Notes: a model not told the origin generated them from the sequence alone. A DNA stretch of 64,000 nt from Kiritimatiellia bacterium (GCA_040767085.1 JAXGPF010000003.1:64001-128000), one strand, 5' to 3'; counted from the stretch's first letter, positions 1 through 64,000 are shown. Numbers and translations are program-made.

Positions 1-53
1 CCCTTGGGCAATTGCCCGAACCGGTAATCACCCACAAATTCTGGTGAGGAAAC
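1..53 (+). mobile_element. Right end (tnpA 3' end and IRR) of an ISL3 copy inserted into the next ISL3 copy
   Basis: 1-53 is identical to the last 53 bp of the ISL3 copies (...acccacaaattctggtgaggaaac) and is joined directly to codon 4 of the tnpA that follows. Confidence 0.85.
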
Positions 54-1313
54 AAAACAATTTTGAATCGTTTGCAACCTTTGAAACGTTTTATTTATCA
101 GGAAACTTGTATGGTTTTGGATCGTCGCGGCCAATGGAAAGTGGATATAAGCATTCGTCCGCATCGCCAACGCGCGGCATGCTGCTCGCGTTGCGGGCGA
201 CCGCTGGCGACATACGACACTCTGCCTGAACGGATATGGGCGTTTGTGCCCATTTTGAATGTGCCGGCTTTTTTGCATTATAGTCCGCGCCGGGTAAATT
301 GCCCCGAACATGGCGTGGTGGTGGAAGCGCTGCCTTGGAGCGATGGCAAACGACCCTACAGCAAGGCGCTGATGCTTTTTTTGGGGAACTGGGCGCGGAG
401 GTTGTCCTGGAAAGAGACGGCGCTGATTTTCAAAGTCAGTTGGCAGGCGGTTTATCGGTCGGTCGAGTGGATGGTGGAATGGGGCTTGGCGCACCGGGAA
501 TTGGCCAATATAACGGCGATTGGTGTTGATGAACTCCACGTAGGCAACGGTAAAAAGAGCAAGAACTATCTGACCTTGATCTATCAGATTGATGCGCAAT
601 GCCGCCGATTGCTCTGGGTCGGCCAAACCCGCCGGGCGGCCGCGCTGCGTAAAGGGTTGCAATCTTTGGGAAAACCCGTGCTGGCCGGCATTCGACATAT
701 ATGTAGCGATATGTGGCGACCTTATCTGAAAGTCATTGCTGCGAGCCTCAGCCACGGTTGCCACATGATTGACCGCTTCCATGTCGTGCAAACCTTGAAT
801 GCCGCCGTGGACGAGGTCCGGCGCCGGGATATGGCGGCGATGACAGCGCGTCCGGCGGCCAAGCAAAAACTCAAGAAAATGCGCTGGACCTTGCTGCGCC
901 GCAAAACCCGCGTGCGCGGCAAAGCTCGCGAAATGCTTGATCGGATATTGGGCACAAGACTGCAAACCGGCCGCGCCTATTTGTTCAAGGAAAGCTTTCA
1001 GCATTTTTGGAGCTATCACAGCCCAACCTGGGCGCGTAATTATCTCCAGGCATGGGTCAAGCGCGCCTGTCGTAGCCGCATTGCGCCAATCATTAAGGCG
1101 GCTAAAACCATTGCTAAACACGAGGAGCTGCTTTTGAACTGGATCAGAGCCAGAAACGAGGTTTTTACTGGCGCAACCGAGGGCTTGAACAATAAAGCTC
1201 GAGTGGTTACCAAACGATCTTATGGCTTCAGAACTTTTCATGGCGCGGAAATGGCGCTATATCATACCCTTGGGCAATTGCCCGAACCGGTAATCACCCA
1301 CAAATTCTGGTGA
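54..1313 (+). pseudogene. tnpA: ISL3 transposase separated from its first 3 codons and promoter
   Basis: Zn-finger CxxC, IGVDE, CSDMW..Y, DRFHV and EGLNNK motifs; the GTG AAA CTT start seen in copy 2 is replaced by an IRR. Confidence 0.85.
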
Positions 1314-1319
1314 GGAAAC
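54..1319 (+). mobile_element. ISL3-family IS, copy 1, lacking its left end in this window
   Basis: Appears identical to 21730-22995; IRR ends at 1319, followed by AT-rich atatttat (probable TSD). Confidence 0.9.
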
Positions 1320-1365
1320 ATATTTATGTTTTTGATTAAATACGCGGATAGGTGTCCCGGCCTAA

Positions 1366-2283
1366 ATGCCATCGACGACCATGAAGCATTCCGGCATGAC
1401 AGCGCAAGAGCGGCAGGTATGGGCGCGGCTGGCGCGCGAACCGCAGGAAAATTATTACGACGGCTTGCGAACCTTTAACCTGCCCCGCCCCGACAATATA
1501 ATTTTGTTCGGCCGCGGCAGCCACAGGCAATCTTATTACGCCGTGCACCATCGGCATGTCCTGGTTTTCAATCTCGGCATGGATGGCGCCTTCTACATCA
1601 ACCACGAACTGGTGCCGTTCCCGGAAAACTCCCTGCTATTGATCTGCCCGTTTCAATACCATTACGTTGAGTCCTCCGCCCGGAAACTCGCATGGCTATA
1701 CATCACCTTCGAAATGCCGGAGAATCCATCCCTGGCCGGAATGCACGCTCAACCGCGCCGGATAACCGGCCCGATCCGGCAACGGATGCTCGATTGCCTG
1801 GTAACTTATTTTGCGCGGCGGCCGGACACCGAGCGGGCCAACGAACTGGCCTTGCGCCTGGGATTGCTGCTCAATATCCTGCCGCATGCGCCGGCCGTTT
1901 GCCGGCCCAACCGCCTGGCCGGCCGGCGCGTGATAACGCTTCATCACTATCAACACAGCCAGATGATCAGCAAACTGAACCAGTACATCCTGGCGCATTT
2001 TTCCGGCAGGTTGACGGCGCCGACATTAGCCGCAGCGGTGGGATTCTCGGCCAGCCACCTGCGGCTGGTATTCCGCCGGCAGATGCATATCAGTCTGGGC
2101 CGCTACATCCGTCTGGTCCGCATCCAACACGCCACGGAAATGCTCAAAAACAGCACACAAAGCATCAAGGAAATCGCCGCGGCCGCTGGTTTTACATCCC
2201 TGTCATCGTTCGATCAGACTTTCCGCCGCGAAATCAAAACCACACCGGCGGCATATCGCGCGCAAGGCCGGCGCAATCAATGA
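1366..2283 (+). CDS. AraC-family transcriptional regulator
   Basis: N-terminal cupin-like domain; C-terminal double HTH (SIKEIAAAAGFTSLSSFDQTFRR...TPAAYR). Confidence 0.95.
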   Translation: MPSTTMKHSGMTAQERQVWARLAREPQENYYDGLRTFNLPRPDNIILFGRGSHRQSYYAVHHRHVLVFNLGMDGAFYINHELVPFPENSLLLICPFQYHYVESSARKLAWLYITFEMPENPSLAGMHAQPRRITGPIRQRMLDCLVTYFARRPDTERANELALRLGLLLNILPHAPAVCRPNRLAGRRVITLHHYQHSQMISKLNQYILAHFSGRLTAPTLAAAVGFSASHLRLVFRRQMHISLGRYIRLVRIQHATEMLKNSTQSIKEIAAAAGFTSLSSFDQTFRREIKTTPAAYRAQGRRNQ

Positions 2284-2361
2284 GCGCGCCCAGGATTGTT
2301 TCCGCGAATTACCACAGGCTGCCGCACCCGGAACATGACGCGCTGAAGATTGACCACCGTT

Positions 2362-2720
2362 TCAACCGGCCGGTCGTTCCAGCATAAGATTTTCTTGTAT
2401 ATACACTGCCTGCTGGGATTCCCGCAAAAACACATTTCGCGACTCAGGCTTCGTGCCCGGCAGGGCGGCCTCGCCAACAATCGCGCCCTGGCTGGTGTTG
2501 ACCAGGATGGCGCCCGGCGGCATGCGGACGAATGCCGAAGCGCCGATCATGCCCCTGGTCGTATCATCCAGATGCACATGCACGGAAATCACGTCCGCTG
2601 CGCGCAAGACGGCCTCGAAATCCACCATGGCCACGCCGGCGGGCGGGACTACCGGGCGGACATCGCAGGCCAGCACGCGCATGCGGAATGCCAGGCCGTA
2701 TTCCGCCACAATGACGCTCA
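2362..2720 (-). pseudogene. Fragment of a D-isomer-specific 2-hydroxyacid dehydrogenase (NAD-binding part)
   Basis: AFRMRVLACD...ADVISVHVHLDDTTRGMIG...GAILVNTSQGAIV; both ends missing. Confidence 0.75.
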
Positions 2721-2783
2721 TCCGGCTCCGTGGTGAAAATATCCGCGGCCCACCTATCTCATCATCTTGCAATTGGCATACAA

Positions 2784-5489
2784 TCATGGCCGCCAGCATA
2801 ACCGCACCGGACCGGACAATCCGCTCGGCAGACTGTCTTCTTCGAATATGCGCTGGCGTTCGTCATACGGAAATTTTATATCCGGCCATTCCCGGCCGCA
2901 GCGCTCCCGCCATTTTTCCCGCACGCCTTCGCGCAGGATGGCATTGGCCAGCGAATTGGTGACGGTCAGGCCAAGCACATTGCGGCCCGTCCGCAGCGCG
3001 CCGGTGACATCCACCGCAAACGGTTGCCAGATCACGGCGCCAACCGCGACGCCGTTTAACGCCACGGATGCGGCATATCGCACCTGCCCCAGATCGAGGA
3101 TATAACGCCCGGGCCGGACTTCCCGCAAATCGAATTCCACGCGGTATTCCGCATCGCCGCTGAAATCGCCGCCAAGCAGTCCGCGCCAGTCGCCCAACCT
3201 TACCGGGGCAAAATTTGCAACCGGCAAAGCGCTGATTTCAAAATTCTTTTCTCCGACCGCATACCGGCGGAGCGGCCGGATCTGCCAGCCGTCGGTCAGG
3301 TTGAGAATTTCGCCGCCGGCGCCGGGAACGCCGCCGGCAACCGGATGAAACTCATCCGGATTTTCGGTAAAAACGATCGCTTTGGACGCCCAAGGCGCGA
3401 AATGCAGGTGCAAATTCCCGGGCTCGTCATTCCGGCAGTCCAGCCGCGCAAACGAATTATCGGTTGCATCATACGACAATGCAGACGCATTTTCCGGAAA
3501 CCGGAACTCGCCGGCGACCTCGCGGTTTTCCGCATTGGCCAGGAAATAGATGCAGGCGTTGGCGCACACGCGCTTGCAGACGCGCAGGCCGGGTTGCGGC
3601 GGATTGATCCTGACCAACGGCTCGACCGATTGGAATAGCTTGTCAATCTCCTCCGCCAGCATCTGTCCCGCCGCCGGATTGACTGCCGGCCCGCCGGATG
3701 TGATTTTTCCGGCCGTCAACTGCGCCAGGGTGATCCGCCCGCCATCCGCGGCCGGCATACCCCCGGCGGCAATCAGGCGTCCGCCGCCTTCAACAAAACC
3801 GGCCAGGCATTGCAACGCTGACTTGGTCAGCCACTCGGCCTTCTGGACAATAATCGTGGAATAGGACGCCGCGCCGGCCCGCAGGCAACCCTTGTCAATA
3901 TTTTCCGGGATCAACAGGTCGTCATCCACAAAATCGAAATCGCATTGATGTTCCAGCAACTCCACGGCCACCTGGTCATGCATGGCAATGGCGCGCGCGC
4001 GATAGTCCCCGCCGGCCCAGACATCGCGGATGGGGCAATAAACCGCCGTGTTACAAGCGCTCCGGCCCCGGCTGAGCAGGTATCCAAGCCGCGCAACATA
4101 CTCATGGAAAGGCTTGAGATATTTCCAAAACGGGTTGACCGGCCCAAAAAACGGGCGGGCAAACGCCATGAAGTGATCGCGGGTGGCATAGGCGTAATGG
4201 CCGAACACAAAGATATTTACGCCCAGCGCCAGTTGTTGATCCACAATCCATTTCATTTCCGCGGGCGTCAGGCCATTGCCGTAAACCATGAACGATTCCG
4301 ACAGGACCAGGTCCGGCCCCTTTTTTTGCCGGGCCACGGATTGGGCGTATTTCGGGAAGACCGGCAGTGCGGGATTGCCGGGAAAAACCTGCCGCCAGAT
4401 GGCGTCAATCCCCGGCAAGTCCAGTTCGCGCAGCGCGCGCAAAACGTGTCCGAAGCCGCCGTCCGCATTGTAGCGCAGCTCGTCCTCGCCGCCCATGTGC
4501 CCGCCGGAAAGCAGGCCGTGCGCCCGGCACCAGTCCCGCAGCGGACGCAGGTAGCGCGCGGCAAACAGCTTGGACCAGACGTCGTAAAAATCCAGCAGGA
4601 CCCTGGTCGTGTCAATGTCGCGATTTTGCTCGAACAAGCACGGGAGATGTGGGATTAGATCATAACCCTTATCCCGCCGGAACGCCTGCGGCAGGTCCGC
4701 GGACCACGTCAACTGCCCCGGTGCGGAAACTGGCGCGGGATGGGTTCCCTCCGCGGCCGGTTCGTCCGTGAAAGCGAACTTGATGTTGCCGCCGAACCGA
4801 TCACCGACATGGCGGGCATAATTTTCATGGGTCAATTCGATAAACGTTTGCGTCGCGGCCAGGCATAACGGATCCGCCCGCGGCGGAAGGTAGGCCCGGC
4901 CGTCCCTGATCTTGAATATTCTGAGCGTCATGTCCGGCCCGGCGGCGGTGACTTCCGCGCCCGGCGCCAGGATTTGGACAATGCCGGCGGCGTTCCTGAG
5001 CGCGCCGATGAGGGCTTCCGGATCAACGCGATAATTTTTACCGGACTCAAGCTTGATTTCATCAAATCCGACGCGTTTGCGGCCAAATTCCCGCGGATTG
5101 CGCGCGTGGACCCGGCCGGCGGCGCTGCCGGAGGGCCAGGCGGCCTCGTCATACAGGTAAAAATGCATGCCTAGCGCAGCGCATTCCTCCACAATCCGGC
5201 GGATCAGCCGGAAATATTCATCGCTGAGATATGGCGGCGACATGGCATTCGCCATGGTTTCGGGGCAAAACTCGGGCGGCATCGGATGGATGCAGACGGA
5301 ACGCAGGCCGCGGGCATGCATATCGCGCAATTGTGCGAGCAGGACGCGCTCCTCCAAGGCGTCGTTCAGCGACCAGAAATACGCCGGGCTGAATTCCGGC
5401 GGCGGCTGCGTCAATGCGCCGGCCTTCAGATATCCGCCCTGCCCGCCGCCCGGCGCCATCGTTACTTCACGCGTCATAATATTTTCCAT
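2784..5489 (-). CDS. Glycoside hydrolase, GH106 alpha-L-rhamnosidase-like
   Basis: PAYFWSLN, YLYDEAAWPSGSAAG, FTDEP, PGIDAIWRQ; C-terminal GH2-type sugar-binding domain (LDLGQV...SGLSGPV). Confidence 0.8.
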   Translation of the reverse strand: MENIMTREVTMAPGGGQGGYLKAGALTQPPPEFSPAYFWSLNDALEERVLLAQLRDMHARGLRSVCIHPMPPEFCPETMANAMSPPYLSDEYFRLIRRIVEECAALGMHFYLYDEAAWPSGSAAGRVHARNPREFGRKRVGFDEIKLESGKNYRVDPEALIGALRNAAGIVQILAPGAEVTAAGPDMTLRIFKIRDGRAYLPPRADPLCLAATQTFIELTHENYARHVGDRFGGNIKFAFTDEPAAEGTHPAPVSAPGQLTWSADLPQAFRRDKGYDLIPHLPCLFEQNRDIDTTRVLLDFYDVWSKLFAARYLRPLRDWCRAHGLLSGGHMGGEDELRYNADGGFGHVLRALRELDLPGIDAIWRQVFPGNPALPVFPKYAQSVARQKKGPDLVLSESFMVYGNGLTPAEMKWIVDQQLALGVNIFVFGHYAYATRDHFMAFARPFFGPVNPFWKYLKPFHEYVARLGYLLSRGRSACNTAVYCPIRDVWAGGDYRARAIAMHDQVAVELLEHQCDFDFVDDDLLIPENIDKGCLRAGAASYSTIIVQKAEWLTKSALQCLAGFVEGGGRLIAAGGMPAADGGRITLAQLTAGKITSGGPAVNPAAGQMLAEEIDKLFQSVEPLVRINPPQPGLRVCKRVCANACIYFLANAENREVAGEFRFPENASALSYDATDNSFARLDCRNDEPGNLHLHFAPWASKAIVFTENPDEFHPVAGGVPGAGGEILNLTDGWQIRPLRRYAVGEKNFEISALPVANFAPVRLGDWRGLLGGDFSGDAEYRVEFDLREVRPGRYILDLGQVRYAASVALNGVAVGAVIWQPFAVDVTGALRTGRNVLGLTVTNSLANAILREGVREKWRERCGREWPDIKFPYDERQRIFEEDSLPSGLSGPVRLCWRP

Positions 5490-6739
5490 TACTCCTCGAA
5501 CATATGCTGGTATCGCCCCTGCCAGTAAGCCCAGAGCCAGTTGGCAATGGAGTCGCCGCTCAGGAACCGCGTCAGGAACCTTTGATGCGGGGCAAATCTT
5601 TCCGGATTGTCATAATAAGTCATGCCGTCCACATCAATTTTTTCAAGCACATTGGTGACGGCGGGGAGGATGTCCCCGCGGGCCGGGAAGTGTTTTGCGG
5701 CCATGACCGCGCCCCGGGCCACCATGGTGCTCCAGCCCGACTCGCAGCCGGGCGGCCCGTCGTCCTTGCCATAACCGGCCGGCCGGCGCGTTTCCCCGGT
5801 TGCCGGATCAACGAGCAAATGGACGTAATATTTCCCATTAGGCGCCAGCGTAATTTTCGCCTCCTCCCACATGGCGGCGATGCCTTGCTCCCACTTGCCG
5901 CGCAGGGGGTTGCCTGGATCGCAGCGGATGAGGCAGTCGAAATTCATGACATCCATCGTGAGGCCGTCGGCCATGGCGGCCACGAGCAACGCGCGCTGCC
6001 GGGTTTCATATTTTGACCAGGGAGTGATTCCGCTTTTTTTCCTTTTTAACTGGGCGAATTCCGGTTCCGCGCTGACGCCCAGTCCGAGGAGCCGCGCGTA
6101 TTCCCTTTTGAACAGGGCATCGCCGGAATGCTTGTAAGCCTGGCACAGCAGCGGCGGGAAGCGCGTCAGCGGCCAATGTTTCTCCGGCTCGCCCAGGTAG
6201 GGGTAAATGTAATTACGCTTGACCCAGAAATGCGCCATTTTCGGGATCATGGCGTCAATTTCGTTTTTTTGTTCACGCGCCGCGAATTCATAAAAATGAT
6301 CCAGCGCCAGCACGGCGTAGATCACCTGGTCGGTGCTGGTCTCGCGGGACGAGCGGTTGTAGATTTTCGGAAAAAAACCTTCCTCCAGCGCCCGGCCCAT
6401 CTCGTAGATATGCCGCAGCGCCTGGTAGCCGCGCGCCATTTTTTCCCGGACATGCGGCGCATGCTCCACGCGGTATTGGAAACAAAGCGACTGCAGATAC
6501 GCCCCTGTGCACATGCCGCAGTTTTCATAGGCGGCATGCTCGCTCCGGGTATAATACCCATCCACGCAGCCATCCCGCCAACTCATGCCCGGCCGATATG
6601 CCGGAAAAAAATCCTCCCGGGGCGGGCGCAGGGTGTCTTTATCCAGCCAGGTAAAGACGACCTGGCGGCTGTCCAGAAAATGCCGGACGAGAAATTCCTC
6701 CACCAAGCCGGCCTTGGCGCGTAAAGATGTTTGAACCAT
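5489..6739 (-). CDS. Hypothetical cytoplasmic protein, probable (alpha/alpha) barrel; paralog of 16473-17744
   Basis: Shared motifs YENCGMxTGAYLQ, LEEGFFPKIY, TSTDQV, SGDxxANWLWAYWQGR; start set at MVQTSL after a purine-rich RBS. Confidence 0.75.
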   Translation of the reverse strand: MVQTSLRAKAGLVEEFLVRHFLDSRQVVFTWLDKDTLRPPREDFFPAYRPGMSWRDGCVDGYYTRSEHAAYENCGMCTGAYLQSLCFQYRVEHAPHVREKMARGYQALRHIYEMGRALEEGFFPKIYNRSSRETSTDQVIYAVLALDHFYEFAAREQKNEIDAMIPKMAHFWVKRNYIYPYLGEPEKHWPLTRFPPLLCQAYKHSGDALFKREYARLLGLGVSAEPEFAQLKRKKSGITPWSKYETRQRALLVAAMADGLTMDVMNFDCLIRCDPGNPLRGKWEQGIAAMWEEAKITLAPNGKYYVHLLVDPATGETRRPAGYGKDDGPPGCESGWSTMVARGAVMAAKHFPARGDILPAVTNVLEKIDVDGMTYYDNPERFAPHQRFLTRFLSGDSIANWLWAYWQGRYQHMFEE

Positions 6740-6813
6740 ATTTTCCCCATCCCCCGCTCCGCCGGTTTGGCGGGGACCATGCCGGCAAATGCGCCGCCCC
6801 GGCCGCTTGCCAT

Positions 6814-7608
6814 TCAAGGCGCCGGAGCGGCATGCCGCCGGATAAATCCGACAATCGGCCCCGGATCATCCAATCCATGCGGATGATGCCGGCAACCGGG
6901 CTTGGCGATTAATTCAATATCGCCGCCCAAGGCCCGGTAACGTTCGGCCACAACGCCGGTGTTTTCTTCCCAGGGCACCACTTCGTCGGCATCGCCATAA
7001 ATATGCAGGATCGGAATGGACGCCGCCGCCAAAGGCGCAAGGTTGTCCACCGGATTCAGCTTGCAGGCCATGGCCTCGGCCTCGGACGCAAATTTGTAAA
7101 CAGCCATCAATTTCCGCCAGTTTTCAGGCGAGCCCGGCCCCTTGCCCTTGCCGCCCGGCCAACTGCGCATGTCGCACACCGGCGCATCGCCGAAGAGGCA
7201 GGCCACCCGGCCGGGATGCCTGGCCGCCCAATTATAGCAATACAGGCCGCCGCGGCTCAGTCCGATCAGGGCCGGCTTGTCGGCAAAGCCATATCTGCCG
7301 GTCAATAAATCGTAAAACTCATCCCATTTCAGCATGGCGGCGGGACCGCCGAACTGGTCGGGAAATTGCAGATAAGCGATATGAAATCCTGCCGCGAGCA
7401 AAGCCAGTTCCGTTCCCGGGAAGGAATCGAGAAACTCCCCCTTCCACGCCCAGGGGCGGCCGGGCAATTCGCGCCGCGGGGATATCACCGCCGCCGGCTT
7501 CCCCGCCGCCGTGAACACATGCTTTTGGTAACCTTCAAACCAGGCCGATGTTTCGCCGGGCAAATTCAAACCAGACACAGGTTTCATCTCCACGGTTTTA
7601 GACTTCAT
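6814..7608 (-). CDS. Alpha/beta hydrolase (esterase, S9-like)
   Basis: GLSRGG nucleophile elbow, GDADEVVP, HHPHG. Confidence 0.85.
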   Translation of the reverse strand: MKSKTVEMKPVSGLNLPGETSAWFEGYQKHVFTAAGKPAAVISPRRELPGRPWAWKGEFLDSFPGTELALLAAGFHIAYLQFPDQFGGPAAMLKWDEFYDLLTGRYGFADKPALIGLSRGGLYCYNWAARHPGRVACLFGDAPVCDMRSWPGGKGKGPGSPENWRKLMAVYKFASEAEAMACKLNPVDNLAPLAAASIPILHIYGDADEVVPWEENTGVVAERYRALGGDIELIAKPGCRHHPHGLDDPGPIVGFIRRHAAPAP

Positions 7609-7635
7609 GTTTCCAACTTCTGCTTGTTCCGCCGG

Positions 7636-8814
7636 TTAACGGCATCTCGGGTATCTTTCAATCAATTGCGCGCTCAGCATCAGGCTCCGGACCACATGGT
7701 AGCATGCCAGATAATTATTCCCCTTGCAATCGTTGGTGACATTCCCGCGCCGGTCGAGGTAGCCGAACCAGCCGCCATAGCGGCGATCCGGAAAATGCGC
7801 GAAGGTGTAATCATGGACTTTCGCCAGCCATTGCAGCCAGCGGGGGCGGCCCGTCAAGCGATACGCCAGCAATACGGCGTAAATCGCCTCGACATGCGGC
7901 CACCATAGTTTCATATCCGCTTCCAGGGGGATGGTGGGTTTCCCGGCCACATCCATGAAATAAAACAAGCCGCCGTATTTCTTATCCCAGCCGAATTCCA
8001 ACGAGCCTTCGATCGCATCCAACGCGATTTGACGCTGGCGCGCATTGGGGCAATGCTCCAGCATGCGCAGCAGGAACCAGGCAGTTTCGATGGAATGGCC
8101 CGGATTAAAAAACCGGCCTTCGGGCGAATCGTCCCGGCGGCGGCGCCGGTCCAGCGCGACATTTTCGCGCAACAGCCTCAGCCGCGGGTCATAATGCCGG
8201 AGCACCCCGGCAATGGCATCGCGGATGATGCGCAAATACGCGGGATCCTGCCTGTCGCGCAGCAATTCCAGCGCCATGTTAGCCAGCACCATGCAGTTGG
8301 CCAGGTTGCTGAACGGCGGCTGACCCGCCAGCGGCGCGCGCCCCAGCAATTCCGGCCTGGCAATCCAGCGGCCCAAGTTGTCAAACATTTCCAGCGCCTC
8401 GGCCCGGCAGGCATCATCCCCCGTCGCGCGGGCGAATTCCCACAAGCCCAGCATGTAAAACACGCCCGCAAACGGCTTGCGCTGGAAAAACACCGGCAGG
8501 CCTTCCCGTGTGACGGAAAAATACACACGGCCGGCCGGATCCCGGCCGTACCGGCGCATGAACTTCACGCCGGCGGCCGCCAGTTTCAGATAGTTTGGGT
8601 TGGCATCCCATTCGTTGTAAAGGCGCGCCAGCAGCCAGATCATCCGCCCCTGGAACCAGATATATTTTTTCGTGTCGTAAACTTCACCTGTGCGCGTCAG
8701 GCAGGAATAAAATCCGCCATGCTTCCGGTCCGGTGAATATTTCAGCCAGAACGGCAGCACATCCTGCTCCAGGTTGCGCCGGTAGATGCGTCCGTATTGC
8801 GCCAGGGTTTTCAT
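7636..8814 (-). CDS. AGE-family N-acylglucosamine 2-epimerase
   Basis: LPFW...DRKHGGFYSCL, KYIWFQGR, NPGHSIETAW, MKLWWPHVEA, YHVVRSL. Confidence 0.9.
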   Translation of the reverse strand: MKTLAQYGRIYRRNLEQDVLPFWLKYSPDRKHGGFYSCLTRTGEVYDTKKYIWFQGRMIWLLARLYNEWDANPNYLKLAAAGVKFMRRYGRDPAGRVYFSVTREGLPVFFQRKPFAGVFYMLGLWEFARATGDDACRAEALEMFDNLGRWIARPELLGRAPLAGQPPFSNLANCMVLANMALELLRDRQDPAYLRIIRDAIAGVLRHYDPRLRLLRENVALDRRRRRDDSPEGRFFNPGHSIETAWFLLRMLEHCPNARQRQIALDAIEGSLEFGWDKKYGGLFYFMDVAGKPTIPLEADMKLWWPHVEAIYAVLLAYRLTGRPRWLQWLAKVHDYTFAHFPDRRYGGWFGYLDRRGNVTNDCKGNNYLACYHVVRSLMLSAQLIERYPRCR

Positions 8815-9047
8815 GTCTGCTGAATAAAGCAGGGATAAATATTAAGGTTGCCGCGCATGATCAAGGTTTCATCCGGACATTCCGCCGATCCGACCTGCAA
8901 GACCGTTTCCGTCCCGTCATTGGCGCCGATAATCAGGTCGCCCGCCACAGCGCAGACATTGGAAATACCGTCATAATGTACACGGTTCCAGCCGAACGCG
9001 CGGTCGGCTGCCGCCAGCCGCGCCAGCTTGCTGAAGATTGGCCACAC
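8811..9047 (-). pseudogene. Truncated paralog of the 19850-21175 protein
   Basis: ARLAAADRAFGWNRV...LIIGANDGTETVLQVGS...LIMRGNL matches the N-terminus of the 441-aa protein; same position downstream of a beta-helix gene. Confidence 0.85.
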
Positions 9048-9108
9048 CGGAGCGGCTGCAAATTCAGCCCCATTAACCGCGGGAACGGCGTTACACGCCC
9101 GCGATCCC

Positions 9109-11061
9109 TTAATGGAGCGAAAACATCACCCCTTGGGGCAAGTATTCGTAACACCCCATGTCCGCCTGCCGGGAAAACCGGTCCCGGCGCGGTCGGCCAT
9201 CCAGGTCCATGGCGCCGGGCTCCAACATCCACGGCAGGTTGGTCCCGGCATTGATCCCGGCCGAACCGCCGGCTAAGCGCCAGTTTTCACCGGCAATCCC
9301 GACAAACGACGGCGGATTCGTGATGTTGCCCCGGGCGCCGCCGAAATCGCGCGGACTGCAGCAGTAATGCACCGAATTGCTCTGCGCGGCTAAATCGTCG
9401 ATCCAAGCATACATCCCGAGATCGCGCTCCTGTTCCGGCAAAGTGCCAGACCAACGGTTGGACCAGACCAAACAATTGAAGATGTTATTGGTATTTACCA
9501 CAATGATGCCGGCGCCGCGCTGGAATCCCGGGTCGCCCTGCACTTCATTATCCGTTATCGTACAAGCGCTTATTTCCCCGCCAAAATTGTTATCGGTATA
9601 TATGCCGCCGCCCAAGGCGTTAGTGGCTATATTACCGGAAATCAGGCAATTGCGCACAATGGTGGAGTCCGTGACGCTAAGACCACCGCCGCGATAATAT
9701 GAAAAATTATTCGCAATCCTGCAATTCACCACCACACTGGTGCCATAGGCATGAATTCCGCCACCCAGGCTATTGGTTATAATGTTGCCATGGATGATGC
9801 TGTTTTCCAGCAAGGCGTTGCGCATAATCACGCCGCCGCCGCCAATGCCGCCATTATTCCAATTGCCGCTTATATTTACATCTCTGATAAAAAGCATGTT
9901 TGTGGCCGTCGCAAGGGCGCAAATGCCGCCGCCACCGAAATTGGCGCCCAGATTGACATTATTGCAAACGGCGCCGCCTTCAATAAATCCCGCAGTCATA
10001 TAAACCCCGCCGCCTTCACGGCCGGAGGTATTGGTGACAATTACGCAATTACGCAAGCAATGATTGGTTCCATCATATATAAACACTCCGCCGCCGCTGC
10101 TGGTGTTATATTGAGTTCTTTTTGACACATTATTGCTGATCAAGCAGTCAACCACCACCACGCCGAAATCACTGCCGGGATTGTCAGCATGAATAAAAAT
10201 ACCGCCGCCATTATGTTCAACCGTATTGCCGGTAATCCGGCAATTGGTTATCACGCCGCTCATCCGCGCATATACGCCGCCGCCATTGGTTTTGGCAAAA
10301 TTATTGCTTATATCGCAATTTTCCAGCCAGCCGCCGTTATATAATTTCACGCCCCCAGCGGCGTATTGTCCGCTGTAGGAGCGGTTGTTGTCTATCTCGC
10401 AGTTGACCACCATGCCCGAACTGCCGACCAGCACTCCGCCGCCGCCTTCGCGGTAAGAATTCGTGGAAGGCGGATTGGAAACAATGTTGCCGGCAATCCG
10501 GCAGTTCCAGAGCGACCCGGCAGACATGTACACCCCGCCTCCGCCACGCCCATCGGCTCGGGCGAAAGCAGCGTTGCCGACAACCAGGCAATTGGTCAAC
10601 ATGCCTCCAACCGCCATGTACACACCGCCACCGCGCCCGGCAGATGAGGCGCTGCCGCCGGTTTGCAGGACGCCTTCTTCGCAAAACCCGTTGGTGATGG
10701 TGAATCCATCCACCACGGCGCCGGCATGCGCAAGCCAGAAACAGCGGTTCGTGCCGGCGCCAACCATGATGGTCCCATCCCGGTCAACGGCGCCGTTGTT
10801 CCAACTTCGGATAGTGACCGGCTTGCTGATATTGACCACATCCGCCAGATTGTAAGTGCCATTAGACACCAGGATTGCGTTCACATTTTCCTGCGCCAGC
10901 GCATTGCTGATGCTGGCTTTCGGCTCCGTCCAGTCCAGGCCGGAATTGCCGTCATCCCCGCCGGCCGACGGCATGGCAACGTGATAAACCTCGCCCGTTA
11001 AAACGCCGGTCATCGCCCAGGAACCTGCCAGCAAACAATATAATTTGATTTTCGGATGCAT
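9109..11061 (-). CDS. Secreted right-handed parallel beta-helix protein with choice-of-anchor Q-like C-terminus (paralog A)
   Basis: Signal peptide, repeated N-x-A...GGGVY/NCxIxxN units, C-terminal RL..GS..INAG...DLDG.PR...DMGCYE. Confidence 0.85.
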   Translation of the reverse strand: MHPKIKLYCLLAGSWAMTGVLTGEVYHVAMPSAGGDDGNSGLDWTEPKASISNALAQENVNAILVSNGTYNLADVVNISKPVTIRSWNNGAVDRDGTIMVGAGTNRCFWLAHAGAVVDGFTITNGFCEEGVLQTGGSASSAGRGGGVYMAVGGMLTNCLVVGNAAFARADGRGGGGVYMSAGSLWNCRIAGNIVSNPPSTNSYREGGGGVLVGSSGMVVNCEIDNNRSYSGQYAAGGVKLYNGGWLENCDISNNFAKTNGGGVYARMSGVITNCRITGNTVEHNGGGIFIHADNPGSDFGVVVVDCLISNNVSKRTQYNTSSGGGVFIYDGTNHCLRNCVIVTNTSGREGGGVYMTAGFIEGGAVCNNVNLGANFGGGGICALATATNMLFIRDVNISGNWNNGGIGGGGVIMRNALLENSIIHGNIITNSLGGGIHAYGTSVVVNCRIANNFSYYRGGGLSVTDSTIVRNCLISGNIATNALGGGIYTDNNFGGEISACTITDNEVQGDPGFQRGAGIIVVNTNNIFNCLVWSNRWSGTLPEQERDLGMYAWIDDLAAQSNSVHYCCSPRDFGGARGNITNPPSFVGIAGENWRLAGGSAGINAGTNLPWMLEPGAMDLDGRPRRDRFSRQADMGCYEYLPQGVMFSLH

Positions 11062-11199
11062 GCTTGTACTTCCCCCTTATAATTTTTCCGGTATTTCAAA
11101 ACCCATATCCTGCGTGTTCCGCGTTTTCCGTGCAGGTGTTTGAATATAATTGTGCCTTCGGAAGCGCCAAGCTCCCGCGACAGAATGTTTCATGGATTA

Positions 11200-14100
11200 T
11201 TATTCCTCAAATCCCGTGGCGGCGTATCCCTTCTCCAGTTGCATGCCATCAACCCATATTTGAGCCGTTTCGTCTTTTGCTTGATTTACCGGCCAGAGCC
11301 GCAGTTCGAACAACAGCGGCGCGGTGCGGATCGCAATCGTGACGGGCATTGCATAACGTTTCCAATCCGCCGTCAGTTCGAATGTTTGCGCCCCGAGGTT
11401 TTCCATCCGCAGCCACACGCGCTCGCCGCCCCGCCCGCCTTTCGCCCAGAACGACCAGACATATGGCGCAACCTGATCGTGCTGCGGCCCGCAATACCAT
11501 TGCATCGAAGCATATGCGGTATGGCGAGGTTTTGTCAACTGAACGCACTTCGCGCCAAACCGGGCAATCCCGGCATCTGCGATCAGCGCCATATCTTGTT
11601 CCGAAGGGCCAAAATGGTTGGCGGCAAAATAATAATCCGGCAATCCCGGGATGGCTTCCTCCTCAAAACTTGGATTGGGGAACACGTTTTTCCGGCCGGC
11701 CCGCGCGCAGTTTGGCCACGCGGTCTCCTGCGGCGGGATGACCGCCGGCCGCAAAGACGAAACCGTCAACTGTGCCAACGCCGGCAAGGGCCCTTGCAGG
11801 CGATAGGCCCGCACGGCAAAAGGCTCCAGTTCTTCCGCGAAGCCCCCGTCCTGCACCGGCAAGGCAACGTCATCGAAGAGGCTTTGGATCTCGCGGCCGG
11901 CCATGCCCGCCATGCTGAAGGTGGCATGGACAGGATAATAACGGCTGTTGGCGGCCAGCAGCACCGCTTTGCCGTCCGCCGGATCGCAAACCAGGCGGAC
12001 TTGCACATCGGGGAATTCTTCGCGTTCCGGCATAAACGCTGCTTCGCGCCATTGCGCCTCCGGCGCGGAGGCCTGCACGTATTTGATTTCCTGCGGCGGC
12101 AGGGCTTGCGCCGCCAGCGGGGCAATCACCTTGATTTTGTCCAGCGAAGCTTTCAAGATTTTCCGGAATTGCGGATTCATGCCGCTGTAGCTGAACCAGA
12201 ACAACCCTTTGGCGCCATGGATGATTGCCAGAAAATTCTGGCAATTTTGCTCCGGCTCCGTCAGGGCGCGCTTACGGAAGCCGCTCCACCTGGTGCCCAC
12301 GGGAACAACCCAGACCACCCGGCGATATTCCGCCGCGCGCAGGTCGTTCCAATGCACGATCTTGGAAACAAAATTCGGGGTATCGCGTCCGGCCGGCCCG
12401 GCGGGAATCCAGTACGGATCCGTGCAGAGAATATCGCCGCAGGTCACGTATTCCGACCCGGCCGGGATATGGCTGGAATACAACACCTTGACCGGATGAT
12501 ACCCGTCCGTCCGGTGCGTCAGCCGGTAGATCGCATCCAGCGACTGGGTCATGTCAAACCGCCGGCTGTCAAAGGGCTCGTCAAAAGTGGAATACGCCAG
12601 CAGGTTCTCCGCGTCCTTTACGCTTTGCACTGCCTGCTCTGTCAGAGGCAGGTTCCGATTCACGTATTCCCGGAACAAATCCGTCTTGACCGGCGCGGGA
12701 TGCCGGCTGGCGGCGCCGCGCATCAAAAATCCGCGCATCCCCAGAGATCCGCCGCGGCTTACCTTGTGTAATTCTTCCAGTTCCGGCTCATTCAACACCT
12801 TCGCCGGCAGGGCCATCCCCGACTCTTTCGGCGGCAACCAGCCGGTTTCCAGCAATGACACCACCTGCAACCCGTACTGCCGGGCCCGCTCCAGGTATTT
12901 TACCGCATCCGCCGCCGGCAAATCCTTGTGCCATTGGAAAAATGCGTTGTACCCGGCGTCCGCAATGTCTTTGAACGCCGCCTCGTCGTCCGGCCGAATG
13001 CCCGCCATGATGATCCCGATCGGGAAAAACGGCCGGCCATCCTTCAGCACCACCCGGTTGACCTGGTCAATCTTCACTTCGCGCCCCGGCTTCGGCGCGC
13101 GCTTGATCAACTCCGCCGCCACCGCCGCAAAGGGCGCGCCGTCGTTGCGCTGCAGCGCAATCCTAACCGGATAGCTCCCGACGGCTAATCCGCCGATCTC
13201 AAAGGCCACTGCCGTCTCCCGCGCCGCGGGCGCGGCCGCCAGCGTTTTTCCGTCTAACTCCACCGCCACCGTCAAATCTTTTAATGCGGACTCCGGCATC
13301 CCGATTTCCGCCGCCGCAACGGCCTGCCCTTCCGTCGTGTAATAATTCCGGTCCAGCCACCCTTGCATCACCTTCAAGACCGCCGGCTTCTCCTCCACCA
13401 CCCGCTGCCATATTTCCCCGGTGGCGGCATCCCGTACTTCTACCGTGATCGAGCGTTCCGCCGGCGCCGACACCGGCACGGACACCGTCAATGCCACCGG
13501 GCGCGTCCCCTGCAAATCTACCCGCTCCCGCACCGCCGTTTCCGCACCCGATACCGGCCGGTCAATCACCACCGCCTCTACCGCTCCCGTCGCCGAGTTT
13601 CCGCCCTTTAACTCCAGTTCCACCCGGTAATAATTCGTCCCGTCTTCCGTATAATACGGCCGGACTTCCACGCTCTCCAACGACGCCATAAACGGCATCC
13701 GCAACCTGCCCGTCGCCAATGGCGCCAGCGCCCCAAAAGCCGCCGGCTCGTGGAACGACCGCGTCACGGGACGCCACAGACTGTGTTCCATCTCCTCGTG
13801 CGTGATCACATTGCTCGCATCCACATACGGCTGCCGCCGGTTGCGCGCTATATTCATCCGTATATGCTCCAGGTCGCCGTATTCCATGAAGATATACAGC
13901 GGCAATGCCGCTTCCGCCGTCCACCCCGCCTCCGTCACCGTCACCGTCGAGCGCCAGGGCAGGTTCCAGGTCTGGCGCTCGCGGCTGCCTTTGATGATCC
14001 GCTGCTCGGCCTTGACGTTAAAGCAACTCAACATGAAGTGGTAGTACACCGCGCCTTCGCCATCGGACGAGAAAAACAGTTCCACGGACTCGTCTTCCGA

Positions 14101-14424
14101 GACCGGCCCGTCATGCTCGCGCGTCTTCGGGTCCAGGACGTGTTTCTGCAGCGGATTATCGCATTTGATTCCCAGGTACAGCCAGGCATCGTCATACGCC
14201 AGCCGGACTTCCGTGTCATCCGCGCGCCGGCCGCCAGCATCCTTGTAAAGATGGAAATCGCCCAGCGGCTGCGCCGATTTCCAGCAGGCCTCGTCCAGCC
14301 GGCCGTCCCAGACCGGCGGCGCTTCCAGTTTCAAGGCCTCTGCCGCCGGCGGCGGTTCGCCGGCATACGCGTATCCCCACAACAACATCAAAACCGCATG
14401 TAAGGCTGTCCGGTAATTTAACAT
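11200..14424 (-). CDS. Secreted ~1070-aa protein: CBM9-like domain, putative TIM-barrel GH domain, C-terminal CBM-like domain (paralog P1)
   Basis: DGRLDE.CW...AYDDAWLY...DESVELF (CBM9/DOMON-like); DGRPFFPIG, YSTFDEP, TDPYW, AIIHGAKGL; NPSFEE...DGMQLEKG. Confidence 0.8.
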   Translation of the reverse strand: MLNYRTALHAVLMLLWGYAYAGEPPPAAEALKLEAPPVWDGRLDEACWKSAQPLGDFHLYKDAGGRRADDTEVRLAYDDAWLYLGIKCDNPLQKHVLDPKTREHDGPVSEDESVELFFSSDGEGAVYYHFMLSCFNVKAEQRIIKGSRERQTWNLPWRSTVTVTEAGWTAEAALPLYIFMEYGDLEHIRMNIARNRRQPYVDASNVITHEEMEHSLWRPVTRSFHEPAAFGALAPLATGRLRMPFMASLESVEVRPYYTEDGTNYYRVELELKGGNSATGAVEAVVIDRPVSGAETAVRERVDLQGTRPVALTVSVPVSAPAERSITVEVRDAATGEIWQRVVEEKPAVLKVMQGWLDRNYYTTEGQAVAAAEIGMPESALKDLTVAVELDGKTLAAAPAARETAVAFEIGGLAVGSYPVRIALQRNDGAPFAAVAAELIKRAPKPGREVKIDQVNRVVLKDGRPFFPIGIIMAGIRPDDEAAFKDIADAGYNAFFQWHKDLPAADAVKYLERARQYGLQVVSLLETGWLPPKESGMALPAKVLNEPELEELHKVSRGGSLGMRGFLMRGAASRHPAPVKTDLFREYVNRNLPLTEQAVQSVKDAENLLAYSTFDEPFDSRRFDMTQSLDAIYRLTHRTDGYHPVKVLYSSHIPAGSEYVTCGDILCTDPYWIPAGPAGRDTPNFVSKIVHWNDLRAAEYRRVVWVVPVGTRWSGFRKRALTEPEQNCQNFLAIIHGAKGLFWFSYSGMNPQFRKILKASLDKIKVIAPLAAQALPPQEIKYVQASAPEAQWREAAFMPEREEFPDVQVRLVCDPADGKAVLLAANSRYYPVHATFSMAGMAGREIQSLFDDVALPVQDGGFAEELEPFAVRAYRLQGPLPALAQLTVSSLRPAVIPPQETAWPNCARAGRKNVFPNPSFEEEAIPGLPDYYFAANHFGPSEQDMALIADAGIARFGAKCVQLTKPRHTAYASMQWYCGPQHDQVAPYVWSFWAKGGRGGERVWLRMENLGAQTFELTADWKRYAMPVTIAIRTAPLLFELRLWPVNQAKDETAQIWVDGMQLEKGYAATGFEE

Positions 14425-14620
14425 AATTTCTTTCTGCCTGGCCGGTGATATAGTTTCACCCAAGATATTGACATGATACCCTTTTATATCCAGTTGGTAA
14501 ATTGATTAAACATCTTAATTTTGGACGAATTCTCACACGCCTTTGCCTCCGGCAAACACATGTCACCTGCCAGATACCGCCATATCAACCGGTTCGGACA
14601 TGCCTGACAACCGGCAACCA

Positions 14621-15739
14621 TCAGCAGGTCAATTTTATCCAGCGTATGACGGATACATTGTCCTCGTAGCACCAAAACGCGACCAAAACCGCCCCATCCG
14701 CCAGCCGCGTCAGGCAGGGCGCGCCGAATCTCAGCACGCTGAAATTATGCGACATGTTGGCCGTTATCGCCGTCTTCCCACCGCCGGCATCACCCCATAA
14801 CGGCGATTCCGCTTCGTTTTCCCACCGGCCCCGGCGCAGCGCCGAGAGGTTCGCCCACAGGCCGGGCCGGTCCATCCGGCGATAGACGCTCAGGATGCGG
14901 CCATCGTCCAAAACCAGCGGGGTCAGCGTCTGGCCCTGCAAGCCGGTGGAAGCGGGGGCGGACCAGTTTTGGCCGCCGTCTTCGCTCAAGGCATAATGAT
15001 TCGGACGGTCGGACTTGGCCTGGTCGTCATACACCCAGGCTGTCGCCAGCAACCGCCCTTCCGGCAACTCCGCGATTTTGGATTCCCAGAAATACACCCG
15101 CCCAGCCGGATCAGACATCACCTTCCAATATTCCGGCCAGGTTCGCCCCTGGTCGCGCGACACGAGCGCGATCATTTGCAGCCCATTGGGGCAATGGCCA
15201 TCCCAATCCGGCCAGGTATGTGTGGGAATCAGCCAGCGGCCATCGCGCAGCACCGTGATGGGCGAACACATTTCGAAAGACGGGCCAACCAGCGGCGGGT
15301 TGATGATTTGCGGGACAGTCCAGGTTTTCCCGGCGTCCGCCGAACGCAAAAGCCACAACCCGGTTGGAACAAATCCCAGGGTCGCGGGATTGGTCAAGCC
15401 GGCATCGGGATGATCGGTCCGGTCATGCCGGACCATGTAGGCCGCCAGACCGCCATCCGGCAGAGCCGTCAACCGCGCGCATTCCGATGTCACCCGGCCG
15501 CTGGTTCCGGCATGCAACATACCCTCCGCCTGCCAGGTCGCGCCCTGGTCCCGCGACCGGAAAAGGTTCGTGCGCAGGTTGACCGCTTCAAACGCCTCGC
15601 CCAGCACCGCCGCGGCCAGCATCTGCCCGTCCGGCAACGCGGCGATGGACGGGAAATAGGCATGCACACTGCGCACATGCGGCTGGGGATTGCGGTAAAG
15701 CCATCCGGTTGCCAGTTTATTTATCCGGTTGGCCCGCAT
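14621..15739 (-). CDS. BNR/Asp-box sialidase-family protein (GH33-like)
   Basis: Four Asp boxes: SRDQGATW, SADAGKTW, SRDQGRTW, SEDGGQNW. Confidence 0.85.
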   Translation of the reverse strand: MRANRINKLATGWLYRNPQPHVRSVHAYFPSIAALPDGQMLAAAVLGEAFEAVNLRTNLFRSRDQGATWQAEGMLHAGTSGRVTSECARLTALPDGGLAAYMVRHDRTDHPDAGLTNPATLGFVPTGLWLLRSADAGKTWTVPQIINPPLVGPSFEMCSPITVLRDGRWLIPTHTWPDWDGHCPNGLQMIALVSRDQGRTWPEYWKVMSDPAGRVYFWESKIAELPEGRLLATAWVYDDQAKSDRPNHYALSEDGGQNWSAPASTGLQGQTLTPLVLDDGRILSVYRRMDRPGLWANLSALRRGRWENEAESPLWGDAGGGKTAITANMSHNFSVLRFGAPCLTRLADGAVLVAFWCYEDNVSVIRWIKLTC

Positions 15740-16476
15740 CAGTTCCCTCCCATCAATCGCTGTGCATTGCCCCAAAACACTTTTTTCCGGTCGCGCCGCG
15801 CCGGCATAACGGCGCGCACGCGCGCAATGAACGCGCGCGGTTCGTAGCCGTCAAAATCCGTGCCGAAGAGCACCCGGTCAACCCCCATGGTTTTGACCGC
15901 CCGTTCCAGCGCGCCTAGAAACAATCCGCCATGCAGGCCGGCGATATCCAGCCAGAGATTGGGCCGGCCGGCCATGATATCCAGCGCGGGCTGGTCGGGA
16001 ATATGAGCCGCTACAATCCGGCAGCCCGGCAGCTGCCGGGCCAACTCCAGGATGTCGGGGTGATAATGCAGGTGCAATACCTGGCCATACTCCGCGCATT
16101 TTTCCGCCAGCCGCAAAAAGGCCGCGTCGGAATATGGGCGCTCCATGCTGCGCCGCGGTACCAGCTCGCCCACCCATTTCAGGCCTTGCCGGTGAAATTT
16201 TTCCAACCAGGCCGCCGAAATCCCGGCAAAATCCGGATGGATGACGGCGCCCGGATAAAGCAATCCGGGATGCCGGGCCGCCAGGCGCAAGGCCGCGCGA
16301 TTGGCCTGGTCAAGATCCTCGGCCGACTTGGCGAACACGCCTTGCCAGGTATTGAAAATCGCCCGGCCAACGCCGGCGTTGCGCAAATAGGCCAAGGCCG
16401 CGCCGGCCGTCCGGAAAAACGACTGGTGGCCCGGCCAGCCGGGACTGGGCAGGTGGACATGGACATCAAAGATCAT
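15739..16476 (-). CDS. Amidohydrolase_2-family protein
   Basis: MIFDVHVH, VGEL, AAHI, RVLFGTDF; start overlaps the upstream stop (ATGA). Confidence 0.85.
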   Translation of the reverse strand: MIFDVHVHLPSPGWPGHQSFFRTAGAALAYLRNAGVGRAIFNTWQGVFAKSAEDLDQANRAALRLAARHPGLLYPGAVIHPDFAGISAAWLEKFHRQGLKWVGELVPRRSMERPYSDAAFLRLAEKCAEYGQVLHLHYHPDILELARQLPGCRIVAAHIPDQPALDIMAGRPNLWLDIAGLHGGLFLGALERAVKTMGVDRVLFGTDFDGYEPRAFIARVRAVMPARRDRKKVFWGNAQRLMGGN

Positions 16477-17744
16477 GTGTTGGCCCAATATCCATCGCGG
16501 CGCCCTTGCCAATAAGCCCAAAGCCAGTTGGCCACGGCATCGCCGCTGAAAAAACGCGTCTTGTAACGCAGTTCCGGCGACCAGCGTTCGGGATCGTTCA
16601 TGTAGGTGAAATCGGGGATATCCTGCGCGGCCAGCGCCTTTTTGGCAATGGCAATCGCGGATTGCGGATCGTCCAGATGTCTGGCAGCCTGGACGCCCGC
16701 CCGGGCGATCATGCTGCCCCAGCCGGACGATGCGCCGGTAATCCTGGGGCCGGCGCCCCAGCGCGCAACCGGCCGCCGCGCCGCGCCGGTATCCATATCC
16801 ACCAGCACCTCGATGTAATACGTTCCATCCTCCCCGATGGACAGGCGCCCTTCCTCCCACATCGTCCGCACTGATTCGCGCCAGCAGCCGGCCCAGCTAT
16901 TCTGCGGATCATGGCGCAGCAGGTAATCCAACTCCATGATATCCATGGTGGCCGCGTCGGCCAGGTGGGCAATCAGCCAGGCATGCTGTTCCCGCTCGTA
17001 ATCCGAGGTTTTGGCGGCGCCGCTGCGCTTGCGCAATAACCGCGATTCACCGGGTTGGCGGTTGACGCCTTCCGCCAGCAGACGCCGATACTCATCCTGG
17101 AATTTTGCATCGCCGGAATGTTTATACGCCAGGAGCAGGAGACTGGGGAATCGCGCCAGCGGCCAGAGCATGTCCGGATTATGGTAATAAAGATAGCGGT
17201 ATTTGCGCTTCACCCAGAAATCTATCATGCAGGAAATCATGCGCGCGATTTCAGCGCGCTCCGCCGCCGCGGCATGCGGCGCAAATGCGTCCAGCGCCAT
17301 CACCGCGTAAAGCACCTGGTCGGTGCTGGTCTGGTTGGAGAACCGGCCTCCGTAAATCTTCGGGAAAAACCCCTCCTCCAATTCCTCGCCCATTTCATAA
17401 ATATGGCGCAAGGCATGGAAACTGCGGCGCGCGCGCGCCAGGGCCGCAGCATCGCCGGTGACTGCATGCCGGCAGACCAGCGCCTGCAAATAGGCGCCGG
17501 TGGTCATCCCGCAATTTTCGTAATGCCAGAAATCCGCCGGCGCAACCCCGGGAACATATTTGTGCATATCCACCGCCGCATCAAAAGAGGACGCCGTCAA
17601 TGGCCTGGCCGTCTGCCTGTCGAGCGCGGTATAAACCACTCCGTGCGGATCAATGAAATGATCTTCCACCCAGTCCTCAACCGCCCGGGCGCGGCCGGCC
17701 AGCATGGCGTCGAGCTCGCTGTCATTTAACGTTTTTGCTGTCAT
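16473..17744 (-). CDS. Hypothetical protein, paralog of 5489-6739
   Basis: Same conserved motifs as 5489-6739. Confidence 0.8.
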   Translation of the reverse strand: MTAKTLNDSELDAMLAGRARAVEDWVEDHFIDPHGVVYTALDRQTARPLTASSFDAAVDMHKYVPGVAPADFWHYENCGMTTGAYLQALVCRHAVTGDAAALARARRSFHALRHIYEMGEELEEGFFPKIYGGRFSNQTSTDQVLYAVMALDAFAPHAAAAERAEIARMISCMIDFWVKRKYRYLYYHNPDMLWPLARFPSLLLLAYKHSGDAKFQDEYRRLLAEGVNRQPGESRLLRKRSGAAKTSDYEREQHAWLIAHLADAATMDIMELDYLLRHDPQNSWAGCWRESVRTMWEEGRLSIGEDGTYYIEVLVDMDTGAARRPVARWGAGPRITGASSGWGSMIARAGVQAARHLDDPQSAIAIAKKALAAQDIPDFTYMNDPERWSPELRYKTRFFSGDAVANWLWAYWQGRRDGYWANT

Positions 17745-17773
17745 ATTAACATCTTCGTATATCCGAGCCGGTT

Positions 17774-19819
17774 TTATTCCGCCGCCGCCGGCCAGGCCGC
17801 CAGCGATTTTTTAACCTGGTCCCGCACTGCCCCGGTCCAGGCGTCATGGCGTTCCGCGCACCGTTGCGGGCCGTGTTGATAATCCGTTGCGGCAATTTTC
17901 AAAATATCCCGATAGGCGCGATCCAGCGCCGCCGCCGCATCGTCGAACGATTGCGCGGCGGCCTGCAGTTGCCGGACACGCTCCGGCCGCGGCAAACCAT
18001 CCGCCATGCAAAGCCGGTGCAAGACTTGGAATTGAGCCAATGCCTGCAGGAATTTCTGAGCGTAAATGGTTTCCAGGCGGGCGCAGGCATCGCCGGATTG
18101 TTCGGCCAACGGCAAGGCCAGGGCGCAGACATCCAGCAGCCGCTGAATCTCCTCCGGCGCCGCCAGGCCGGCGGGCCAGGCCGCCGGAGCGTCTGCGCCG
18201 CATATTTTCGCCGCCGCCTGCACCCAGCCGCTTCCGGCGGTGTATGTTGCTTCCCGCAGGAAAGCTGTCGCCGGTTCCATCACTTGGAACCACTCCGCGA
18301 ATTGCGGCGGGGAAGCCACCTGGTTGCCAACGGCCCAGGCTTCGGCAAACTCCCGCGGACTGCGCCCCCCGGCATTCCAGGTCCATTCCGCCAGCGCCGC
18401 ATACTGGAAATTACCGAATTCCCGCTCCCACTCGCCGGATTTTTCCGGCGCGGCCACGGTCGGCCCGCGGCTCAGGCAATACAAGGCGCTGTAATTCGCG
18501 CCCAGGTATTTGTCCACGCTTTTTTTGATAGCGTCAATTTCGTATCGCAGCGTCCAGTATCCCGGGCCGACGCGCGGTCCGTCATAAGTCGCCAGCCAAT
18601 GCCCATCGGCGGCATATTTATCAAAAGCCGCGTTGGCGGTATAAACTTTTTCCGCCTTGATTTCCGGCGGCAGCATGGCCAGGCATTCCTTGCTGACCTG
18701 CACGCCTTCCTCTCCGCCGGAAAGGGTAAAAAATACGCGCCCCTGCAAATCAGGATATTTTTCCCGCGCGGCCAGGATCGCCGCCACGCTGGCCTGGGTT
18801 TCCTTCTGAAACTGGCGGGGGCCGTCCTTCATACATTCCGCGCACTCGCACTGGCAGGGCGCGCGCTCTGAAAGCCACAGGCTGACTTCCCGGGCGCCCT
18901 GCGCGGCGGCGCTTTCGATCCACTCCTTTGCAATGCGCTGCAGCAGCGGCGTCGCCATGCAGGGACAACGCGCTCGGGCGAAACTCCCACCCCACTTGTA
19001 ACATGGATTGCGCGCGCCATCGCCCTTGCCGGTCAATTCGGGATATAATTCATCCGCGCCGTACCGGAAAAGATAATCATAATGCGGCATGTGCGGCATC
19101 AGCAGGAAGGCGCGGCCGGCAGCCTCCCGGATCAAATCCATCGGCAGCGGCGGGCATTCCGCCGGGGCATCCTGCTTCAGGATCAGCCCCGTCGGCACAT
19201 GCGAAAAATTGAGTTTCAGCGACGCCATCCAGGGGATAAACCCCGGCGTTTTGATACTGGTGTTCCAGACGCCGCGCTGATCCATGTCCGGCCAATCGTA
19301 AATCTCCGCCAGCGGGATTTCCACGGCCGCGGAAGTCAACCGCGCGGTCAGCAGCCGGGTCAGCGTCTGGATTCCATAAAACACGCCCGGATTCGCCAGC
19401 CCGGCCACCGCCAGCGAATTGCTGCCAATCGGCCGGATCAGGTAAGCCTGCGCGGGATACCGCGCCTCCTTCAGTCGGTCGGCACCTGCCACAACTTGGC
19501 CGTTCAACCGTCCTTGTTCATCCAGCAGGCCGATCTGGATCACGAACTCCGTCCCGGTAGGCGCCTGCCCGCTCCGGGCCTGCCAGGCCGCGCGCAATTC
19601 GTTGACCGACTGCACGACCATGGCGGAGGCGTCCGGCGCCGCGGCCAGGCCGAGCTGGCCCGGCGCCAGGCGCACCGTCCCGGTAACAGCCATTTCCTGC
19701 GGCAGAGGAATGAGATAATCCGACCAGGCCCGGGTTTCCGAAGGTTCTGCCGCTGCCATGGCGGCGGCCGCCAGCAACATCAGGCCGGCAACAAATCCGG
19801 CATTATTACGCTCGTGCAT
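17774..19819 (-). CDS. Secreted protein with GH20 zincin-like N-terminal domain
   Basis: LIPLPQE, QAYLI, GVFYGIQTL, IYDWPDMDQRG; CxCxxC motif. Confidence 0.8.
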   Translation of the reverse strand: MHERNNAGFVAGLMLLAAAAMAAAEPSETRAWSDYLIPLPQEMAVTGTVRLAPGQLGLAAAPDASAMVVQSVNELRAAWQARSGQAPTGTEFVIQIGLLDEQGRLNGQVVAGADRLKEARYPAQAYLIRPIGSNSLAVAGLANPGVFYGIQTLTRLLTARLTSAAVEIPLAEIYDWPDMDQRGVWNTSIKTPGFIPWMASLKLNFSHVPTGLILKQDAPAECPPLPMDLIREAAGRAFLLMPHMPHYDYLFRYGADELYPELTGKGDGARNPCYKWGGSFARARCPCMATPLLQRIAKEWIESAAAQGAREVSLWLSERAPCQCECAECMKDGPRQFQKETQASVAAILAAREKYPDLQGRVFFTLSGGEEGVQVSKECLAMLPPEIKAEKVYTANAAFDKYAADGHWLATYDGPRVGPGYWTLRYEIDAIKKSVDKYLGANYSALYCLSRGPTVAAPEKSGEWEREFGNFQYAALAEWTWNAGGRSPREFAEAWAVGNQVASPPQFAEWFQVMEPATAFLREATYTAGSGWVQAAAKICGADAPAAWPAGLAAPEEIQRLLDVCALALPLAEQSGDACARLETIYAQKFLQALAQFQVLHRLCMADGLPRPERVRQLQAAAQSFDDAAAALDRAYRDILKIAATDYQHGPQRCAERHDAWTGAVRDQVKKSLAAWPAAAE

Positions 19820-19849
19820 GGATGATCTTCCTTCGCGTTTGGATTCTCA

Positions 19850-21175
19850 TTATGGCAATTGAATAATGGTTGCCGCGGCAGCCTGCGCTGGCCGGAATTT
19901 TTCCAAGCGCGCCGTTTTGCCGCCGGCGGTGGCTGTCAAGGTGTAAGAATATTGGGATACGGCCGGGGTCTCGGATTCCGCCGACGCGGTCCGGATATAA
20001 TCGGTCAACAGGAGGACCCGGGGCATCCCGGGCGCGGGCGTCCGGCCCTGCGCATCGGTTTTCACCTTGCGTAACGGCGGCAGTCCGTCGCCTTCCTGCT
20101 CGGCCCGGCAGACCACTTCCGCGTTCGCTACCGGCCGGCCGGCGGCATCCTGCACCGCCACCACCGCTTGCCGGCGCACAATTACCTTGGGGAACTGCAC
20201 CTTTCCCGCCCGGTTGGTCCATGTCCGCTGCAAATCGCCCAGCCGCGGCTCATCCCATTCGCAATCCACCAGCACCACGCCTTGATCGGTATAAGTCAAC
20301 GACCAGTTGCGATCGTTGCCCTGGAAGACGCAGCCGGTCAACTCGGCATTCACGCCGCCGCGGTCCAGAACGGCTGTTCCGCAATTGATGAACTTGCAGC
20401 CGTAGAGTTTATGCACGCCGTCGGCCAGCGGAAATTCCACCCGTTCAAACACAGTGTCCCGGATGCTGTAATCTTTCAATTCCGGGGTCCGAACGGCCAT
20501 CCCCATGCCGTAAAGCATGCCCTTGACTCCCGCAATGCGGGCATTCTCCAGGACGGTTGAACCCATGTAAACACCGCGCACGTTGTCGCCGATCTCGCAT
20601 CCGGGCGCGGAGTCAACCGGCTCGATCCGGCTGTTGTAGGCGTATAATCCGCCGCCCCACTGGAGCAGGCCGGCATCCAGCCAGGGCAGTTTGCCGACAA
20701 ACAAGGTCCGGCGGTCGGCCGGCGTGCAGGCGAATTGCAGCGTGGCGCTTATAGATTTATTAGTTCGGTCGCCCAGGACCAGGGCGTTCATCCGCTTCGG
20801 CGCTTTCCAGTAAACATCGCCGTTTTCGCCCTGGATGAAATAGGGATGAACATAGAGATTGCCGCGCATGACCAGCCTTTCGCGCGGCCGGTCCGGCGAT
20901 CCGACCTGGAACACTGTTTCCGAGCCATCGTTGGCGCCGATGATCAGACCGCCCGTCAACGTGCAGGTCTGGGCGGCGGCATCGTAATCCACGCGGCCCC
21001 AGCCGCAGGCGCGATCCATTGCTGCCAGGCGCGCCGGCGTACACGGCAGGGATGCCGGATAGTCCACGACCACCATGGCATCGCGCGCAGCATCAATGTA
21101 AATTCCCGCACGCGCCGGCAGCACGGCCACGATTGCAATCGCAATCAACAGCAGGGTTTGGATTAATGCAGCCAA
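19850..21175 (-). CDS. Secreted hypothetical protein with beta-helix-like middle and Ig/carboxypeptidase-regulatory-like C-terminus
   Basis: Signal peptide; VQDAAGRPVANAEV...TDAQGRT; start overlaps the end of the upstream beta-helix gene. Confidence 0.7.
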   Translation of the reverse strand: MAALIQTLLLIAIAIVAVLPARAGIYIDAARDAMVVVDYPASLPCTPARLAAMDRACGWGRVDYDAAAQTCTLTGGLIIGANDGSETVFQVGSPDRPRERLVMRGNLYVHPYFIQGENGDVYWKAPKRMNALVLGDRTNKSISATLQFACTPADRRTLFVGKLPWLDAGLLQWGGGLYAYNSRIEPVDSAPGCEIGDNVRGVYMGSTVLENARIAGVKGMLYGMGMAVRTPELKDYSIRDTVFERVEFPLADGVHKLYGCKFINCGTAVLDRGGVNAELTGCVFQGNDRNWSLTYTDQGVVLVDCEWDEPRLGDLQRTWTNRAGKVQFPKVIVRRQAVVAVQDAAGRPVANAEVVCRAEQEGDGLPPLRKVKTDAQGRTPAPGMPRVLLLTDYIRTASAESETPAVSQYSYTLTATAGGKTARLEKFRPAQAAAATIIQLP

Positions 21176-21461
21176 AACATCATCCCCCTTGGCACGTATT
21201 CATAACAACCGATGTCCGCCTGCCGCGAAAACCGGTCCAGCCGCTGGCGGCCTTCCGCATCCGCGGCGCCCGGTTCAGACATCCAGGGCAGGTTGGTCCC
21301 CGCATTGATACAGGGCGAGCCGTCGGCCAGTCGGAAATTCCCGCCCGGCCAGTCCGCAAACCCGGGGTCGTCAGTACGATTCCCCTGCTCCGTGGTAATT
21401 CGATCCGTGAACGGCACGGCACAGTGATAAAAATCGTTCGACGCCAACCATGTATAATTAT

Positions 21462-22995
21462 GGCTCCTAACCAGAATTTGTGGGTAAAAAACAGGTTTTA
21501 AAGTTTAAGAAGTTCTCCAAGCAATGGCGCCAAAAGATGGTGGAGTTATTAACAGCCTGCCGCTTTGGGCGTTTGGCGGCCCCGCAGCAGCCTGATTAAT
21601 AACTCCTGATTGGCGCGATGGCGGAACGGAGATAAAGCGGCGGCAAAAAAATAGGCTGGCCTTTCCGTAATCCATTGCGTATGCAATGGGTGAACACAAA
21701 AAAAGGAGGACCAGCCCAAGGTGAAACTTAAAACAATTTTGAATCGTTTGCAACCTTTGAAACGTTTTATTTATCAGGAAACTTGTATGGTTTTGGATCG
21801 TCGCGGCCAATGGAAAGTGGATATAAGCATTCGTCCGCATCGCCAACGCGCGGCATGCTGCTCGCGTTGCGGGCGACCGCTGGCGACATACGACACTCTG
21901 CCTGAACGGATATGGGCGTTTGTGCCCATTTTGAATGTGCCGGCTTTTTTGCATTATAGTCCGCGCCGGGTAAATTGCCCCGAACATGGCGTGGTGGTGG
22001 AAGCGCTGCCTTGGAGCGATGGCAAACGACCCTACAGCAAGGCGCTGATGCTTTTTTTGGGGAACTGGGCGCGGAGGTTGTCCTGGAAAGAGACGGCGCT
22101 GATTTTCAAAGTCAGTTGGCAGGCGGTTTATCGGTCGGTCGAGTGGATGGTGGAATGGGGCTTGGCGCACCGGGAATTGGCCAATATAACGGCGATTGGT
22201 GTTGATGAACTCCACGTAGGCAACGGTAAAAAGAGCAAGAACTATCTGACCTTGATCTATCAGATTGATGCGCAATGCCGCCGATTGCTCTGGGTCGGCC
22301 AAACCCGCCGGGCGGCCGCGCTGCGTAAAGGGTTGCAATCTTTGGGAAAACCCGTGCTGGCCGGCATTCGACATATATGTAGCGATATGTGGCGACCTTA
22401 TCTGAAAGTCATTGCTGCGAGCCTCAGCCACGGTTGCCACATGATTGACCGCTTCCATGTCGTGCAAACCTTGAATGCCGCCGTGGACGAGGTCCGGCGC
22501 CGGGATATGGCGGCGATGACAGCGCGTCCGGCGGCCAAGCAAAAACTCAAGAAAATGCGCTGGACCTTGCTGCGCCGCAAAACCCGCGTGCGCGGCAAAG
22601 CTCGCGAAATGCTTGATCGGATATTGGGCACAAGACTGCAAACCGGCCGCGCCTATTTGTTCAAGGAAAGCTTTCAGCATTTTTGGAGCTATCACAGCCC
22701 AACCTGGGCGCGTAATTATCTCCAGGCATGGGTCAAGCGCGCCTGTCGTAGCCGCATTGCGCCAATCATTAAGGCGGCTAAAACCATTGCTAAACACGAG
22801 GAGCTGCTTTTGAACTGGATCAGAGCCAGAAACGAGGTTTTTACTGGCGCAACCGAGGGCTTGAACAATAAAGCTCGAGTGGTTACCAAACGATCTTATG
22901 GCTTCAGAACTTTTCATGGCGCGGAAATGGCGCTATATCATACCCTTGGGCAATTGCCCGAACCGGTAATCACCCACAAATTCTGGTGAGGAAAC
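21462..22995 (+). mobile_element. Complete ISL3-family IS (1534 bp), copy 2
   Basis: 24-bp imperfect IRs GGCTCCTAACCAGAATTTGTGGGT / GTTTCCTCACCAGAATTTGTGGGT; 8-bp TSD ATAATTAT at 21454-21461 and 22996-23003. Confidence 0.97.
21721..22989 (+). CDS. tnpA: ISL3 transposase
   Basis: Intact 422-aa ORF with ISL3 DDE motifs. Confidence 0.95.
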   Translation: MKLKTILNRLQPLKRFIYQETCMVLDRRGQWKVDISIRPHRQRAACCSRCGRPLATYDTLPERIWAFVPILNVPAFLHYSPRRVNCPEHGVVVEALPWSDGKRPYSKALMLFLGNWARRLSWKETALIFKVSWQAVYRSVEWMVEWGLAHRELANITAIGVDELHVGNGKKSKNYLTLIYQIDAQCRRLLWVGQTRRAAALRKGLQSLGKPVLAGIRHICSDMWRPYLKVIAASLSHGCHMIDRFHVVQTLNAAVDEVRRRDMAAMTARPAAKQKLKKMRWTLLRRKTRVRGKAREMLDRILGTRLQTGRAYLFKESFQHFWSYHSPTWARNYLQAWVKRACRSRIAPIIKAAKTIAKHEELLLNWIRARNEVFTGATEGLNNKARVVTKRSYGFRTFHGAEMALYHTLGQLPEPVITHKFW

Positions 22996-24410
22996 ATAAT
23001 TATAAACATTGCTGAATGTGCCGCTATCCACGCTGTTGAACCAGATAATATTATTATAGTTTTTAACGGTATAGGGATCGTTGTCGCGCAGCCACAGCCC
23101 GCCGCCGTCGGTCACCGCAGTATTGGACACGATTGTGCAACTTTCCACCATGGTGGTATAAGTGGTATTATTCCATTGATATTGATTAATACCGCCGCCG
23201 GTGGCGGCGGTATTGCGGGTCAGCAGGCATCCGCGGGCAAGTCCGCCATAGTATAAATATATTCCGCCGCCATCGGTGGCGGTATTTTCCTGGAGAATGC
23301 TGTTAAATATTTCTCCGATTCTCCCGATGTAAACGCCGCCGCCCCGGACGGCGGAATTCCCCCGCAATTCGCTGGCGGCAATGCGGCCGCCGTAATCATA
23401 ATAAGCGCCGCCGCCATAGTTGGTAACCGCCCGGTTGGCGATGAGTTCACTGTCCTGCACCAAGCCGCCATAATAAAAATATAGCCCGCCGCCATTATTG
23501 CTGGCCGCATTGCCGTTAAAAACGGCATTGCTGAACGCTCCCGAATAAGAGCAATACACGCCGCCGCCGGTATCACTGGCTTCGTTGCTGTTGATGGAGA
23601 CGCCGGCAAACTGGTAATAGTCAATTGCGTAAGACGCAGAACCTGAAATATAGACCCCGCCGCCTTTGCCTCCGGTCCGGTTGCCTTCAATGGCGCCGCC
23701 ATCCATCAGGATTCCCGGATTGACTTGGTGGTAAACATACACGCCGCCGCCGAAATTGGTGGCGGCATTGTCGCGAATGACGCAATCGCGAAGCGTCACC
23801 GTGCCGTATGTCAATCCGACGCCGGCGCCGTATAACGCGCTGTTCCCGACAAAGCGGCAATTTTCCACCAGGGAAGTTTTACCGGCGATCAACAACCCGC
23901 CGCCGTAACGATCCCAAGTAGTCGGACCCAGGGCGAAGCCGTTGGTGAACGTCAGCGCTTCCAGCAGAATTTGATCGCCATTGACGATCATGCAGCGGTT
24001 AGTGACCGGTTTGCCGGAATAGTTATTGGCGTCAATCACCACGTCATCCGCAACGCCGGATAAGCCGCGGATGGCTACATTGGTTTTATAAGTCGAAACC
24101 AGAATCTGTCCGTCAAGATGATACGTGCCATTGGAAATCAAAACCGTATCGCCGTAGCCGGCCTCGTCAATGGCATCCTGGATGTTCGTCGCGGCATCGT
24201 TCCAGTTGGTGTAAGGCGAAACATGCCCGCCCTGGCCGGGCTCCGCGACATAAATGGTGCGCGCCGCGGCCGGCGCGCATGCCGCCCAGATACAGGCCAT
24301 GATCGTCAATCCCAGACTGCCCACGGTTGATTTTTTTGATTGCAACTGCATTGTAGTCCTCCTTTATTGTGCACGGCGCCAGACCAACCCGGCCGCATGC
24401 AAGGCTATCC

Positions 24411-24546
24411 GAGACGCATGCCCCCCGATCTGCGGCTCACCACAGGTTCGCCCTCCATGAAATAATCCACCGTTAAAGGCCGTATTTGGAGGGCGAGGCT
24501 GTGCCGAGCCTTTGGTTAGGTTAACGTAGGGGGTTGCATGAGTCTC
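24411..24546. mobile_element. 136-bp MITE-like element containing a REP doublet
   Basis: Ends GAGACGCATGCCCCCC / GGGGGTTGCATGAGTCTC; ATCC duplicated on both sides; internal tcgccctcca...tggagggcga. Confidence 0.7.
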
Positions 24547-24611
24547 ATCCAATTATTTTTTACATCTTACATCTTCAAAGCACACCCTATACATCCTTCT
24601 TATTTCCGGTT

Positions 24612-24645
24612 AATTCCGGCGGGGCACGCGCCCCCCGCCGGAATT
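24612..24645. terminator. GC-rich hairpin, possible terminator
   Basis: aattccggcgggg-cacgcgcc-ccccgccggaatt. Confidence 0.55.
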
Positions 24646-24653
24646 GGTGCCCC

Positions 24654-24848
24654 GCGTGGTGAATTCCGCTCCCCGAGCCTGTCGAGGGGTTTGAAAAAGC
24701 AAGGTAAGTTTGGGGTGGATGCGGGTGCACCGGTGGGCGGGGCTAATCTCAAGATTGCCCCGCTCCCGGTAAGCCCGCCCGAAGGGGCGCGCCGCGCGCC
24801 AGACGCCCCAAAATCGCCGCCGCCTTTTTCAAACGGAATTCACCACGC
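24654..24848. repeat. Inverted-repeat-bounded element whose left arm is interrupted by a REP-like hairpin
   Basis: gcgtggtgaattccg[ctccccgagcctgtcgagggg]tttgaaaaag ... ctttttcaaacggaattcaccacgc. Confidence 0.65.
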
Positions 24849-24903
24849 ACTACAACGACATGATCACATCAACAAATTTGCCTTACACAAGCCTTGTCGA
24901 TCG

Positions 24904-27900
24904 TCACTCCTCGAAATCGGTTGCTTGATCACCCTGCTCCAACTGGAAACCGTCCAGCCAGATGGTCCCCCGCTTGTTCAACATCAGCGCAAAATCGCCG
25001 CGGCTTTCCTGGTGCCGGGCAGGAATATTTATTCCCGTTAGAATATACCGCTGCCAGCCAGCGGTCAACTCAAAAGATTGCCCATCGGCCCAAACCCTAT
25101 GCGACGGCGCATGCCGCACCGCGATGGATTCGCCGCCGCGCTCGCCCCTGGCCCAGAAACTAAACGTGTACACCGCCGGCTGGCCGCGCTGCGGCGCGCA
25201 GGTCCAGACCATGTTGATATAGGGCGGATTTTCATCCTTCAATTTTACCATTTTCAGACAATTCCGCCCGAATTTCGCCTGCCCGGAATCGTCCAACTCG
25301 ATTGCCCCGTAATAATAGTCCGGCAAACCCGCCACCGTGTTTTCCTCAAAACTGGGGTTGGGAAACACATTTTTTTTGCCGGCGCGCGCGTTGTGCGGCA
25401 AAGCCGTCTCCTGCGCCGGCAATTTGGCCGGAATCATGGCGGTCAGGCTTAACGATACCGGTTCAGGCAGACGTCCCAACCGGTAAGCGCGCACGGCAAA
25501 CGGCTCCAGGTCTTCTTCAAAAACTCCGTCTGCGACAGGCAAGGATGCATCCGCAAACATCCGGGAGACCGCTCCGGACAACCCGGCAACTTTAAAAATC
25601 GCCCGCACCGGGTAATACCTGCTGCAGGCCGCCAGCAACACCAGGCCGCCATCGGATGGATCGCGGAAGATGCGCCCTTGCACGTCCGGGAACTGTTCCT
25701 TTTCCGGCACAAATGGCGCTTCTTCGCATTTTCCCTCCGGCAACACTCCGCGCCAGTGCTGCACTTGCTGCCGCACGACGGGCTGTACGGCCATTGGGCC
25801 GATAGCCCTGATTTTGGCGATGGAAGCCTTGAGATTTTCCCAGGCCGGCCCCGGCATGGGATAACGGAACCAATACAACCCCTTGGCGCCATGAATAATG
25901 GCCAGAAAGTCCTGGCATTGCTGCTCGGCCCCGGAAATCGGCCGTTTGCGGGTGCCGGACCAGTTAATCCCCGCCACGTTGACAATCCATACCGGCCGGC
26001 GGAATTTTTCCGCGCGTTGGCCGGTCCAGGCGGTGATTTTAGAGACAAAATCCGGGGTATTGCGTCCCGGTGGTCCGGCGGGCGTCCAGTAGGGATCGGT
26101 GGTCAGCACATCGCAATGCCGGACGTATTCATCGCCTTCGGGTATGTGGCTGGAATACAACAGTTTTACCGGGTGATAGCCGTCCGCCTGGCTGGTCAGA
26201 CGATAGATATCCGCCAGCGAGGAAATCATGTCAAACCGCCGCTTGTCATACGGCTCGTCGAATGACGAATAAGCCAGCAGGTTGCCGGCATCCCGGGCGT
26301 TTGCCACCAGTTGTTCGGTAACGGGCAAATTCAGTTTGACGTATTCGCGATACAGCGCCGTCTTGACCGGCGGCGCATGCCGGCTGGCCGGCGGGGTGAC
26401 CAGGTACCCCCGCACGCCCAATTCGCCACCGCGGTTGATGGCCACCAGCCGGCGCATATCCTCATCGCTCAAGGCTTGCCGCAACTCCGGCGGCAATTGC
26501 TCCATGCCGGACTCTTTCGGCGACCGCCAACCGGTTTGCAGCAGCGCAATGAACCACAACCCATGCTGCCGGGCGCGATCCAGGTATTTGCCAATATCGG
26601 TTGGCGTCAAATCCGTATGCCACTGGAAGAACGTGTTGCAGCCGGCGGCGGCTATATCCTTGAACGCCGCATCGTCGCCCGGCAGAATTCCCGCCATGAT
26701 CGGGCCAAACGGGAAGATCGGCCGGCCATCCTTCAGCACCACCCGGTTGATCTGGTCTATCTTGACTTCGCACCCCGGCTTGGGCGCGCGCTTGATCAAT
26801 TCCGCCGACACTGCCGCAAAGGGCGCGCCATCCCGGCGCCGCAAGGCGATCCGCAGTGAATGCGCACCTTCGGCAAACCCGGCCGGTGAAAATTCCACCA
26901 GGGTCTCCGGCGCGGCCGGGGCCACGCCCAGTGTCTTGCCGTCCGCCTCCACGGCTACTTCCAATTCCGCCAGCGCTTCCGCCGGCATCCCGATTTCCGC
27001 GGCCGCCCGGGCCGTGGTTTCGCTCGTATAGTAATTCCGGTCCAGCCAGCCGCGCATGATATTTAATATCGCCGGCCGCTCCAGCAGCATTTCACGCCAG
27101 GCTTCCCCGGTAACCGGATCGCGCACCGACACCGTAATGGATCGTTCCGCCGGCGCCGCCGCCGGCACCGCCAGCGCTACTTTCACCGGCTTGACGCCTT
27201 CCAACACCGCCCGGGCACGCACCGTCGTGCCCGTGCCCGCCAGCGGCCGGTCGGCTGCCGCCACCTCCACCTCGCCGCGTTCGGCATTGCCGCCTTTGAG
27301 CACCGCTTCGATTCCGTAATAAGTATGGCCGCCTTCCGTGTAATACGATTTGACTTCCACCCGCTCCAGCCCTGCCAGGAACGGCACGCGCAGCTTGTCC
27401 GGCGTCAGCGGCGCCAGCGCGCCGAAGGCGTCCGGCTCGTGGAATGACCGCACCACGGGGCGCCAAAGACTGTGTTCCATGTTCTCGTGGCCGATGACAT
27501 TGCAATCGTCAACCACCGGGATGCGCCGGTTGCGCGCGATATTCAGCCGGACATGCTCCAGGTCGCCATGCTCCATGAACAGGTACAGCGGCAGCGCCGC
27601 TTCCGCCGTCCAGCCGTCTGCCGCAACCATGGCCGCGGAACGCCACGGCAGGTTCCATGTTTCCCGATCCCGCACGCCCTTGATGAAACGCTGCTCCGCC
27701 CGGACATTGAAACAACTCAGCATGAAGTGGTAATACGCCGCGCCGGCGGCATCGGATGAAAAGAATAACTCCACGGATTCATCCGCGGACACCGGCCCGT
27801 CATGCGCGCGCGTTCGAGGATCCATGACCAGCTTCTGCACCGGATTCCCGCACCTTATTCCCAGGTACAGCCAGGCATCGTCATACGCCAGCCGGACTTC

Positions 27901-28122
27901 CGTATCCTTTACCCGCCGGCCATCCGCATCCTTGTAAACATGGAAATTTCCCAGCGGCACGGCCTCCCGCCAGCAATCCTCGTCCAGCCGCCCGTCCAGC
28001 GCCGGCGGCTGTGCAACCGGCACGGCGTGAGCCGACGGCGCCACTTCGCCGGCAGTCAGCGCGCCGCCGCAACCAAGCAAGGCCGCCGCCCAGAATGTCA
28101 AAAATCTTTTTGCTTCCATCAT
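24904..28122 (-). CDS. Paralog P2 (CBM9-like, TIM barrel, CBM-like)
   Basis: Same motifs as P1; signal peptide. Confidence 0.8.
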   Translation of the reverse strand: MMEAKRFLTFWAAALLGCGGALTAGEVAPSAHAVPVAQPPALDGRLDEDCWREAVPLGNFHVYKDADGRRVKDTEVRLAYDDAWLYLGIRCGNPVQKLVMDPRTRAHDGPVSADESVELFFSSDAAGAAYYHFMLSCFNVRAEQRFIKGVRDRETWNLPWRSAAMVAADGWTAEAALPLYLFMEHGDLEHVRLNIARNRRIPVVDDCNVIGHENMEHSLWRPVVRSFHEPDAFGALAPLTPDKLRVPFLAGLERVEVKSYYTEGGHTYYGIEAVLKGGNAERGEVEVAAADRPLAGTGTTVRARAVLEGVKPVKVALAVPAAAPAERSITVSVRDPVTGEAWREMLLERPAILNIMRGWLDRNYYTSETTARAAAEIGMPAEALAELEVAVEADGKTLGVAPAAPETLVEFSPAGFAEGAHSLRIALRRRDGAPFAAVSAELIKRAPKPGCEVKIDQINRVVLKDGRPIFPFGPIMAGILPGDDAAFKDIAAAGCNTFFQWHTDLTPTDIGKYLDRARQHGLWFIALLQTGWRSPKESGMEQLPPELRQALSDEDMRRLVAINRGGELGVRGYLVTPPASRHAPPVKTALYREYVKLNLPVTEQLVANARDAGNLLAYSSFDEPYDKRRFDMISSLADIYRLTSQADGYHPVKLLYSSHIPEGDEYVRHCDVLTTDPYWTPAGPPGRNTPDFVSKITAWTGQRAEKFRRPVWIVNVAGINWSGTRKRPISGAEQQCQDFLAIIHGAKGLYWFRYPMPGPAWENLKASIAKIRAIGPMAVQPVVRQQVQHWRGVLPEGKCEEAPFVPEKEQFPDVQGRIFRDPSDGGLVLLAACSRYYPVRAIFKVAGLSGAVSRMFADASLPVADGVFEEDLEPFAVRAYRLGRLPEPVSLSLTAMIPAKLPAQETALPHNARAGKKNVFPNPSFEENTVAGLPDYYYGAIELDDSGQAKFGRNCLKMVKLKDENPPYINMVWTCAPQRGQPAVYTFSFWARGERGGESIAVRHAPSHRVWADGQSFELTAGWQRYILTGINIPARHQESRGDFALMLNKRGTIWLDGFQLEQGDQATDFEE

Positions 28123-28183
28123 GGTCTCCTGTATATGATTTCAAATGCGCCGGCAGCTCCGCCGGCAACAGGCTCTCTGACGT

Positions 28184-29941
28184 CTAGCCCTGGGGCCATG
28201 GCCGGTCCGCGGCGGCATTATAACCCGCCAGGAATTCATCGTCCAGCAGACCCGCCTGGTTGGGATCAGGCACTTTGAAATATACCGCCTCGCCGCCCGG
28301 ATCGGCGAATTCGGTCAAAGTCAGCGCCAACTCAGGCTTGGCGTCGGGATATATACTCCCCGGCTTCCATGCCCGGATGCGGCAGGCCTGGCCGCCGGCA
28401 TGCACGGATGCATCGTCCAGCGGGCCTTCCACCGATTGCGTATCCAGCACCAGGAGCCGCAAATCCATATCCGCCAATTCCGCGTGCCGCGCGCGGTTCA
28501 GGCAAAACAGCATGGGTCCGCGCATGACGGCTACCCGGCCGGCCTGCGCCTGCCGGCCTTTGACCAGCCGGAAAGGCATGGGAAATTCCAGCGCCGCTTC
28601 ATCGCCCGGCCGCCACTCGCGCTCAATCCTGTAAAACTCGCCCGGGCGCGGCGCCGGGTCCACAGGTTGGCCGTTCACGGTTAAGGATGGCGCATTGCAC
28701 CAGAGCGGCATACGCAGCCGCAGGCCAAACCGGGCAGGCTGCGCCGGATTCACGCGCAAGAGCACGCGCCCCGACCGCGGGTACTCGGTAACCTGCTCAA
28801 GCGTCACTGAAACGCCGCCATCCAGGGTGGTCCGGATGGTTGACGGCGCATATAAATTCACCGCCAAGTCGCCATCCGCCATGTAATAGACCAGGCCGGG
28901 CAACTCCGCAATGATGCGGCGGTAATTGTTCGGGCAGCAGAAGGTGTCTTTTTTGAAATAGCGGCGCGGCCCATCGAATGGGGTATAATAACGGATCTGC
29001 CGGCCTGCCGGCGATTGCGCGGCAAACAAAGCGTTATGCGCCGCCCGCTCCATGACATCCCCGTAAAACGCGGATTGTGTCCGCCGCAGCAGCACGTCGA
29101 GCAATTTCAGCATATAAGCCGTGGCGCAGGTTTCACCGAGATTGATTGTGCCATCCTGGGTATCATGCCAGCACTCATGATCTCCGGTCGCGCCGGTAAT
29201 CGCCAGCCCGTCCTGCCGGAACATGAAATCCAGCGCGCGGCGGGTGGCGCGCTCAAGCTGCGCGTCCGGCGCCAGGCGGTTTAACTCCAACTGCGCCAGG
29301 CACCGGTTGAAATAATTGTACACATGGCCTTCGATCCGGCCCCAGCGCCCTGCGACTATCGGGGCATCCCACTCCTGGATTTGCGTGTCTTTCAGGCAGA
29401 AATCCAGATACGCCCGGTCGCGCGTCTGCCGGTACAGCGCCAGCATCGCAGTCTCAACGCCCAGGGTGGTCATCACGTATTGTCTCGGAACGCGTTCCGG
29501 TCCGGCTTGCCATTGCCGGATCAGGCAATCCGCCAGCCGGCGCGCAGCTTCCAGCGAGGCCGGCTCCTTCCACAATTCAAAGTTCGTCACCAGGCCAAAC
29601 ACCAGGTACGCCGTCTCGTGAATATCCCACAGGCTGACAAAACGGGCCTCCGGATCGAACGTTCCGATGTAGCCGTCGGCATCCTGCGATTCCAGGAGTA
29701 CGGATATGATGTGTTGCCGCAACCCCTGCATGGCGGCGTCCGCCTGCCGGCCATATGCCAGCCGCGCCACGGCATCCACGAATTTACCCATGCCGACATA
29801 ACCCGCATTTTTACGTTTTCCTTGAAAGGGCTTAAGAAAATCCCGGTCAGTATCCACCGCCAGGCAATTCGCGGCGGTTATATCCACACGCCGCCCAGGT
29901 TCCCCGCCCACGCTGATATTCCGGATATCCATGGTCTGCAT
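28184..29941 (-). CDS. GH127 beta-L-arabinofuranosidase-like protein
   Basis: QDADGY, GHVY, ETCAT, MERAAHN, CCPNN..R, RMPLWC, GRVAVMRGP. Confidence 0.88.
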   Translation of the reverse strand: MQTMDIRNISVGGEPGRRVDITAANCLAVDTDRDFLKPFQGKRKNAGYVGMGKFVDAVARLAYGRQADAAMQGLRQHIISVLLESQDADGYIGTFDPEARFVSLWDIHETAYLVFGLVTNFELWKEPASLEAARRLADCLIRQWQAGPERVPRQYVMTTLGVETAMLALYRQTRDRAYLDFCLKDTQIQEWDAPIVAGRWGRIEGHVYNYFNRCLAQLELNRLAPDAQLERATRRALDFMFRQDGLAITGATGDHECWHDTQDGTINLGETCATAYMLKLLDVLLRRTQSAFYGDVMERAAHNALFAAQSPAGRQIRYYTPFDGPRRYFKKDTFCCPNNYRRIIAELPGLVYYMADGDLAVNLYAPSTIRTTLDGGVSVTLEQVTEYPRSGRVLLRVNPAQPARFGLRLRMPLWCNAPSLTVNGQPVDPAPRPGEFYRIEREWRPGDEAALEFPMPFRLVKGRQAQAGRVAVMRGPMLFCLNRARHAELADMDLRLLVLDTQSVEGPLDDASVHAGGQACRIRAWKPGSIYPDAKPELALTLTEFADPGGEAVYFKVPDPNQAGLLDDEFLAGYNAAADRPWPQG

Positions 29942-29976
29942 TGTTCTTTAATCCTTAAACAACTGCACTTAAACGA

Positions 29977-32900
29977 TCATTCCTCAAATTCCGTGGCCTG
30001 GCCGCCCTGTTCCAACTGCAATCCGTCCACCCAGACATCGCCGACGGTCTGCAATAATATGCCAAAATCACCCTGGCCGCCCCGGTGCCGCGCCGGGATC
30101 ACGACCCCCGCAACAACATAACGCTGCCAGTCCGCTGTGACAACGATGTTGGTCGCGGCGCCGGAGGGTATATGCCGCGCCCATAATTTCTCGCTGCCTT
30201 TGCCGCCTTTGGCCCAAAACGACCAGGTATAACTTGCCGGCTGCTCATGCTGCGGATCGCAAGGCCAGGTCAGCCAGGCCCAGGGCGGTTCTGCCACCGT
30301 CCGCTTGGTAATCTTGACACAGTTCCGCCCGAACTTCGCCGGCCCGGTATCATCCATGGTCCAATTCTGGCAGTTATAAAAATAATCCGGATTGCCCGGC
30401 ACGGAGATTTGCTCAAAGCTCGGGTTGGGGAATTTGTTTTTCCGGTCCATCCGGGCATTGTCGGGATATGCGGTTTCCGCCGGCGGGATTTTTTCAGGCC
30501 CTGCTGACGTTATAGTCCATGCCACCGGCTCAACCAATCCCGGCCCCAGCCTATAAACCCGCACGGCAAAAGGTTCCAGCGTTTCGCGGAATACACCGCC
30601 ATCCGCCGGCAGCGCCTTGTCCGCGAACACCCGCCGCACCGCGCCGGTGAGTCCGGTCACGGCAAATTCTGCCGTCACGGGATAATACCGGCTGTTGGCC
30701 GCCGCCAGGACTAACTCCCCGGTTTGCAGGTCACGGAATATTTTCGCCTGTACATCCGGGTATATTTCACGCTCGGGAGCGAAGTGCGCCTCCTGCCGAC
30801 TTCCCCCCGCAACTGCCGCGGCGCGGTACTGCGCTACCTGCCGGACCGCCGGCTGCACCGCCATATTCCCGATCACCTTAACCTTGTCAATGGCAGGCTT
30901 CAAACGCGCGGCGGACGGCGCCTGGAGCGTCTGATAACTGAACCAGAACAATCCCCGGGCGCCATGAATCACCGCCAGAAAATTCTGGCAGTCCTGCTCC
31001 GCATCCGTCAAGCCGCGCTTGCGGCAGCCGCTCCAGTACCCGGCCATCGGCACCACCCAAACCGCCTTGCGGAATTCTTCCGCGCGCCGATCATTCCAAT
31101 GCACGATCTTGGAGACAAAGTTAGGGCTATTGCGCCCAGCCGGCCCGGCGGGAATCCAGTACGGATCCGTGCAGAGGATATCGCCGCACGTGACGTATTC
31201 CGATCCGGCCGGGATATGGCTGGAATACAGCACCTTGACCGGATGGTACCCGTCGGTCCGATGCGTCAGCCGGTAAATGGCATCCAGCGACCGGGTCATG
31301 TCAAACCGCCGGCTGTCAAACGGCTCGTCAAAGGTGGAATACGCCAGCAGGTTCTCCGCATCCTTCACGCTGGCTACCGCCTGCTCCGCCAAGGGCAAAT
31401 TCCGATTCACGTATTCCCGGAACAGATCCGTCTTGACCGGCGCAGGATGCCGGCTGGCGGCGCTGCGCATCAAAAACCCGCGCATCCCCAGCGACCCGCC
31501 CCGGCGCAAGTTCAACATCTCTTTCAGTTCCGGCTCGTTCAACACTTTCTCCGGCAGGACCAACCCCGACTCTTTCGGCGGCAGCCAGCCGGTCTCCAGC
31601 AATGACACCACCTGCAACCCGTATTGCCGCGCGCGGGCCAAGTATCTTACCGCATCCCCCGCCGGCAAATCCTTGTGCCACTGGAAAAACGTGTTGCAGC
31701 CGGCATCCGCAATGTCTTTAAACGCCGCCTCGTCGTCCGGCTTGATCCCCGCCATGATCAGCCCGATCGGGAAAAACGGCCGGCCATCCTTCAACACCAC
31801 CCGGTTGACCTGGTCTATCTTCACCTCGCAGCCCGGCTTGGGCGCGCGCTTGATCAACTCCGACTCCACCGCCGCGAACGGCGCGCCATCGTTGCGCCGC
31901 AGCGCAATCCTGACCGGATAACTCCCGACGGCCAATCCGCCCAGGTCGAAGGCCACCGCCGTCTCCGGCGCGGCAGGCGCGGTGGCCAGCGTCTTGCCGT
32001 CCACTTCCACCGCCACCGTCAAATCCTTCAACGCGGACTCCGGTATCCCGATTGCCGCCGCCGCGACGGCCTGCTTCTCCGTCGTATAATAATTCCGGTC
32101 CAGCCAGCCTTGCATCACCTTCAACACCGCCGGTGTCTCCACTAGGACCTGCCGCCAAATTTCCCCGCTGGCGGTATCCCGCGCTTCCACCGTAACCGAG
32201 CGCTCCGCCGGCGCCGACACCGGCACGGACACCGTCAATTTAACCGGCCGCGTCCCCTGTAACTCCACCCGTTCCCGCACGATCGTTTCTTCGCCCGTTA
32301 CCGGCCGGTCAATCACCGCCGCCTCCACTGCTCCCGTCGCGGAGTTCCCGCCCTTCAACTCCATCTCCACCCGGTAATAATTCGTCCCGCCTTCCGTGTA
32401 ATACGGCCGGACATCCACCCGATCCAAAGACGCCAGAAACGGAAGCCGCAACTTCCCCGGCGCCAATGGCGCCAGCGCCCCAAAAGCCGCCGGCTCGTGG
32501 AACGACCGCGTCACAGGACGCCACAGGCTGTGTTCCATATCCTCGTGCGTGATCACATTGCTCGCATCCACATACGGCTGCCGCCGGTTGCGCACGATGT
32601 TCAGCCGGATATACTCCAGGTCGCCGTATTCCAGGAACAGGTACAGCGGCAACGCCGTTTCCGCCGACCAGCCTTCATCGGCAACCGCCACCGCCGACCG
32701 CCAGGGCAGGTTCCAGGTCTGGCGCTCGCGGCTGCCGTTGATGATCCGCTGCTCGGCCTTGATGTTGAAGCAGCTCAGCATGAAGTGGTAATACGCCGCG
32801 CCGGCGCCATCCGACGAGAAAAACAGTTCCACCGATTCGTCCTCCGAGACCGGCCCGTCATGCTCGCGCGTCTTCGGGTCCAGGACGTGTTTCTGCAGCG

Positions 32901-33159
32901 GATTCCTGCACGTGATCCCCAGATACAGCCAGGCATCGTCATACGCCAGCCGGACTTCCGTGTCGTCCGCGCGCCGGCCGTTTGCATCCTTGAAAACATG
33001 GAAATTTCCCAACGGCACGGCCTCCCGCCAGCAAGCCTCGTCCAGCCGGCCGTCCAGCGCCGGCGGCGCTTCCAGTTTTAAGGCCGCCGGCGGTTTACCG
33101 GCGCTTGCCTGGCCGCAAATCACCGCCATGCTAAAAATAAAAATTAAAGTTTTATGCAT
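29977..33159 (-). CDS. Paralog P3 (CBM9-like, TIM barrel, CBM-like)
   Basis: Near-identical to P1 over the N-terminal two thirds. Confidence 0.8.
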   Translation of the reverse strand: MHKTLIFIFSMAVICGQASAGKPPAALKLEAPPALDGRLDEACWREAVPLGNFHVFKDANGRRADDTEVRLAYDDAWLYLGITCRNPLQKHVLDPKTREHDGPVSEDESVELFFSSDGAGAAYYHFMLSCFNIKAEQRIINGSRERQTWNLPWRSAVAVADEGWSAETALPLYLFLEYGDLEYIRLNIVRNRRQPYVDASNVITHEDMEHSLWRPVTRSFHEPAAFGALAPLAPGKLRLPFLASLDRVDVRPYYTEGGTNYYRVEMELKGGNSATGAVEAAVIDRPVTGEETIVRERVELQGTRPVKLTVSVPVSAPAERSVTVEARDTASGEIWRQVLVETPAVLKVMQGWLDRNYYTTEKQAVAAAAIGIPESALKDLTVAVEVDGKTLATAPAAPETAVAFDLGGLAVGSYPVRIALRRNDGAPFAAVESELIKRAPKPGCEVKIDQVNRVVLKDGRPFFPIGLIMAGIKPDDEAAFKDIADAGCNTFFQWHKDLPAGDAVRYLARARQYGLQVVSLLETGWLPPKESGLVLPEKVLNEPELKEMLNLRRGGSLGMRGFLMRSAASRHPAPVKTDLFREYVNRNLPLAEQAVASVKDAENLLAYSTFDEPFDSRRFDMTRSLDAIYRLTHRTDGYHPVKVLYSSHIPAGSEYVTCGDILCTDPYWIPAGPAGRNSPNFVSKIVHWNDRRAEEFRKAVWVVPMAGYWSGCRKRGLTDAEQDCQNFLAVIHGARGLFWFSYQTLQAPSAARLKPAIDKVKVIGNMAVQPAVRQVAQYRAAAVAGGSRQEAHFAPEREIYPDVQAKIFRDLQTGELVLAAANSRYYPVTAEFAVTGLTGAVRRVFADKALPADGGVFRETLEPFAVRVYRLGPGLVEPVAWTITSAGPEKIPPAETAYPDNARMDRKNKFPNPSFEQISVPGNPDYFYNCQNWTMDDTGPAKFGRNCVKITKRTVAEPPWAWLTWPCDPQHEQPASYTWSFWAKGGKGSEKLWARHIPSGAATNIVVTADWQRYVVAGVVIPARHRGGQGDFGILLQTVGDVWVDGLQLEQGGQATEFEE

Positions 33160-33169
33160 TAGTCTTTTT

Positions 33170-33375
33170 CAGCAGCATCCCACAGGTAATAAAGAAAAAA
33201 TACATCGTCGGGGTCGAAATCGCTATCGCTATCGGGATCGATACCGATTTCGATACCGGTTCCGACCCCGCATAAAACCGGAACTTAACCCTGTTTTGCC
33301 GGGTACGCAATAGCTGAATTTATTAGTAAATACTGATGTTTTCTAGTTGAAAATTAGAACTATGGGATGACAGTG
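33170..33375. mobile_element. ~206-bp MITE-like element (CATCCCATAG-type ends)
   Basis: Ends cagcagcatcccacag / ctatgggatgacagtg; agtcttttt duplicated on both sides; internal 6-bp-period palindrome. Confidence 0.7.
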
Positions 33376-33603
33376 AGTCTTTTTCAAAACTCGCTCGATA
33401 TTAATGATTGGCCTGCACGCGACTTGGCAGGCGGGCGTTTGGCGGCCGTAGCTTTAGCGAAGGCGGGCGGCCACCGCACTCCCTCCGATCATCCGGTTCC
33501 TTGATAAATAATCCGCATCTTCTTTGTGGCTTGGTGGCATTAGCTTGCCTGCCGTAGTCTTGACGAAGGAGGGTGAGAGAATAAAACGGTTTTTCATGGA
33601 TTG

Positions 33604-35004
33604 CTAACGAATCGAAAACATCATCCCCTCGTACACATATTCATAACACCCCATGTCCACCAGGCGCGAGAACCGGTCCAGCCGCTGCCGGCCATCCAGA
33701 TCCACGCCGGCGGCCTCATTCATCCAGGGCTGGTTGGCGCCGGCATTGATGCAAAGCGACTCCTTACCCGGCCGGTATCCCACCAGCCCGGGATCCACCG
33801 AAAGATTATTAGTGGAATACTGGTTGATCATCGCGGCGGCGACCAGGGCGCCGCCGGCGGTGCAGCAATTCGAGAACGATACCGCGGTCGAACTGGCTTC
33901 AACCGACACATTGGAACCGCCGGCCGGTCCGGTATTTCCCCAGACGATGCAATTCTGCAAATAAGGATTGGCGCCCGCGATAATACTTACCCCGCCGCCA
34001 TGCGTGGCGTTGGTGTTGCCGATCACGGTGCAGTTCTGCAGCATCTTGTCGCCGGTGACGGCGCCGGACATGTAAACCCCGCCGCCCCGCCCCCCGGTAT
34101 TGCCGGAAAGCAGGCAATTGCGCACAGTCCCAACGCTCATGAAAACCCCGCCGCCATATTCCCCGGCGCCCGTGGCGTTGTCCCGGATGATGCAGTTGGC
34201 GATCACGCCGTTGGACAACAAGTAAGTGGTCCCATAACTGATCCCGCCGCCGCTCCGGGAACTGGTATTGGAGGCGATCAGGCAATCCGTCATCAGCGCA
34301 TAGCCGGAACTCGCCGGTCCAAATACAATCCCGCCGCCGGTACCGGATTGGGTGACATAGACATTGGTGATGGAAGCGTTGCCGACTATCTGGCAGTTGC
34401 TGATCAGGCAATACCCCTGGGGGGTATAGGAAGATATCCCCCCGCCGCCATTGGAGGTTACATTGCCGATGATCAAGGAATCCACCAAGGCGCCGTAAAC
34501 GGTCAATTCCAGCGCCACCCCGCCGCCGCCGTGGACGCCGACAGTATTGGTGGCAAACGCTCTGTTCCCGGAAATAATGCAGTTGGAGACCACGCCGGCT
34601 TGCATCCGCACCCCGCCACCGCCACCCGCGTACGCGCAGCCGTTGGTGATCGTAAAGGCCGAAATCACCGCGCCGGTGTGGTTGAGGTAAAAACAGCGGT
34701 TAGTGGTTAAGGGAAAATTGCCGTTGACGATCGTGTCGGCGGGATTGCCGCTGAACCCGCGGATATCCAACGCCTTGTTGACATAGATATACGCCGGGAC
34801 CGTATACGTGCCGTTGGACACCAGGATGGTGTCGTAATTCACCGCCTTGCCCACGGCGCTGCCGATGGTCAACAGGGCGTCACCCCAGCCGTTGGTGCCG
34901 GCGTTGGAGTCGGAACCATCCTCCGCCACGTAAAATGTCGCAGCCATGGCGCTGAACGCCAGCACCTGCATCGCTGCAACCAAACCCGCCAGGCGAATTT
35001 TCAT
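33604..35004 (-). CDS. Beta-helix/choice-of-anchor Q protein (paralog C)
   Basis: TFYV..DGSD.N.G..W, GGGV repeats, CINAG...DLDGRQR...VDMGCYE. Confidence 0.85.
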   Translation of the reverse strand: MKIRLAGLVAAMQVLAFSAMAATFYVAEDGSDSNAGTNGWGDALLTIGSAVGKAVNYDTILVSNGTYTVPAYIYVNKALDIRGFSGNPADTIVNGNFPLTTNRCFYLNHTGAVISAFTITNGCAYAGGGGGVRMQAGVVSNCIISGNRAFATNTVGVHGGGGVALELTVYGALVDSLIIGNVTSNGGGGISSYTPQGYCLISNCQIVGNASITNVYVTQSGTGGGIVFGPASSGYALMTDCLIASNTSSRSGGGISYGTTYLLSNGVIANCIIRDNATGAGEYGGGVFMSVGTVRNCLLSGNTGGRGGGVYMSGAVTGDKMLQNCTVIGNTNATHGGGVSIIAGANPYLQNCIVWGNTGPAGGSNVSVEASSTAVSFSNCCTAGGALVAAAMINQYSTNNLSVDPGLVGYRPGKESLCINAGANQPWMNEAAGVDLDGRQRLDRFSRLVDMGCYEYVYEGMMFSIR

Positions 35005-35087
35005 ACCCCCTCCTATCTTGATGTGTTCAGTATTCCGTGTTCGGCTGTAAAACCTTTAAAACTTGTAACATGTCCGCTGGCAAAGGG

Positions 35088-37100
35088 TCAAGCTCCGCCC
35101 GGTTTTCCGATTAACTCCTTGTACATCCCGATTTGCGTCTCAAGGACTTTCAGGCGTTTCTGGAAGGTGGCGTTTCCTACCAGGTTCAGACTCTGTCCGT
35201 AAGCGGTAATGCCTTCCATGTAATTGTCCCAGGCTTGGCTGATATCCGCTTTCATCTGCGCCAGTTCGCCCGACGCCGGCCGCGGCGCATCCGCTGCGCC
35301 CGGCATCCGCCGGGCATGCAATTCCAAAACCAGGCGCATGGCGGTCAAGTTGGCCTGGATCAGCCGGGTTTCATGAAGCGCCGCGGGCGCATCCGACGCT
35401 TCCGCCAGTTGCATGACAGCCGTACACTCCGCCCATTGCCGGTCAATCTCTGATCGCACCGGGCTGCCCGCCGGCAGCGGCTTACCATCCCCCGCCGCCG
35501 CCAGGATTTTTTCCCACCCGGGCGACCTTTCATACAGCCGGACCGCCTTGGCCAGCGGCTCAAAGGCGGCAAACCAATCGCCAAACTTTTCCGGACTGGC
35601 CAGACCGCGCCGGGTGGCCCAGGCGGCCGCCAGTTCCCGCGGGCCGCGCCCCCGGGCATTCCAGGTCCATTCCGCCAGAGTGTGATACTGGAAGTCGCCC
35701 CAGACTTGCGAAAACTCCGCATTATTCCGCGCGTCCAGGCAGACTACGCCGCTGTAATGTTTTGACAATAAATTGCTGATGGAATGGCGCATATCGGATC
35801 CCAGGTCAAAGCGCGACCAGGTCCGGTTCAAAAAAAGGCCGTCATAACTCGCCACCCAGCCGCCCTTGGCCGCATAATCCAAAATCGGCTGCTTGGGTGA
35901 GTAATGCGCTTCCACCCGGATGCCCTCCGGCGGAATCATGGCCAGGCATTCTTCGAGAGCCTTGACGTAATGGTCTTCCATCCGCAGGAATGTAAAACAT
36001 ATCCGCCCTGTAAAAGCCGGGTGTTTTTCCCGGGCCCGCATCAAGGCCGCCACGCTGGCCTGCGTTTCCAACTGGAATTGGCGTGGCCCATCGCGCAGGC
36101 ATTCGGCGCAGCCGCACTGCTGCGGGGTGAATTCGGACAGCCAGATGCTCAACTCCGGCACACCCTGCTCCGCTGCATCCTGCACCATTTCGTCCATCAC
36201 CCGGGCAAAGCCGGGATGCGACGCGCACGGGGCGCGGCATTGTTCGAATTGGTTCGGGCTGGGATACAGTTTGGCCATGTGGTGGAGCGCCGAATCGCCC
36301 TGGCCCACCAACTCCGGGTAGGCATTAGTGAATCCGAACTGCCAGAAATAATCCGGATGCGGCGTATGCGGCAGGAGCAGGAAAGCGCGCAGCGCGGCCG
36401 CCCGAATTTGATCCAACGGTATTTGCCCGGGGGGGAAAGACACCGGCATGTCTTTTTTAAAAGCGGGCCGGGGCCAGCAAATGGTCAGGTTCAACTTCAG
36501 GGCCGCCATCCAGGGGATGAAGCCCGGGGCGGCATATTCTATGTTCCACGGCCCGCGCTCGTCCATATCCGGCCAGTCGGTGATCTCCGCCAGGGGCACC
36601 ACCGCCGCCCCGGGCTCCGTCCGCGCCAGCAGCAATTGCGATAAGGTCTGCACCGCGTAAAACACGCCCTTATCATGCCACCCGGCCGCCAGCAACCCAT
36701 TCGTCCCGGCCGGACGGATCAGGTAAGCCTGGTCGGGGTACCGTGTCTGCTTCAGCCGGTCAGCCCCGGTCACGGCTTGGCCATTGAGCCGCCCTTGTGC
36801 ATCCAGGCGTCCGATCTGGATCACAAAATCCGCGCCGGTAGGCGCCTGACCGCTCCGGGCCTGGTAAGCCGCGCGCAATTCGTTGACCGCCTCCACAACC
36901 ATGGCGGAGGCGTCGGGCGCCGTGGCCAGGCCGAGTTGGCCTGGCGCCAGCCGGGCCTCCCCGGACACGGCCAGTTCCTGCGGCAGCGGAATGAGATAAT
37001 CCGACCAGCGGATACCGCCTACCGGTTGATCCTGCGCCAGGACAGGTATCATTCCGGCCAGCAAACCGGCGGCCGAAATCAAAATTCTTTTTGTATGCAT
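35088..37100 (-). CDS. GH20 zincin-like domain protein, paralog of 17774-19819
   Basis: WSDYLIPLPQE, DWPDMDERG, CGCAEC..DGPRQFQ.ETQASVAA, FQY..LAEWTWNA. Confidence 0.8.
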   Translation of the reverse strand: MHTKRILISAAGLLAGMIPVLAQDQPVGGIRWSDYLIPLPQELAVSGEARLAPGQLGLATAPDASAMVVEAVNELRAAYQARSGQAPTGADFVIQIGRLDAQGRLNGQAVTGADRLKQTRYPDQAYLIRPAGTNGLLAAGWHDKGVFYAVQTLSQLLLARTEPGAAVVPLAEITDWPDMDERGPWNIEYAAPGFIPWMAALKLNLTICWPRPAFKKDMPVSFPPGQIPLDQIRAAALRAFLLLPHTPHPDYFWQFGFTNAYPELVGQGDSALHHMAKLYPSPNQFEQCRAPCASHPGFARVMDEMVQDAAEQGVPELSIWLSEFTPQQCGCAECLRDGPRQFQLETQASVAALMRAREKHPAFTGRICFTFLRMEDHYVKALEECLAMIPPEGIRVEAHYSPKQPILDYAAKGGWVASYDGLFLNRTWSRFDLGSDMRHSISNLLSKHYSGVVCLDARNNAEFSQVWGDFQYHTLAEWTWNARGRGPRELAAAWATRRGLASPEKFGDWFAAFEPLAKAVRLYERSPGWEKILAAAGDGKPLPAGSPVRSEIDRQWAECTAVMQLAEASDAPAALHETRLIQANLTAMRLVLELHARRMPGAADAPRPASGELAQMKADISQAWDNYMEGITAYGQSLNLVGNATFQKRLKVLETQIGMYKELIGKPGGA

Positions 37101-37153
37101 ATTCTGACTATTGACTACTGGGTGCTGAATTCTGCCTCGAAAAGTTTCCATTT

Positions 37154-37273
37154 GAGCCAATTGCAAAAGTCCTGACAAAAAGGTCGGGGTGAAACCCGAC
37201 CCTCCAAAAACGGGGTGATTTTGCATTTTGGAGGGACGACTTCCACTTCGTCCGAGACTTTTGAAACTGGCTC
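37154..37273. mobile_element. 120-bp MITE, copy 1
   Basis: IRs GAGCCAATTGCAAAAGTC / GACTTTTGAAACTGGCTC; 4-bp TSD ATTT; inverted near-identical copy at 42361-42480. Confidence 0.88.
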
Positions 37274-37275
37274 AT

Positions 37276-40200
37276 TTATGGCTCGAATTCCGTCGGCGCC
37301 GATCCTTTCTCCAACTGCATGGCGTCCACCCAGACGGTGCCGTGCCCCCGCAATTGAAATTCCAGCCCGCACTTCCGGTAGGCGTTGGCCGGAATCGGCC
37401 CGGTTACCGAATACCGCTGCCACTCCCTGGTAACCTTCACCGTTTTCCATGCCTTAATCCATTTGTTCCCATCCCATTCCTTCATCCAGTGGCTGCCGAA
37501 CAAGACCGGCAAACCGTCGGTGTCGCCTTTCATGTAAATTGACCAGGTATAGGTTTCGGGCTGGGGATTTTGCGGCGCGCTGGCTACCAGGAATCCCGTG
37601 TAAGTGAGGGGACCGTCATCTTTACGATTGATAAGCTGCAAACATACCCGGCCATGGTAGGGATCTTTTTCCACTAGCGTCATGTTCGAGTTTTCATAAC
37701 CGATGACCGCATTCCCCGCCGGGATGAGATAGTCCGGCAAGCCCGGCAGGGTCGCTTCTTCAAAACTGGGGTTGGGCGCGACATTCTTCATGCCCGTGCG
37801 CCCAAAATAATCCACGGTCGGCGAGCGGGCCGGCGGCGGCGGCGTGGTTTCGTCCGGCGCGCTCCGGACCAGGATTTTCACCGGGCCGTCCTGTTTCAAG
37901 CCCGCCCCCAGGTTGTAGGCCCGGACGCCGAACGGCTCCAGGCGGTCGCTGAACGTCCCGCCGGACACCGTGCAAGTCACATTCGTGAACATGCGCTGGA
38001 CCACGCCGGATGCCGGCAGGCCGGATATGGTAAAATCAACCTGCGCCTGCCGCTCCAGGGTATTCGCGGCCAACAGCACTGTCCCGCCGGCCGGGTAACG
38101 GAACAACGCCGCCTGCACTGCCGGGAAAAGGTCTTTCTCCGGAACGAATTCCAAGGGGCTGTAGGCGATTTCCTGGGGCACGGGCGGTGCCAGCAGCGCC
38201 GGCGTCAGCACATTCAATTGTTCGACAAACGTCCGGATGGCATCCACCAGCAATTTGTGCTGCGGATAGCGGTAATATCCCAGGCCGCGCGCGCCATGGA
38301 TAATGGCCAGATAACTCTGGCACATCTGTTCCGCCGGCGTCGGCAGCCGCCGGTGGGTGGCCGACCAGTTGCTGCCCATGAGCGTAATCCAGGTCATTTT
38401 CCGCGCGGCATCCGCGCGTTGCCGGGTTTGCCGGACGATTTTCGACACGAAATTGACCGTGTTGCGGTCTTTCAGCGTGCCGTCCGGAATCCAGTACGGG
38501 TCGGTGCATAAAATGTCACACCAATCCGTCGCCTCCGCTCCCGGTGGAATGTGCGAGGAATACAGCGCCATCGTCGGGTGGTAACCGTCGGCCTCGTTGG
38601 TTTTCTTGTACAAATCCCGCCCCTGGACGAACATGTCGAATCCCGCGAACCCGGGCTCATCGAATGTTTCATAGGCCAGCATGCGGGGATGGTCCATTAC
38701 CGCCCGGATGCCCGCCAGGTATTCCGGCAAACTCGCCTGGTAAAAACTTTCATAAATGGCGTTGCGCTGCGCGCGGGTCAATTTTTTAAACGCTGGCCGG
38801 CTGTAATAATTCAGAGTGCTTTGCAGATCGTTGGCTGTGTAAAGCTCATCCGCCTGTTTGAGTTCGTCTTCCTCCAGATATGCGGATAAACCCGTGATTT
38901 TTTTCCGGGTCTCGGTCGTTTCAATAATATGCATCAAATACAAATCCAGTTCCGCCGCCAGCGCCAAAAACTCCGGCAGGCGCTCCGCGGCATTCCATGC
39001 AGCATATACATTGATGCCGGCAGCCTTGGCGGCGCGCATAAGGTGGGGAGTGCATTCGGCATAAATCCCCACCGGGAAAAAAGGCTGCCCGTCTTTTAAG
39101 AGGATGCCGTTACGCTGGTCAATTTTCCATTCATGGCCGGGCTTGGGCGCGCGTTTGGTCAGCCGGAGCGCCTTTTGAAACAGCGCCTGCCGCCCGGTGC
39201 GATCTTCCAGGACCAGTTCCAGCGCGCTTTCTCCCGGCGGCAGCCTCCCGAGTTCCACCTGGAAAAGATTTTCACCGGCAATGCGCTCCGCCAGGAACAG
39301 TTCGTTGGAGGCAGCGTCCCGCACCACCGCCTGCAACCCCGCCAGCGTTGCCGCGGGCAGCGTCACCCGGCATGCCAGACCGGCATGTTCTTCGGCAGTG
39401 TAATAATTGCGGTCGAAATAAGCGTCCAGCGGCGTCAATTGCTCCAGCCCGGTCAAGGCTGCCTGTTCTACCGTGCCCTTGGTGAAAGAATCCCGCAAGA
39501 TCACAGCCGCATCCCGCCGGCCCATGGCCGCCACCGGCACCGAAAGCCTGACATTCGACTGCCGGCCCGGCGCGACTCCCTGGCGGGTCGCGGCGACTTC
39601 CACCGGCGCGCCTTCCGCCGGCAAGTCCCGCACCGCGACATCGGCATACTCGCCGTTGGTGCCGCCGCACGAGATTTTGGCGAAGACATCGTAAAAAGTC
39701 CCCTCATCGTTGACATAAAAACTCTCGACCTTGACGTCATCCAGCTTCAGCCGGCAGCCCGGCTGGACGGCCAACCCTTCCAATCCGCGCAGTTCGCCAA
39801 ACGCTTCCGGCTCGTGAAAGGAATCCCGCACCGGGAACAGAGTGCTGGATTCACGCTTCTCGCCCAAACGCACGCCCTGCGAGTCGAATTCCGGAATCAT
39901 TTTCGTCCGGGTGATGTTGAAACTGAGCTGGCCGACCTTGCCCTGCTCCGACAACAGCTCCAGCGGGATGGCGATTTCCGCCGTCCATCCCCGTTCATGC
40001 TTCACCGCCGATGACAGCCAGACCGGGTTCCAACTCCGCTCCCTTTGCGATGCCGACCCGCTCCCGGCTGCCTTCTGCTCGGCCTTGATATTGTCGCAGT
40101 TCAGCATGAAATGGCAGTAATGATGCCGGGCGGGATCGGACGAAATAAAGATTTCCACCGAATCGTCGTTGCACACCGCCCCGTCACGGGTCTTCACCGT

Positions 40201-40494
40201 ATTCCGGTCAAACCCCGATTCCAGGTTGACGCATTCCACGCCGAAATACAGCCACTTGTCGTCGAATGTGATCTTAACCCGCGTATCATCGGTGGTGCGG
40301 CCCGCCTCACCATGAACCGTAAACGCGCCCAGCGGCTCGATCCTACCCCAGAATGGATCCCCCAGTTTGCCGTCCATGTGCAGGGCGTTCCAATTCGGCT
40401 GCCGCTTGAAGCGCACCGCTTCCACCGCCGGCCCCGCCACCGCCACGCTCATCAATCCCGCCATCAACAAGATGCCCGCCAGAATTTTCTGCAT
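37276..40494 (-). CDS. Paralog P4 (most divergent)
   Basis: DGKL.D..W, DDSVEIF, KRAPKPG.E.KIDQ, FDEP, TDPYWIP, AIIHGARGL, NPSFEE, DAMQLEKG. Confidence 0.8.
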   Translation of the reverse strand: MQKILAGILLMAGLMSVAVAGPAVEAVRFKRQPNWNALHMDGKLGDPFWGRIEPLGAFTVHGEAGRTTDDTRVKITFDDKWLYFGVECVNLESGFDRNTVKTRDGAVCNDDSVEIFISSDPARHHYCHFMLNCDNIKAEQKAAGSGSASQRERSWNPVWLSSAVKHERGWTAEIAIPLELLSEQGKVGQLSFNITRTKMIPEFDSQGVRLGEKRESSTLFPVRDSFHEPEAFGELRGLEGLAVQPGCRLKLDDVKVESFYVNDEGTFYDVFAKISCGGTNGEYADVAVRDLPAEGAPVEVAATRQGVAPGRQSNVRLSVPVAAMGRRDAAVILRDSFTKGTVEQAALTGLEQLTPLDAYFDRNYYTAEEHAGLACRVTLPAATLAGLQAVVRDAASNELFLAERIAGENLFQVELGRLPPGESALELVLEDRTGRQALFQKALRLTKRAPKPGHEWKIDQRNGILLKDGQPFFPVGIYAECTPHLMRAAKAAGINVYAAWNAAERLPEFLALAAELDLYLMHIIETTETRKKITGLSAYLEEDELKQADELYTANDLQSTLNYYSRPAFKKLTRAQRNAIYESFYQASLPEYLAGIRAVMDHPRMLAYETFDEPGFAGFDMFVQGRDLYKKTNEADGYHPTMALYSSHIPPGAEATDWCDILCTDPYWIPDGTLKDRNTVNFVSKIVRQTRQRADAARKMTWITLMGSNWSATHRRLPTPAEQMCQSYLAIIHGARGLGYYRYPQHKLLVDAIRTFVEQLNVLTPALLAPPVPQEIAYSPLEFVPEKDLFPAVQAALFRYPAGGTVLLAANTLERQAQVDFTISGLPASGVVQRMFTNVTCTVSGGTFSDRLEPFGVRAYNLGAGLKQDGPVKILVRSAPDETTPPPPARSPTVDYFGRTGMKNVAPNPSFEEATLPGLPDYLIPAGNAVIGYENSNMTLVEKDPYHGRVCLQLINRKDDGPLTYTGFLVASAPQNPQPETYTWSIYMKGDTDGLPVLFGSHWMKEWDGNKWIKAWKTVKVTREWQRYSVTGPIPANAYRKCGLEFQLRGHGTVWVDAMQLEKGSAPTEFEP

Positions 40495-40572
40495 GCGTTT
40501 TCTCCCTCCTGTCATCTGTCTGATTTCATCATGTGTTGCCTGCCGCGCCGGTCATCCCCTGCCCGTGTTAAT

Positions 40573-41379
40573 TCACCGCCAGGCCGTCGTGCCGTAGAAC
40601 CAATCGGTATAACTCTTGATCCATTGAATCTGTTCGCGGTGATCCTCCCGGTCAAACCAGCCGTTCTGCAGGATGACGCAACCCTGGACGGCGGTGGCCC
40701 TTAAAAGCTCCAGTCCCTTTTTCCACTGCGCCTGCGCGACCGCCATTGATATCGGCTCTTCCGTGGTGCGCCAGGTTTCGCCGTAGTTGTGCGCAAATAA
40801 CCCCAGCAGGACGGGTTTTTTGGCGGTCAGTTTCTTGAGCTTCACGATTTCGTAGTAGCACTGCGCCCGCCAGAAATCCTCGGTGGAAATCCAGGCCCAG
40901 AGATTGATGCCGTCAAAACAGTCCAGGTAGGGAACCAATTCCTGCTGATCCTGAAAAGTGTACCGCACCAGATACAGCTTTAAATCCGGATTGTAGCGCT
41001 GCAAGGCCGCCCGGGCTTTTTTAATTTCTTCCGGGCGGCTGGCATCGTCGCAATTGGCGCTGAGAAAATCGTCAATGATCGCGCCCCTGAGGTTCGGATG
41101 CCGGCGGGCGAATTCGGCGATTTTAGCGGCGGACCCGGCATACTCGCCATGCTTGCAGGCGCATAGCACATTCTCGTACCCGGCAATATGCTGGAACAAT
41201 CCATCGTCCAGCGCCGCCAGGTCATGCATGGAATTCATGTAAACCACGCTGCCGGCGTCCAGGTAATCGGCGGCGGTTTCCAGGCTGCAATAAGTCCGGC
41301 CGGGAACGAATGGCGCCTCCCCGGGAATCTTGTCAAGCACATACCCCCACACCCATAATCCTTTTTTCATGTCAAGCAT
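40573..41379 (-). CDS. Hypothetical TIM-barrel-like protein, paralog of 42535-43368
   Basis: LWVWG, GAIIDDF, DGINLWAW, NYGE. Confidence 0.7.
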   Translation of the reverse strand: MLDMKKGLWVWGYVLDKIPGEAPFVPGRTYCSLETAADYLDAGSVVYMNSMHDLAALDDGLFQHIAGYENVLCACKHGEYAGSAAKIAEFARRHPNLRGAIIDDFLSANCDDASRPEEIKKARAALQRYNPDLKLYLVRYTFQDQQELVPYLDCFDGINLWAWISTEDFWRAQCYYEIVKLKKLTAKKPVLLGLFAHNYGETWRTTEEPISMAVAQAQWKKGLELLRATAVQGCVILQNGWFDREDHREQIQWIKSYTDWFYGTTAWR

Positions 41380-41436
41380 CCGTCTTCTTTGTGCCTTCGC
41401 GCCTTCGTGTGAAAATAAAACGGCTTTCCAAGGGAG

Positions 41437-42273
41437 CTATTGATTTTGGAATATTTCTTCTTGCCCGGCAGCGACATCTAATCCGATCAGGCGCGCGGCG
41501 GTGCCGCCCAGGATTTTGTCCCGGTCCGCCGCGGCGATCGGCAGCTGCCGGATGATTTCCAGGGCAAACCGCGCCTGCAGCGGACCCTGCAGCGGCATGT
41601 CCGTGCCGAAAACTATCCGGTCCGCCCCGGCCAACTCCACCATCCGCTCCATCACGCCCGGATAGACGTACATCAGGAAATGCGCCGTATCCACGTACAC
41701 GTTCGGCAATTGCATATCCATGACCCGTTCCAGTCCTTCCAGGTTCGGGAAATACGGGTATAATCCGTTCTGGTAAATCCCGGCCATGTGCGCCAGCACG
41801 AAATTCGTCCGCGGATGCCGCGCGGCGAACTCGGCCACTTTGACCGCGGCGGCGAATCCCGTGCCGGGCATGCAGGACACATGCGACAGGATCAGCGGCG
41901 TCTGCCCGGCGACTTCATCCAGAAATCCGCGGGCGCGGGCCGAGGCAATGTCATACCCGTGGTAATCGGGATGGATTTTCACCCCGATGAATTTTTTGCC
42001 CTCGTTGCCCCGGCGCAATAAATCCAAATCCCGGATGGAATCCGGGAAAACCGGATTGACGGTGACGTATCCCCGCAGTTTCTTGGCCGTCGGCAGGGCC
42101 GCCGCCAGGTCGGCATTGCCCTCGCGGGCGTCATACATGATGGATTTTGAAGAAGTAACGCAGAGGATGTCAACGCCGGCCTGTTCCAGGTAATCCTCCA
42201 GGGTCGCCGCGTCGGCCGCCCAGAATGGCGCCTGGTTGATATTGCCCAAATGGCCGTGTATGTCAATAATCAT
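41437..42273 (-). CDS. Amidohydrolase_2-family protein
   Basis: IDIHGH, GVKIHP, LAHM, VYVDT, FGTDMP. Confidence 0.9.
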   Translation of the reverse strand: MIIDIHGHLGNINQAPFWAADAATLEDYLEQAGVDILCVTSSKSIMYDAREGNADLAAALPTAKKLRGYVTVNPVFPDSIRDLDLLRRGNEGKKFIGVKIHPDYHGYDIASARARGFLDEVAGQTPLILSHVSCMPGTGFAAAVKVAEFAARHPRTNFVLAHMAGIYQNGLYPYFPNLEGLERVMDMQLPNVYVDTAHFLMYVYPGVMERMVELAGADRIVFGTDMPLQGPLQARFALEIIRQLPIAAADRDKILGGTAARLIGLDVAAGQEEIFQNQ

Positions 42274-42360
42274 ATTTTCTCCGCTTATTCCCCCTGAATC
42301 TCTTCCCCATGCTCACATCCGTGTCCTCGGTGTCATCCGTGGTAAATATTCTTTACCGTA

Positions 42361-42480
42361 GAGTCAGTTTCAAAAGTCTCGGACGACGTGGAAGTCGTCC
42401 CTCCAAAATGCAAAATCACTCCATTTTTGGAGGGTCGGGTTTCACCCCGACCTTTTTGTCAGGACTTTTGAAATTGGCTC
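42361..42480. mobile_element. 120-bp MITE, copy 2 (inverted)
   Basis: Same IRs; 4-bp TSD CGTA at 42357-42360 and 42481-42484. Confidence 0.88.
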
Positions 42481-42534
42481 CGTAATATTACCAACCGCTG
42501 TGCCAGATGACACGGAGCAGCAGAATTTCAACTT

Positions 42535-43368
42535 TCAGATTTCCTCTTCCCCTACCCGGTCAATCCATTTCCGCGTCTGATCCACTGTTTCCAGGCCGAT
42601 ATCCGCAATGCAATTGGAACACAGCACAATGCCTTCCAGCGCGCCGCGCCTGATCCACTTTTCGTAACAGTCAAGCTGGTGCTGCATCTGCTCCGGGGTC
42701 AGCGGACAGCGCTCGCCGTAATTCCACATGTAACAGCCGGCCAGATGCCGTTTGCCCGGCGTTTTTTCGACGCACTTCCGGATGTTCTCGTCCAATTGCG
42801 CCAGGTCGCTGCCTTTCCAGGTCCAGAGCGTGATCACGTCGCACAGTTCCAGGTACTCGCTGACCTGGAAGTCCAACTGGTAGGAATACCATACCATCCA
42901 TAAATCCAGCCGCCGCCCGGGAAAACCATGCAGCTTGTCCCGGATGGACCGGATGCTGTCCACCGTGTGCCGGGCGATCGTGCCGCTGTTTTTGAAGCCT
43001 TCCACCGATTTGAAAAAGTCATCCAGCACCGCGCCGGTGACGTTCGGATATTTTCCCGCCTGGCGCAGGACTTCCTCGATGTCGCTCTTGTTTTCGCTGT
43101 TGCGTTTCACGCCGCCGGCGCCGACGGCGGACCAGACCACCTGCCGGCATTCCTTCAGCTTTTCCGATTCGGCATCGAACGGCGGCACCGGGCCCGCCAC
43201 CATCGCCACCCGGCAACAATTGGGAATGCCGAAGAATTTGCAGCCTTCGGCGGCATCCATCCGGTTGACGCCGGGCAGCCGGTAGCCGTTAACTCCGCCC
43301 TGCCCGACGCCATGATGGCTGCCGACATTCTGCCCCCACAACCAGAAATTATCCCGTCTTTTTTTCAT
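42535..43368 (-). CDS. Hypothetical TIM-barrel-like protein
   Basis: FWLWG, GAVLDDF, DVITLWTW, NYGE. Confidence 0.7.
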   Translation of the reverse strand: MKKRRDNFWLWGQNVGSHHGVGQGGVNGYRLPGVNRMDAAEGCKFFGIPNCCRVAMVAGPVPPFDAESEKLKECRQVVWSAVGAGGVKRNSENKSDIEEVLRQAGKYPNVTGAVLDDFFKSVEGFKNSGTIARHTVDSIRSIRDKLHGFPGRRLDLWMVWYSYQLDFQVSEYLELCDVITLWTWKGSDLAQLDENIRKCVEKTPGKRHLAGCYMWNYGERCPLTPEQMQHQLDCYEKWIRRGALEGIVLCSNCIADIGLETVDQTRKWIDRVGEEEI

Positions 43369-43494
43369 ATTCTCCCGCCCTATTCAATCTTTTATGGCTA
43401 TTCAGATAATTCACCGCCAAAGAACGCAAGGAACACAAAGATGCTTCTTTTTTTTGCGTTTGAGTTTCTTTGAGGTTTTTGCGCTCTTTCGTGG

Positions 43495-44652
43495 TTAATT
43501 TAAGATGTTGATCTGCCGTTTGTAATTCGATAGTTCCTCCGCCGGCCCGTTTTTGATGATCACACCGTCTTCCCAGCGGAACCCCTGGCGCTTTTCCGCC
43601 AGGAACATGTCCACCATGAACACCATGTTTTCCGCCAGCGTGAAAGTCGAAGATGTTTCTAAAAACGGGTATTCGCATTCCATCTGGCCGCAACCGTGCG
43701 CCGGACCGTAAAGGATCGTATGGCCGTAACCCTGCGCCCGGATCCAGTCATGCACCCTGGTCGCCACCGACGCGGCCGGCGCGCCGGCGCGCATCAGGTC
43801 AATCGTCATGTTCATGGCGTCCAGCCCGACCTGCATGAATTTTTGCGTTTCAGGCGGACATTGCCCCAGGACCACCGGCCGGCCGATGCTGGCGCTGTAG
43901 CCGGCGACTTTGGCGCCGACACTGAAATGAATGATCTCGCCCGCCTGCACTTTGCGATGAGTCGGGCGGCTGATGGCCTGGATCGAGTTCGGCCCGCTGC
44001 AGCACCAGATCGGGTAGCCGGTGGCCTCCGCGCCGTTGGCCAGCATAGCCCCGGCGGCAATGCCGGCCAGCTGGACTTCCGTCATCCCCGTCTTGATGTT
44101 TTCCAGGATGGCCTTGAAACCCAGCTCGGAAATTTTGGCGGCCCGGCGCAGGCAATTGAGTTCGTTTTCCGTCTTGGACATGGCTACCGCGCGCACGACC
44201 TCGTCGGCATTGACGATATCCGTCTTGCCGGCCGCCGCCCGCAGATTTTCCATCATGGTATGCGGAAACATGTGCCAGCCGGCAATCCCGATCCGGCGCG
44301 GCTGGTACCCGGCAATGATATCGCGCCACTCCGGCAGCTTGGAGCCGGGATAGTCCGGCTGCGACGACTCCCGGAAGTCCTTGAGTTGCATGATATGCGG
44401 TATTTTCGAGCGCGCGGCGGCAAATGTCCGGCTTTCCGGACCGATCAGCAGGGCCGCCGGCTTTTCCAGGGGAATCAAAACCGCCGCGGTCTCAAAACTC
44501 GGCCAATAATCGGAATAATACCGGACATGGGCCGGTTCGGATTCCGTGGAAAAAGCCAGCAGTAAATCCAGCCCGGCGGATTGCATCGCCTGCCGCGTGC
44601 GGTCGGCGCGCTGTTGAAACTCCGCGTCTGGTATGCTTGGGATATGGGACAT
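43495..44652 (-). CDS. M24-family (Xaa-Pro peptidase/creatinase-like) protein
   Basis: KTENEL..LRRA, GMTE, CSGPNS, HGCGQMECEYP, FRWEDGV; AAGGAG RBS upstream. Confidence 0.88.
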   Translation of the reverse strand: MSHIPSIPDAEFQQRADRTRQAMQSAGLDLLLAFSTESEPAHVRYYSDYWPSFETAAVLIPLEKPAALLIGPESRTFAAARSKIPHIMQLKDFRESSQPDYPGSKLPEWRDIIAGYQPRRIGIAGWHMFPHTMMENLRAAAGKTDIVNADEVVRAVAMSKTENELNCLRRAAKISELGFKAILENIKTGMTEVQLAGIAAGAMLANGAEATGYPIWCCSGPNSIQAISRPTHRKVQAGEIIHFSVGAKVAGYSASIGRPVVLGQCPPETQKFMQVGLDAMNMTIDLMRAGAPAASVATRVHDWIRAQGYGHTILYGPAHGCGQMECEYPFLETSSTFTLAENMVFMVDMFLAEKRQGFRWEDGVIIKNGPAEELSNYKRQINILN

Positions 44653-44771
44653 GTTCATAGCTCCTTGTGCATTGTCTGAATCGGCGGCCGGCGTGATTCC
44701 TCCGCATGGGGAAAGCATAAGGCAAATCCGGATTTGACACAAACGGACAAAACAACTATTTTGTGTAAAAA

Positions 44772-45605
44772 ATGACAATCGCGCGCATAACTTCTTTTAA
44801 TGAATTTCATGTCCACCCGCTGGTGGCCAGCTATATCCGCCTCTCCGCCGCCACCAACCGCTGGAATTTCCCGAAGGCGGCCGCGCCCTACTGGCGGATT
44901 TACTGGAATAACCGGCCGGGCGCCCACATCAGCCAGGGCGGCCGGCGCATTGCCCTCCATCCCGGCATCCTGGCGATCATTCCGCCCGACGCGGTTTTCT
45001 CCACGCGCTGCGGCATTCCCGGCGCCATCCAGCATTTTTACCTGCACTTCCTCGTCCACCCGCTGCCGGCCGACGCCCGCGCCGGAATTGTTGCGCTCAG
45101 GCTGGAACAGCCGGAACACGCCATGCTGGAAAAAATCATCCATCTGCTGCGCGCCGACCCGGCGGGGGCCGGCGCCAGCCGGACGCAATTTTCCCTGGCG
45201 GTTAACTGTTTGATTGAATGGTCGCTGGCAAGCGCCGCCAAAGCCTGGCGCGCGGCGCCCGCCCTCGACGCGCGCATTCTGAAAGTCATGCGCTACATCG
45301 CCGACCGGTTAGGCTCGCCCCTGCCCCATCCAGACCTGGCGCGCCAGGCGGATATGAGCGTCACCGCCTTCCGGACATTGTTCAGGGAGCAAGCCGGGCA
45401 GACGCCGCACGCCTACATCCGCGCCAAGCGTGTGGAAAAAGCCGCGCAACTGCTGCACACGCGCGACTATTCCATTAAGCAAATCGCCGCCTTAACCGGC
45501 TTTTACGACACGCACCATTTCACCCGGGTCTTTCACCGCCTGCAGGGGATTACCCCGGCGGAATTCCGGCGCCATGGCGAAAATCCTTTCATCGCCGCCG
45601 GCTGA
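44772..45605 (+). CDS. AraC-family regulator, divergent from the island
   Basis: YSIKQIAALTGFYDTHHFTRVF...TPAEFR. Confidence 0.93.
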   Translation: MTIARITSFNEFHVHPLVASYIRLSAATNRWNFPKAAAPYWRIYWNNRPGAHISQGGRRIALHPGILAIIPPDAVFSTRCGIPGAIQHFYLHFLVHPLPADARAGIVALRLEQPEHAMLEKIIHLLRADPAGAGASRTQFSLAVNCLIEWSLASAAKAWRAAPALDARILKVMRYIADRLGSPLPHPDLARQADMSVTAFRTLFREQAGQTPHAYIRAKRVEKAAQLLHTRDYSIKQIAALTGFYDTHHFTRVFHRLQGITPAEFRRHGENPFIAAG

Positions 45606-45726
45606 TATAAGCGGACGTCCGGCATCCGGATTTTGGAAAAACCGCCTGAATCCGGCGTTATTTGGTTGACTTTCCTCCCCGTGTTTAGCAAATTTCCGCA
45701 CGGGCAACCCGGGAGGCGGCAAGACA

Positions 45727-47076
45727 ATGCATTCAACAGTATGTAAATTCGGCGGCACGTCGCTGGCGACGCGCGATCAGATCGAAAAATGCCTGGCCAT
45801 CATGCTGGCCGATCCGGCCCGGAAATACATGGTAGTATCCGCTCCGGGCAGCCGGCATAAGGGCGATATCAAAATCACCGACCTGCTGATCCGCGCGGCG
45901 GGCGAATTCCGGAACAGCCGGCGTTCCGAAGCCGCCGAAGCAGTGGTTTCCCGGTTCGCCGAAATCATTCCGGAAGACCCCGCCATGGTGGGCAACCTCG
46001 CCGAAAATCTGCGGCGGCGCCTGGAAAATACCGGCGCGGAAAATTACGTTGAATCGCTCAAGGCGTTCGGCGAGTATGCCTGCGCCCGCGCCGTGCAGGC
46101 CATCCTGGAACGCCAGGGCGTCCACGCCGTTTTCATGGACCCGCTTGATTTCGGCTTGCGCATCGCCCACAACGGCGTCAGCGCTCAGCCCGATCACCGC
46201 TGCTACAAGCAGATGGGCCGGAAATTGCACGCCGGCGCCGCCGGCGCGCTCGCAATCATTCCCGGCTTTTACGGCTGCGACAAAGACGGGCATCTGCGCA
46301 CCCTGCCCCGCGGCGGCAGCGACACCAGCGGCGCGGCCGTCGCCCGGGCTGTCGGCGCCGGGATTTATGAAAACTGGACCGACGAGGACGGCCTGCGGCG
46401 CGCCGATCCGCGCATTGTCGCCAACGCCGCCACGATTCCATCCATGACCTACGACGAGGCGCGGGAACTGGCTTACATGGGTTTCAAGCTGCAGGACGCC
46501 TGCTTCGGCCCGATCAAGGGCACGGGCATCGTCCTGAGCGTGCGCAACACCAACAACCCCAACCATCCCGGCACGCGCATCATGGACGTCCGGGAAGTGG
46601 ATCCGGAAGAGCGCATTGTCGGCGTCGCCCGCGAGGATGGTTTCGTCTCCATCGGTATGCGCAAGCTGTACATTGACAAGGAAGTCGGCTTCGGCCGGAA
46701 AATGCTGGGCGTGCCGGAAAAGCTCAAGCTGCCTTACGAGCATACCCCCGACGGCGTTGACAGCACCGCGCTGGTGCTGGCGAAAAAATACATGCAGACG
46801 CCCGAAGCGCTGAACACGGTGGTGGAAAAACTGAAACAAGCCTGCCGCCCCGATACGATGATGATCCGCGACATGGCGCTCGTTTCCATCGCCGGCCAGG
46901 GCATGAAGAATCACTACGACGTCCATGCCCGCGCTTTCGCCGCCCTGGCGCGGGAAAAGATTGCTGTCCTGATGATTGACGACGGCGCTGATGATTTGAG
47001 CTGCTTCATCGGCGTGGACCAGGACCGCTCAGCCGACGCCGTCCGCGCCATCTACACCGAGTTCTACCCGCCCTGA
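45727..47076 (+). CDS. lysC: Aspartate kinase
   Basis: CKFGGTSLA, VVSAPG, TLPRGGSDTSGA, YENWTD, C-terminal ACT domains. Confidence 0.93.
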   Translation: MHSTVCKFGGTSLATRDQIEKCLAIMLADPARKYMVVSAPGSRHKGDIKITDLLIRAAGEFRNSRRSEAAEAVVSRFAEIIPEDPAMVGNLAENLRRRLENTGAENYVESLKAFGEYACARAVQAILERQGVHAVFMDPLDFGLRIAHNGVSAQPDHRCYKQMGRKLHAGAAGALAIIPGFYGCDKDGHLRTLPRGGSDTSGAAVARAVGAGIYENWTDEDGLRRADPRIVANAATIPSMTYDEARELAYMGFKLQDACFGPIKGTGIVLSVRNTNNPNHPGTRIMDVREVDPEERIVGVAREDGFVSIGMRKLYIDKEVGFGRKMLGVPEKLKLPYEHTPDGVDSTALVLAKKYMQTPEALNTVVEKLKQACRPDTMMIRDMALVSIAGQGMKNHYDVHARAFAALAREKIAVLMIDDGADDLSCFIGVDQDRSADAVRAIYTEFYPP

Positions 47077-47180
47077 TTCCGCTGCGGCGGCTGCCTAATG
47101 CCGCATTTTACGCGGCATCAGTAACCGCGATTCCCCGGCCAGTCGCTTCCGGCCACGGCTGTGTCATTCTCGGAAAAGAA

Positions 47181-47255
47181 GGCTCGGCAGGGACGCCTCG
47201 CCTTACCATTTTGGCCATATCTGCCTGAGGTGGGGCGAACCGTCCCTGGTGAGCC
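47181..47255. repeat. REP doublet (REPIN-like)
   Basis: ggctcggcagggacgcctcgccttacc ... ggtggggcgaaccgtccctggtgagcc. Confidence 0.6.
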
Positions 47256-47338
47256 GCAAACATGACGCAGCCGTGCTTCCGGCCCGCATCCGGCTGAAAA
47301 CGGGTGACGCCCGCTTTGAGTTATGATATGCTGCACGC

Positions 47339-48343
47339 ATGGAATCTTCGTCAACAGCCAAAACCCAGCCGGCTGCGCCGGATTTCGGCCGCCTGACGCC
47401 GGACGCCGTGATCAACGCCGTTGAAGATGCGCTGGGAATGCCCTGCACCAACCAATGCCGCCCCCTGAACAGCTACATCAACCGCGTTTATGAAGTCGGC
47501 CTGGCGGATGGCGGCAGCGTGATCGTCAAATTTTACCGCCCGGGCCGCTGGAGCCGCGCGGCGCTCCAGGACGAGCTGGATTTTATCGCGGAACTGCACG
47601 CGGCGGAAGTTTCGGTCGTGCCGCCGCTCCCGGGCCGCGATGCAACGCATTTGCACGATTTGGGCGGCACGGCTTTCGCCGTGTTCCCCAAAAAAGGCGG
47701 CCGGCCTCTGGACGAACCAGATCGCAACTGCTGGATTCAGCTCGGCCGTCTGATTGCCCGCATGCATGTCGTCGGCGCACAGCGCCTGCCGCGCGACCGC
47801 GTCCGGCTGCATCCGCGGCATTCCACCCTCGGCCACCTGCGTTATATTCTGGATTCCGGCACGCTCCCGGCCCAATACCGGGACCGCTACGAGCGGACGG
47901 TGATGGAATTGATCGAGCAAATTGCGCCGCTGTTTGAAGGCGTGGAAACGCTGCGCATTCACGGCGACTGCCATTGCGGCAATATCCTCCACCGGCCGGG
48001 CGAGGGTTATCACCTGCTGGACTTCGACGACATGGCGGTCGGCCCGGCCATCCAGGACATCTGGCTGATCCTCCCCAACCGACTGCCGGAGGCGCGGACT
48101 GAACTGGAATGGGTGCTGGAAGGCTACGAGACCTTCTGCGATTTTCCCCGCGCTACCCTGCGGCTGATCGAACCCCTGCGCGCCATGCGCTTCATCCATT
48201 ACACCGCCTGGTGCGCCCGGCAGAAAGCCGACGGCGGATTCGCCCGGCTGCTCCCGGAATGGGGCTCCGCCCAGTTCTGGCGCCAGGAAATCGCCGACCT
48301 TCAAAACCAGCAGCGCGAAATTATCGACGCGTTATCCGCCTGA
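47339..48343 (+). CDS. srkA: Ser/Thr kinase, SrkA/RdoA (YihE) family
   Basis: LNSYINRVY, VKFYRPGRWS, HGDCH.GNIL, DFDD, GPAIQDIW, LIEPLRAMR. Confidence 0.9.
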   Translation: MESSSTAKTQPAAPDFGRLTPDAVINAVEDALGMPCTNQCRPLNSYINRVYEVGLADGGSVIVKFYRPGRWSRAALQDELDFIAELHAAEVSVVPPLPGRDATHLHDLGGTAFAVFPKKGGRPLDEPDRNCWIQLGRLIARMHVVGAQRLPRDRVRLHPRHSTLGHLRYILDSGTLPAQYRDRYERTVMELIEQIAPLFEGVETLRIHGDCHCGNILHRPGEGYHLLDFDDMAVGPAIQDIWLILPNRLPEARTELEWVLEGYETFCDFPRATLRLIEPLRAMRFIHYTAWCARQKADGGFARLLPEWGSAQFWRQEIADLQNQQREIIDALSA

Positions 48344-48385
48344 CAATTTGAGCAAATTTCAAAACGTGAGTTTTTGAAACACGGA

Positions 48386-48838
48386 TAGTAGCATCCCATA
48401 GAAAATCACTTTATGCTCTCACAAAGCCTCAAAGCCGCAAAGAAGATGCGGGATTTTTCACCACAGAGCCGGATGAGTGGAGGGAGTGCGGTAGAAACCC
48501 GCCTTCGCTAAAGCTACGGCGGGTAAGCACAGGCACAGAAAAGAGCATAGATGTAATGGAATTGAATGGGATGCCGCGCTGTCCGCCAGGCGGACAGTGA
48601 TCGGCGGACGCGCTGATACCCGAATTGATTCGCGTATCAGCGTGTCAACCGATCCGTCAGACCGGCAGATGCCGGTCGCCGCGGCAATTGGCAATACATC
48701 TGATCATTTTGTGTAAATCTTTGTGCCTTCGTGTCTTTGTGTGAGTATTTCTGGATCTGTTGATTTACGCCAAACTCAAATTTCCTTAAAGAATATTGCC
48801 GTTTTCAGGTGATAAATCATATCTATGGGATGATAGTG
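48386..48838. mobile_element. ~450-bp non-coding MITE-like element (CATCCCATAG-type ends)
   Basis: Ends tagtagcatcccataga / tctatgggatgatagtg; (g)aaacacgga(t) duplicated on both sides; cargo of hairpins and short repeats. Confidence 0.78.
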
Positions 48839-48853
48839 AAACACGGATGCAGG

Positions 48854-49717
48854 CTATAATTTCAGCAGACGCCGGGCATTCCCGCGGGCGATTTTCTCGA
48901 AGGCCGCGTCGCTGATCAAGCCGCGCGCGCGCAGGTCCTGCAGGAATCCGGGCAACGGCACCTGGGCGTCGGCCGCGCAGATATCCGTGCCGAACGCCAG
49001 GCGGTCCTGGAACTCGTTCAGAAACTTCACGGCATATTCCGGATCGCGCGCCAGGGCGTTATACCCGCTGCCGGCCGACAGGTCGCCCCAGAGATTCTGA
49101 TACTTGCGCATGAGTTTGGGCACCACACCCTCTTCCTGCACCAATCCCCGGGGATACCCGGCGCGCGACATGGGGGTTTCCAACCGCGCGATTTCCGCCC
49201 AGAACGGCGGACCATGCCCCAGGAACACCAGGTTGGGGAACAACTGCAGACAGCGTTCCAGTTGGGGCATGCCGGGCTCGTCGTACAGCCCGTACTTGCC
49301 GCCGATGGTTGGCGAACCGTCAAAAATCAGCGGAAACCCGACGGACTGGACATGTTTGAAAAGATTCAAGACCAGCGGGTGCAGGAATGGAAGGTTGGGC
49401 ATGACCTCGCCGATGCCGCGGCAGCCCCGGTCGCGGAAATAACGCAGCAGGTCGCCCAGCGGTGCATCGCAACTGTTCGTCAGCGCCCGGGGATCAATAT
49501 TGCAGAACGGGATGAACCGGTCCGGCCACTTATCCGCCATTTCCAGTATATCGTCGTTCGACTGCGGCAGGTATACTTCCGGGCTGACCAACGGCAGGAG
49601 CACCGCCTTTTCAATTCCCAGCCGGTCATGCAGCGGGAAAAGCTCCTCCGGCAAGGCAAACCGGTTGGGGAATGGGCACGGCTTGCGGTAGGCATGGGCG
49701 TGAATGTCAAGAAACAT
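48854..49717 (-). CDS. Amidohydrolase_2-family protein
   Basis: MFLDIHAH, FIPFCNIDPR, GIGE, GDLSAGSG, FGTD. Confidence 0.9.
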   Translation of the reverse strand: MFLDIHAHAYRKPCPFPNRFALPEELFPLHDRLGIEKAVLLPLVSPEVYLPQSNDDILEMADKWPDRFIPFCNIDPRALTNSCDAPLGDLLRYFRDRGCRGIGEVMPNLPFLHPLVLNLFKHVQSVGFPLIFDGSPTIGGKYGLYDEPGMPQLERCLQLFPNLVFLGHGPPFWAEIARLETPMSRAGYPRGLVQEEGVVPKLMRKYQNLWGDLSAGSGYNALARDPEYAVKFLNEFQDRLAFGTDICAADAQVPLPGFLQDLRARGLISDAAFEKIARGNARRLLKL

Positions 49718-49999
49718 GATTGCTGGTCTCCAGGGTTCGGATGTTTTATAGCAGACTTCGCTGCAATAAAATGGTTTGCTTTCTCTTAAATCCCGCTCAT
49801 GGTCTAACGACGGCGAACACTTGGCAGGGCTGTCAGGCTCTGGCTGGCCCAGAGCGCAAGGCGCGGGCCGCGCTGGCGGCCTGTCTGCATGCATACACGC
49901 ACAGGCATGCGCCCCCTGTCTTTTGTCTTTATACAATTAATTGTTTTTAAAAGAGGCTAATGATGCTGGAGAGATTTTGCAAGGGAAAATCGGTGGGCC

Positions 50000-51082
50000 C
50001 TAACGATCCACAGACCACCTTTCGGCCTGCCGGAGCAATTCCTCGGCTTGAGCCTGATACTCCGTATTGGTCGCAATATACAAGCCCCTGGCCGACAGCA
50101 TTGAAAGCGCCTGCTCAACTTCTTCCGGGGGGATCGAGATGTGCAGGTTCTTGCCGGCGGCTTGCACCTTCTTCAGCACATCCACGAAGCGCAGAGGAGA
50201 CGGTTGCCCCGCGCCCGGCAGAATCTGCAGGGCCTGGAGCCGCGGCAACTCGCACAATACATCCACATGCCTGAACGCGCCGACGCCATCCACGTGGTAA
50301 ATCGAGTAATCCAAAAAGCGCGTCTGCCGCTCGATGGCCGGCAGAAACAAGTCGCAAAACATGGAGGTCGAAATATTGTATGAAAAATCGTTCGACACGG
50401 CGTAGGTTTTGCCTGGCGCCCAGATCCCTATCCAGCAGGCAGAGCCCTGCCGCGCGCCATTGACGGCCGCATATGTCCGGTCGTAAAAGTTAAACCACAT
50501 GTCCATCAGCCAGTCCTCCGCATCGCGGACTGCATCCGGACGTTCAACACAGTCAAGCAGCAATTGCTCCGTGCCCCGCAACGCCGCCAAAGTATCCCCG
50601 CCGTGATAAAAGGCGCCCATGGATGGGAACGACTTGCCCCTGGTTTCCACCATGGCCCGCGCCAGCACAGCAAAGTGATAACGGCAGGCGGGATGGTTTT
50701 CATCCAGGCGTAAAGAACGGATATCGAATCCCTCGGGATCCGTCAACAGCGGATCATGCCAGCCGGTTGCCATGTCAACTTGAAACGGGCACCCCAGGAT
50801 GGTGGGAATGGACGCGATGCCGGGGTAGCCGGCATGCCACATGGGAATCGCCTCCCCGCCATAGAAAGTCCGTGAAATGTTGTATTCTTTTCGCGCCGCG
50901 ATGGCATCCAGGTCGTACCACCGTTCCTGCAAGGTTTTCGGCGGCGGGGGTTCGGATCTGGCCGGCGGATTATCCCGCGGCGCCGTAACCGCCAGCGCGC
51001 AGCGTCCGAAATACTCATGGCGCCACCACTGCCGGAGCCGCTCCCGGACCGCTTCCCAGTCAGCTTTGTATGTCAAACCCAT
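50000..51082 (-). CDS. UroD/MtaA-CmuA-like TIM-barrel protein
   Basis: [15 protein letters not shown]...P, DFSYNIS..MF....LP, YHVDG. Confidence 0.75.
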
Positions 51083-51105
51083 AGATTCACTCTCCCATTG
51101 CGCGC

Positions 51106-51420
51106 ATGACGCCATCCTCCCGCAGCATCAGGCTGGGACCGCGCTCGGCGAACGAACGCAGGAGCGCCTCGGCGGCCTGCTCCGGGAAACAGGGCAAAGC
51201 CGGGACCGAGGTGAAGCAGCGCCGCGGCCGGCCGGCCCGTAATGCGAGCCCACCCGTCGGCGGCGCAAGTACAAACGCCCTCGAACAGCCCGAACTCGAC
51301 ACGCATTCCAGGCTCGAGGGCTGCCACAATCGGCATCTCGGTGGTGCCGGGGTTTGCAAAACAAATCTCTACACCTGCGTGCAGGGCGGTATGGACCAAA
51401 CTTAATGCACCGGTGTTCAT
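51106..51420 (-). pseudogene. N-terminal fragment of a TPP-dependent acetolactate synthase-like enzyme
   Basis: [14 protein letters not shown]...[31 protein letters not shown], then similarity ends. Confidence 0.8.
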
Positions 51421-51458
51421 TCTCTCATCCGGCTTGCTGTGGTTACGTCCCACCGAAA

Positions 51459-52502
51459 TCACTTCTTGAGCGTGCAGCACGTGTCTAGGCATAGCTCCAT
51501 TCCCGCCCTTGGTGAGGCCCCACGGCAAAGGTAACCGGCGCCAAAGGCGTCCGGTTGACCGCCTTGTTCGATGTTTTTTTCCATAAGCTCAAAAGTTATG
51601 CCATGCCTCTTAAATACCGGGTGTTCGGGTGGGTCGCCCGGCGCTATTTGAAAGCCGAGTTTACGGAAAAAGCTAATTGATGTATTTCGTGCAATGGTAT
51701 GAATCCGATGGCACATTCTGTCTGAGGAGATACGACATAGTTCGGCAACGAGACTCCGACCGACACCTTTGCGTTGATGGTTTGGAGCGACTGCCAGATG
51801 TCTCAGTTCAATTTCATTCCCGTTTGTCCATACTGCGACCAAGGCCCCAATTATCTGTTTGTTTTCTTTGGCCGCTAACTCAATTTTTTCACCGTCAATA
51901 TTGAAGTTGTTCCGTATATCACGGGGAAGACCGAGAGGCTGCCATAGGACACTCCAGAGAAGTTCATCGATTTCTGCGACGTTGCACGCTGTTTTCACAA
52001 TTTCAACAGATGTCTTGTTCGCTTTCTGACTGTCTCGTGTATGTAATTTTTTCTTTCCAGACCAGTACTTCAAACACTCACCTTCGCCAACATCCAAAAC
52101 ACACTCATCAAATATTTTATATCCTAAATGCTCATAGAATTGCTTTGACGGCAAAGATATGCTCAGACTGATCTCTGGAATCCCCTTTTTCATCGCTATT
52201 TGTTCAAGATTAGTCATTACGGATTCGCCGTATCCTTGCCGCTGATGATTGGGACGCACAAATACGCCGAGTATTTCAGAGCCTTTCAACGATCCGGTTG
52301 CCAGAATTGAAGCATCCCGTTCGGATGTAAGAACCAATATGTCGCCAACTGCACTCCGCTCGATAATGTTCTTCTCGGAATGGTGTTCTTTAAAGAATGC
52401 CACCGCACGTGGTGGATACACACCTGAATACGAAGCGTCAATAGTTTCGCAGATCATGCGGTGAAGAGCATGCAAATCAGTCCTCTTGAATGGACGAATC
52501 AT
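51459..52502 (-). CDS. Cassette: tandem (two-domain) GNAT acetyltransferase
   Basis: Two motif A copies ([22 protein letters not shown]); lower GC; ORF reads through the attC. Confidence 0.85.
51517..51572 (-). other. attC site, terminal (R' is GTGGGGC)
   Basis: ATCGAAC-aaggcggtcaaccggacgcc/ggcgccggttacc-GTG imperfect palindrome. Confidence 0.75.
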
Positions 52503-52528
52503 AGTTTTGACTTCCTTCACTACTTCTT

Positions 52529-52586
52529 GTCGAACGTCACCGTTCTCGCGCGGCTGTAAGCCGTCGCCAGGAACGGCTTGTTCGAC
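52529..52586 (-). other. attC site
   Basis: GTCGAAC...GTTCGAC with internal palindrome. Confidence 0.85.
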
Positions 52587-52591
52587 CGTTT

Positions 52592-53362
52592 CTATTCCAG
52601 GATAAACATCGGTTCTGCGTTCAAGTCGGCCAAGACCGAGCTGGCGGACGCCTCTTCCTCGACTGTTCCGGAAATCGCCAGCCATACAGAACCTTCTGCT
52701 CCGCACACTCCGCCTGCCGCAACCAGTTCTGCTCGTGCGCCAGTGAGAATCGTGCATGCCTCCAGTTCCGTTACAACTTCTCCTGAAACTGGAAGCATCC
52801 GTGCGCCGACCGCGTCAGGTGCATTCAGGCGTGCGGCGATGCTGCTCAATTCGGCAGAGACACGCTTTTCGAGTCCGACAGGCAGGATGAGGCGCACGCG
52901 CCTTCCAACAACGGCCTGCAGTGCCGCCACGATTGTGCCACCTTTCGGATGCCCGATCAGTATGCCAGCCTGTTTCCGCACAAGGTCAACGGCATTTGCG
53001 CCCTTCAGAATGACATCACCTTCCTTCAGGGCATCAACAACGTCGAATATGGTCTTGCCCTTCAACCAAGCGCCTTTCTGGATCACAACATCACCCGGGA
53101 ATTGGCTCTCGTCTGGCAACCGACCGGTATCCGTCGTCTTCTCGCATGGTGGCAACGTGATTCCGCGGAAGAATCGTTGACGTGAGAACCCCTCCGCATT
53201 CCCGCATGCCGACAGCAACTCCTCGGCCACATATCCATTGGTCGTTCCAGCGACAACAACGACTGTGCCAGACTGAAGGGCCGTTCTGATTGCCGGGTGA
53301 CCCGTAAGGGCCTTCGCGATCAGTCGCTTTCCAGCAGCAGGGGTTACTATGGTCTGTATCAT
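52592..53362 (-). CDS. Cassette: conserved hypothetical protein
   Basis: [43 protein letters not shown]. Confidence 0.75.
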
Positions 53363-53383
53363 TTCATTTCTCCTATCTGTCGA

Positions 53384-53779
53384 ATCGGGATAGGGGGGGC
53401 GCCTCGCGGCGCCGCCCCTCCCACACCACCCGGCATGCGGATCACGCACCAGGCGATTCCGTGCGGTAACATATGCAACAAAGGTAGCCCTATCTCAACG
53501 AAATGTCGAGTCGGCAGCGCAATGCCCAGCCCGTCGCAACCCGGAAGTATGCCAGCCGTACAGGTAAGCCGCCAGTGCGCCGATTATCCGGCACATGCGG
53601 CATCCGCGAGTGGCTCGTCATCTCCCGTATCCTCGCCCTGATTCTCTCTGACTTTCGTTCTGATGGGCTGCCTCCCCATCCCGCCTCGCGACGACACAGT
53701 TGCCCTTTCGCTTCCCTTCGGCTTCTCCTTCACCTGGCGTGGGTACTTGCACCCACAAGTTACGTGCCATCCCCGGCAC
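53384..53779 (-). mobile_element. Internally deleted group IIC intron (396 bp)
   Basis: 5' GTGCCGGGGATGGCACG domain I stem; DV with CGC triad (GAATCGCCTGGTGCG...CGCATGCCGGGTGGTGT); DVI ending CCTATCCCGAT; IEP domain X relics ([31 protein letters not shown]). Confidence 0.88.
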
Positions 53780-53831
53780 GGTCCGGTTCAGCGGCGCGCT
53801 TTGGCGCGTCCGTTGCGACCGATTGTTCGGC
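53780..53831 (-). other. attC site with R' split by the intron relic
   Basis: GCCGAAC...gcgccaaagcgcgc...ggacc|GT; the remaining TCGAC lies beyond the intron. Confidence 0.8.
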
Positions 53832-54108
53832 TGTCTGTTTCTACAAAACGTCCCGCGGCATACCGGTGAAGAATGCTAGCCATGAGCGTCTGATAGGGCA
53901 GGCCATCCTCAACGGCAATCGCCTGGATTTCCTCCAAATCCTTGGATGAGATGCGAATATTGACACGCCTATTTTTGGCCTGCGTGTTCCGGGCGTAACG
54001 CACATGCCGGGCAATTTCTCGCTCACGGTTTGCAACTGGTTTCCACTCTCCGCGCTCGAAGGAGTCAAGAATATCCTGTTCTTCCTTATCAAGTTTCATT
54101 TTCTGCAT
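53788..54108 (-). CDS. CopG/BrnA-like antitoxin
   Basis: LDKEEQDILDSFERGEW...RVNIRIS..DL..IQ..A..DGLPYQTL. Confidence 0.85.
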   Translation of the reverse strand: MQKMKLDKEEQDILDSFERGEWKPVANREREIARHVRYARNTQAKNRRVNIRISSKDLEEIQAIAVEDGLPYQTLMASILHRYAAGRFVETDSRTIGRNGRAKARR

Positions 54109-54382
54109 GGTGCCCTCCCAAATATTCACGTGTTGCTTTTCGGCTGGGTATGATGGTCTTTAGAAATCGCCCGTCGTCGGATTCCGCGAACGGAACCACA
54201 TAGGCATATTCTCCGATGCGAACGACCAGAATCTGTTGTCCTGGATACCGTTCCTGATTCGGATGTTGGTAGACATCCAGAAGATCACCATTCTCGATAT
54301 GCATCACAACCTGCTCGAAGCTGATGTCACGTTCAACCTTGAGTTGCTCGTTTTTCTCTATGCTCCAGCGGTAGTAAGGCAT
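54089..54382 (-). CDS. BrnT-like toxin
   Basis: W..EKNEQLK.ER.ISFE, HPN..RYP.Q, FLKTIIPSRKAT. Confidence 0.85.
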   Translation of the reverse strand: MPYYRWSIEKNEQLKVERDISFEQVVMHIENGDLLDVYQHPNQERYPGQQILVVRIGEYAYVVPFAESDDGRFLKTIIPSRKATREYLGGHHAENET

Positions 54383-54388
54383 GATTGA

Positions 54389-54417
54389 ATGCTATCACAT
54401 TGTGTGCCTTGCGGCAA
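54389..54417 (-). promoter_or_regulatory. Sigma70 promoter of the TA cassette (probably leaderless mRNA)
   Basis: TTGCCG-17 bp-TAGCAT, 6 bp before the ATG. Confidence 0.65.
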
Positions 54418-54431
54418 CACATTTCTTTTTT

Positions 54432-54491
54432 GGCGAACGTCGCAAATCTGCCTCGGAGCGAAGCGACGTAAAATGCAGGCGCTGGTTCGGC
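54432..54491 (-). other. attC site
   Basis: GCCGAAC...GTTCGCC. Confidence 0.8.
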
Positions 54492-54501
54492 ATTCCCGTG
54501 C

Positions 54502-54960
54502 TTAGGGGACATACCACAGGCCGTCTGTGATGTTCGAGCCCCCCAAGTTCCCAAGCTGCGAGTCGTCCTTCCCTTTTACGAAGCCGATGAACCCGACGCG
54601 CAGCGTCGGGTGTAGGGCCACATAGGTTCGATCAGGCGAGACCCTGATGCGATCTGGGTTCATGTTGCGGATTGCCGCAGGAACATCCTCCCCGAGTGGC
54701 TTCCGCTTGCGGTCCCACATGACATCGGATCCGAAGGCCGTTGACGGCTGTGCCCATGCGTCCCAGAAGTGACGGTAATTCTGCGCCATTGAGCGACAGG
54801 CAGCGAGCAATTCGACATGATCCGCATTCGTGATGCGTTCGCGCTGTGCTTCGCGATCCCGCACGGCGTTGTTGGCGGTCATGTAGCACCACAGCACGAG
54901 CAGGAGGGGGGCGGCGCAGATGCCAATCCCGACGAGCCATTTCTGGTATCGCTTCTTCAT
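54502..54960 (-). CDS. Cassette: membrane-anchored hypothetical protein
   Basis: N-terminal hydrophobic helix; bounded by attC sites. Confidence 0.7.
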   Translation of the reverse strand: MKKRYQKWLVGIGICAAPLLLVLWCYMTANNAVRDREAQRERITNADHVELLAACRSMAQNYRHFWDAWAQPSTAFGSDVMWDRKRKPLGEDVPAAIRNMNPDRIRVSPDRTYVALHPTLRVGFIGFVKGKDDSQLGNLGGSNITDGLWYVP

Positions 54961-54966
54961 CTCAAT

Positions 54967-55037
54967 GCCGAACGTCACGCCTCAACGGACGGCGAACCCG
55001 CCGCGGGTGAGCCGTACGGTGGAGGCGCTGGTTCAGT
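54967..55037 (-). other. attC site
   Basis: ACTGAAC...GTTCGGC with palindromic core. Confidence 0.8.
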
Positions 55038-55406
55038 GAATTCATTGCTGTGTTTTGACAGGTAAAGCATGACGATGATTCCAAGTATTGTTCCGATGGG
55101 GATGCTGAACAGCCACAGGACGGCGAGTATCCACATGGCCGTCTTGAACCATGCGGCTCGGTATCTCGCGCCAAAGAGCGCAACGAGGAGTAATACGGCC
55201 CCGATGAGCGACAAGACCATGCCTCCTGCGGTCGTATAAAGCGCAAGACTGATGTCAGATGCCAGAGCTTCGGGCTGGGCTTCGCTGTTCTTAGATAATT
55301 CGGCAAAAGCCCGCAGCATTCCGACGACTGTTCCTGCGATTCCGATCAAGAACCCAAATTGCAGGATTACACCCCATAGAGCCAGTTGCTTTCCGTTCTC
55401 TTTCAT
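54975..55406 (-). CDS. Cassette: small membrane protein with MotA/TolQ/ExbB channel-like segment
   Basis: GIAGTVVGMLRAF...LASDISLALYTTAGG. Confidence 0.7.
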   Translation of the reverse strand: MKENGKQLALWGVILQFGFLIGIAGTVVGMLRAFAELSKNSEAQPEALASDISLALYTTAGGMVLSLIGAVLLLVALFGARYRAAWFKTAMWILAVLWLFSIPIGTILGIIVMLYLSKHSNEFTEPAPPPYGSPAAGSPSVEA

Positions 55407-55415
55407 ACTCTCCTC

Positions 55416-55450
55416 ACCGAACAGTATTATTGAGCCTACTTCGCGAATAC
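55416..55450 (-). other. attI-like site 1
   Basis: Non-palindromic CGAAGTAGGCTCAATAATACT-GTT heading a cassette run; 24 bp identical to 63965-63988. Confidence 0.65.
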
Positions 55451-55457
55451 TGACGGG

Positions 55458-55493
55458 GCGCATGTGATTATGTATTTATAAATCACATGTGCG
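55458..55493. terminator. Hairpin after the restriction endonuclease gene
   Basis: gcgcatgtgatt...aatcacatgtgcgc. Confidence 0.45.
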
Positions 55494-55499
55494 CTATTG

Positions 55500-58103
55500 T
55501 CAAATGCTTAATCCAGCGCCGGATGGTACATTCTCAAATACCTTTAGCGCATCCCGCCGCGTTATGACCGTGTCGTAAAGACCGATGTCCTCGCCCTCGT
55601 GTTTGTTGATGCCGGTGTATCTCAGGCTGGAGTCTTCGTAACGCTTGAACTTGTAAACCGCGTCGTTCATCAGGGCGCTGTTGAACACGCCCAAGCTGAC
55701 CAGCAACTCGAAGTCCTTGACGGTGAGCCCCGTGACTTTCCTGAAGAGGCCGGGTTCAAGTTGTGTAATGACGTCCTTCAGGGTCCGCTCGCGGTAATCG
55801 GTCAGGTACATGAAGATGGGAATCCGCGTGGCGAATTTGATGAGCTTCTCCTGAATCTGTTTGCGCAGGCTCTTGTATTCCTTCTCCTCCTGCGAAAGCT
55901 CCTTCTTTTCTTCCGCGGAAAGCTTCTCGTCGTTGGCTTCCTTGCGCGCTTTCTTGACGGCCTCGGACTTGTTGATGATCGTCGCGATGTCTTGGTTCAG
56001 ATTGCGGAAACCCTCGATGTTCATCAGGGCGTCCATCGCCTTCTTATCAGCCATCAGGCGGCGCAAGGTGTCGTTATCCACATTGACCAGGAGGGCGCTT
56101 TCCCAGCGCCGCGCCAGCAATGTGGCCGTCGTACCGCTCATGGCCATGTCGAGAATCCCGGCGGCATCAATCTGTTTCATGGAACTGCCGTCGTAAGCCA
56201 GCACCGGCAGGAAACTGATGAACTCCTCGACCTTCTTTTCCGGGTTGACCTCATTCAAGTTCAACCGGCAACTGTAATCGGCAATCTGGCGCAATGCCCG
56301 ATCGGGGGCGAAGTCGAAGACGTAGCATTCTTCCTTGATGATCTGCTCGGTGTTCGGAGATGCGCCGTCCGGGTTGCGCACCGTCCAGGGGGATTGCACA
56401 CGGAACGCCGCTTGAAAATATGTTTCCGGGCTCGACGAGTTGCGCAAAATGAGAATACCCGTCCACGGTTTCACTGTCACTCCCGTGGTCAATTTGCCGC
56501 AGGAAAGCGTGATGGTCCTGGTGGCGAGCGGATCGTCCATCGCTTCCAGCACAGGCGGCAAGGCCGCGGCGCCGATCCCGGCGGCGCTTCCCGCCGCCAC
56601 GATGATCTTGTAGTCGTGATAGAAGCGGTTTTGCCTCTTCGCCAGCAGGTTTCGCATGGCATGACAGGCCGCCACGCTGGGCAAAAACCAGAAGGAATGC
56701 GAAAGCACTCCCAGGAGCCGGACATCCGAGAACGGCATCGGCGGCTTTTGCGCGCCCAGTTTCAGGTTGTCCACACTGGCCGGCATGAACGCGCCGCGAA
56801 TCAGGTCCAGCCATTTCTGCACTTCTTCCGCGTACCTGAATTTCGCCTTGTCCCCAATGCCCTCGGCGGAGAAGAACACATTCAAATCGAACTCATTGAA
56901 CTCACCCTGCATGGCGATATCCCGGATCGCGTCGGGCAGTTGGTATGTCAAAAGCACCATTCGGGGCAGCGGGGCATATGGGTTGTTTGGGCCGTTCCAA
57001 TACCGCTTGGCGCGCTGCTCGTCGGAATACGTCCAGTTGTAAATCTGCTCTTCAATGAACTCGCCCGACGCAATGGCCCGGAACGGCGTGCCGGACAGGT
57101 AAAGATACCCGTCCGTGGTGATCGGCATGATCGTTTCATCAAAATCCTCGATGCCTTCGCCCTCGGCGAATTTTCGTTCCTTTTCATCCTCCGACTCGAA
57201 AAGCTCCTTTGCGTTTTCGCGCCAGGCTCCGTAATGGTACTCGTCCAGAATCACGCAATCCCAATGCGTGGTGTGGACCCATTCGTTCTTGGTCTTGATG
57301 CCGCCGGTGCTGGGGTTGCGGCCCAGGTAGTCCTGGAATGAGCCGAAGCAAACAAAAGGCTTTTTCTTGTCCGCTTGCTCATAGGTCAGGCCGCCCGGCT
57401 TGATGAACTGCCAGCCCCGGAAGTCAACATGGCATTTCAAGTCTTCTTCCCAAGCGCTTTGAACGGCGGGCTTGAAGGTCAGAACCAGCACCTTTCGCCA
57501 GCCCATTTTTTTCGCCAACTGATACGCAGCAAAAGTCTTGCCGAAACGCATCTTGGCATTCCAGAGGAAATGCGGCGGCTTGTCCCGGTTGCTTTTGTCA
57601 TTGCGCCAACTGGCGAAATAGGCGGCCGTCTTCTCGACCGCCGCGACCTGTTCCGGGCGCATTTGGAAATCCAGCGACCGATTTTCCTCGTTCAATTGCC
57701 CGGTCCGGACTGCGATGATCGCCGACTTGACTTGGGCCACCGTGCAACGGAACCATTCTCCGTCGGGGTTCTTGATGCCGTTAACCCGCAGCATCCGGTG
57801 CACGTCGTGGTCTGTGAACACCGTCCCGTCATTCCGCATGGCGGATTCTTCGAGAACGATCCGGTACGGCGGCCGGCCGGGCTTCTTTGTCGGATACTGC
57901 TGGGCGACGCGGCCTTGGGCATTCACGGTTGTGTAGCCGATTTTGAGCAGCCCCGCATATTGTGGGTTCGTGTCCTCGTAGGCGTAGATTGTCGGCCTCG
58001 ATGCCGGGCGCGGAGGAAAGAACTCCGGTTCATCCGCAAATGAACGCGAATGAACGCCAATAAGGGAAGAGCCTTTCTTTGATTCGAGTCTAATCGCGCT
58101 CAT
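55500..58103 (-). CDS. Restriction endonuclease: GIY-YIG/T5orf172-like domain plus SF2 helicase
   Basis: IYAY...LKIGYT...EWF; WNAKMRFGKT, DEYH, LSGTP, YFQAAFRVQ. Confidence 0.85.
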   Translation of the reverse strand: MSAIRLESKKGSSLIGVHSRSFADEPEFFPPRPASRPTIYAYEDTNPQYAGLLKIGYTTVNAQGRVAQQYPTKKPGRPPYRIVLEESAMRNDGTVFTDHDVHRMLRVNGIKNPDGEWFRCTVAQVKSAIIAVRTGQLNEENRSLDFQMRPEQVAAVEKTAAYFASWRNDKSNRDKPPHFLWNAKMRFGKTFAAYQLAKKMGWRKVLVLTFKPAVQSAWEEDLKCHVDFRGWQFIKPGGLTYEQADKKKPFVCFGSFQDYLGRNPSTGGIKTKNEWVHTTHWDCVILDEYHYGAWRENAKELFESEDEKERKFAEGEGIEDFDETIMPITTDGYLYLSGTPFRAIASGEFIEEQIYNWTYSDEQRAKRYWNGPNNPYAPLPRMVLLTYQLPDAIRDIAMQGEFNEFDLNVFFSAEGIGDKAKFRYAEEVQKWLDLIRGAFMPASVDNLKLGAQKPPMPFSDVRLLGVLSHSFWFLPSVAACHAMRNLLAKRQNRFYHDYKIIVAAGSAAGIGAAALPPVLEAMDDPLATRTITLSCGKLTTGVTVKPWTGILILRNSSSPETYFQAAFRVQSPWTVRNPDGASPNTEQIIKEECYVFDFAPDRALRQIADYSCRLNLNEVNPEKKVEEFISFLPVLAYDGSSMKQIDAAGILDMAMSGTTATLLARRWESALLVNVDNDTLRRLMADKKAMDALMNIEGFRNLNQDIATIINKSEAVKKARKEANDEKLSAEEKKELSQEEKEYKSLRKQIQEKLIKFATRIPIFMYLTDYRERTLKDVITQLEPGLFRKVTGLTVKDFELLVSLGVFNSALMNDAVYKFKRYEDSSLRYTGINKHEGEDIGLYDTVITRRDALKVFENVPSGAGLSI

Positions 58104-58951
58104 TCGCGTTTCCCTATCCTCGACTGCTTTCCCGCCGGCGGCAGGAAGTTCTCGCCGGTCACTACCTTGCGCCCCGTCTTCTGCTCCAACTCCCGCCGCG
58201 CCCGTTTGGCGATGCGTCCGCCTTTCTTCCCGGCCTCGGCATTTTCGCCCATGCCGATCGCTTCCACGCTTTCGGCGATCTGGCGGGTGGACAATTCCGC
58301 CAGCGCGGTGAAGATCAGCTCCGCCTCGCTCATGTGATCACGCAGGTTCTGCGCCTTGAGCCCTTTAATAGCCTTATGCTTCTTGACCGAAACCCCGCTC
58401 CATTCCTGGTGGATGATATTGGTCAGGATGGAATATTCCTCCTCGCCTTTGATCTCGTGGTCCTGCCAATAATCGGTGAGCTTGTTGCGGGTTTCCTGCC
58501 CCATCATCCGCTGCTGAATCCATTTCTCGCTGCGGCCGTGCTTCTTCCAGTATTCCCGTGCCCGGTCCAGCGACCGCACCGGGTCGCTCATGTCCTGGAT
58601 GCGCTCATACCCTACCTTGGCCAGCCAGAGTTTGATCGGTTCTGCCCTGGGACTGGGGACGGATTGAATAATCCGCAGAAGTGTTTCAGGGTCAGCAACA
58701 TCCGTCAGATAGGATTTTCCGTCAGCCGCAGGCAGTTTCAGTCGGTTACATTTTGTAACCGACTCACTTCCCTCGCTTTTAAGCCGGTTTTTCAGGACTT
58801 TCCAGTAATTGCGGGCGGCCTGATAGTCCGGTTGCTGGATCAGCGCCGCGACGATGTCCACCACGGAGAAATACCAGGTCTCCGACTTCTTGTCGTAAAC
58901 GCGCCGGATTTTGAAATCCTCAAAGACAGCCAATGCTTTTTCGTTTGTCAT
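58100..58951 (-). CDS. BRO-N domain protein
   Basis: IRRVYD...WYFSVVDIV, LLRIIQSVPSPRAEP.KLWLA, NLRDHM. Confidence 0.85.
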   Translation of the reverse strand: MTNEKALAVFEDFKIRRVYDKKSETWYFSVVDIVAALIQQPDYQAARNYWKVLKNRLKSEGSESVTKCNRLKLPAADGKSYLTDVADPETLLRIIQSVPSPRAEPIKLWLAKVGYERIQDMSDPVRSLDRAREYWKKHGRSEKWIQQRMMGQETRNKLTDYWQDHEIKGEEEYSILTNIIHQEWSGVSVKKHKAIKGLKAQNLRDHMSEAELIFTALAELSTRQIAESVEAIGMGENAEAGKKGGRIAKRARRELEQKTGRKVVTGENFLPPAGKQSRIGKRE

Positions 58952-58967
58952 GGTTGACCTGCCGAAT

Positions 58968-59152
58968 TATCCACAGATGACGCAGATTTTTGCAGATTAT
59001 TTTCGGTGGATCCGGTATCTGCGTTAATCCGTGGAATCAGCGAATTATTCATCTGCTTCATCCGGAATGATTATCCGCAGATGGCGCAGATTTTCGCAGA
59101 TTATTTTCGGCGGATTCCGGTATCTGCGTTAATCTGTGTAATCTGTGGATTA
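58968..59152. repeat. Tandem pair of 9-bp-period CGCAGAT inverted-repeat units
   Basis: atccacagatgacgcagatttttgcagatt...atctgcgttaatccgtgg, repeated twice. Confidence 0.85.
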
Positions 59153-60758
59153 TTATGCCTGCTCATCGACCCCGCTTTCCGCCTTGTCATTATCCGCTGG
59201 CATTGGGCGGACAATGGAGGAAATAAAATCAATCTCAGCCTGCGTTAGCTTGAAATGCTTGTTAAGTTTGTCATCAGTCCATATTTCTGTCATTGGAAGT
59301 TGAGGAACGAAGGCGAACCGCTCCTTTGTGATATGTTGCGTGTTTTTCCGCAATCCAACCAAAAATCGGAAGAAGTGGGTTCGCATGTACGCAGCAAGGT
59401 GTTCTGCCTCGTCCTTTGTCTTGTATGACCCAATGACGATGTAAGTTTCCGTACAGGCACTGGGCGGGCTTGCCACAATAGGTTTGCCCATAATCATTCG
59501 AGGGTATTCCCGGGCTTCGCCGCCTTCGGACTTCCAGCGTGATCGTAACCCACATATGATGTCAATAACCTTCCAAAGATCAATCATATCGACGCCAACA
59601 GTAATGTCTGATTTCGGATCTTTTGGCCCTACTCGCCATTTCTGCCAACGCAAAATAATTTGATCACCTTGTCCTTCTGAGGCCGTCACGTAAGTTCTAA
59701 GTCCAAAATGGTTTTTGTCTAGCAGACACTTGCTCGCTCATGCGACAAAGAAGGATCTTTTCTTGACAAGGACCCTTCGTCCAAATGATTGGGAAACAGC
59801 CTTATTGAAGCGAGCAAACGTATGAAAGTCGGAAACTCGTTGAGAGGTAAGCGTAGTCGAAACAACGTCGTTCATCGTTATGCACGTTCGTGACTTCGAG
59901 CAAGGTCCACGAGTAATCACGCTCCCATAAGAAATAACATATTCCATCCGCTATAACCTTGACACCGGGAAATACGTCGGAAGCAATCGGATAATCAACA
60001 AGATGAGAGATACGTCGGTCGTGTAGCATTGCATCTCGGAACTCGTCAAGACCTTTGCCGCCAGCGAACCAGCGTGAGGGTATTATCATGGAAAGGAAAC
60101 GAGGGTTCAGCTTCTTGGCTTGCTCAACGAAGCGATTGTAGATGGGGGATGCCCCTGTGCTTTCGCCTGCATCACTCAATTGGTACGGTGGATTACCGAT
60201 AATTACATCAAATTTCATTTTGAAAATTCCCTCATGTTTGTCGGTGTGGATGAACTCATATGCATGGCTTTCATACTCTCGCCCGCGGTCGTACTCCTCC
60301 TTGCTGGCGCGACAAAACACACAACGGCCATTTACCCATGTGTGTTCCACTCGCCCGAAACGGATGTTGCCGGCGGGCTTGTCAAACAACTCACAGACGG
60401 AATATTTGCCGTTGGCGGTCTTGGAGCAATAGACGGAGCGGCGCGACAGCAGAGCGGTCAGTTCCGTAATTGCGAGCCCGTAGAGTTGATTTTTGAAGAT
60501 GTGGTTCATGCGCTGCAGGCGGTCAGGAATCTGGGCCTCCAGCCCCTTGTCCAGCCGCTTGGCGATCTCGCGCAGAAATACGCCCGACTTGCAACCGGGG
60601 TCAAGAAAGGTGGCTGTCTTGTCGCTCCAAAGTTCCTGCGGCAGCAGGTCCAGAATCCGGTTCACGAGTTGCGGCGGCGTGAACACCTCGTCACTACTCA
60701 AGTTGGCGATACAAGACAGCACATCCGGATTATAGTTGTCTGTGTTCATCTGCGTCAT
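59153..60758 (-). pseudogene. Eco57I-type adenine methyltransferase with specificity region, multiply frameshifted near 59.5-59.95 kb
   Basis: [41 protein letters not shown]-terminal CTETY...FFRFLV..RK.TQ...WTD in another frame. Confidence 0.8.
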
Positions 60759-61194
60759 CCGCAGACCTCCTCTGTTTCAACCGCAGATAGCGCAGATGAA
60801 CGCAGATTGTAAACAAAGCGCTTGTACTCGAGTCGGATAGCGCCAAAGTTGATCAGCAGAGCTTTGTGCAGCCTGGATGCTTTCAGGTAGTTGATCACTT
60901 GTGCCTCCTCCGTCCCGAAAGCTGCTTCAGCGCCTTGAGTTCGACAATCACCGCTCCGGAGCAAACGTAATCGGCTTTGTAGAACGTGTTCAATGGCTTA
61001 CCGCGATAGAACACCGGCAGTTCCTTTTCGCGTTCGTAAGGGATGCCCCTGAACCGAAACTCGCGTTCCAGCGCTTCCTGATAGACTGCTTCCAGAAAGC
61101 CAGACCCAAGGTCTGAATGCACGGCCATAGCTGCTCCGATTATCGCGTATGTCTCCGCATCTTTATTACCGTTATCTGCGTCAATCTGCGTCAT
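60755..61194 (-). pseudogene. GxxExxY protein (PD-(D/E)XK-like) with a 1-bp frameshift in a G run
   Basis: LGSGFLEAVYQEAL, ADYV...IVELKA, then EEAQVINYLKAS...LLINFG in the next frame. Confidence 0.85.
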
Positions 61195-61852
61195 CTGCGG
61201 ATTCCTTTTTCCCCAACTCCAGGAAATGCATGGGCGGATATTCGCGGATTGGCGTTGGGATGAAGACGTCTTCCCCCAGATCGGAGAAAAGCGGCAGTTC
61301 CTTCATGCCCTCGTGCGTCAGCAGTCCGTGAAACGTGAAGTCCCTCCGTTTGAGCATGCTGCCGTTGACCGGCGACCATTCAGAAAATACGATATAATCC
61401 GGTTTTTTGCCGACTGTTTTCAAGGTCAGGGCGTCGCCCCAGATGATATTGCGCCCAAGGATGAAACGGACCGCCTCGCGGCATTTGTTCTTGGCGCGGT
61501 CCTCGAACAGCCGGGAATAAAAGTCACAATCGAACACGCCAAAAAGCCGGTGCCGGCACTGGTGGACATTGTCCTCCAGGATGTCAATGCCGTAGATCGA
61601 AGAGACGGCCAGGACGGCATAACGCTCGAAGTCCAGTTGCGACTTGCCGTAGCGCTTTTCCACCACGGCGAGTTTCCGTTCCAGAATGGCCGTCAGGAAA
61701 TTCCCATTGCCGCAAGCCGGTTCGAGGAAGCGGGAATCAATCCGGTCCGTTTCCTGTTTCACGAGGTCGAGCATGGCGTTGACCTCGCGTTTGCCGGTCA
61801 ACACCTCGCCATGCTCGGCGACCCGCTGTTTCGATATGACTTGCGATTCCAT
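61181..61852 (-). CDS. Short SAM-dependent DNA methyltransferase of the RM cluster
   Basis: SKQRVAEHGEV.T, FLEPACGNGNFL, IYGIDILEDNV, NIIWGDAL. Confidence 0.85.
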   Translation of the reverse strand: MESQVISKQRVAEHGEVLTGKREVNAMLDLVKQETDRIDSRFLEPACGNGNFLTAILERKLAVVEKRYGKSQLDFERYAVLAVSSIYGIDILEDNVHQCRHRLFGVFDCDFYSRLFEDRAKNKCREAVRFILGRNIIWGDALTLKTVGKKPDYIVFSEWSPVNGSMLKRRDFTFHGLLTHEGMKELPLFSDLGEDVFIPTPIREYPPMHFLELGKKESADDAD

Positions 61853-61936
61853 CTGTGATTTATTTTCGTGGCCTGACTCACTCAGAAGCGCCATTTCACG
61901 TATCACCAGCAGGCTCGATGCTCTTGTTCGAGCGCT

Positions 61937-62277
61937 TTATACAAACGAGTCGCAATACTTCTGCCATTTCTGAGCCAAGAACTGCAACCTGCCTTGCTTG
62001 TAGACCGCCTTTTTGCTGTTCGTCTGTTGCGCCATATGAATGACATCGAGAAGAGTGTTTGCTTCTTTTTTAGAAATGTCGAGCTTGTAATATTTCTGTG
62101 ATGACATACCCACCTCTAACACCGGCTGCGGAATTGGGGCCTGTTTCAGTTTCGGCACAATAACTACGCGAGGTATTATGACTCTTTCGTTAAGGACGAT
62201 AAAACGATATCATCCAGCAAGTCCTCTGCGATCACGTTGGGTTGGGAAATCAGAGCTTCATATTCTTTTCTGGTCAT
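61937..62277 (-). pseudogene. Cassette: hypothetical protein with a 1-bp frameshift; its attC is truncated at ~61905-61932
   Basis: ATG at 62277 joins the 61937-62158 frame if one T is added; CTCGAAC R'' follows the stop and complements the cassette's GTTCGAG core. Confidence 0.55.
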
Positions 62278-62296
62278 CTTTTATCCTTTTGCTCGA

Positions 62297-62434
62297 ATCA
62301 GGATAGAGGGGCGACTCGCGACTGCCTCCCCACCCCGCCTCGTGACGACGCAGTTGCCCTTTCGCTTCCCTTCGGCTTCTCCTTCACCTGGCGTGGGTAC
62401 TTGCACACCACAAGTTACGTGCCATCCCCGGCAC
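62297..62434 (-). mobile_element. 138-bp mini group IIC intron derivative (5' domain I part fused to DVI)
   Basis: First ~110 nt nearly identical to the 5' part of the 53384-53779 element; ends CCTCTATCCTGAT; no DV or ORF. Confidence 0.85.
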
Positions 62435-62498
62435 GCTCAGGCGCACCGGACGCCTGAAGCGACAGCGGAAGGCGGTACGGTGACGCCTGTTGTTCGGT
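62435..62498 (-). other. attC site with R' split by the mini-intron
   Basis: ACCGAAC...gcctgagc|GT; TCGAG lies beyond the element. Confidence 0.78.
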
Positions 62499-62502
62499 TC
62501 GC

Positions 62503-63138
62503 TCATTCCATCAAGATTGCTGCAAGACCTTTTTCAGGATCCAGTATGAGTCCCGCCAGAGCGAGGAGCAATGCCAAACCCTGGCAGATGACGAGTTTGT
62601 TAGTCCAATAGCGCCGTTGCGCCTTCAGGTGCAGAATCCCGTGCTCGGTTTGCTTCACCATGCTGAAAAAGCTATGACTGGCAGTTCCAAGCAGGGCTAC
62701 CCTGCGAGCAGAGAGTTCGCGAGCTCTGTTTGCCCAATCAGTCGGCAGCGGTTGAACCAATTCGTCGGGCGGAGGCTGGCGGATTGAAGCGAGGAGAAGA
62801 CAAATTGCCTCAGTCATGCTTTCGAGATAAGCGTGTGCTGAGGCCGCTTCCATTTGGCGAACATCGGCGACGTCTTTGTCAGACTTGAGGACTTGGAGTA
62901 TCCGCTTCGCCTGTGCACTCGAAACGCTCTGCCAACTGACATCGGCTGCGCGAGCCACCGCCTGATTCGCCTCCGTATGGGCGATTCTCAGGTCAGCAAT
63001 CAGTTTTTCCTTCTTTTCGATTCTACTTTCAAATAATAGAGGCACGACTGAAAAGCCGACCGTGGCAACGAGCAAGAGCGCCGCGGACGCTACGAGGCAC
63101 AGAATGTGGATCAATGGGATTGCTTCGAGTGCTGTCAT
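62503..63138 (-). CDS. Cassette: hypothetical protein with two TM helices
   Basis: Hydrophobic N- and C-terminal segments; between attC sites. Confidence 0.65.
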   Translation of the reverse strand: MTALEAIPLIHILCLVASAALLLVATVGFSVVPLLFESRIEKKEKLIADLRIAHTEANQAVARAADVSWQSVSSAQAKRILQVLKSDKDVADVRQMEAASAHAYLESMTEAICLLLASIRQPPPDELVQPLPTDWANRARELSARRVALLGTASHSFFSMVKQTEHGILHLKAQRRYWTNKLVICQGLALLLALAGLILDPEKGLAAILME

Positions 63139-63157
63139 CCTTTCATCTTTCTCTTGA

Positions 63158-63217
63158 ACCGAACGTCGCAAATCAGCGGCGCGGTTTACCGCGTACGCTG
63201 GATTTGTCTTGTTGGGT
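63158..63217 (-). other. attC site
   Basis: ACCCAAC-aagacaaatccagcg...cgctgatttgcgac-GTTCGGT. Confidence 0.85.
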
Positions 63218-63943
63218 TTCTCCATCTGTTGCGGTTGGAATGGCCTTGATTGCCTTCACACGTTGATCGTACTCGTACAGCGTGACCTTTATCTTCTGTC
63301 CTGTGTTGTCGCCTATGTATTGCGCGGCCGCGGCAAGCATGACGGGGAACACCTTTCTCAGGTCACCGGAAGAACCTGTGCTGAAGATGTCTGTCTTCCA
63401 AACCTGTTTCTCCTCTTCTGCCTTGCGGTACGCCGCAAGATCTAAAGCGTTGAGAGAAATGTAGCGGGTGAAGGTGACGTATGTTCCTGAGTATTGTCTG
63501 GAACCTACCACTCCATAGGTTGGGGTATGTGTTGTCGTCCCGGAATAGGTTGCGCTGTTTCCGTAGGAATACAGGGAACCGTATGTGTGCGACGAGGAGA
63601 CTCCAGTTTGCCCGTAAACGGGAGTCGAGTAGCTGTATTGATGTTGGGAAGGGTCAGAAATGTCGTAGTAGAGAAAGATGGCAATGTCAGCTTCGTCAAG
63701 ACCATCGGTCTTGATGAAGCCCTTCTGCTCAAGGGCACGATGGGTGTATGTTGCGAACTCCTGAAACTGGAGATCACCAGGGTTCACGCCCTTCTTTCCT
63801 GGAAACAAGAAGTACTTCCGGGCTGTGGGTTGGCCAGAACTGATGGAATCGATTCTTACATCGTAATGCGGCATCGTGGCGCAGCCAGAGCAAACCAGTA
63901 CAATCATCATTGGTACGATGGCCCATGACATGAAGTTCTTCAT
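63173..63943 (-). CDS. Cassette: lipoprotein (DUF4136-like)
   Basis: Lipobox VCSGC; RALEQKGF, ADIAI, VWK...S.GSSGDLR. Confidence 0.7.
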   Translation of the reverse strand: MKNFMSWAIVPMMIVLVCSGCATMPHYDVRIDSISSGQPTARKYFLFPGKKGVNPGDLQFQEFATYTHRALEQKGFIKTDGLDEADIAIFLYYDISDPSQHQYSYSTPVYGQTGVSSSHTYGSLYSYGNSATYSGTTTHTPTYGVVGSRQYSGTYVTFTRYISLNALDLAAYRKAEEEKQVWKTDIFSTGSSGDLRKVFPVMLAAAAQYIGDNTGQKIKVTLYEYDQRVKAIKAIPTATDGETQQDKSSVRGKPRR

Positions 63944-63960
63944 TCTCTTGTCTCCTCAAA

Positions 63961-63990
63961 CCCAACAGTATTATTGAGCCTACTTCGTGA
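63961..63990 (-). other. attI-like site 2
   Basis: Same 24-bp sequence as site 1, heading the first cassette; intI would lie beyond the window. Confidence 0.65.
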
Positions 63991-64000
63991 AATCTAACTG

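Follow-up and report, generated by a model that had tools for sequence, protein, structure and literature searches.

The stretch of DNA analysed here, 64,000 nt long and called the window below, raises the question of what the non-coding element is that separates a gene cassette from the attC-like hairpin upstream of it, and how it came to lie there in the direction of the cassette genes. The reading proposed here, to which a probability of roughly 0.85 is assigned, is that this element (copy A) and a shorter one in the same array (copy B) are fossils of a group IIC intron lineage that retrohomes into the top, coding-sense strand of attC, between the GT and the T of the R' core.

The minus strand is the coding strand of all genes that flank copy A. 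These neighbours encode a BrnT/DUF4258-like toxin, a double GNAT protein, a MotA-like fragment, methylase fragments and a PD-(D/E)XK protein, a mix that is typical of cassette arrays. From 51522 to 64000 the minus strand of the array carries six or more attC-like sites, scored with a covariance model (R1) and listed here with the cassette that precedes copy A:

51522-51572, minus strand: attC-like site, unoccupied, the best-scoring in the window and the last detected (R1, 44.7 bits, E = 1.2e-9)
52529-52586, minus strand: attC-like site of the downstream cassette, R'' GTCGAAC and R' GTTCGAC (hairpin scan; R1, 35.4 bits, E = 3.9e-7)
53778-53831, minus strand: attC-like site upstream of copy A (R1, 34.8 bits, E = 5.6e-7)
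53841-54382, minus strand: two-gene TA-like cassette just upstream of copy A (a 97-aa DUF4258/BrnT-like protein and an 83-aa partner with no Pfam match)
54967-55037, minus strand: attC-like site, unoccupied, same array (R1, 17.1 bits, E = 0.029)
62433-62498, minus strand: attC-like site upstream of copy B, ending ...CTGAGCGT (R1, 17.6 bits, E = 0.021)
63158-63217, minus strand: attC-like site, unoccupied, same array (hairpin scan; R1, 28.2 bits)

The strict attC pattern RYYYAAC...GTTRRRY has no match within the array, and its single pair in the window (34765-34819) lies outside it. The cores in the array are non-canonical (GCCGAAC, GTCGAAC, GTTCGAC), so hairpin scans and the covariance model were used instead. 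R1 was home-made from 49 target sites (5' exons) of related introns, the aadA1 attC among them and none from the window, and was run on the whole window with filters off as a substitute for the curated IntegronFinder attC model. Six matches had E < 0.05; they lie from 51.5 to 63.2 kb and share the minus strand, and the next match has E = 0.11. The flanks of the relic, which the original prediction took to be attC sites, score as attC-like under this home-made model of the relatives' sites. The site at 53831-53778 is a 54-nt imperfect, bulged hairpin with R'' GCCGAAC that ends ...GGACCGT, and, folded as DNA, it resembles the aadA1 attC in having an R box, an unpaired spacer and an L box with a bulge. 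It starts 9 nt after the TAG of an antitoxin-like gene (54092-53841, minus strand). The flanks have the AAC and GTT cores of attC, lie just 3' of an ORF and fold into an imperfect hairpin whose extrahelical bases fall on the R''-L'' arm. Downstream, the next attC-like site begins with GTCGAAC (52586-52580), which is complementary at 7/7 positions to GT plus TCGAC.

The array continues past the end of the window, where GTTAGAT is found at 63998-63992 on the minus strand. No IntI1 homologue is present in the window at E <= 1e-10, and the array is either an integron with its integrase beyond 64000 or a CALIN. Within it, about 7 kb (55040-62296) has no match to the attC model. This part contains Eco57I-type methylase pieces, a PD-(D/E)XK_3 protein, a Bro-N protein and an 867-aa T5orf172/ResIII helicase-like protein, with a degenerate R''-like CTCGAAC at about 61931 inside it; it may represent an element inserted in a cassette, or one cassette of unusual size. 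TA cassettes beside the intron are seen in several related loci as well (L058, L059, L012, L076).

Copy A and its parts lie as follows:

53384-53779, minus strand: copy A, an internally deleted group IIC intron relic of 396 nt (nhmmer with a full-intron profile, blastn against plasmid introns, alignment)
53664-53779, minus strand: 5' fragment of domain I, intron positions 3-119 of 1839 (nhmmer, E = 1.3e-21)
53536-53647, minus strand: remnant of the IEP gene (maturase region), intron positions 1384-1501 (nhmmer over the whole window, E = 0.0013)
53384-53529, minus strand: last part of the IEP gene with domains V and VI, intron positions 1686-1839 (nhmmer, E = 9e-19)
53379-53383, minus strand: 3' exon TCGAC, the first bases of the downstream cassette (the relatives all diverge right after ...CCCGAT)

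Copy A runs in the same direction as the cassette genes, between the hairpin at 53831-53778 and TCGAC. The upstream junction on the minus strand reads ...ccggacc/GTGCC, with GTGCC at 53779-53775, and the downstream junction reads CCCGAT/TCGAC, with CCCGAT at 53389-53384 and TCGAC at 53383-53379. Both junctions, and the match of TCGAC to the downstream cassette's own R'' (GTCGAAC), are as the original prediction had them on this strand; its span of 53379 to 53831 takes in hairpin, relic and TCGAC together, the relic proper being 53384-53779. The element is non-coding, begins GTGCCGGGGATGGCACG and terminates ...CTATCCCGAT at 53384, and its first GT (53779-53778) is common to, or indistinguishable from, the GT of the attC core. 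TCGAC is followed by a ribosome-binding site and an ATG at 53362, which opens a 256-aa ORF (53362-52592).

A full-intron nhmmer profile, built from 15 full-length relatives and 1,839 positions long, was searched over the whole window and matches only at the places of copies A and B; no full-length intron copy is found by this profile within the 64 kb. By such scores the match of copy A to group II introns is far beyond chance, and the element reads as a three-piece remnant. Lost are most of domain I, domains II and III and the reverse transcriptase, just as had been predicted for the relic; of domain I, only intron positions 3-119 are kept. The middle piece is a frame-shifted part of the C-terminal quarter of the IEP and contains no open gene. 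The window was searched with 24 intron proteins by tblastn and with an HMM of 14 family proteins against 1,834 six-frame pieces of the window. The matches are weak (E = 0.03-0.3), yet they are the top two of the 1,834 pieces, both fall in the middle of copy A, and they are collinear (profile positions 337-360 and 422-445 of 447). In a pairwise alignment this middle could be taken for reduced domains I-III that include a J2/3-like motif, but by profile and protein searches it is a piece of the IEP gene.

Domain V of a group II intron is a helix of about 34 nt with a 2-nt bulge and a catalytic triad, which is CGC in class C; in domain VI an A is bulged out 7-8 nt before the 3' end, and the last bases of the intron are AY. 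In copy A, domain V (about 53457-53425) has 13/13 standard pairs, a 2-nt GC bulge and CGC at the triad position, and two of its pairs are changed on both sides, in a compensatory manner, relative to an E. coli plasmid intron (L002). A fold of the last 77 nt places domain VI at 53422-53384, with a bulged A at 53391, 7 nt from the end, and a terminal GAU; the 3' ends of the relatives are all ...UAUCCCGAU. Both domains are intact. The predicted assignment to group IIC is supported by the CGC triad and by the match of relatives to Rfam family RF02001.

Among plasmids, blastn matched the last 80 nt or so of copy A in 167 records at 76-88% identity, none of which covered 80% of the query. In the three records that were opened, the match lies directly downstream of an annotated group II reverse transcriptase/maturase (ltrA) gene. 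The aligned copies have domains V and VI in common, end in CCCGAT and diverge afterwards. Rfam found nothing in the window at gathering scores, and nothing at E <= 10 over 53200-54000 (801 bases), RF02001 and RF01998 included. The domain V/VI model RF00029 scores only 40-45 bits on full-length relatives, or misses them; it found one of the three plasmid introns, at 41.2 against a cut-off of 40, while RF02001 was found in all of them. Because the model barely reaches this lineage, the silence of Rfam on the window is a limit of sensitivity rather than evidence against an intron. RF02001 (group-II-D1D4-3) did match 7/7 ORF-less relatives tested; its absence from copy A fits the loss of most of domain I and of domains II-III there. 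In consensus scans of 53200-54000, nothing resembled a promoter, and the single terminator-like site matched what shuffled sequence gives.

The behaviour of the lineage was read from its relatives. Genome contigs were scanned once for a pattern common to the plasmid intron and to copies A and B, AGCCGAAGG-N7-AAGGGCAA-N7-GTCRCGAGGC, which yielded 110 related stretches from 83 genomes; flanks of 10 kb came with 80 of the stretches. None of the 110 comes from the window's own genome. All but 11 of the stretches (99/110) are from Pseudomonadota, mostly Beta- and Gammaproteobacteria, with some from the PVC group and other phyla; the closest are from an Auribacterota MAG (L063, 84.6% identity over 117 nt) and a Planctomycetota MAG (L106, 80.3%). 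Taken with a glycoside hydrolase cluster and four large paralogues elsewhere in the window, these two closest relatives make a host from the PVC group seem likely.

The 5' exon ends in CGT in 95/102 relatives (57 ACGT, 30 GCGT), and T is the first base of the 3' exon in 27/28 relatives whose 3' end is defined (TAGGCC, TAGCCG, TAGATG and so on). Since the 3' exons begin with T after CGT, the insertion site is the R' core, GT/TRRRY, with the consensus RCGT/T. Complementarity between R'' and R' at the occupied sites of the relatives averages 5.04 of 7 positions, against 4.96 with permuted 3' exons, and is uninformative because the 3' half of R' comes from the next cassette. When 100 relatives were folded, 85 had a hairpin of at least 8 bp beside the junction. 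At the window's site a hairpin ends 5-8 nt before the junction, and the family has IBS1 = (A/G)CGU and IBS3 = U; this is insertion directly after a stem-loop with a short IBS1 and a 1-nt IBS3. The loop GGGC-ACGU-GACC, kept in 59/62 relatives, is the predicted EBS1 for an (A/G)CGU exon end, and it is a candidate only, given that EBS1 and IBS1 are nearly invariant among the relatives and so show no covariation. At least two relatives (L078, L083) are behind hairpin-plus-T-run terminators.

Several intron copies occur in one array in L042, L055, L067 and L041. In L042 (about 1994-2090), the CCCGAT that ends one intron is followed at once by the start of another, which may have used domain VI of its predecessor as a target hairpin. 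Genes for IS110-family transposases lie antisense just upstream of the intron-occupied attC in L023 (8826-9818) and L059 (8606-9791), and these may be IS1111-type elements that target attC and use the same sites.

The preferred reading of copies A and B, retrohoming into the top strand, can be set out as a sequence of events. The intron RNA would have been reverse-spliced into single-stranded attC top-strand DNA just after the hairpin, in keeping with the biology of endonuclease-less class C introns as outlined in the accessible part of a review (PMC4424553), and cDNA would then have been made by the intron's own reverse transcriptase. Short pairing may have guided the insertion, with the candidate EBS1 loop GGGC-ACGU-GACC, from the portion that copy A has lost, as the guide. 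The reverse transcriptase, domains II-III and most of domain I, with the predicted EBS1 loop in it, would have disappeared in later deletions, and two GT units would also have been lost at the 5' junction.

It is at this 5' junction, and in the comparison with copy B, that retrohoming leaves something to explain. Copy B is much shorter:

62297-62434, minus strand: copy B, a mini-relic of 138 nt (self-blastn, alignment, nhmmer)

In a self-blastn, 62322-62449 is 93% identical over 128 nt to the 5' part of copy A. Copy B consists of intron positions 3-117 (the 5' 115 nt) joined to the 3' half of domain VI, with nhmmer E-values of 5.6e-22 for 62434-62320 and 0.027 for 62333-62297. It follows the hairpin at 62498-62433 and is itself followed by TCGAG, which matches the R'' (CTCGAAC, at about 61931) of its own downstream cassette. 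At the 5' junction of the relatives, the exon CGT is followed by the intron sequence GTGYG-CC-GGGCAT-GG-CRCG. Copies A and B both read C-GTG-CC-GGGGAT-GG-CACG, with 4 nt of the GT+GTGTG run gone, so that neither has the GUGYG 5' end of a group II intron. The missing nucleotides are the exon GT and intron positions 1-2, and the profile alignment begins at position 3. The original prediction had allowed that the element shares its GT with the core and that GT units were lost, and this is what the comparison gives: 4 nt of exon GT plus GTGTG, kept by 95/102 relatives, are absent here. The same 4-nt lesion is seen in 0/102 relatives with a recognisable 5' end.

Copies A and B thus carry the same lesion at two different attC-like sites and have many lineage-specific substitutions in common. 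It is not parsimonious to have retrohoming happen twice independently and decay follow in identical form, and retrohoming plus decay leaves something unexplained here. The identical lesion may come from slippage that happened in parallel in the (GT)n run, from gene conversion, or from the integrase cutting at an inner G/T, the last being the alternative named in the original prediction.

The last of these options can be extended to a rival account in which the integrase, rather than retrohoming and slippage, spread the relics and trimmed their 5' GT units. After insertion the core would read G/TG/TG/TG/CC, and a cut by IntI at an inner G/T would join any attC to TGCC. The relic would then ride as the leader of the downstream cassette, and repeated rounds would ratchet the GT run down to CG/TGCC. 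Consistent with this, both copies with the minimal junction C-G-TGCC are behind two unrelated attC hairpins, and the identity between copies A and B begins exactly at the trimmed junction. However, the R'' of the relic's own downstream cassette is matched by TCGAC in one case and by TCGAG in the other, so the relics sit at two authentic cassette starts that differ, as insertion, and not co-transfer, would have it. Mini-relics in other genomes (L044, L089, L100) keep the full ACGT/GTGTG, which argues against a general integrase ratchet, and the register of IntI cleavage is set by the R box. Spread by integrase is therefore judged unlikely. The wider claim that an attC occupied by a sense intron stays competent for recombination, with IntI cutting in G/TG/TG and spreading relics as cassette leaders, and with the identically trimmed 4-nt junctions as its footprint, is taken to be somewhat more doubtful still.

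The decay of copy A bears on a second alternative, that it still works as an ORF-less intron, with a maturase from elsewhere in the genome splicing it, and perhaps mobilising it, in trans. Of the 29 relatives with both ends defined, 12 are ORF-less (617-886 nt) or miniature (188-310 nt), namely L023, L029, L037, L040, L041, L044, L052, L055, L067, L076, L089 and L100, and the lineage seems rich in non-autonomous derivatives. Group II introns lacking an ORF are called rare in bacteria, where they usually coexist with related full copies, in the part of the review that covers them (PMC4424553). Like the ORF-less and fragmentary introns described there, copy A has lost its IEP and kept its intron ends; unlike them, it is a three-piece remnant rather than the product of a clean ORF deletion. 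Splicing in trans would fit the intact domains V and VI with their compensatory changes, the commonness of ORF-less relatives, and the usual coexistence with full copies. Against it, about 1,260 nt are gone, comprising most of domain I (with the predicted EBS1 loop) and domains II and III, what lies between the ends is a frame-shifted piece of a protein gene and no ribozyme, the 5' GUGYG is damaged, and there is no signal for RF02001 or RF01998 at E <= 10. A working copy A is thus very improbable. On the proposed reading, copies A and B are most likely inert: with the ribozyme core, EBS1 loop, protein and 5' splice site gone, they should neither splice nor move. The R' core at the relic junctions reads GTGCCGG in place of GTTCGAC, and this should cripple integrase recombination at the junction. 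Any effect of the relics is likely to be passive, with the leader of the downstream cassette's transcript lengthened by about 400 nt (copy A) or about 140 nt (copy B).

The sense orientation has to be established separately, because either strand of attC reads ...AAC...GTT...; the strand was for that reason tested in four ways. In plasmid pEC732_IMP14 the intron is in the top strand of the aadA1 attC, with the orientation fixed by blaOXA-10, aadA1 and qacEdelta1, and the top strand of this attC has two single-base bulges (C and A) on its 5' arm. Among the 85 relatives with a hairpin, bulged bases are mostly on the 5' arm in 70, mostly on the 3' arm in 7 and equal in 8, so 70/85 match the aadA1 attC top strand in polarity. 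The ORFs of 85 aa or more lying no farther than 1.5 kb from 25 bounded relatives number 185, and 44 of them were identified by Pfam at E <= 1e-5. Of these 44, 35 are on the intron strand (one being the maturase of another intron) and 9 on the opposite strand, 5 of the 9 being transposase ORFs. Near-full-length IntI1 homologues (local tblastn, 42-64% identity) are present in nine of the relatives' loci. In eight of the nine (L059, L040, L061, L072, L077, L038, L018, L009), intI lies upstream of the intron on the opposite strand, the canonical divergent arrangement, and in L004, the sole exception, it is on the intron strand. Sense orientation at the R' core, as first proposed for copy A, is accordingly borne out in the window and among the relatives by bulges, flanking ORFs, the position of intI and the covariance model.

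Classical group IIC-attC introns use the bottom strand, where they enter at R'' (TTGT/T) and run against cassette transcription, according to PMC3001079 and PMC7923331. Neither the window copies nor the relatives insert in this way. It could still be argued that copy A is a classical intron of the S.ma.I2 type in cassettes that are inverted, or that the hairpin is the bottom strand, for ...AAC...GTT... is found on both attC strands and the cores alone cannot tell them apart. Classical introns of the S.ma.I2/Kl.pn.I3 type, represented here by L114 (after blaIMP-4) and L116 (after arr-2), are like the window family in being class C, in using an attC hairpin and a 4-nt IBS1, and in inserting at GT/T. 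They differ in their 5' end (GTACGCCC) and in domain VI, and theirs is the mirror image of the family's target: the exon begins ...TAACG and ends TTGT/, and its bulges lie on the 3' arm. The IEPs of these classical introns share 44.5-46.5% identity with that of L002 and form a separate clade, and the stop codons of the upstream genes in the window precede R'' on the intron strand. The classical reading is therefore extremely improbable.

The two kinds were compared further in a quick maximum-likelihood tree of 24 intron proteins with few references, in which the relatives stand for the relic, itself without an IEP. In this placement, a check that the original prediction had suggested, the family forms a clade apart from L114 and L116: 14/15 family members fall in one clade (SH-aLRT 92), and L114 plus L116 in another (SH-aLRT 98). 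The remaining family sequence, L072, comes from a 3.7-kb composite, forms a long branch and is unreliable. The family's neighbours or sister group in this tree are terminator-targeting introns of S. fredii, B. vietnamiensis and Ralstonia. An independent origin of the sense lineage and the classical IIC-attC introns is only suggested by these protein comparisons. Terminator-targeting IIC introns such as that of B. vietnamiensis plasmid pBVIE01 (L003) resemble the family in lying in sense orientation just after a stem-loop at the end of a gene; they differ in that their target is a plain terminator that lacks R''/R' cores and the two 5'-arm bulges.

The junctions, the orientation and the IEP clade of the relatives together support top-strand insertion at GT/T as a targeting mode distinct from the classical one. 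Tabulated across the family, the junctions and orientation come to 95/102 with CGT, 27/28 with T and 35/44 flanking ORFs co-oriented. The relatives do not insert antisense at R''; a few lie after plain terminators.

Last among the alternatives, an origin other than an intron, with the likeness arising by chance in a structured regulatory RNA or in a cassette that has no ORF, would sit well with the absence of a match to any Rfam family, but with full-intron nhmmer scores of 1e-21 and 9e-19 and 82-88% identity to domains V-VI of annotated introns, it is effectively refuted for copy A by plasmid blastn and nhmmer, and hardly worth entertaining.

The closest documented system is L002, a group IIC intron in a class 1 integron on the IncC plasmid pEC732_IMP14. 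It has the 5' region of the scan pattern and the hairpin-CGTAAC start in common with copies A and B; its domains V and VI are those of copy A, with 82.5% identity over the last 80 nt or so, and both end in CCCGAT. It is likewise inserted at GT/T of the R' core, in the attC top strand and in cassette direction (aadA1 attC, ...AAGCGT/intron/TAGATG). Unlike the window copies, it is full length (1,838 nt) and has a 444-aa IEP and an intact GTGTG. With both ends homologous and insertion at GT/T of R', copy A belongs with this sense, top-strand, attC-targeting type.

Insertion in the top strand and in the same orientation is not without precedent. One "unusual" intron in the same orientation as the cassettes, from Enterobacter cloacae (Rodriguez-Martinez et al. 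2012), is cited in the accessible text of PMC7923331, and another, from Shewanella algae, is left unexplained in that of PMC9229058. The L002 type is probably the same as these. In the portions available of papers from 2010 (PMC3001079), 2021 (PMC7923331) and 2022 (PMC9229058), insertion in the same orientation is mentioned just as single oddities. Full-text searches yielded no account of a lineage-wide top-strand specificity, and Rodriguez-Martinez et al. (2012) or the subscription literature may hold one. Copies A and B are new, decayed members of a known but little-documented kind of intron.

The relatives suggest a separate lineage of mirror-image specificity, for the top strand, the R' core and the sense orientation, and this lineage-wide behaviour is a more interesting result than the fossil element. 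A sense intron can splice out of cassette transcripts and so need not block cassette expression. Given its place one base from the integrase crossover point, such an intron could affect the freezing or rearrangement of cassette arrays. For annotation, the Rfam domain V/VI model is at or below threshold for the lineage, so routine annotation misses such introns unless a reverse transcriptase gene is present.

Elsewhere in the window, a gene for an ISL3-family transposase (63-1313) lies between copies of a 57-nt repeat (1-57 and 1267-1323), which is also found at 22943-22999. A 300-nt stretch (54-353) has a 100% identical duplicate about 21.7 kb away (21730-22029), which suggests two or more copies of one insertion sequence. 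The minus strand also encodes four paralogous proteins of about 1,060-1,090 aa (11200-14463, 24904-28122, 29977-33159 and 37276-40515), with a CBM9-like domain in the one of the four that was scanned. These paralogues lie within a cluster of glycoside hydrolase genes that includes GH106-like, GH127, GH20-like, BNR sialidase-like and GlcNAc 2-epimerase genes.
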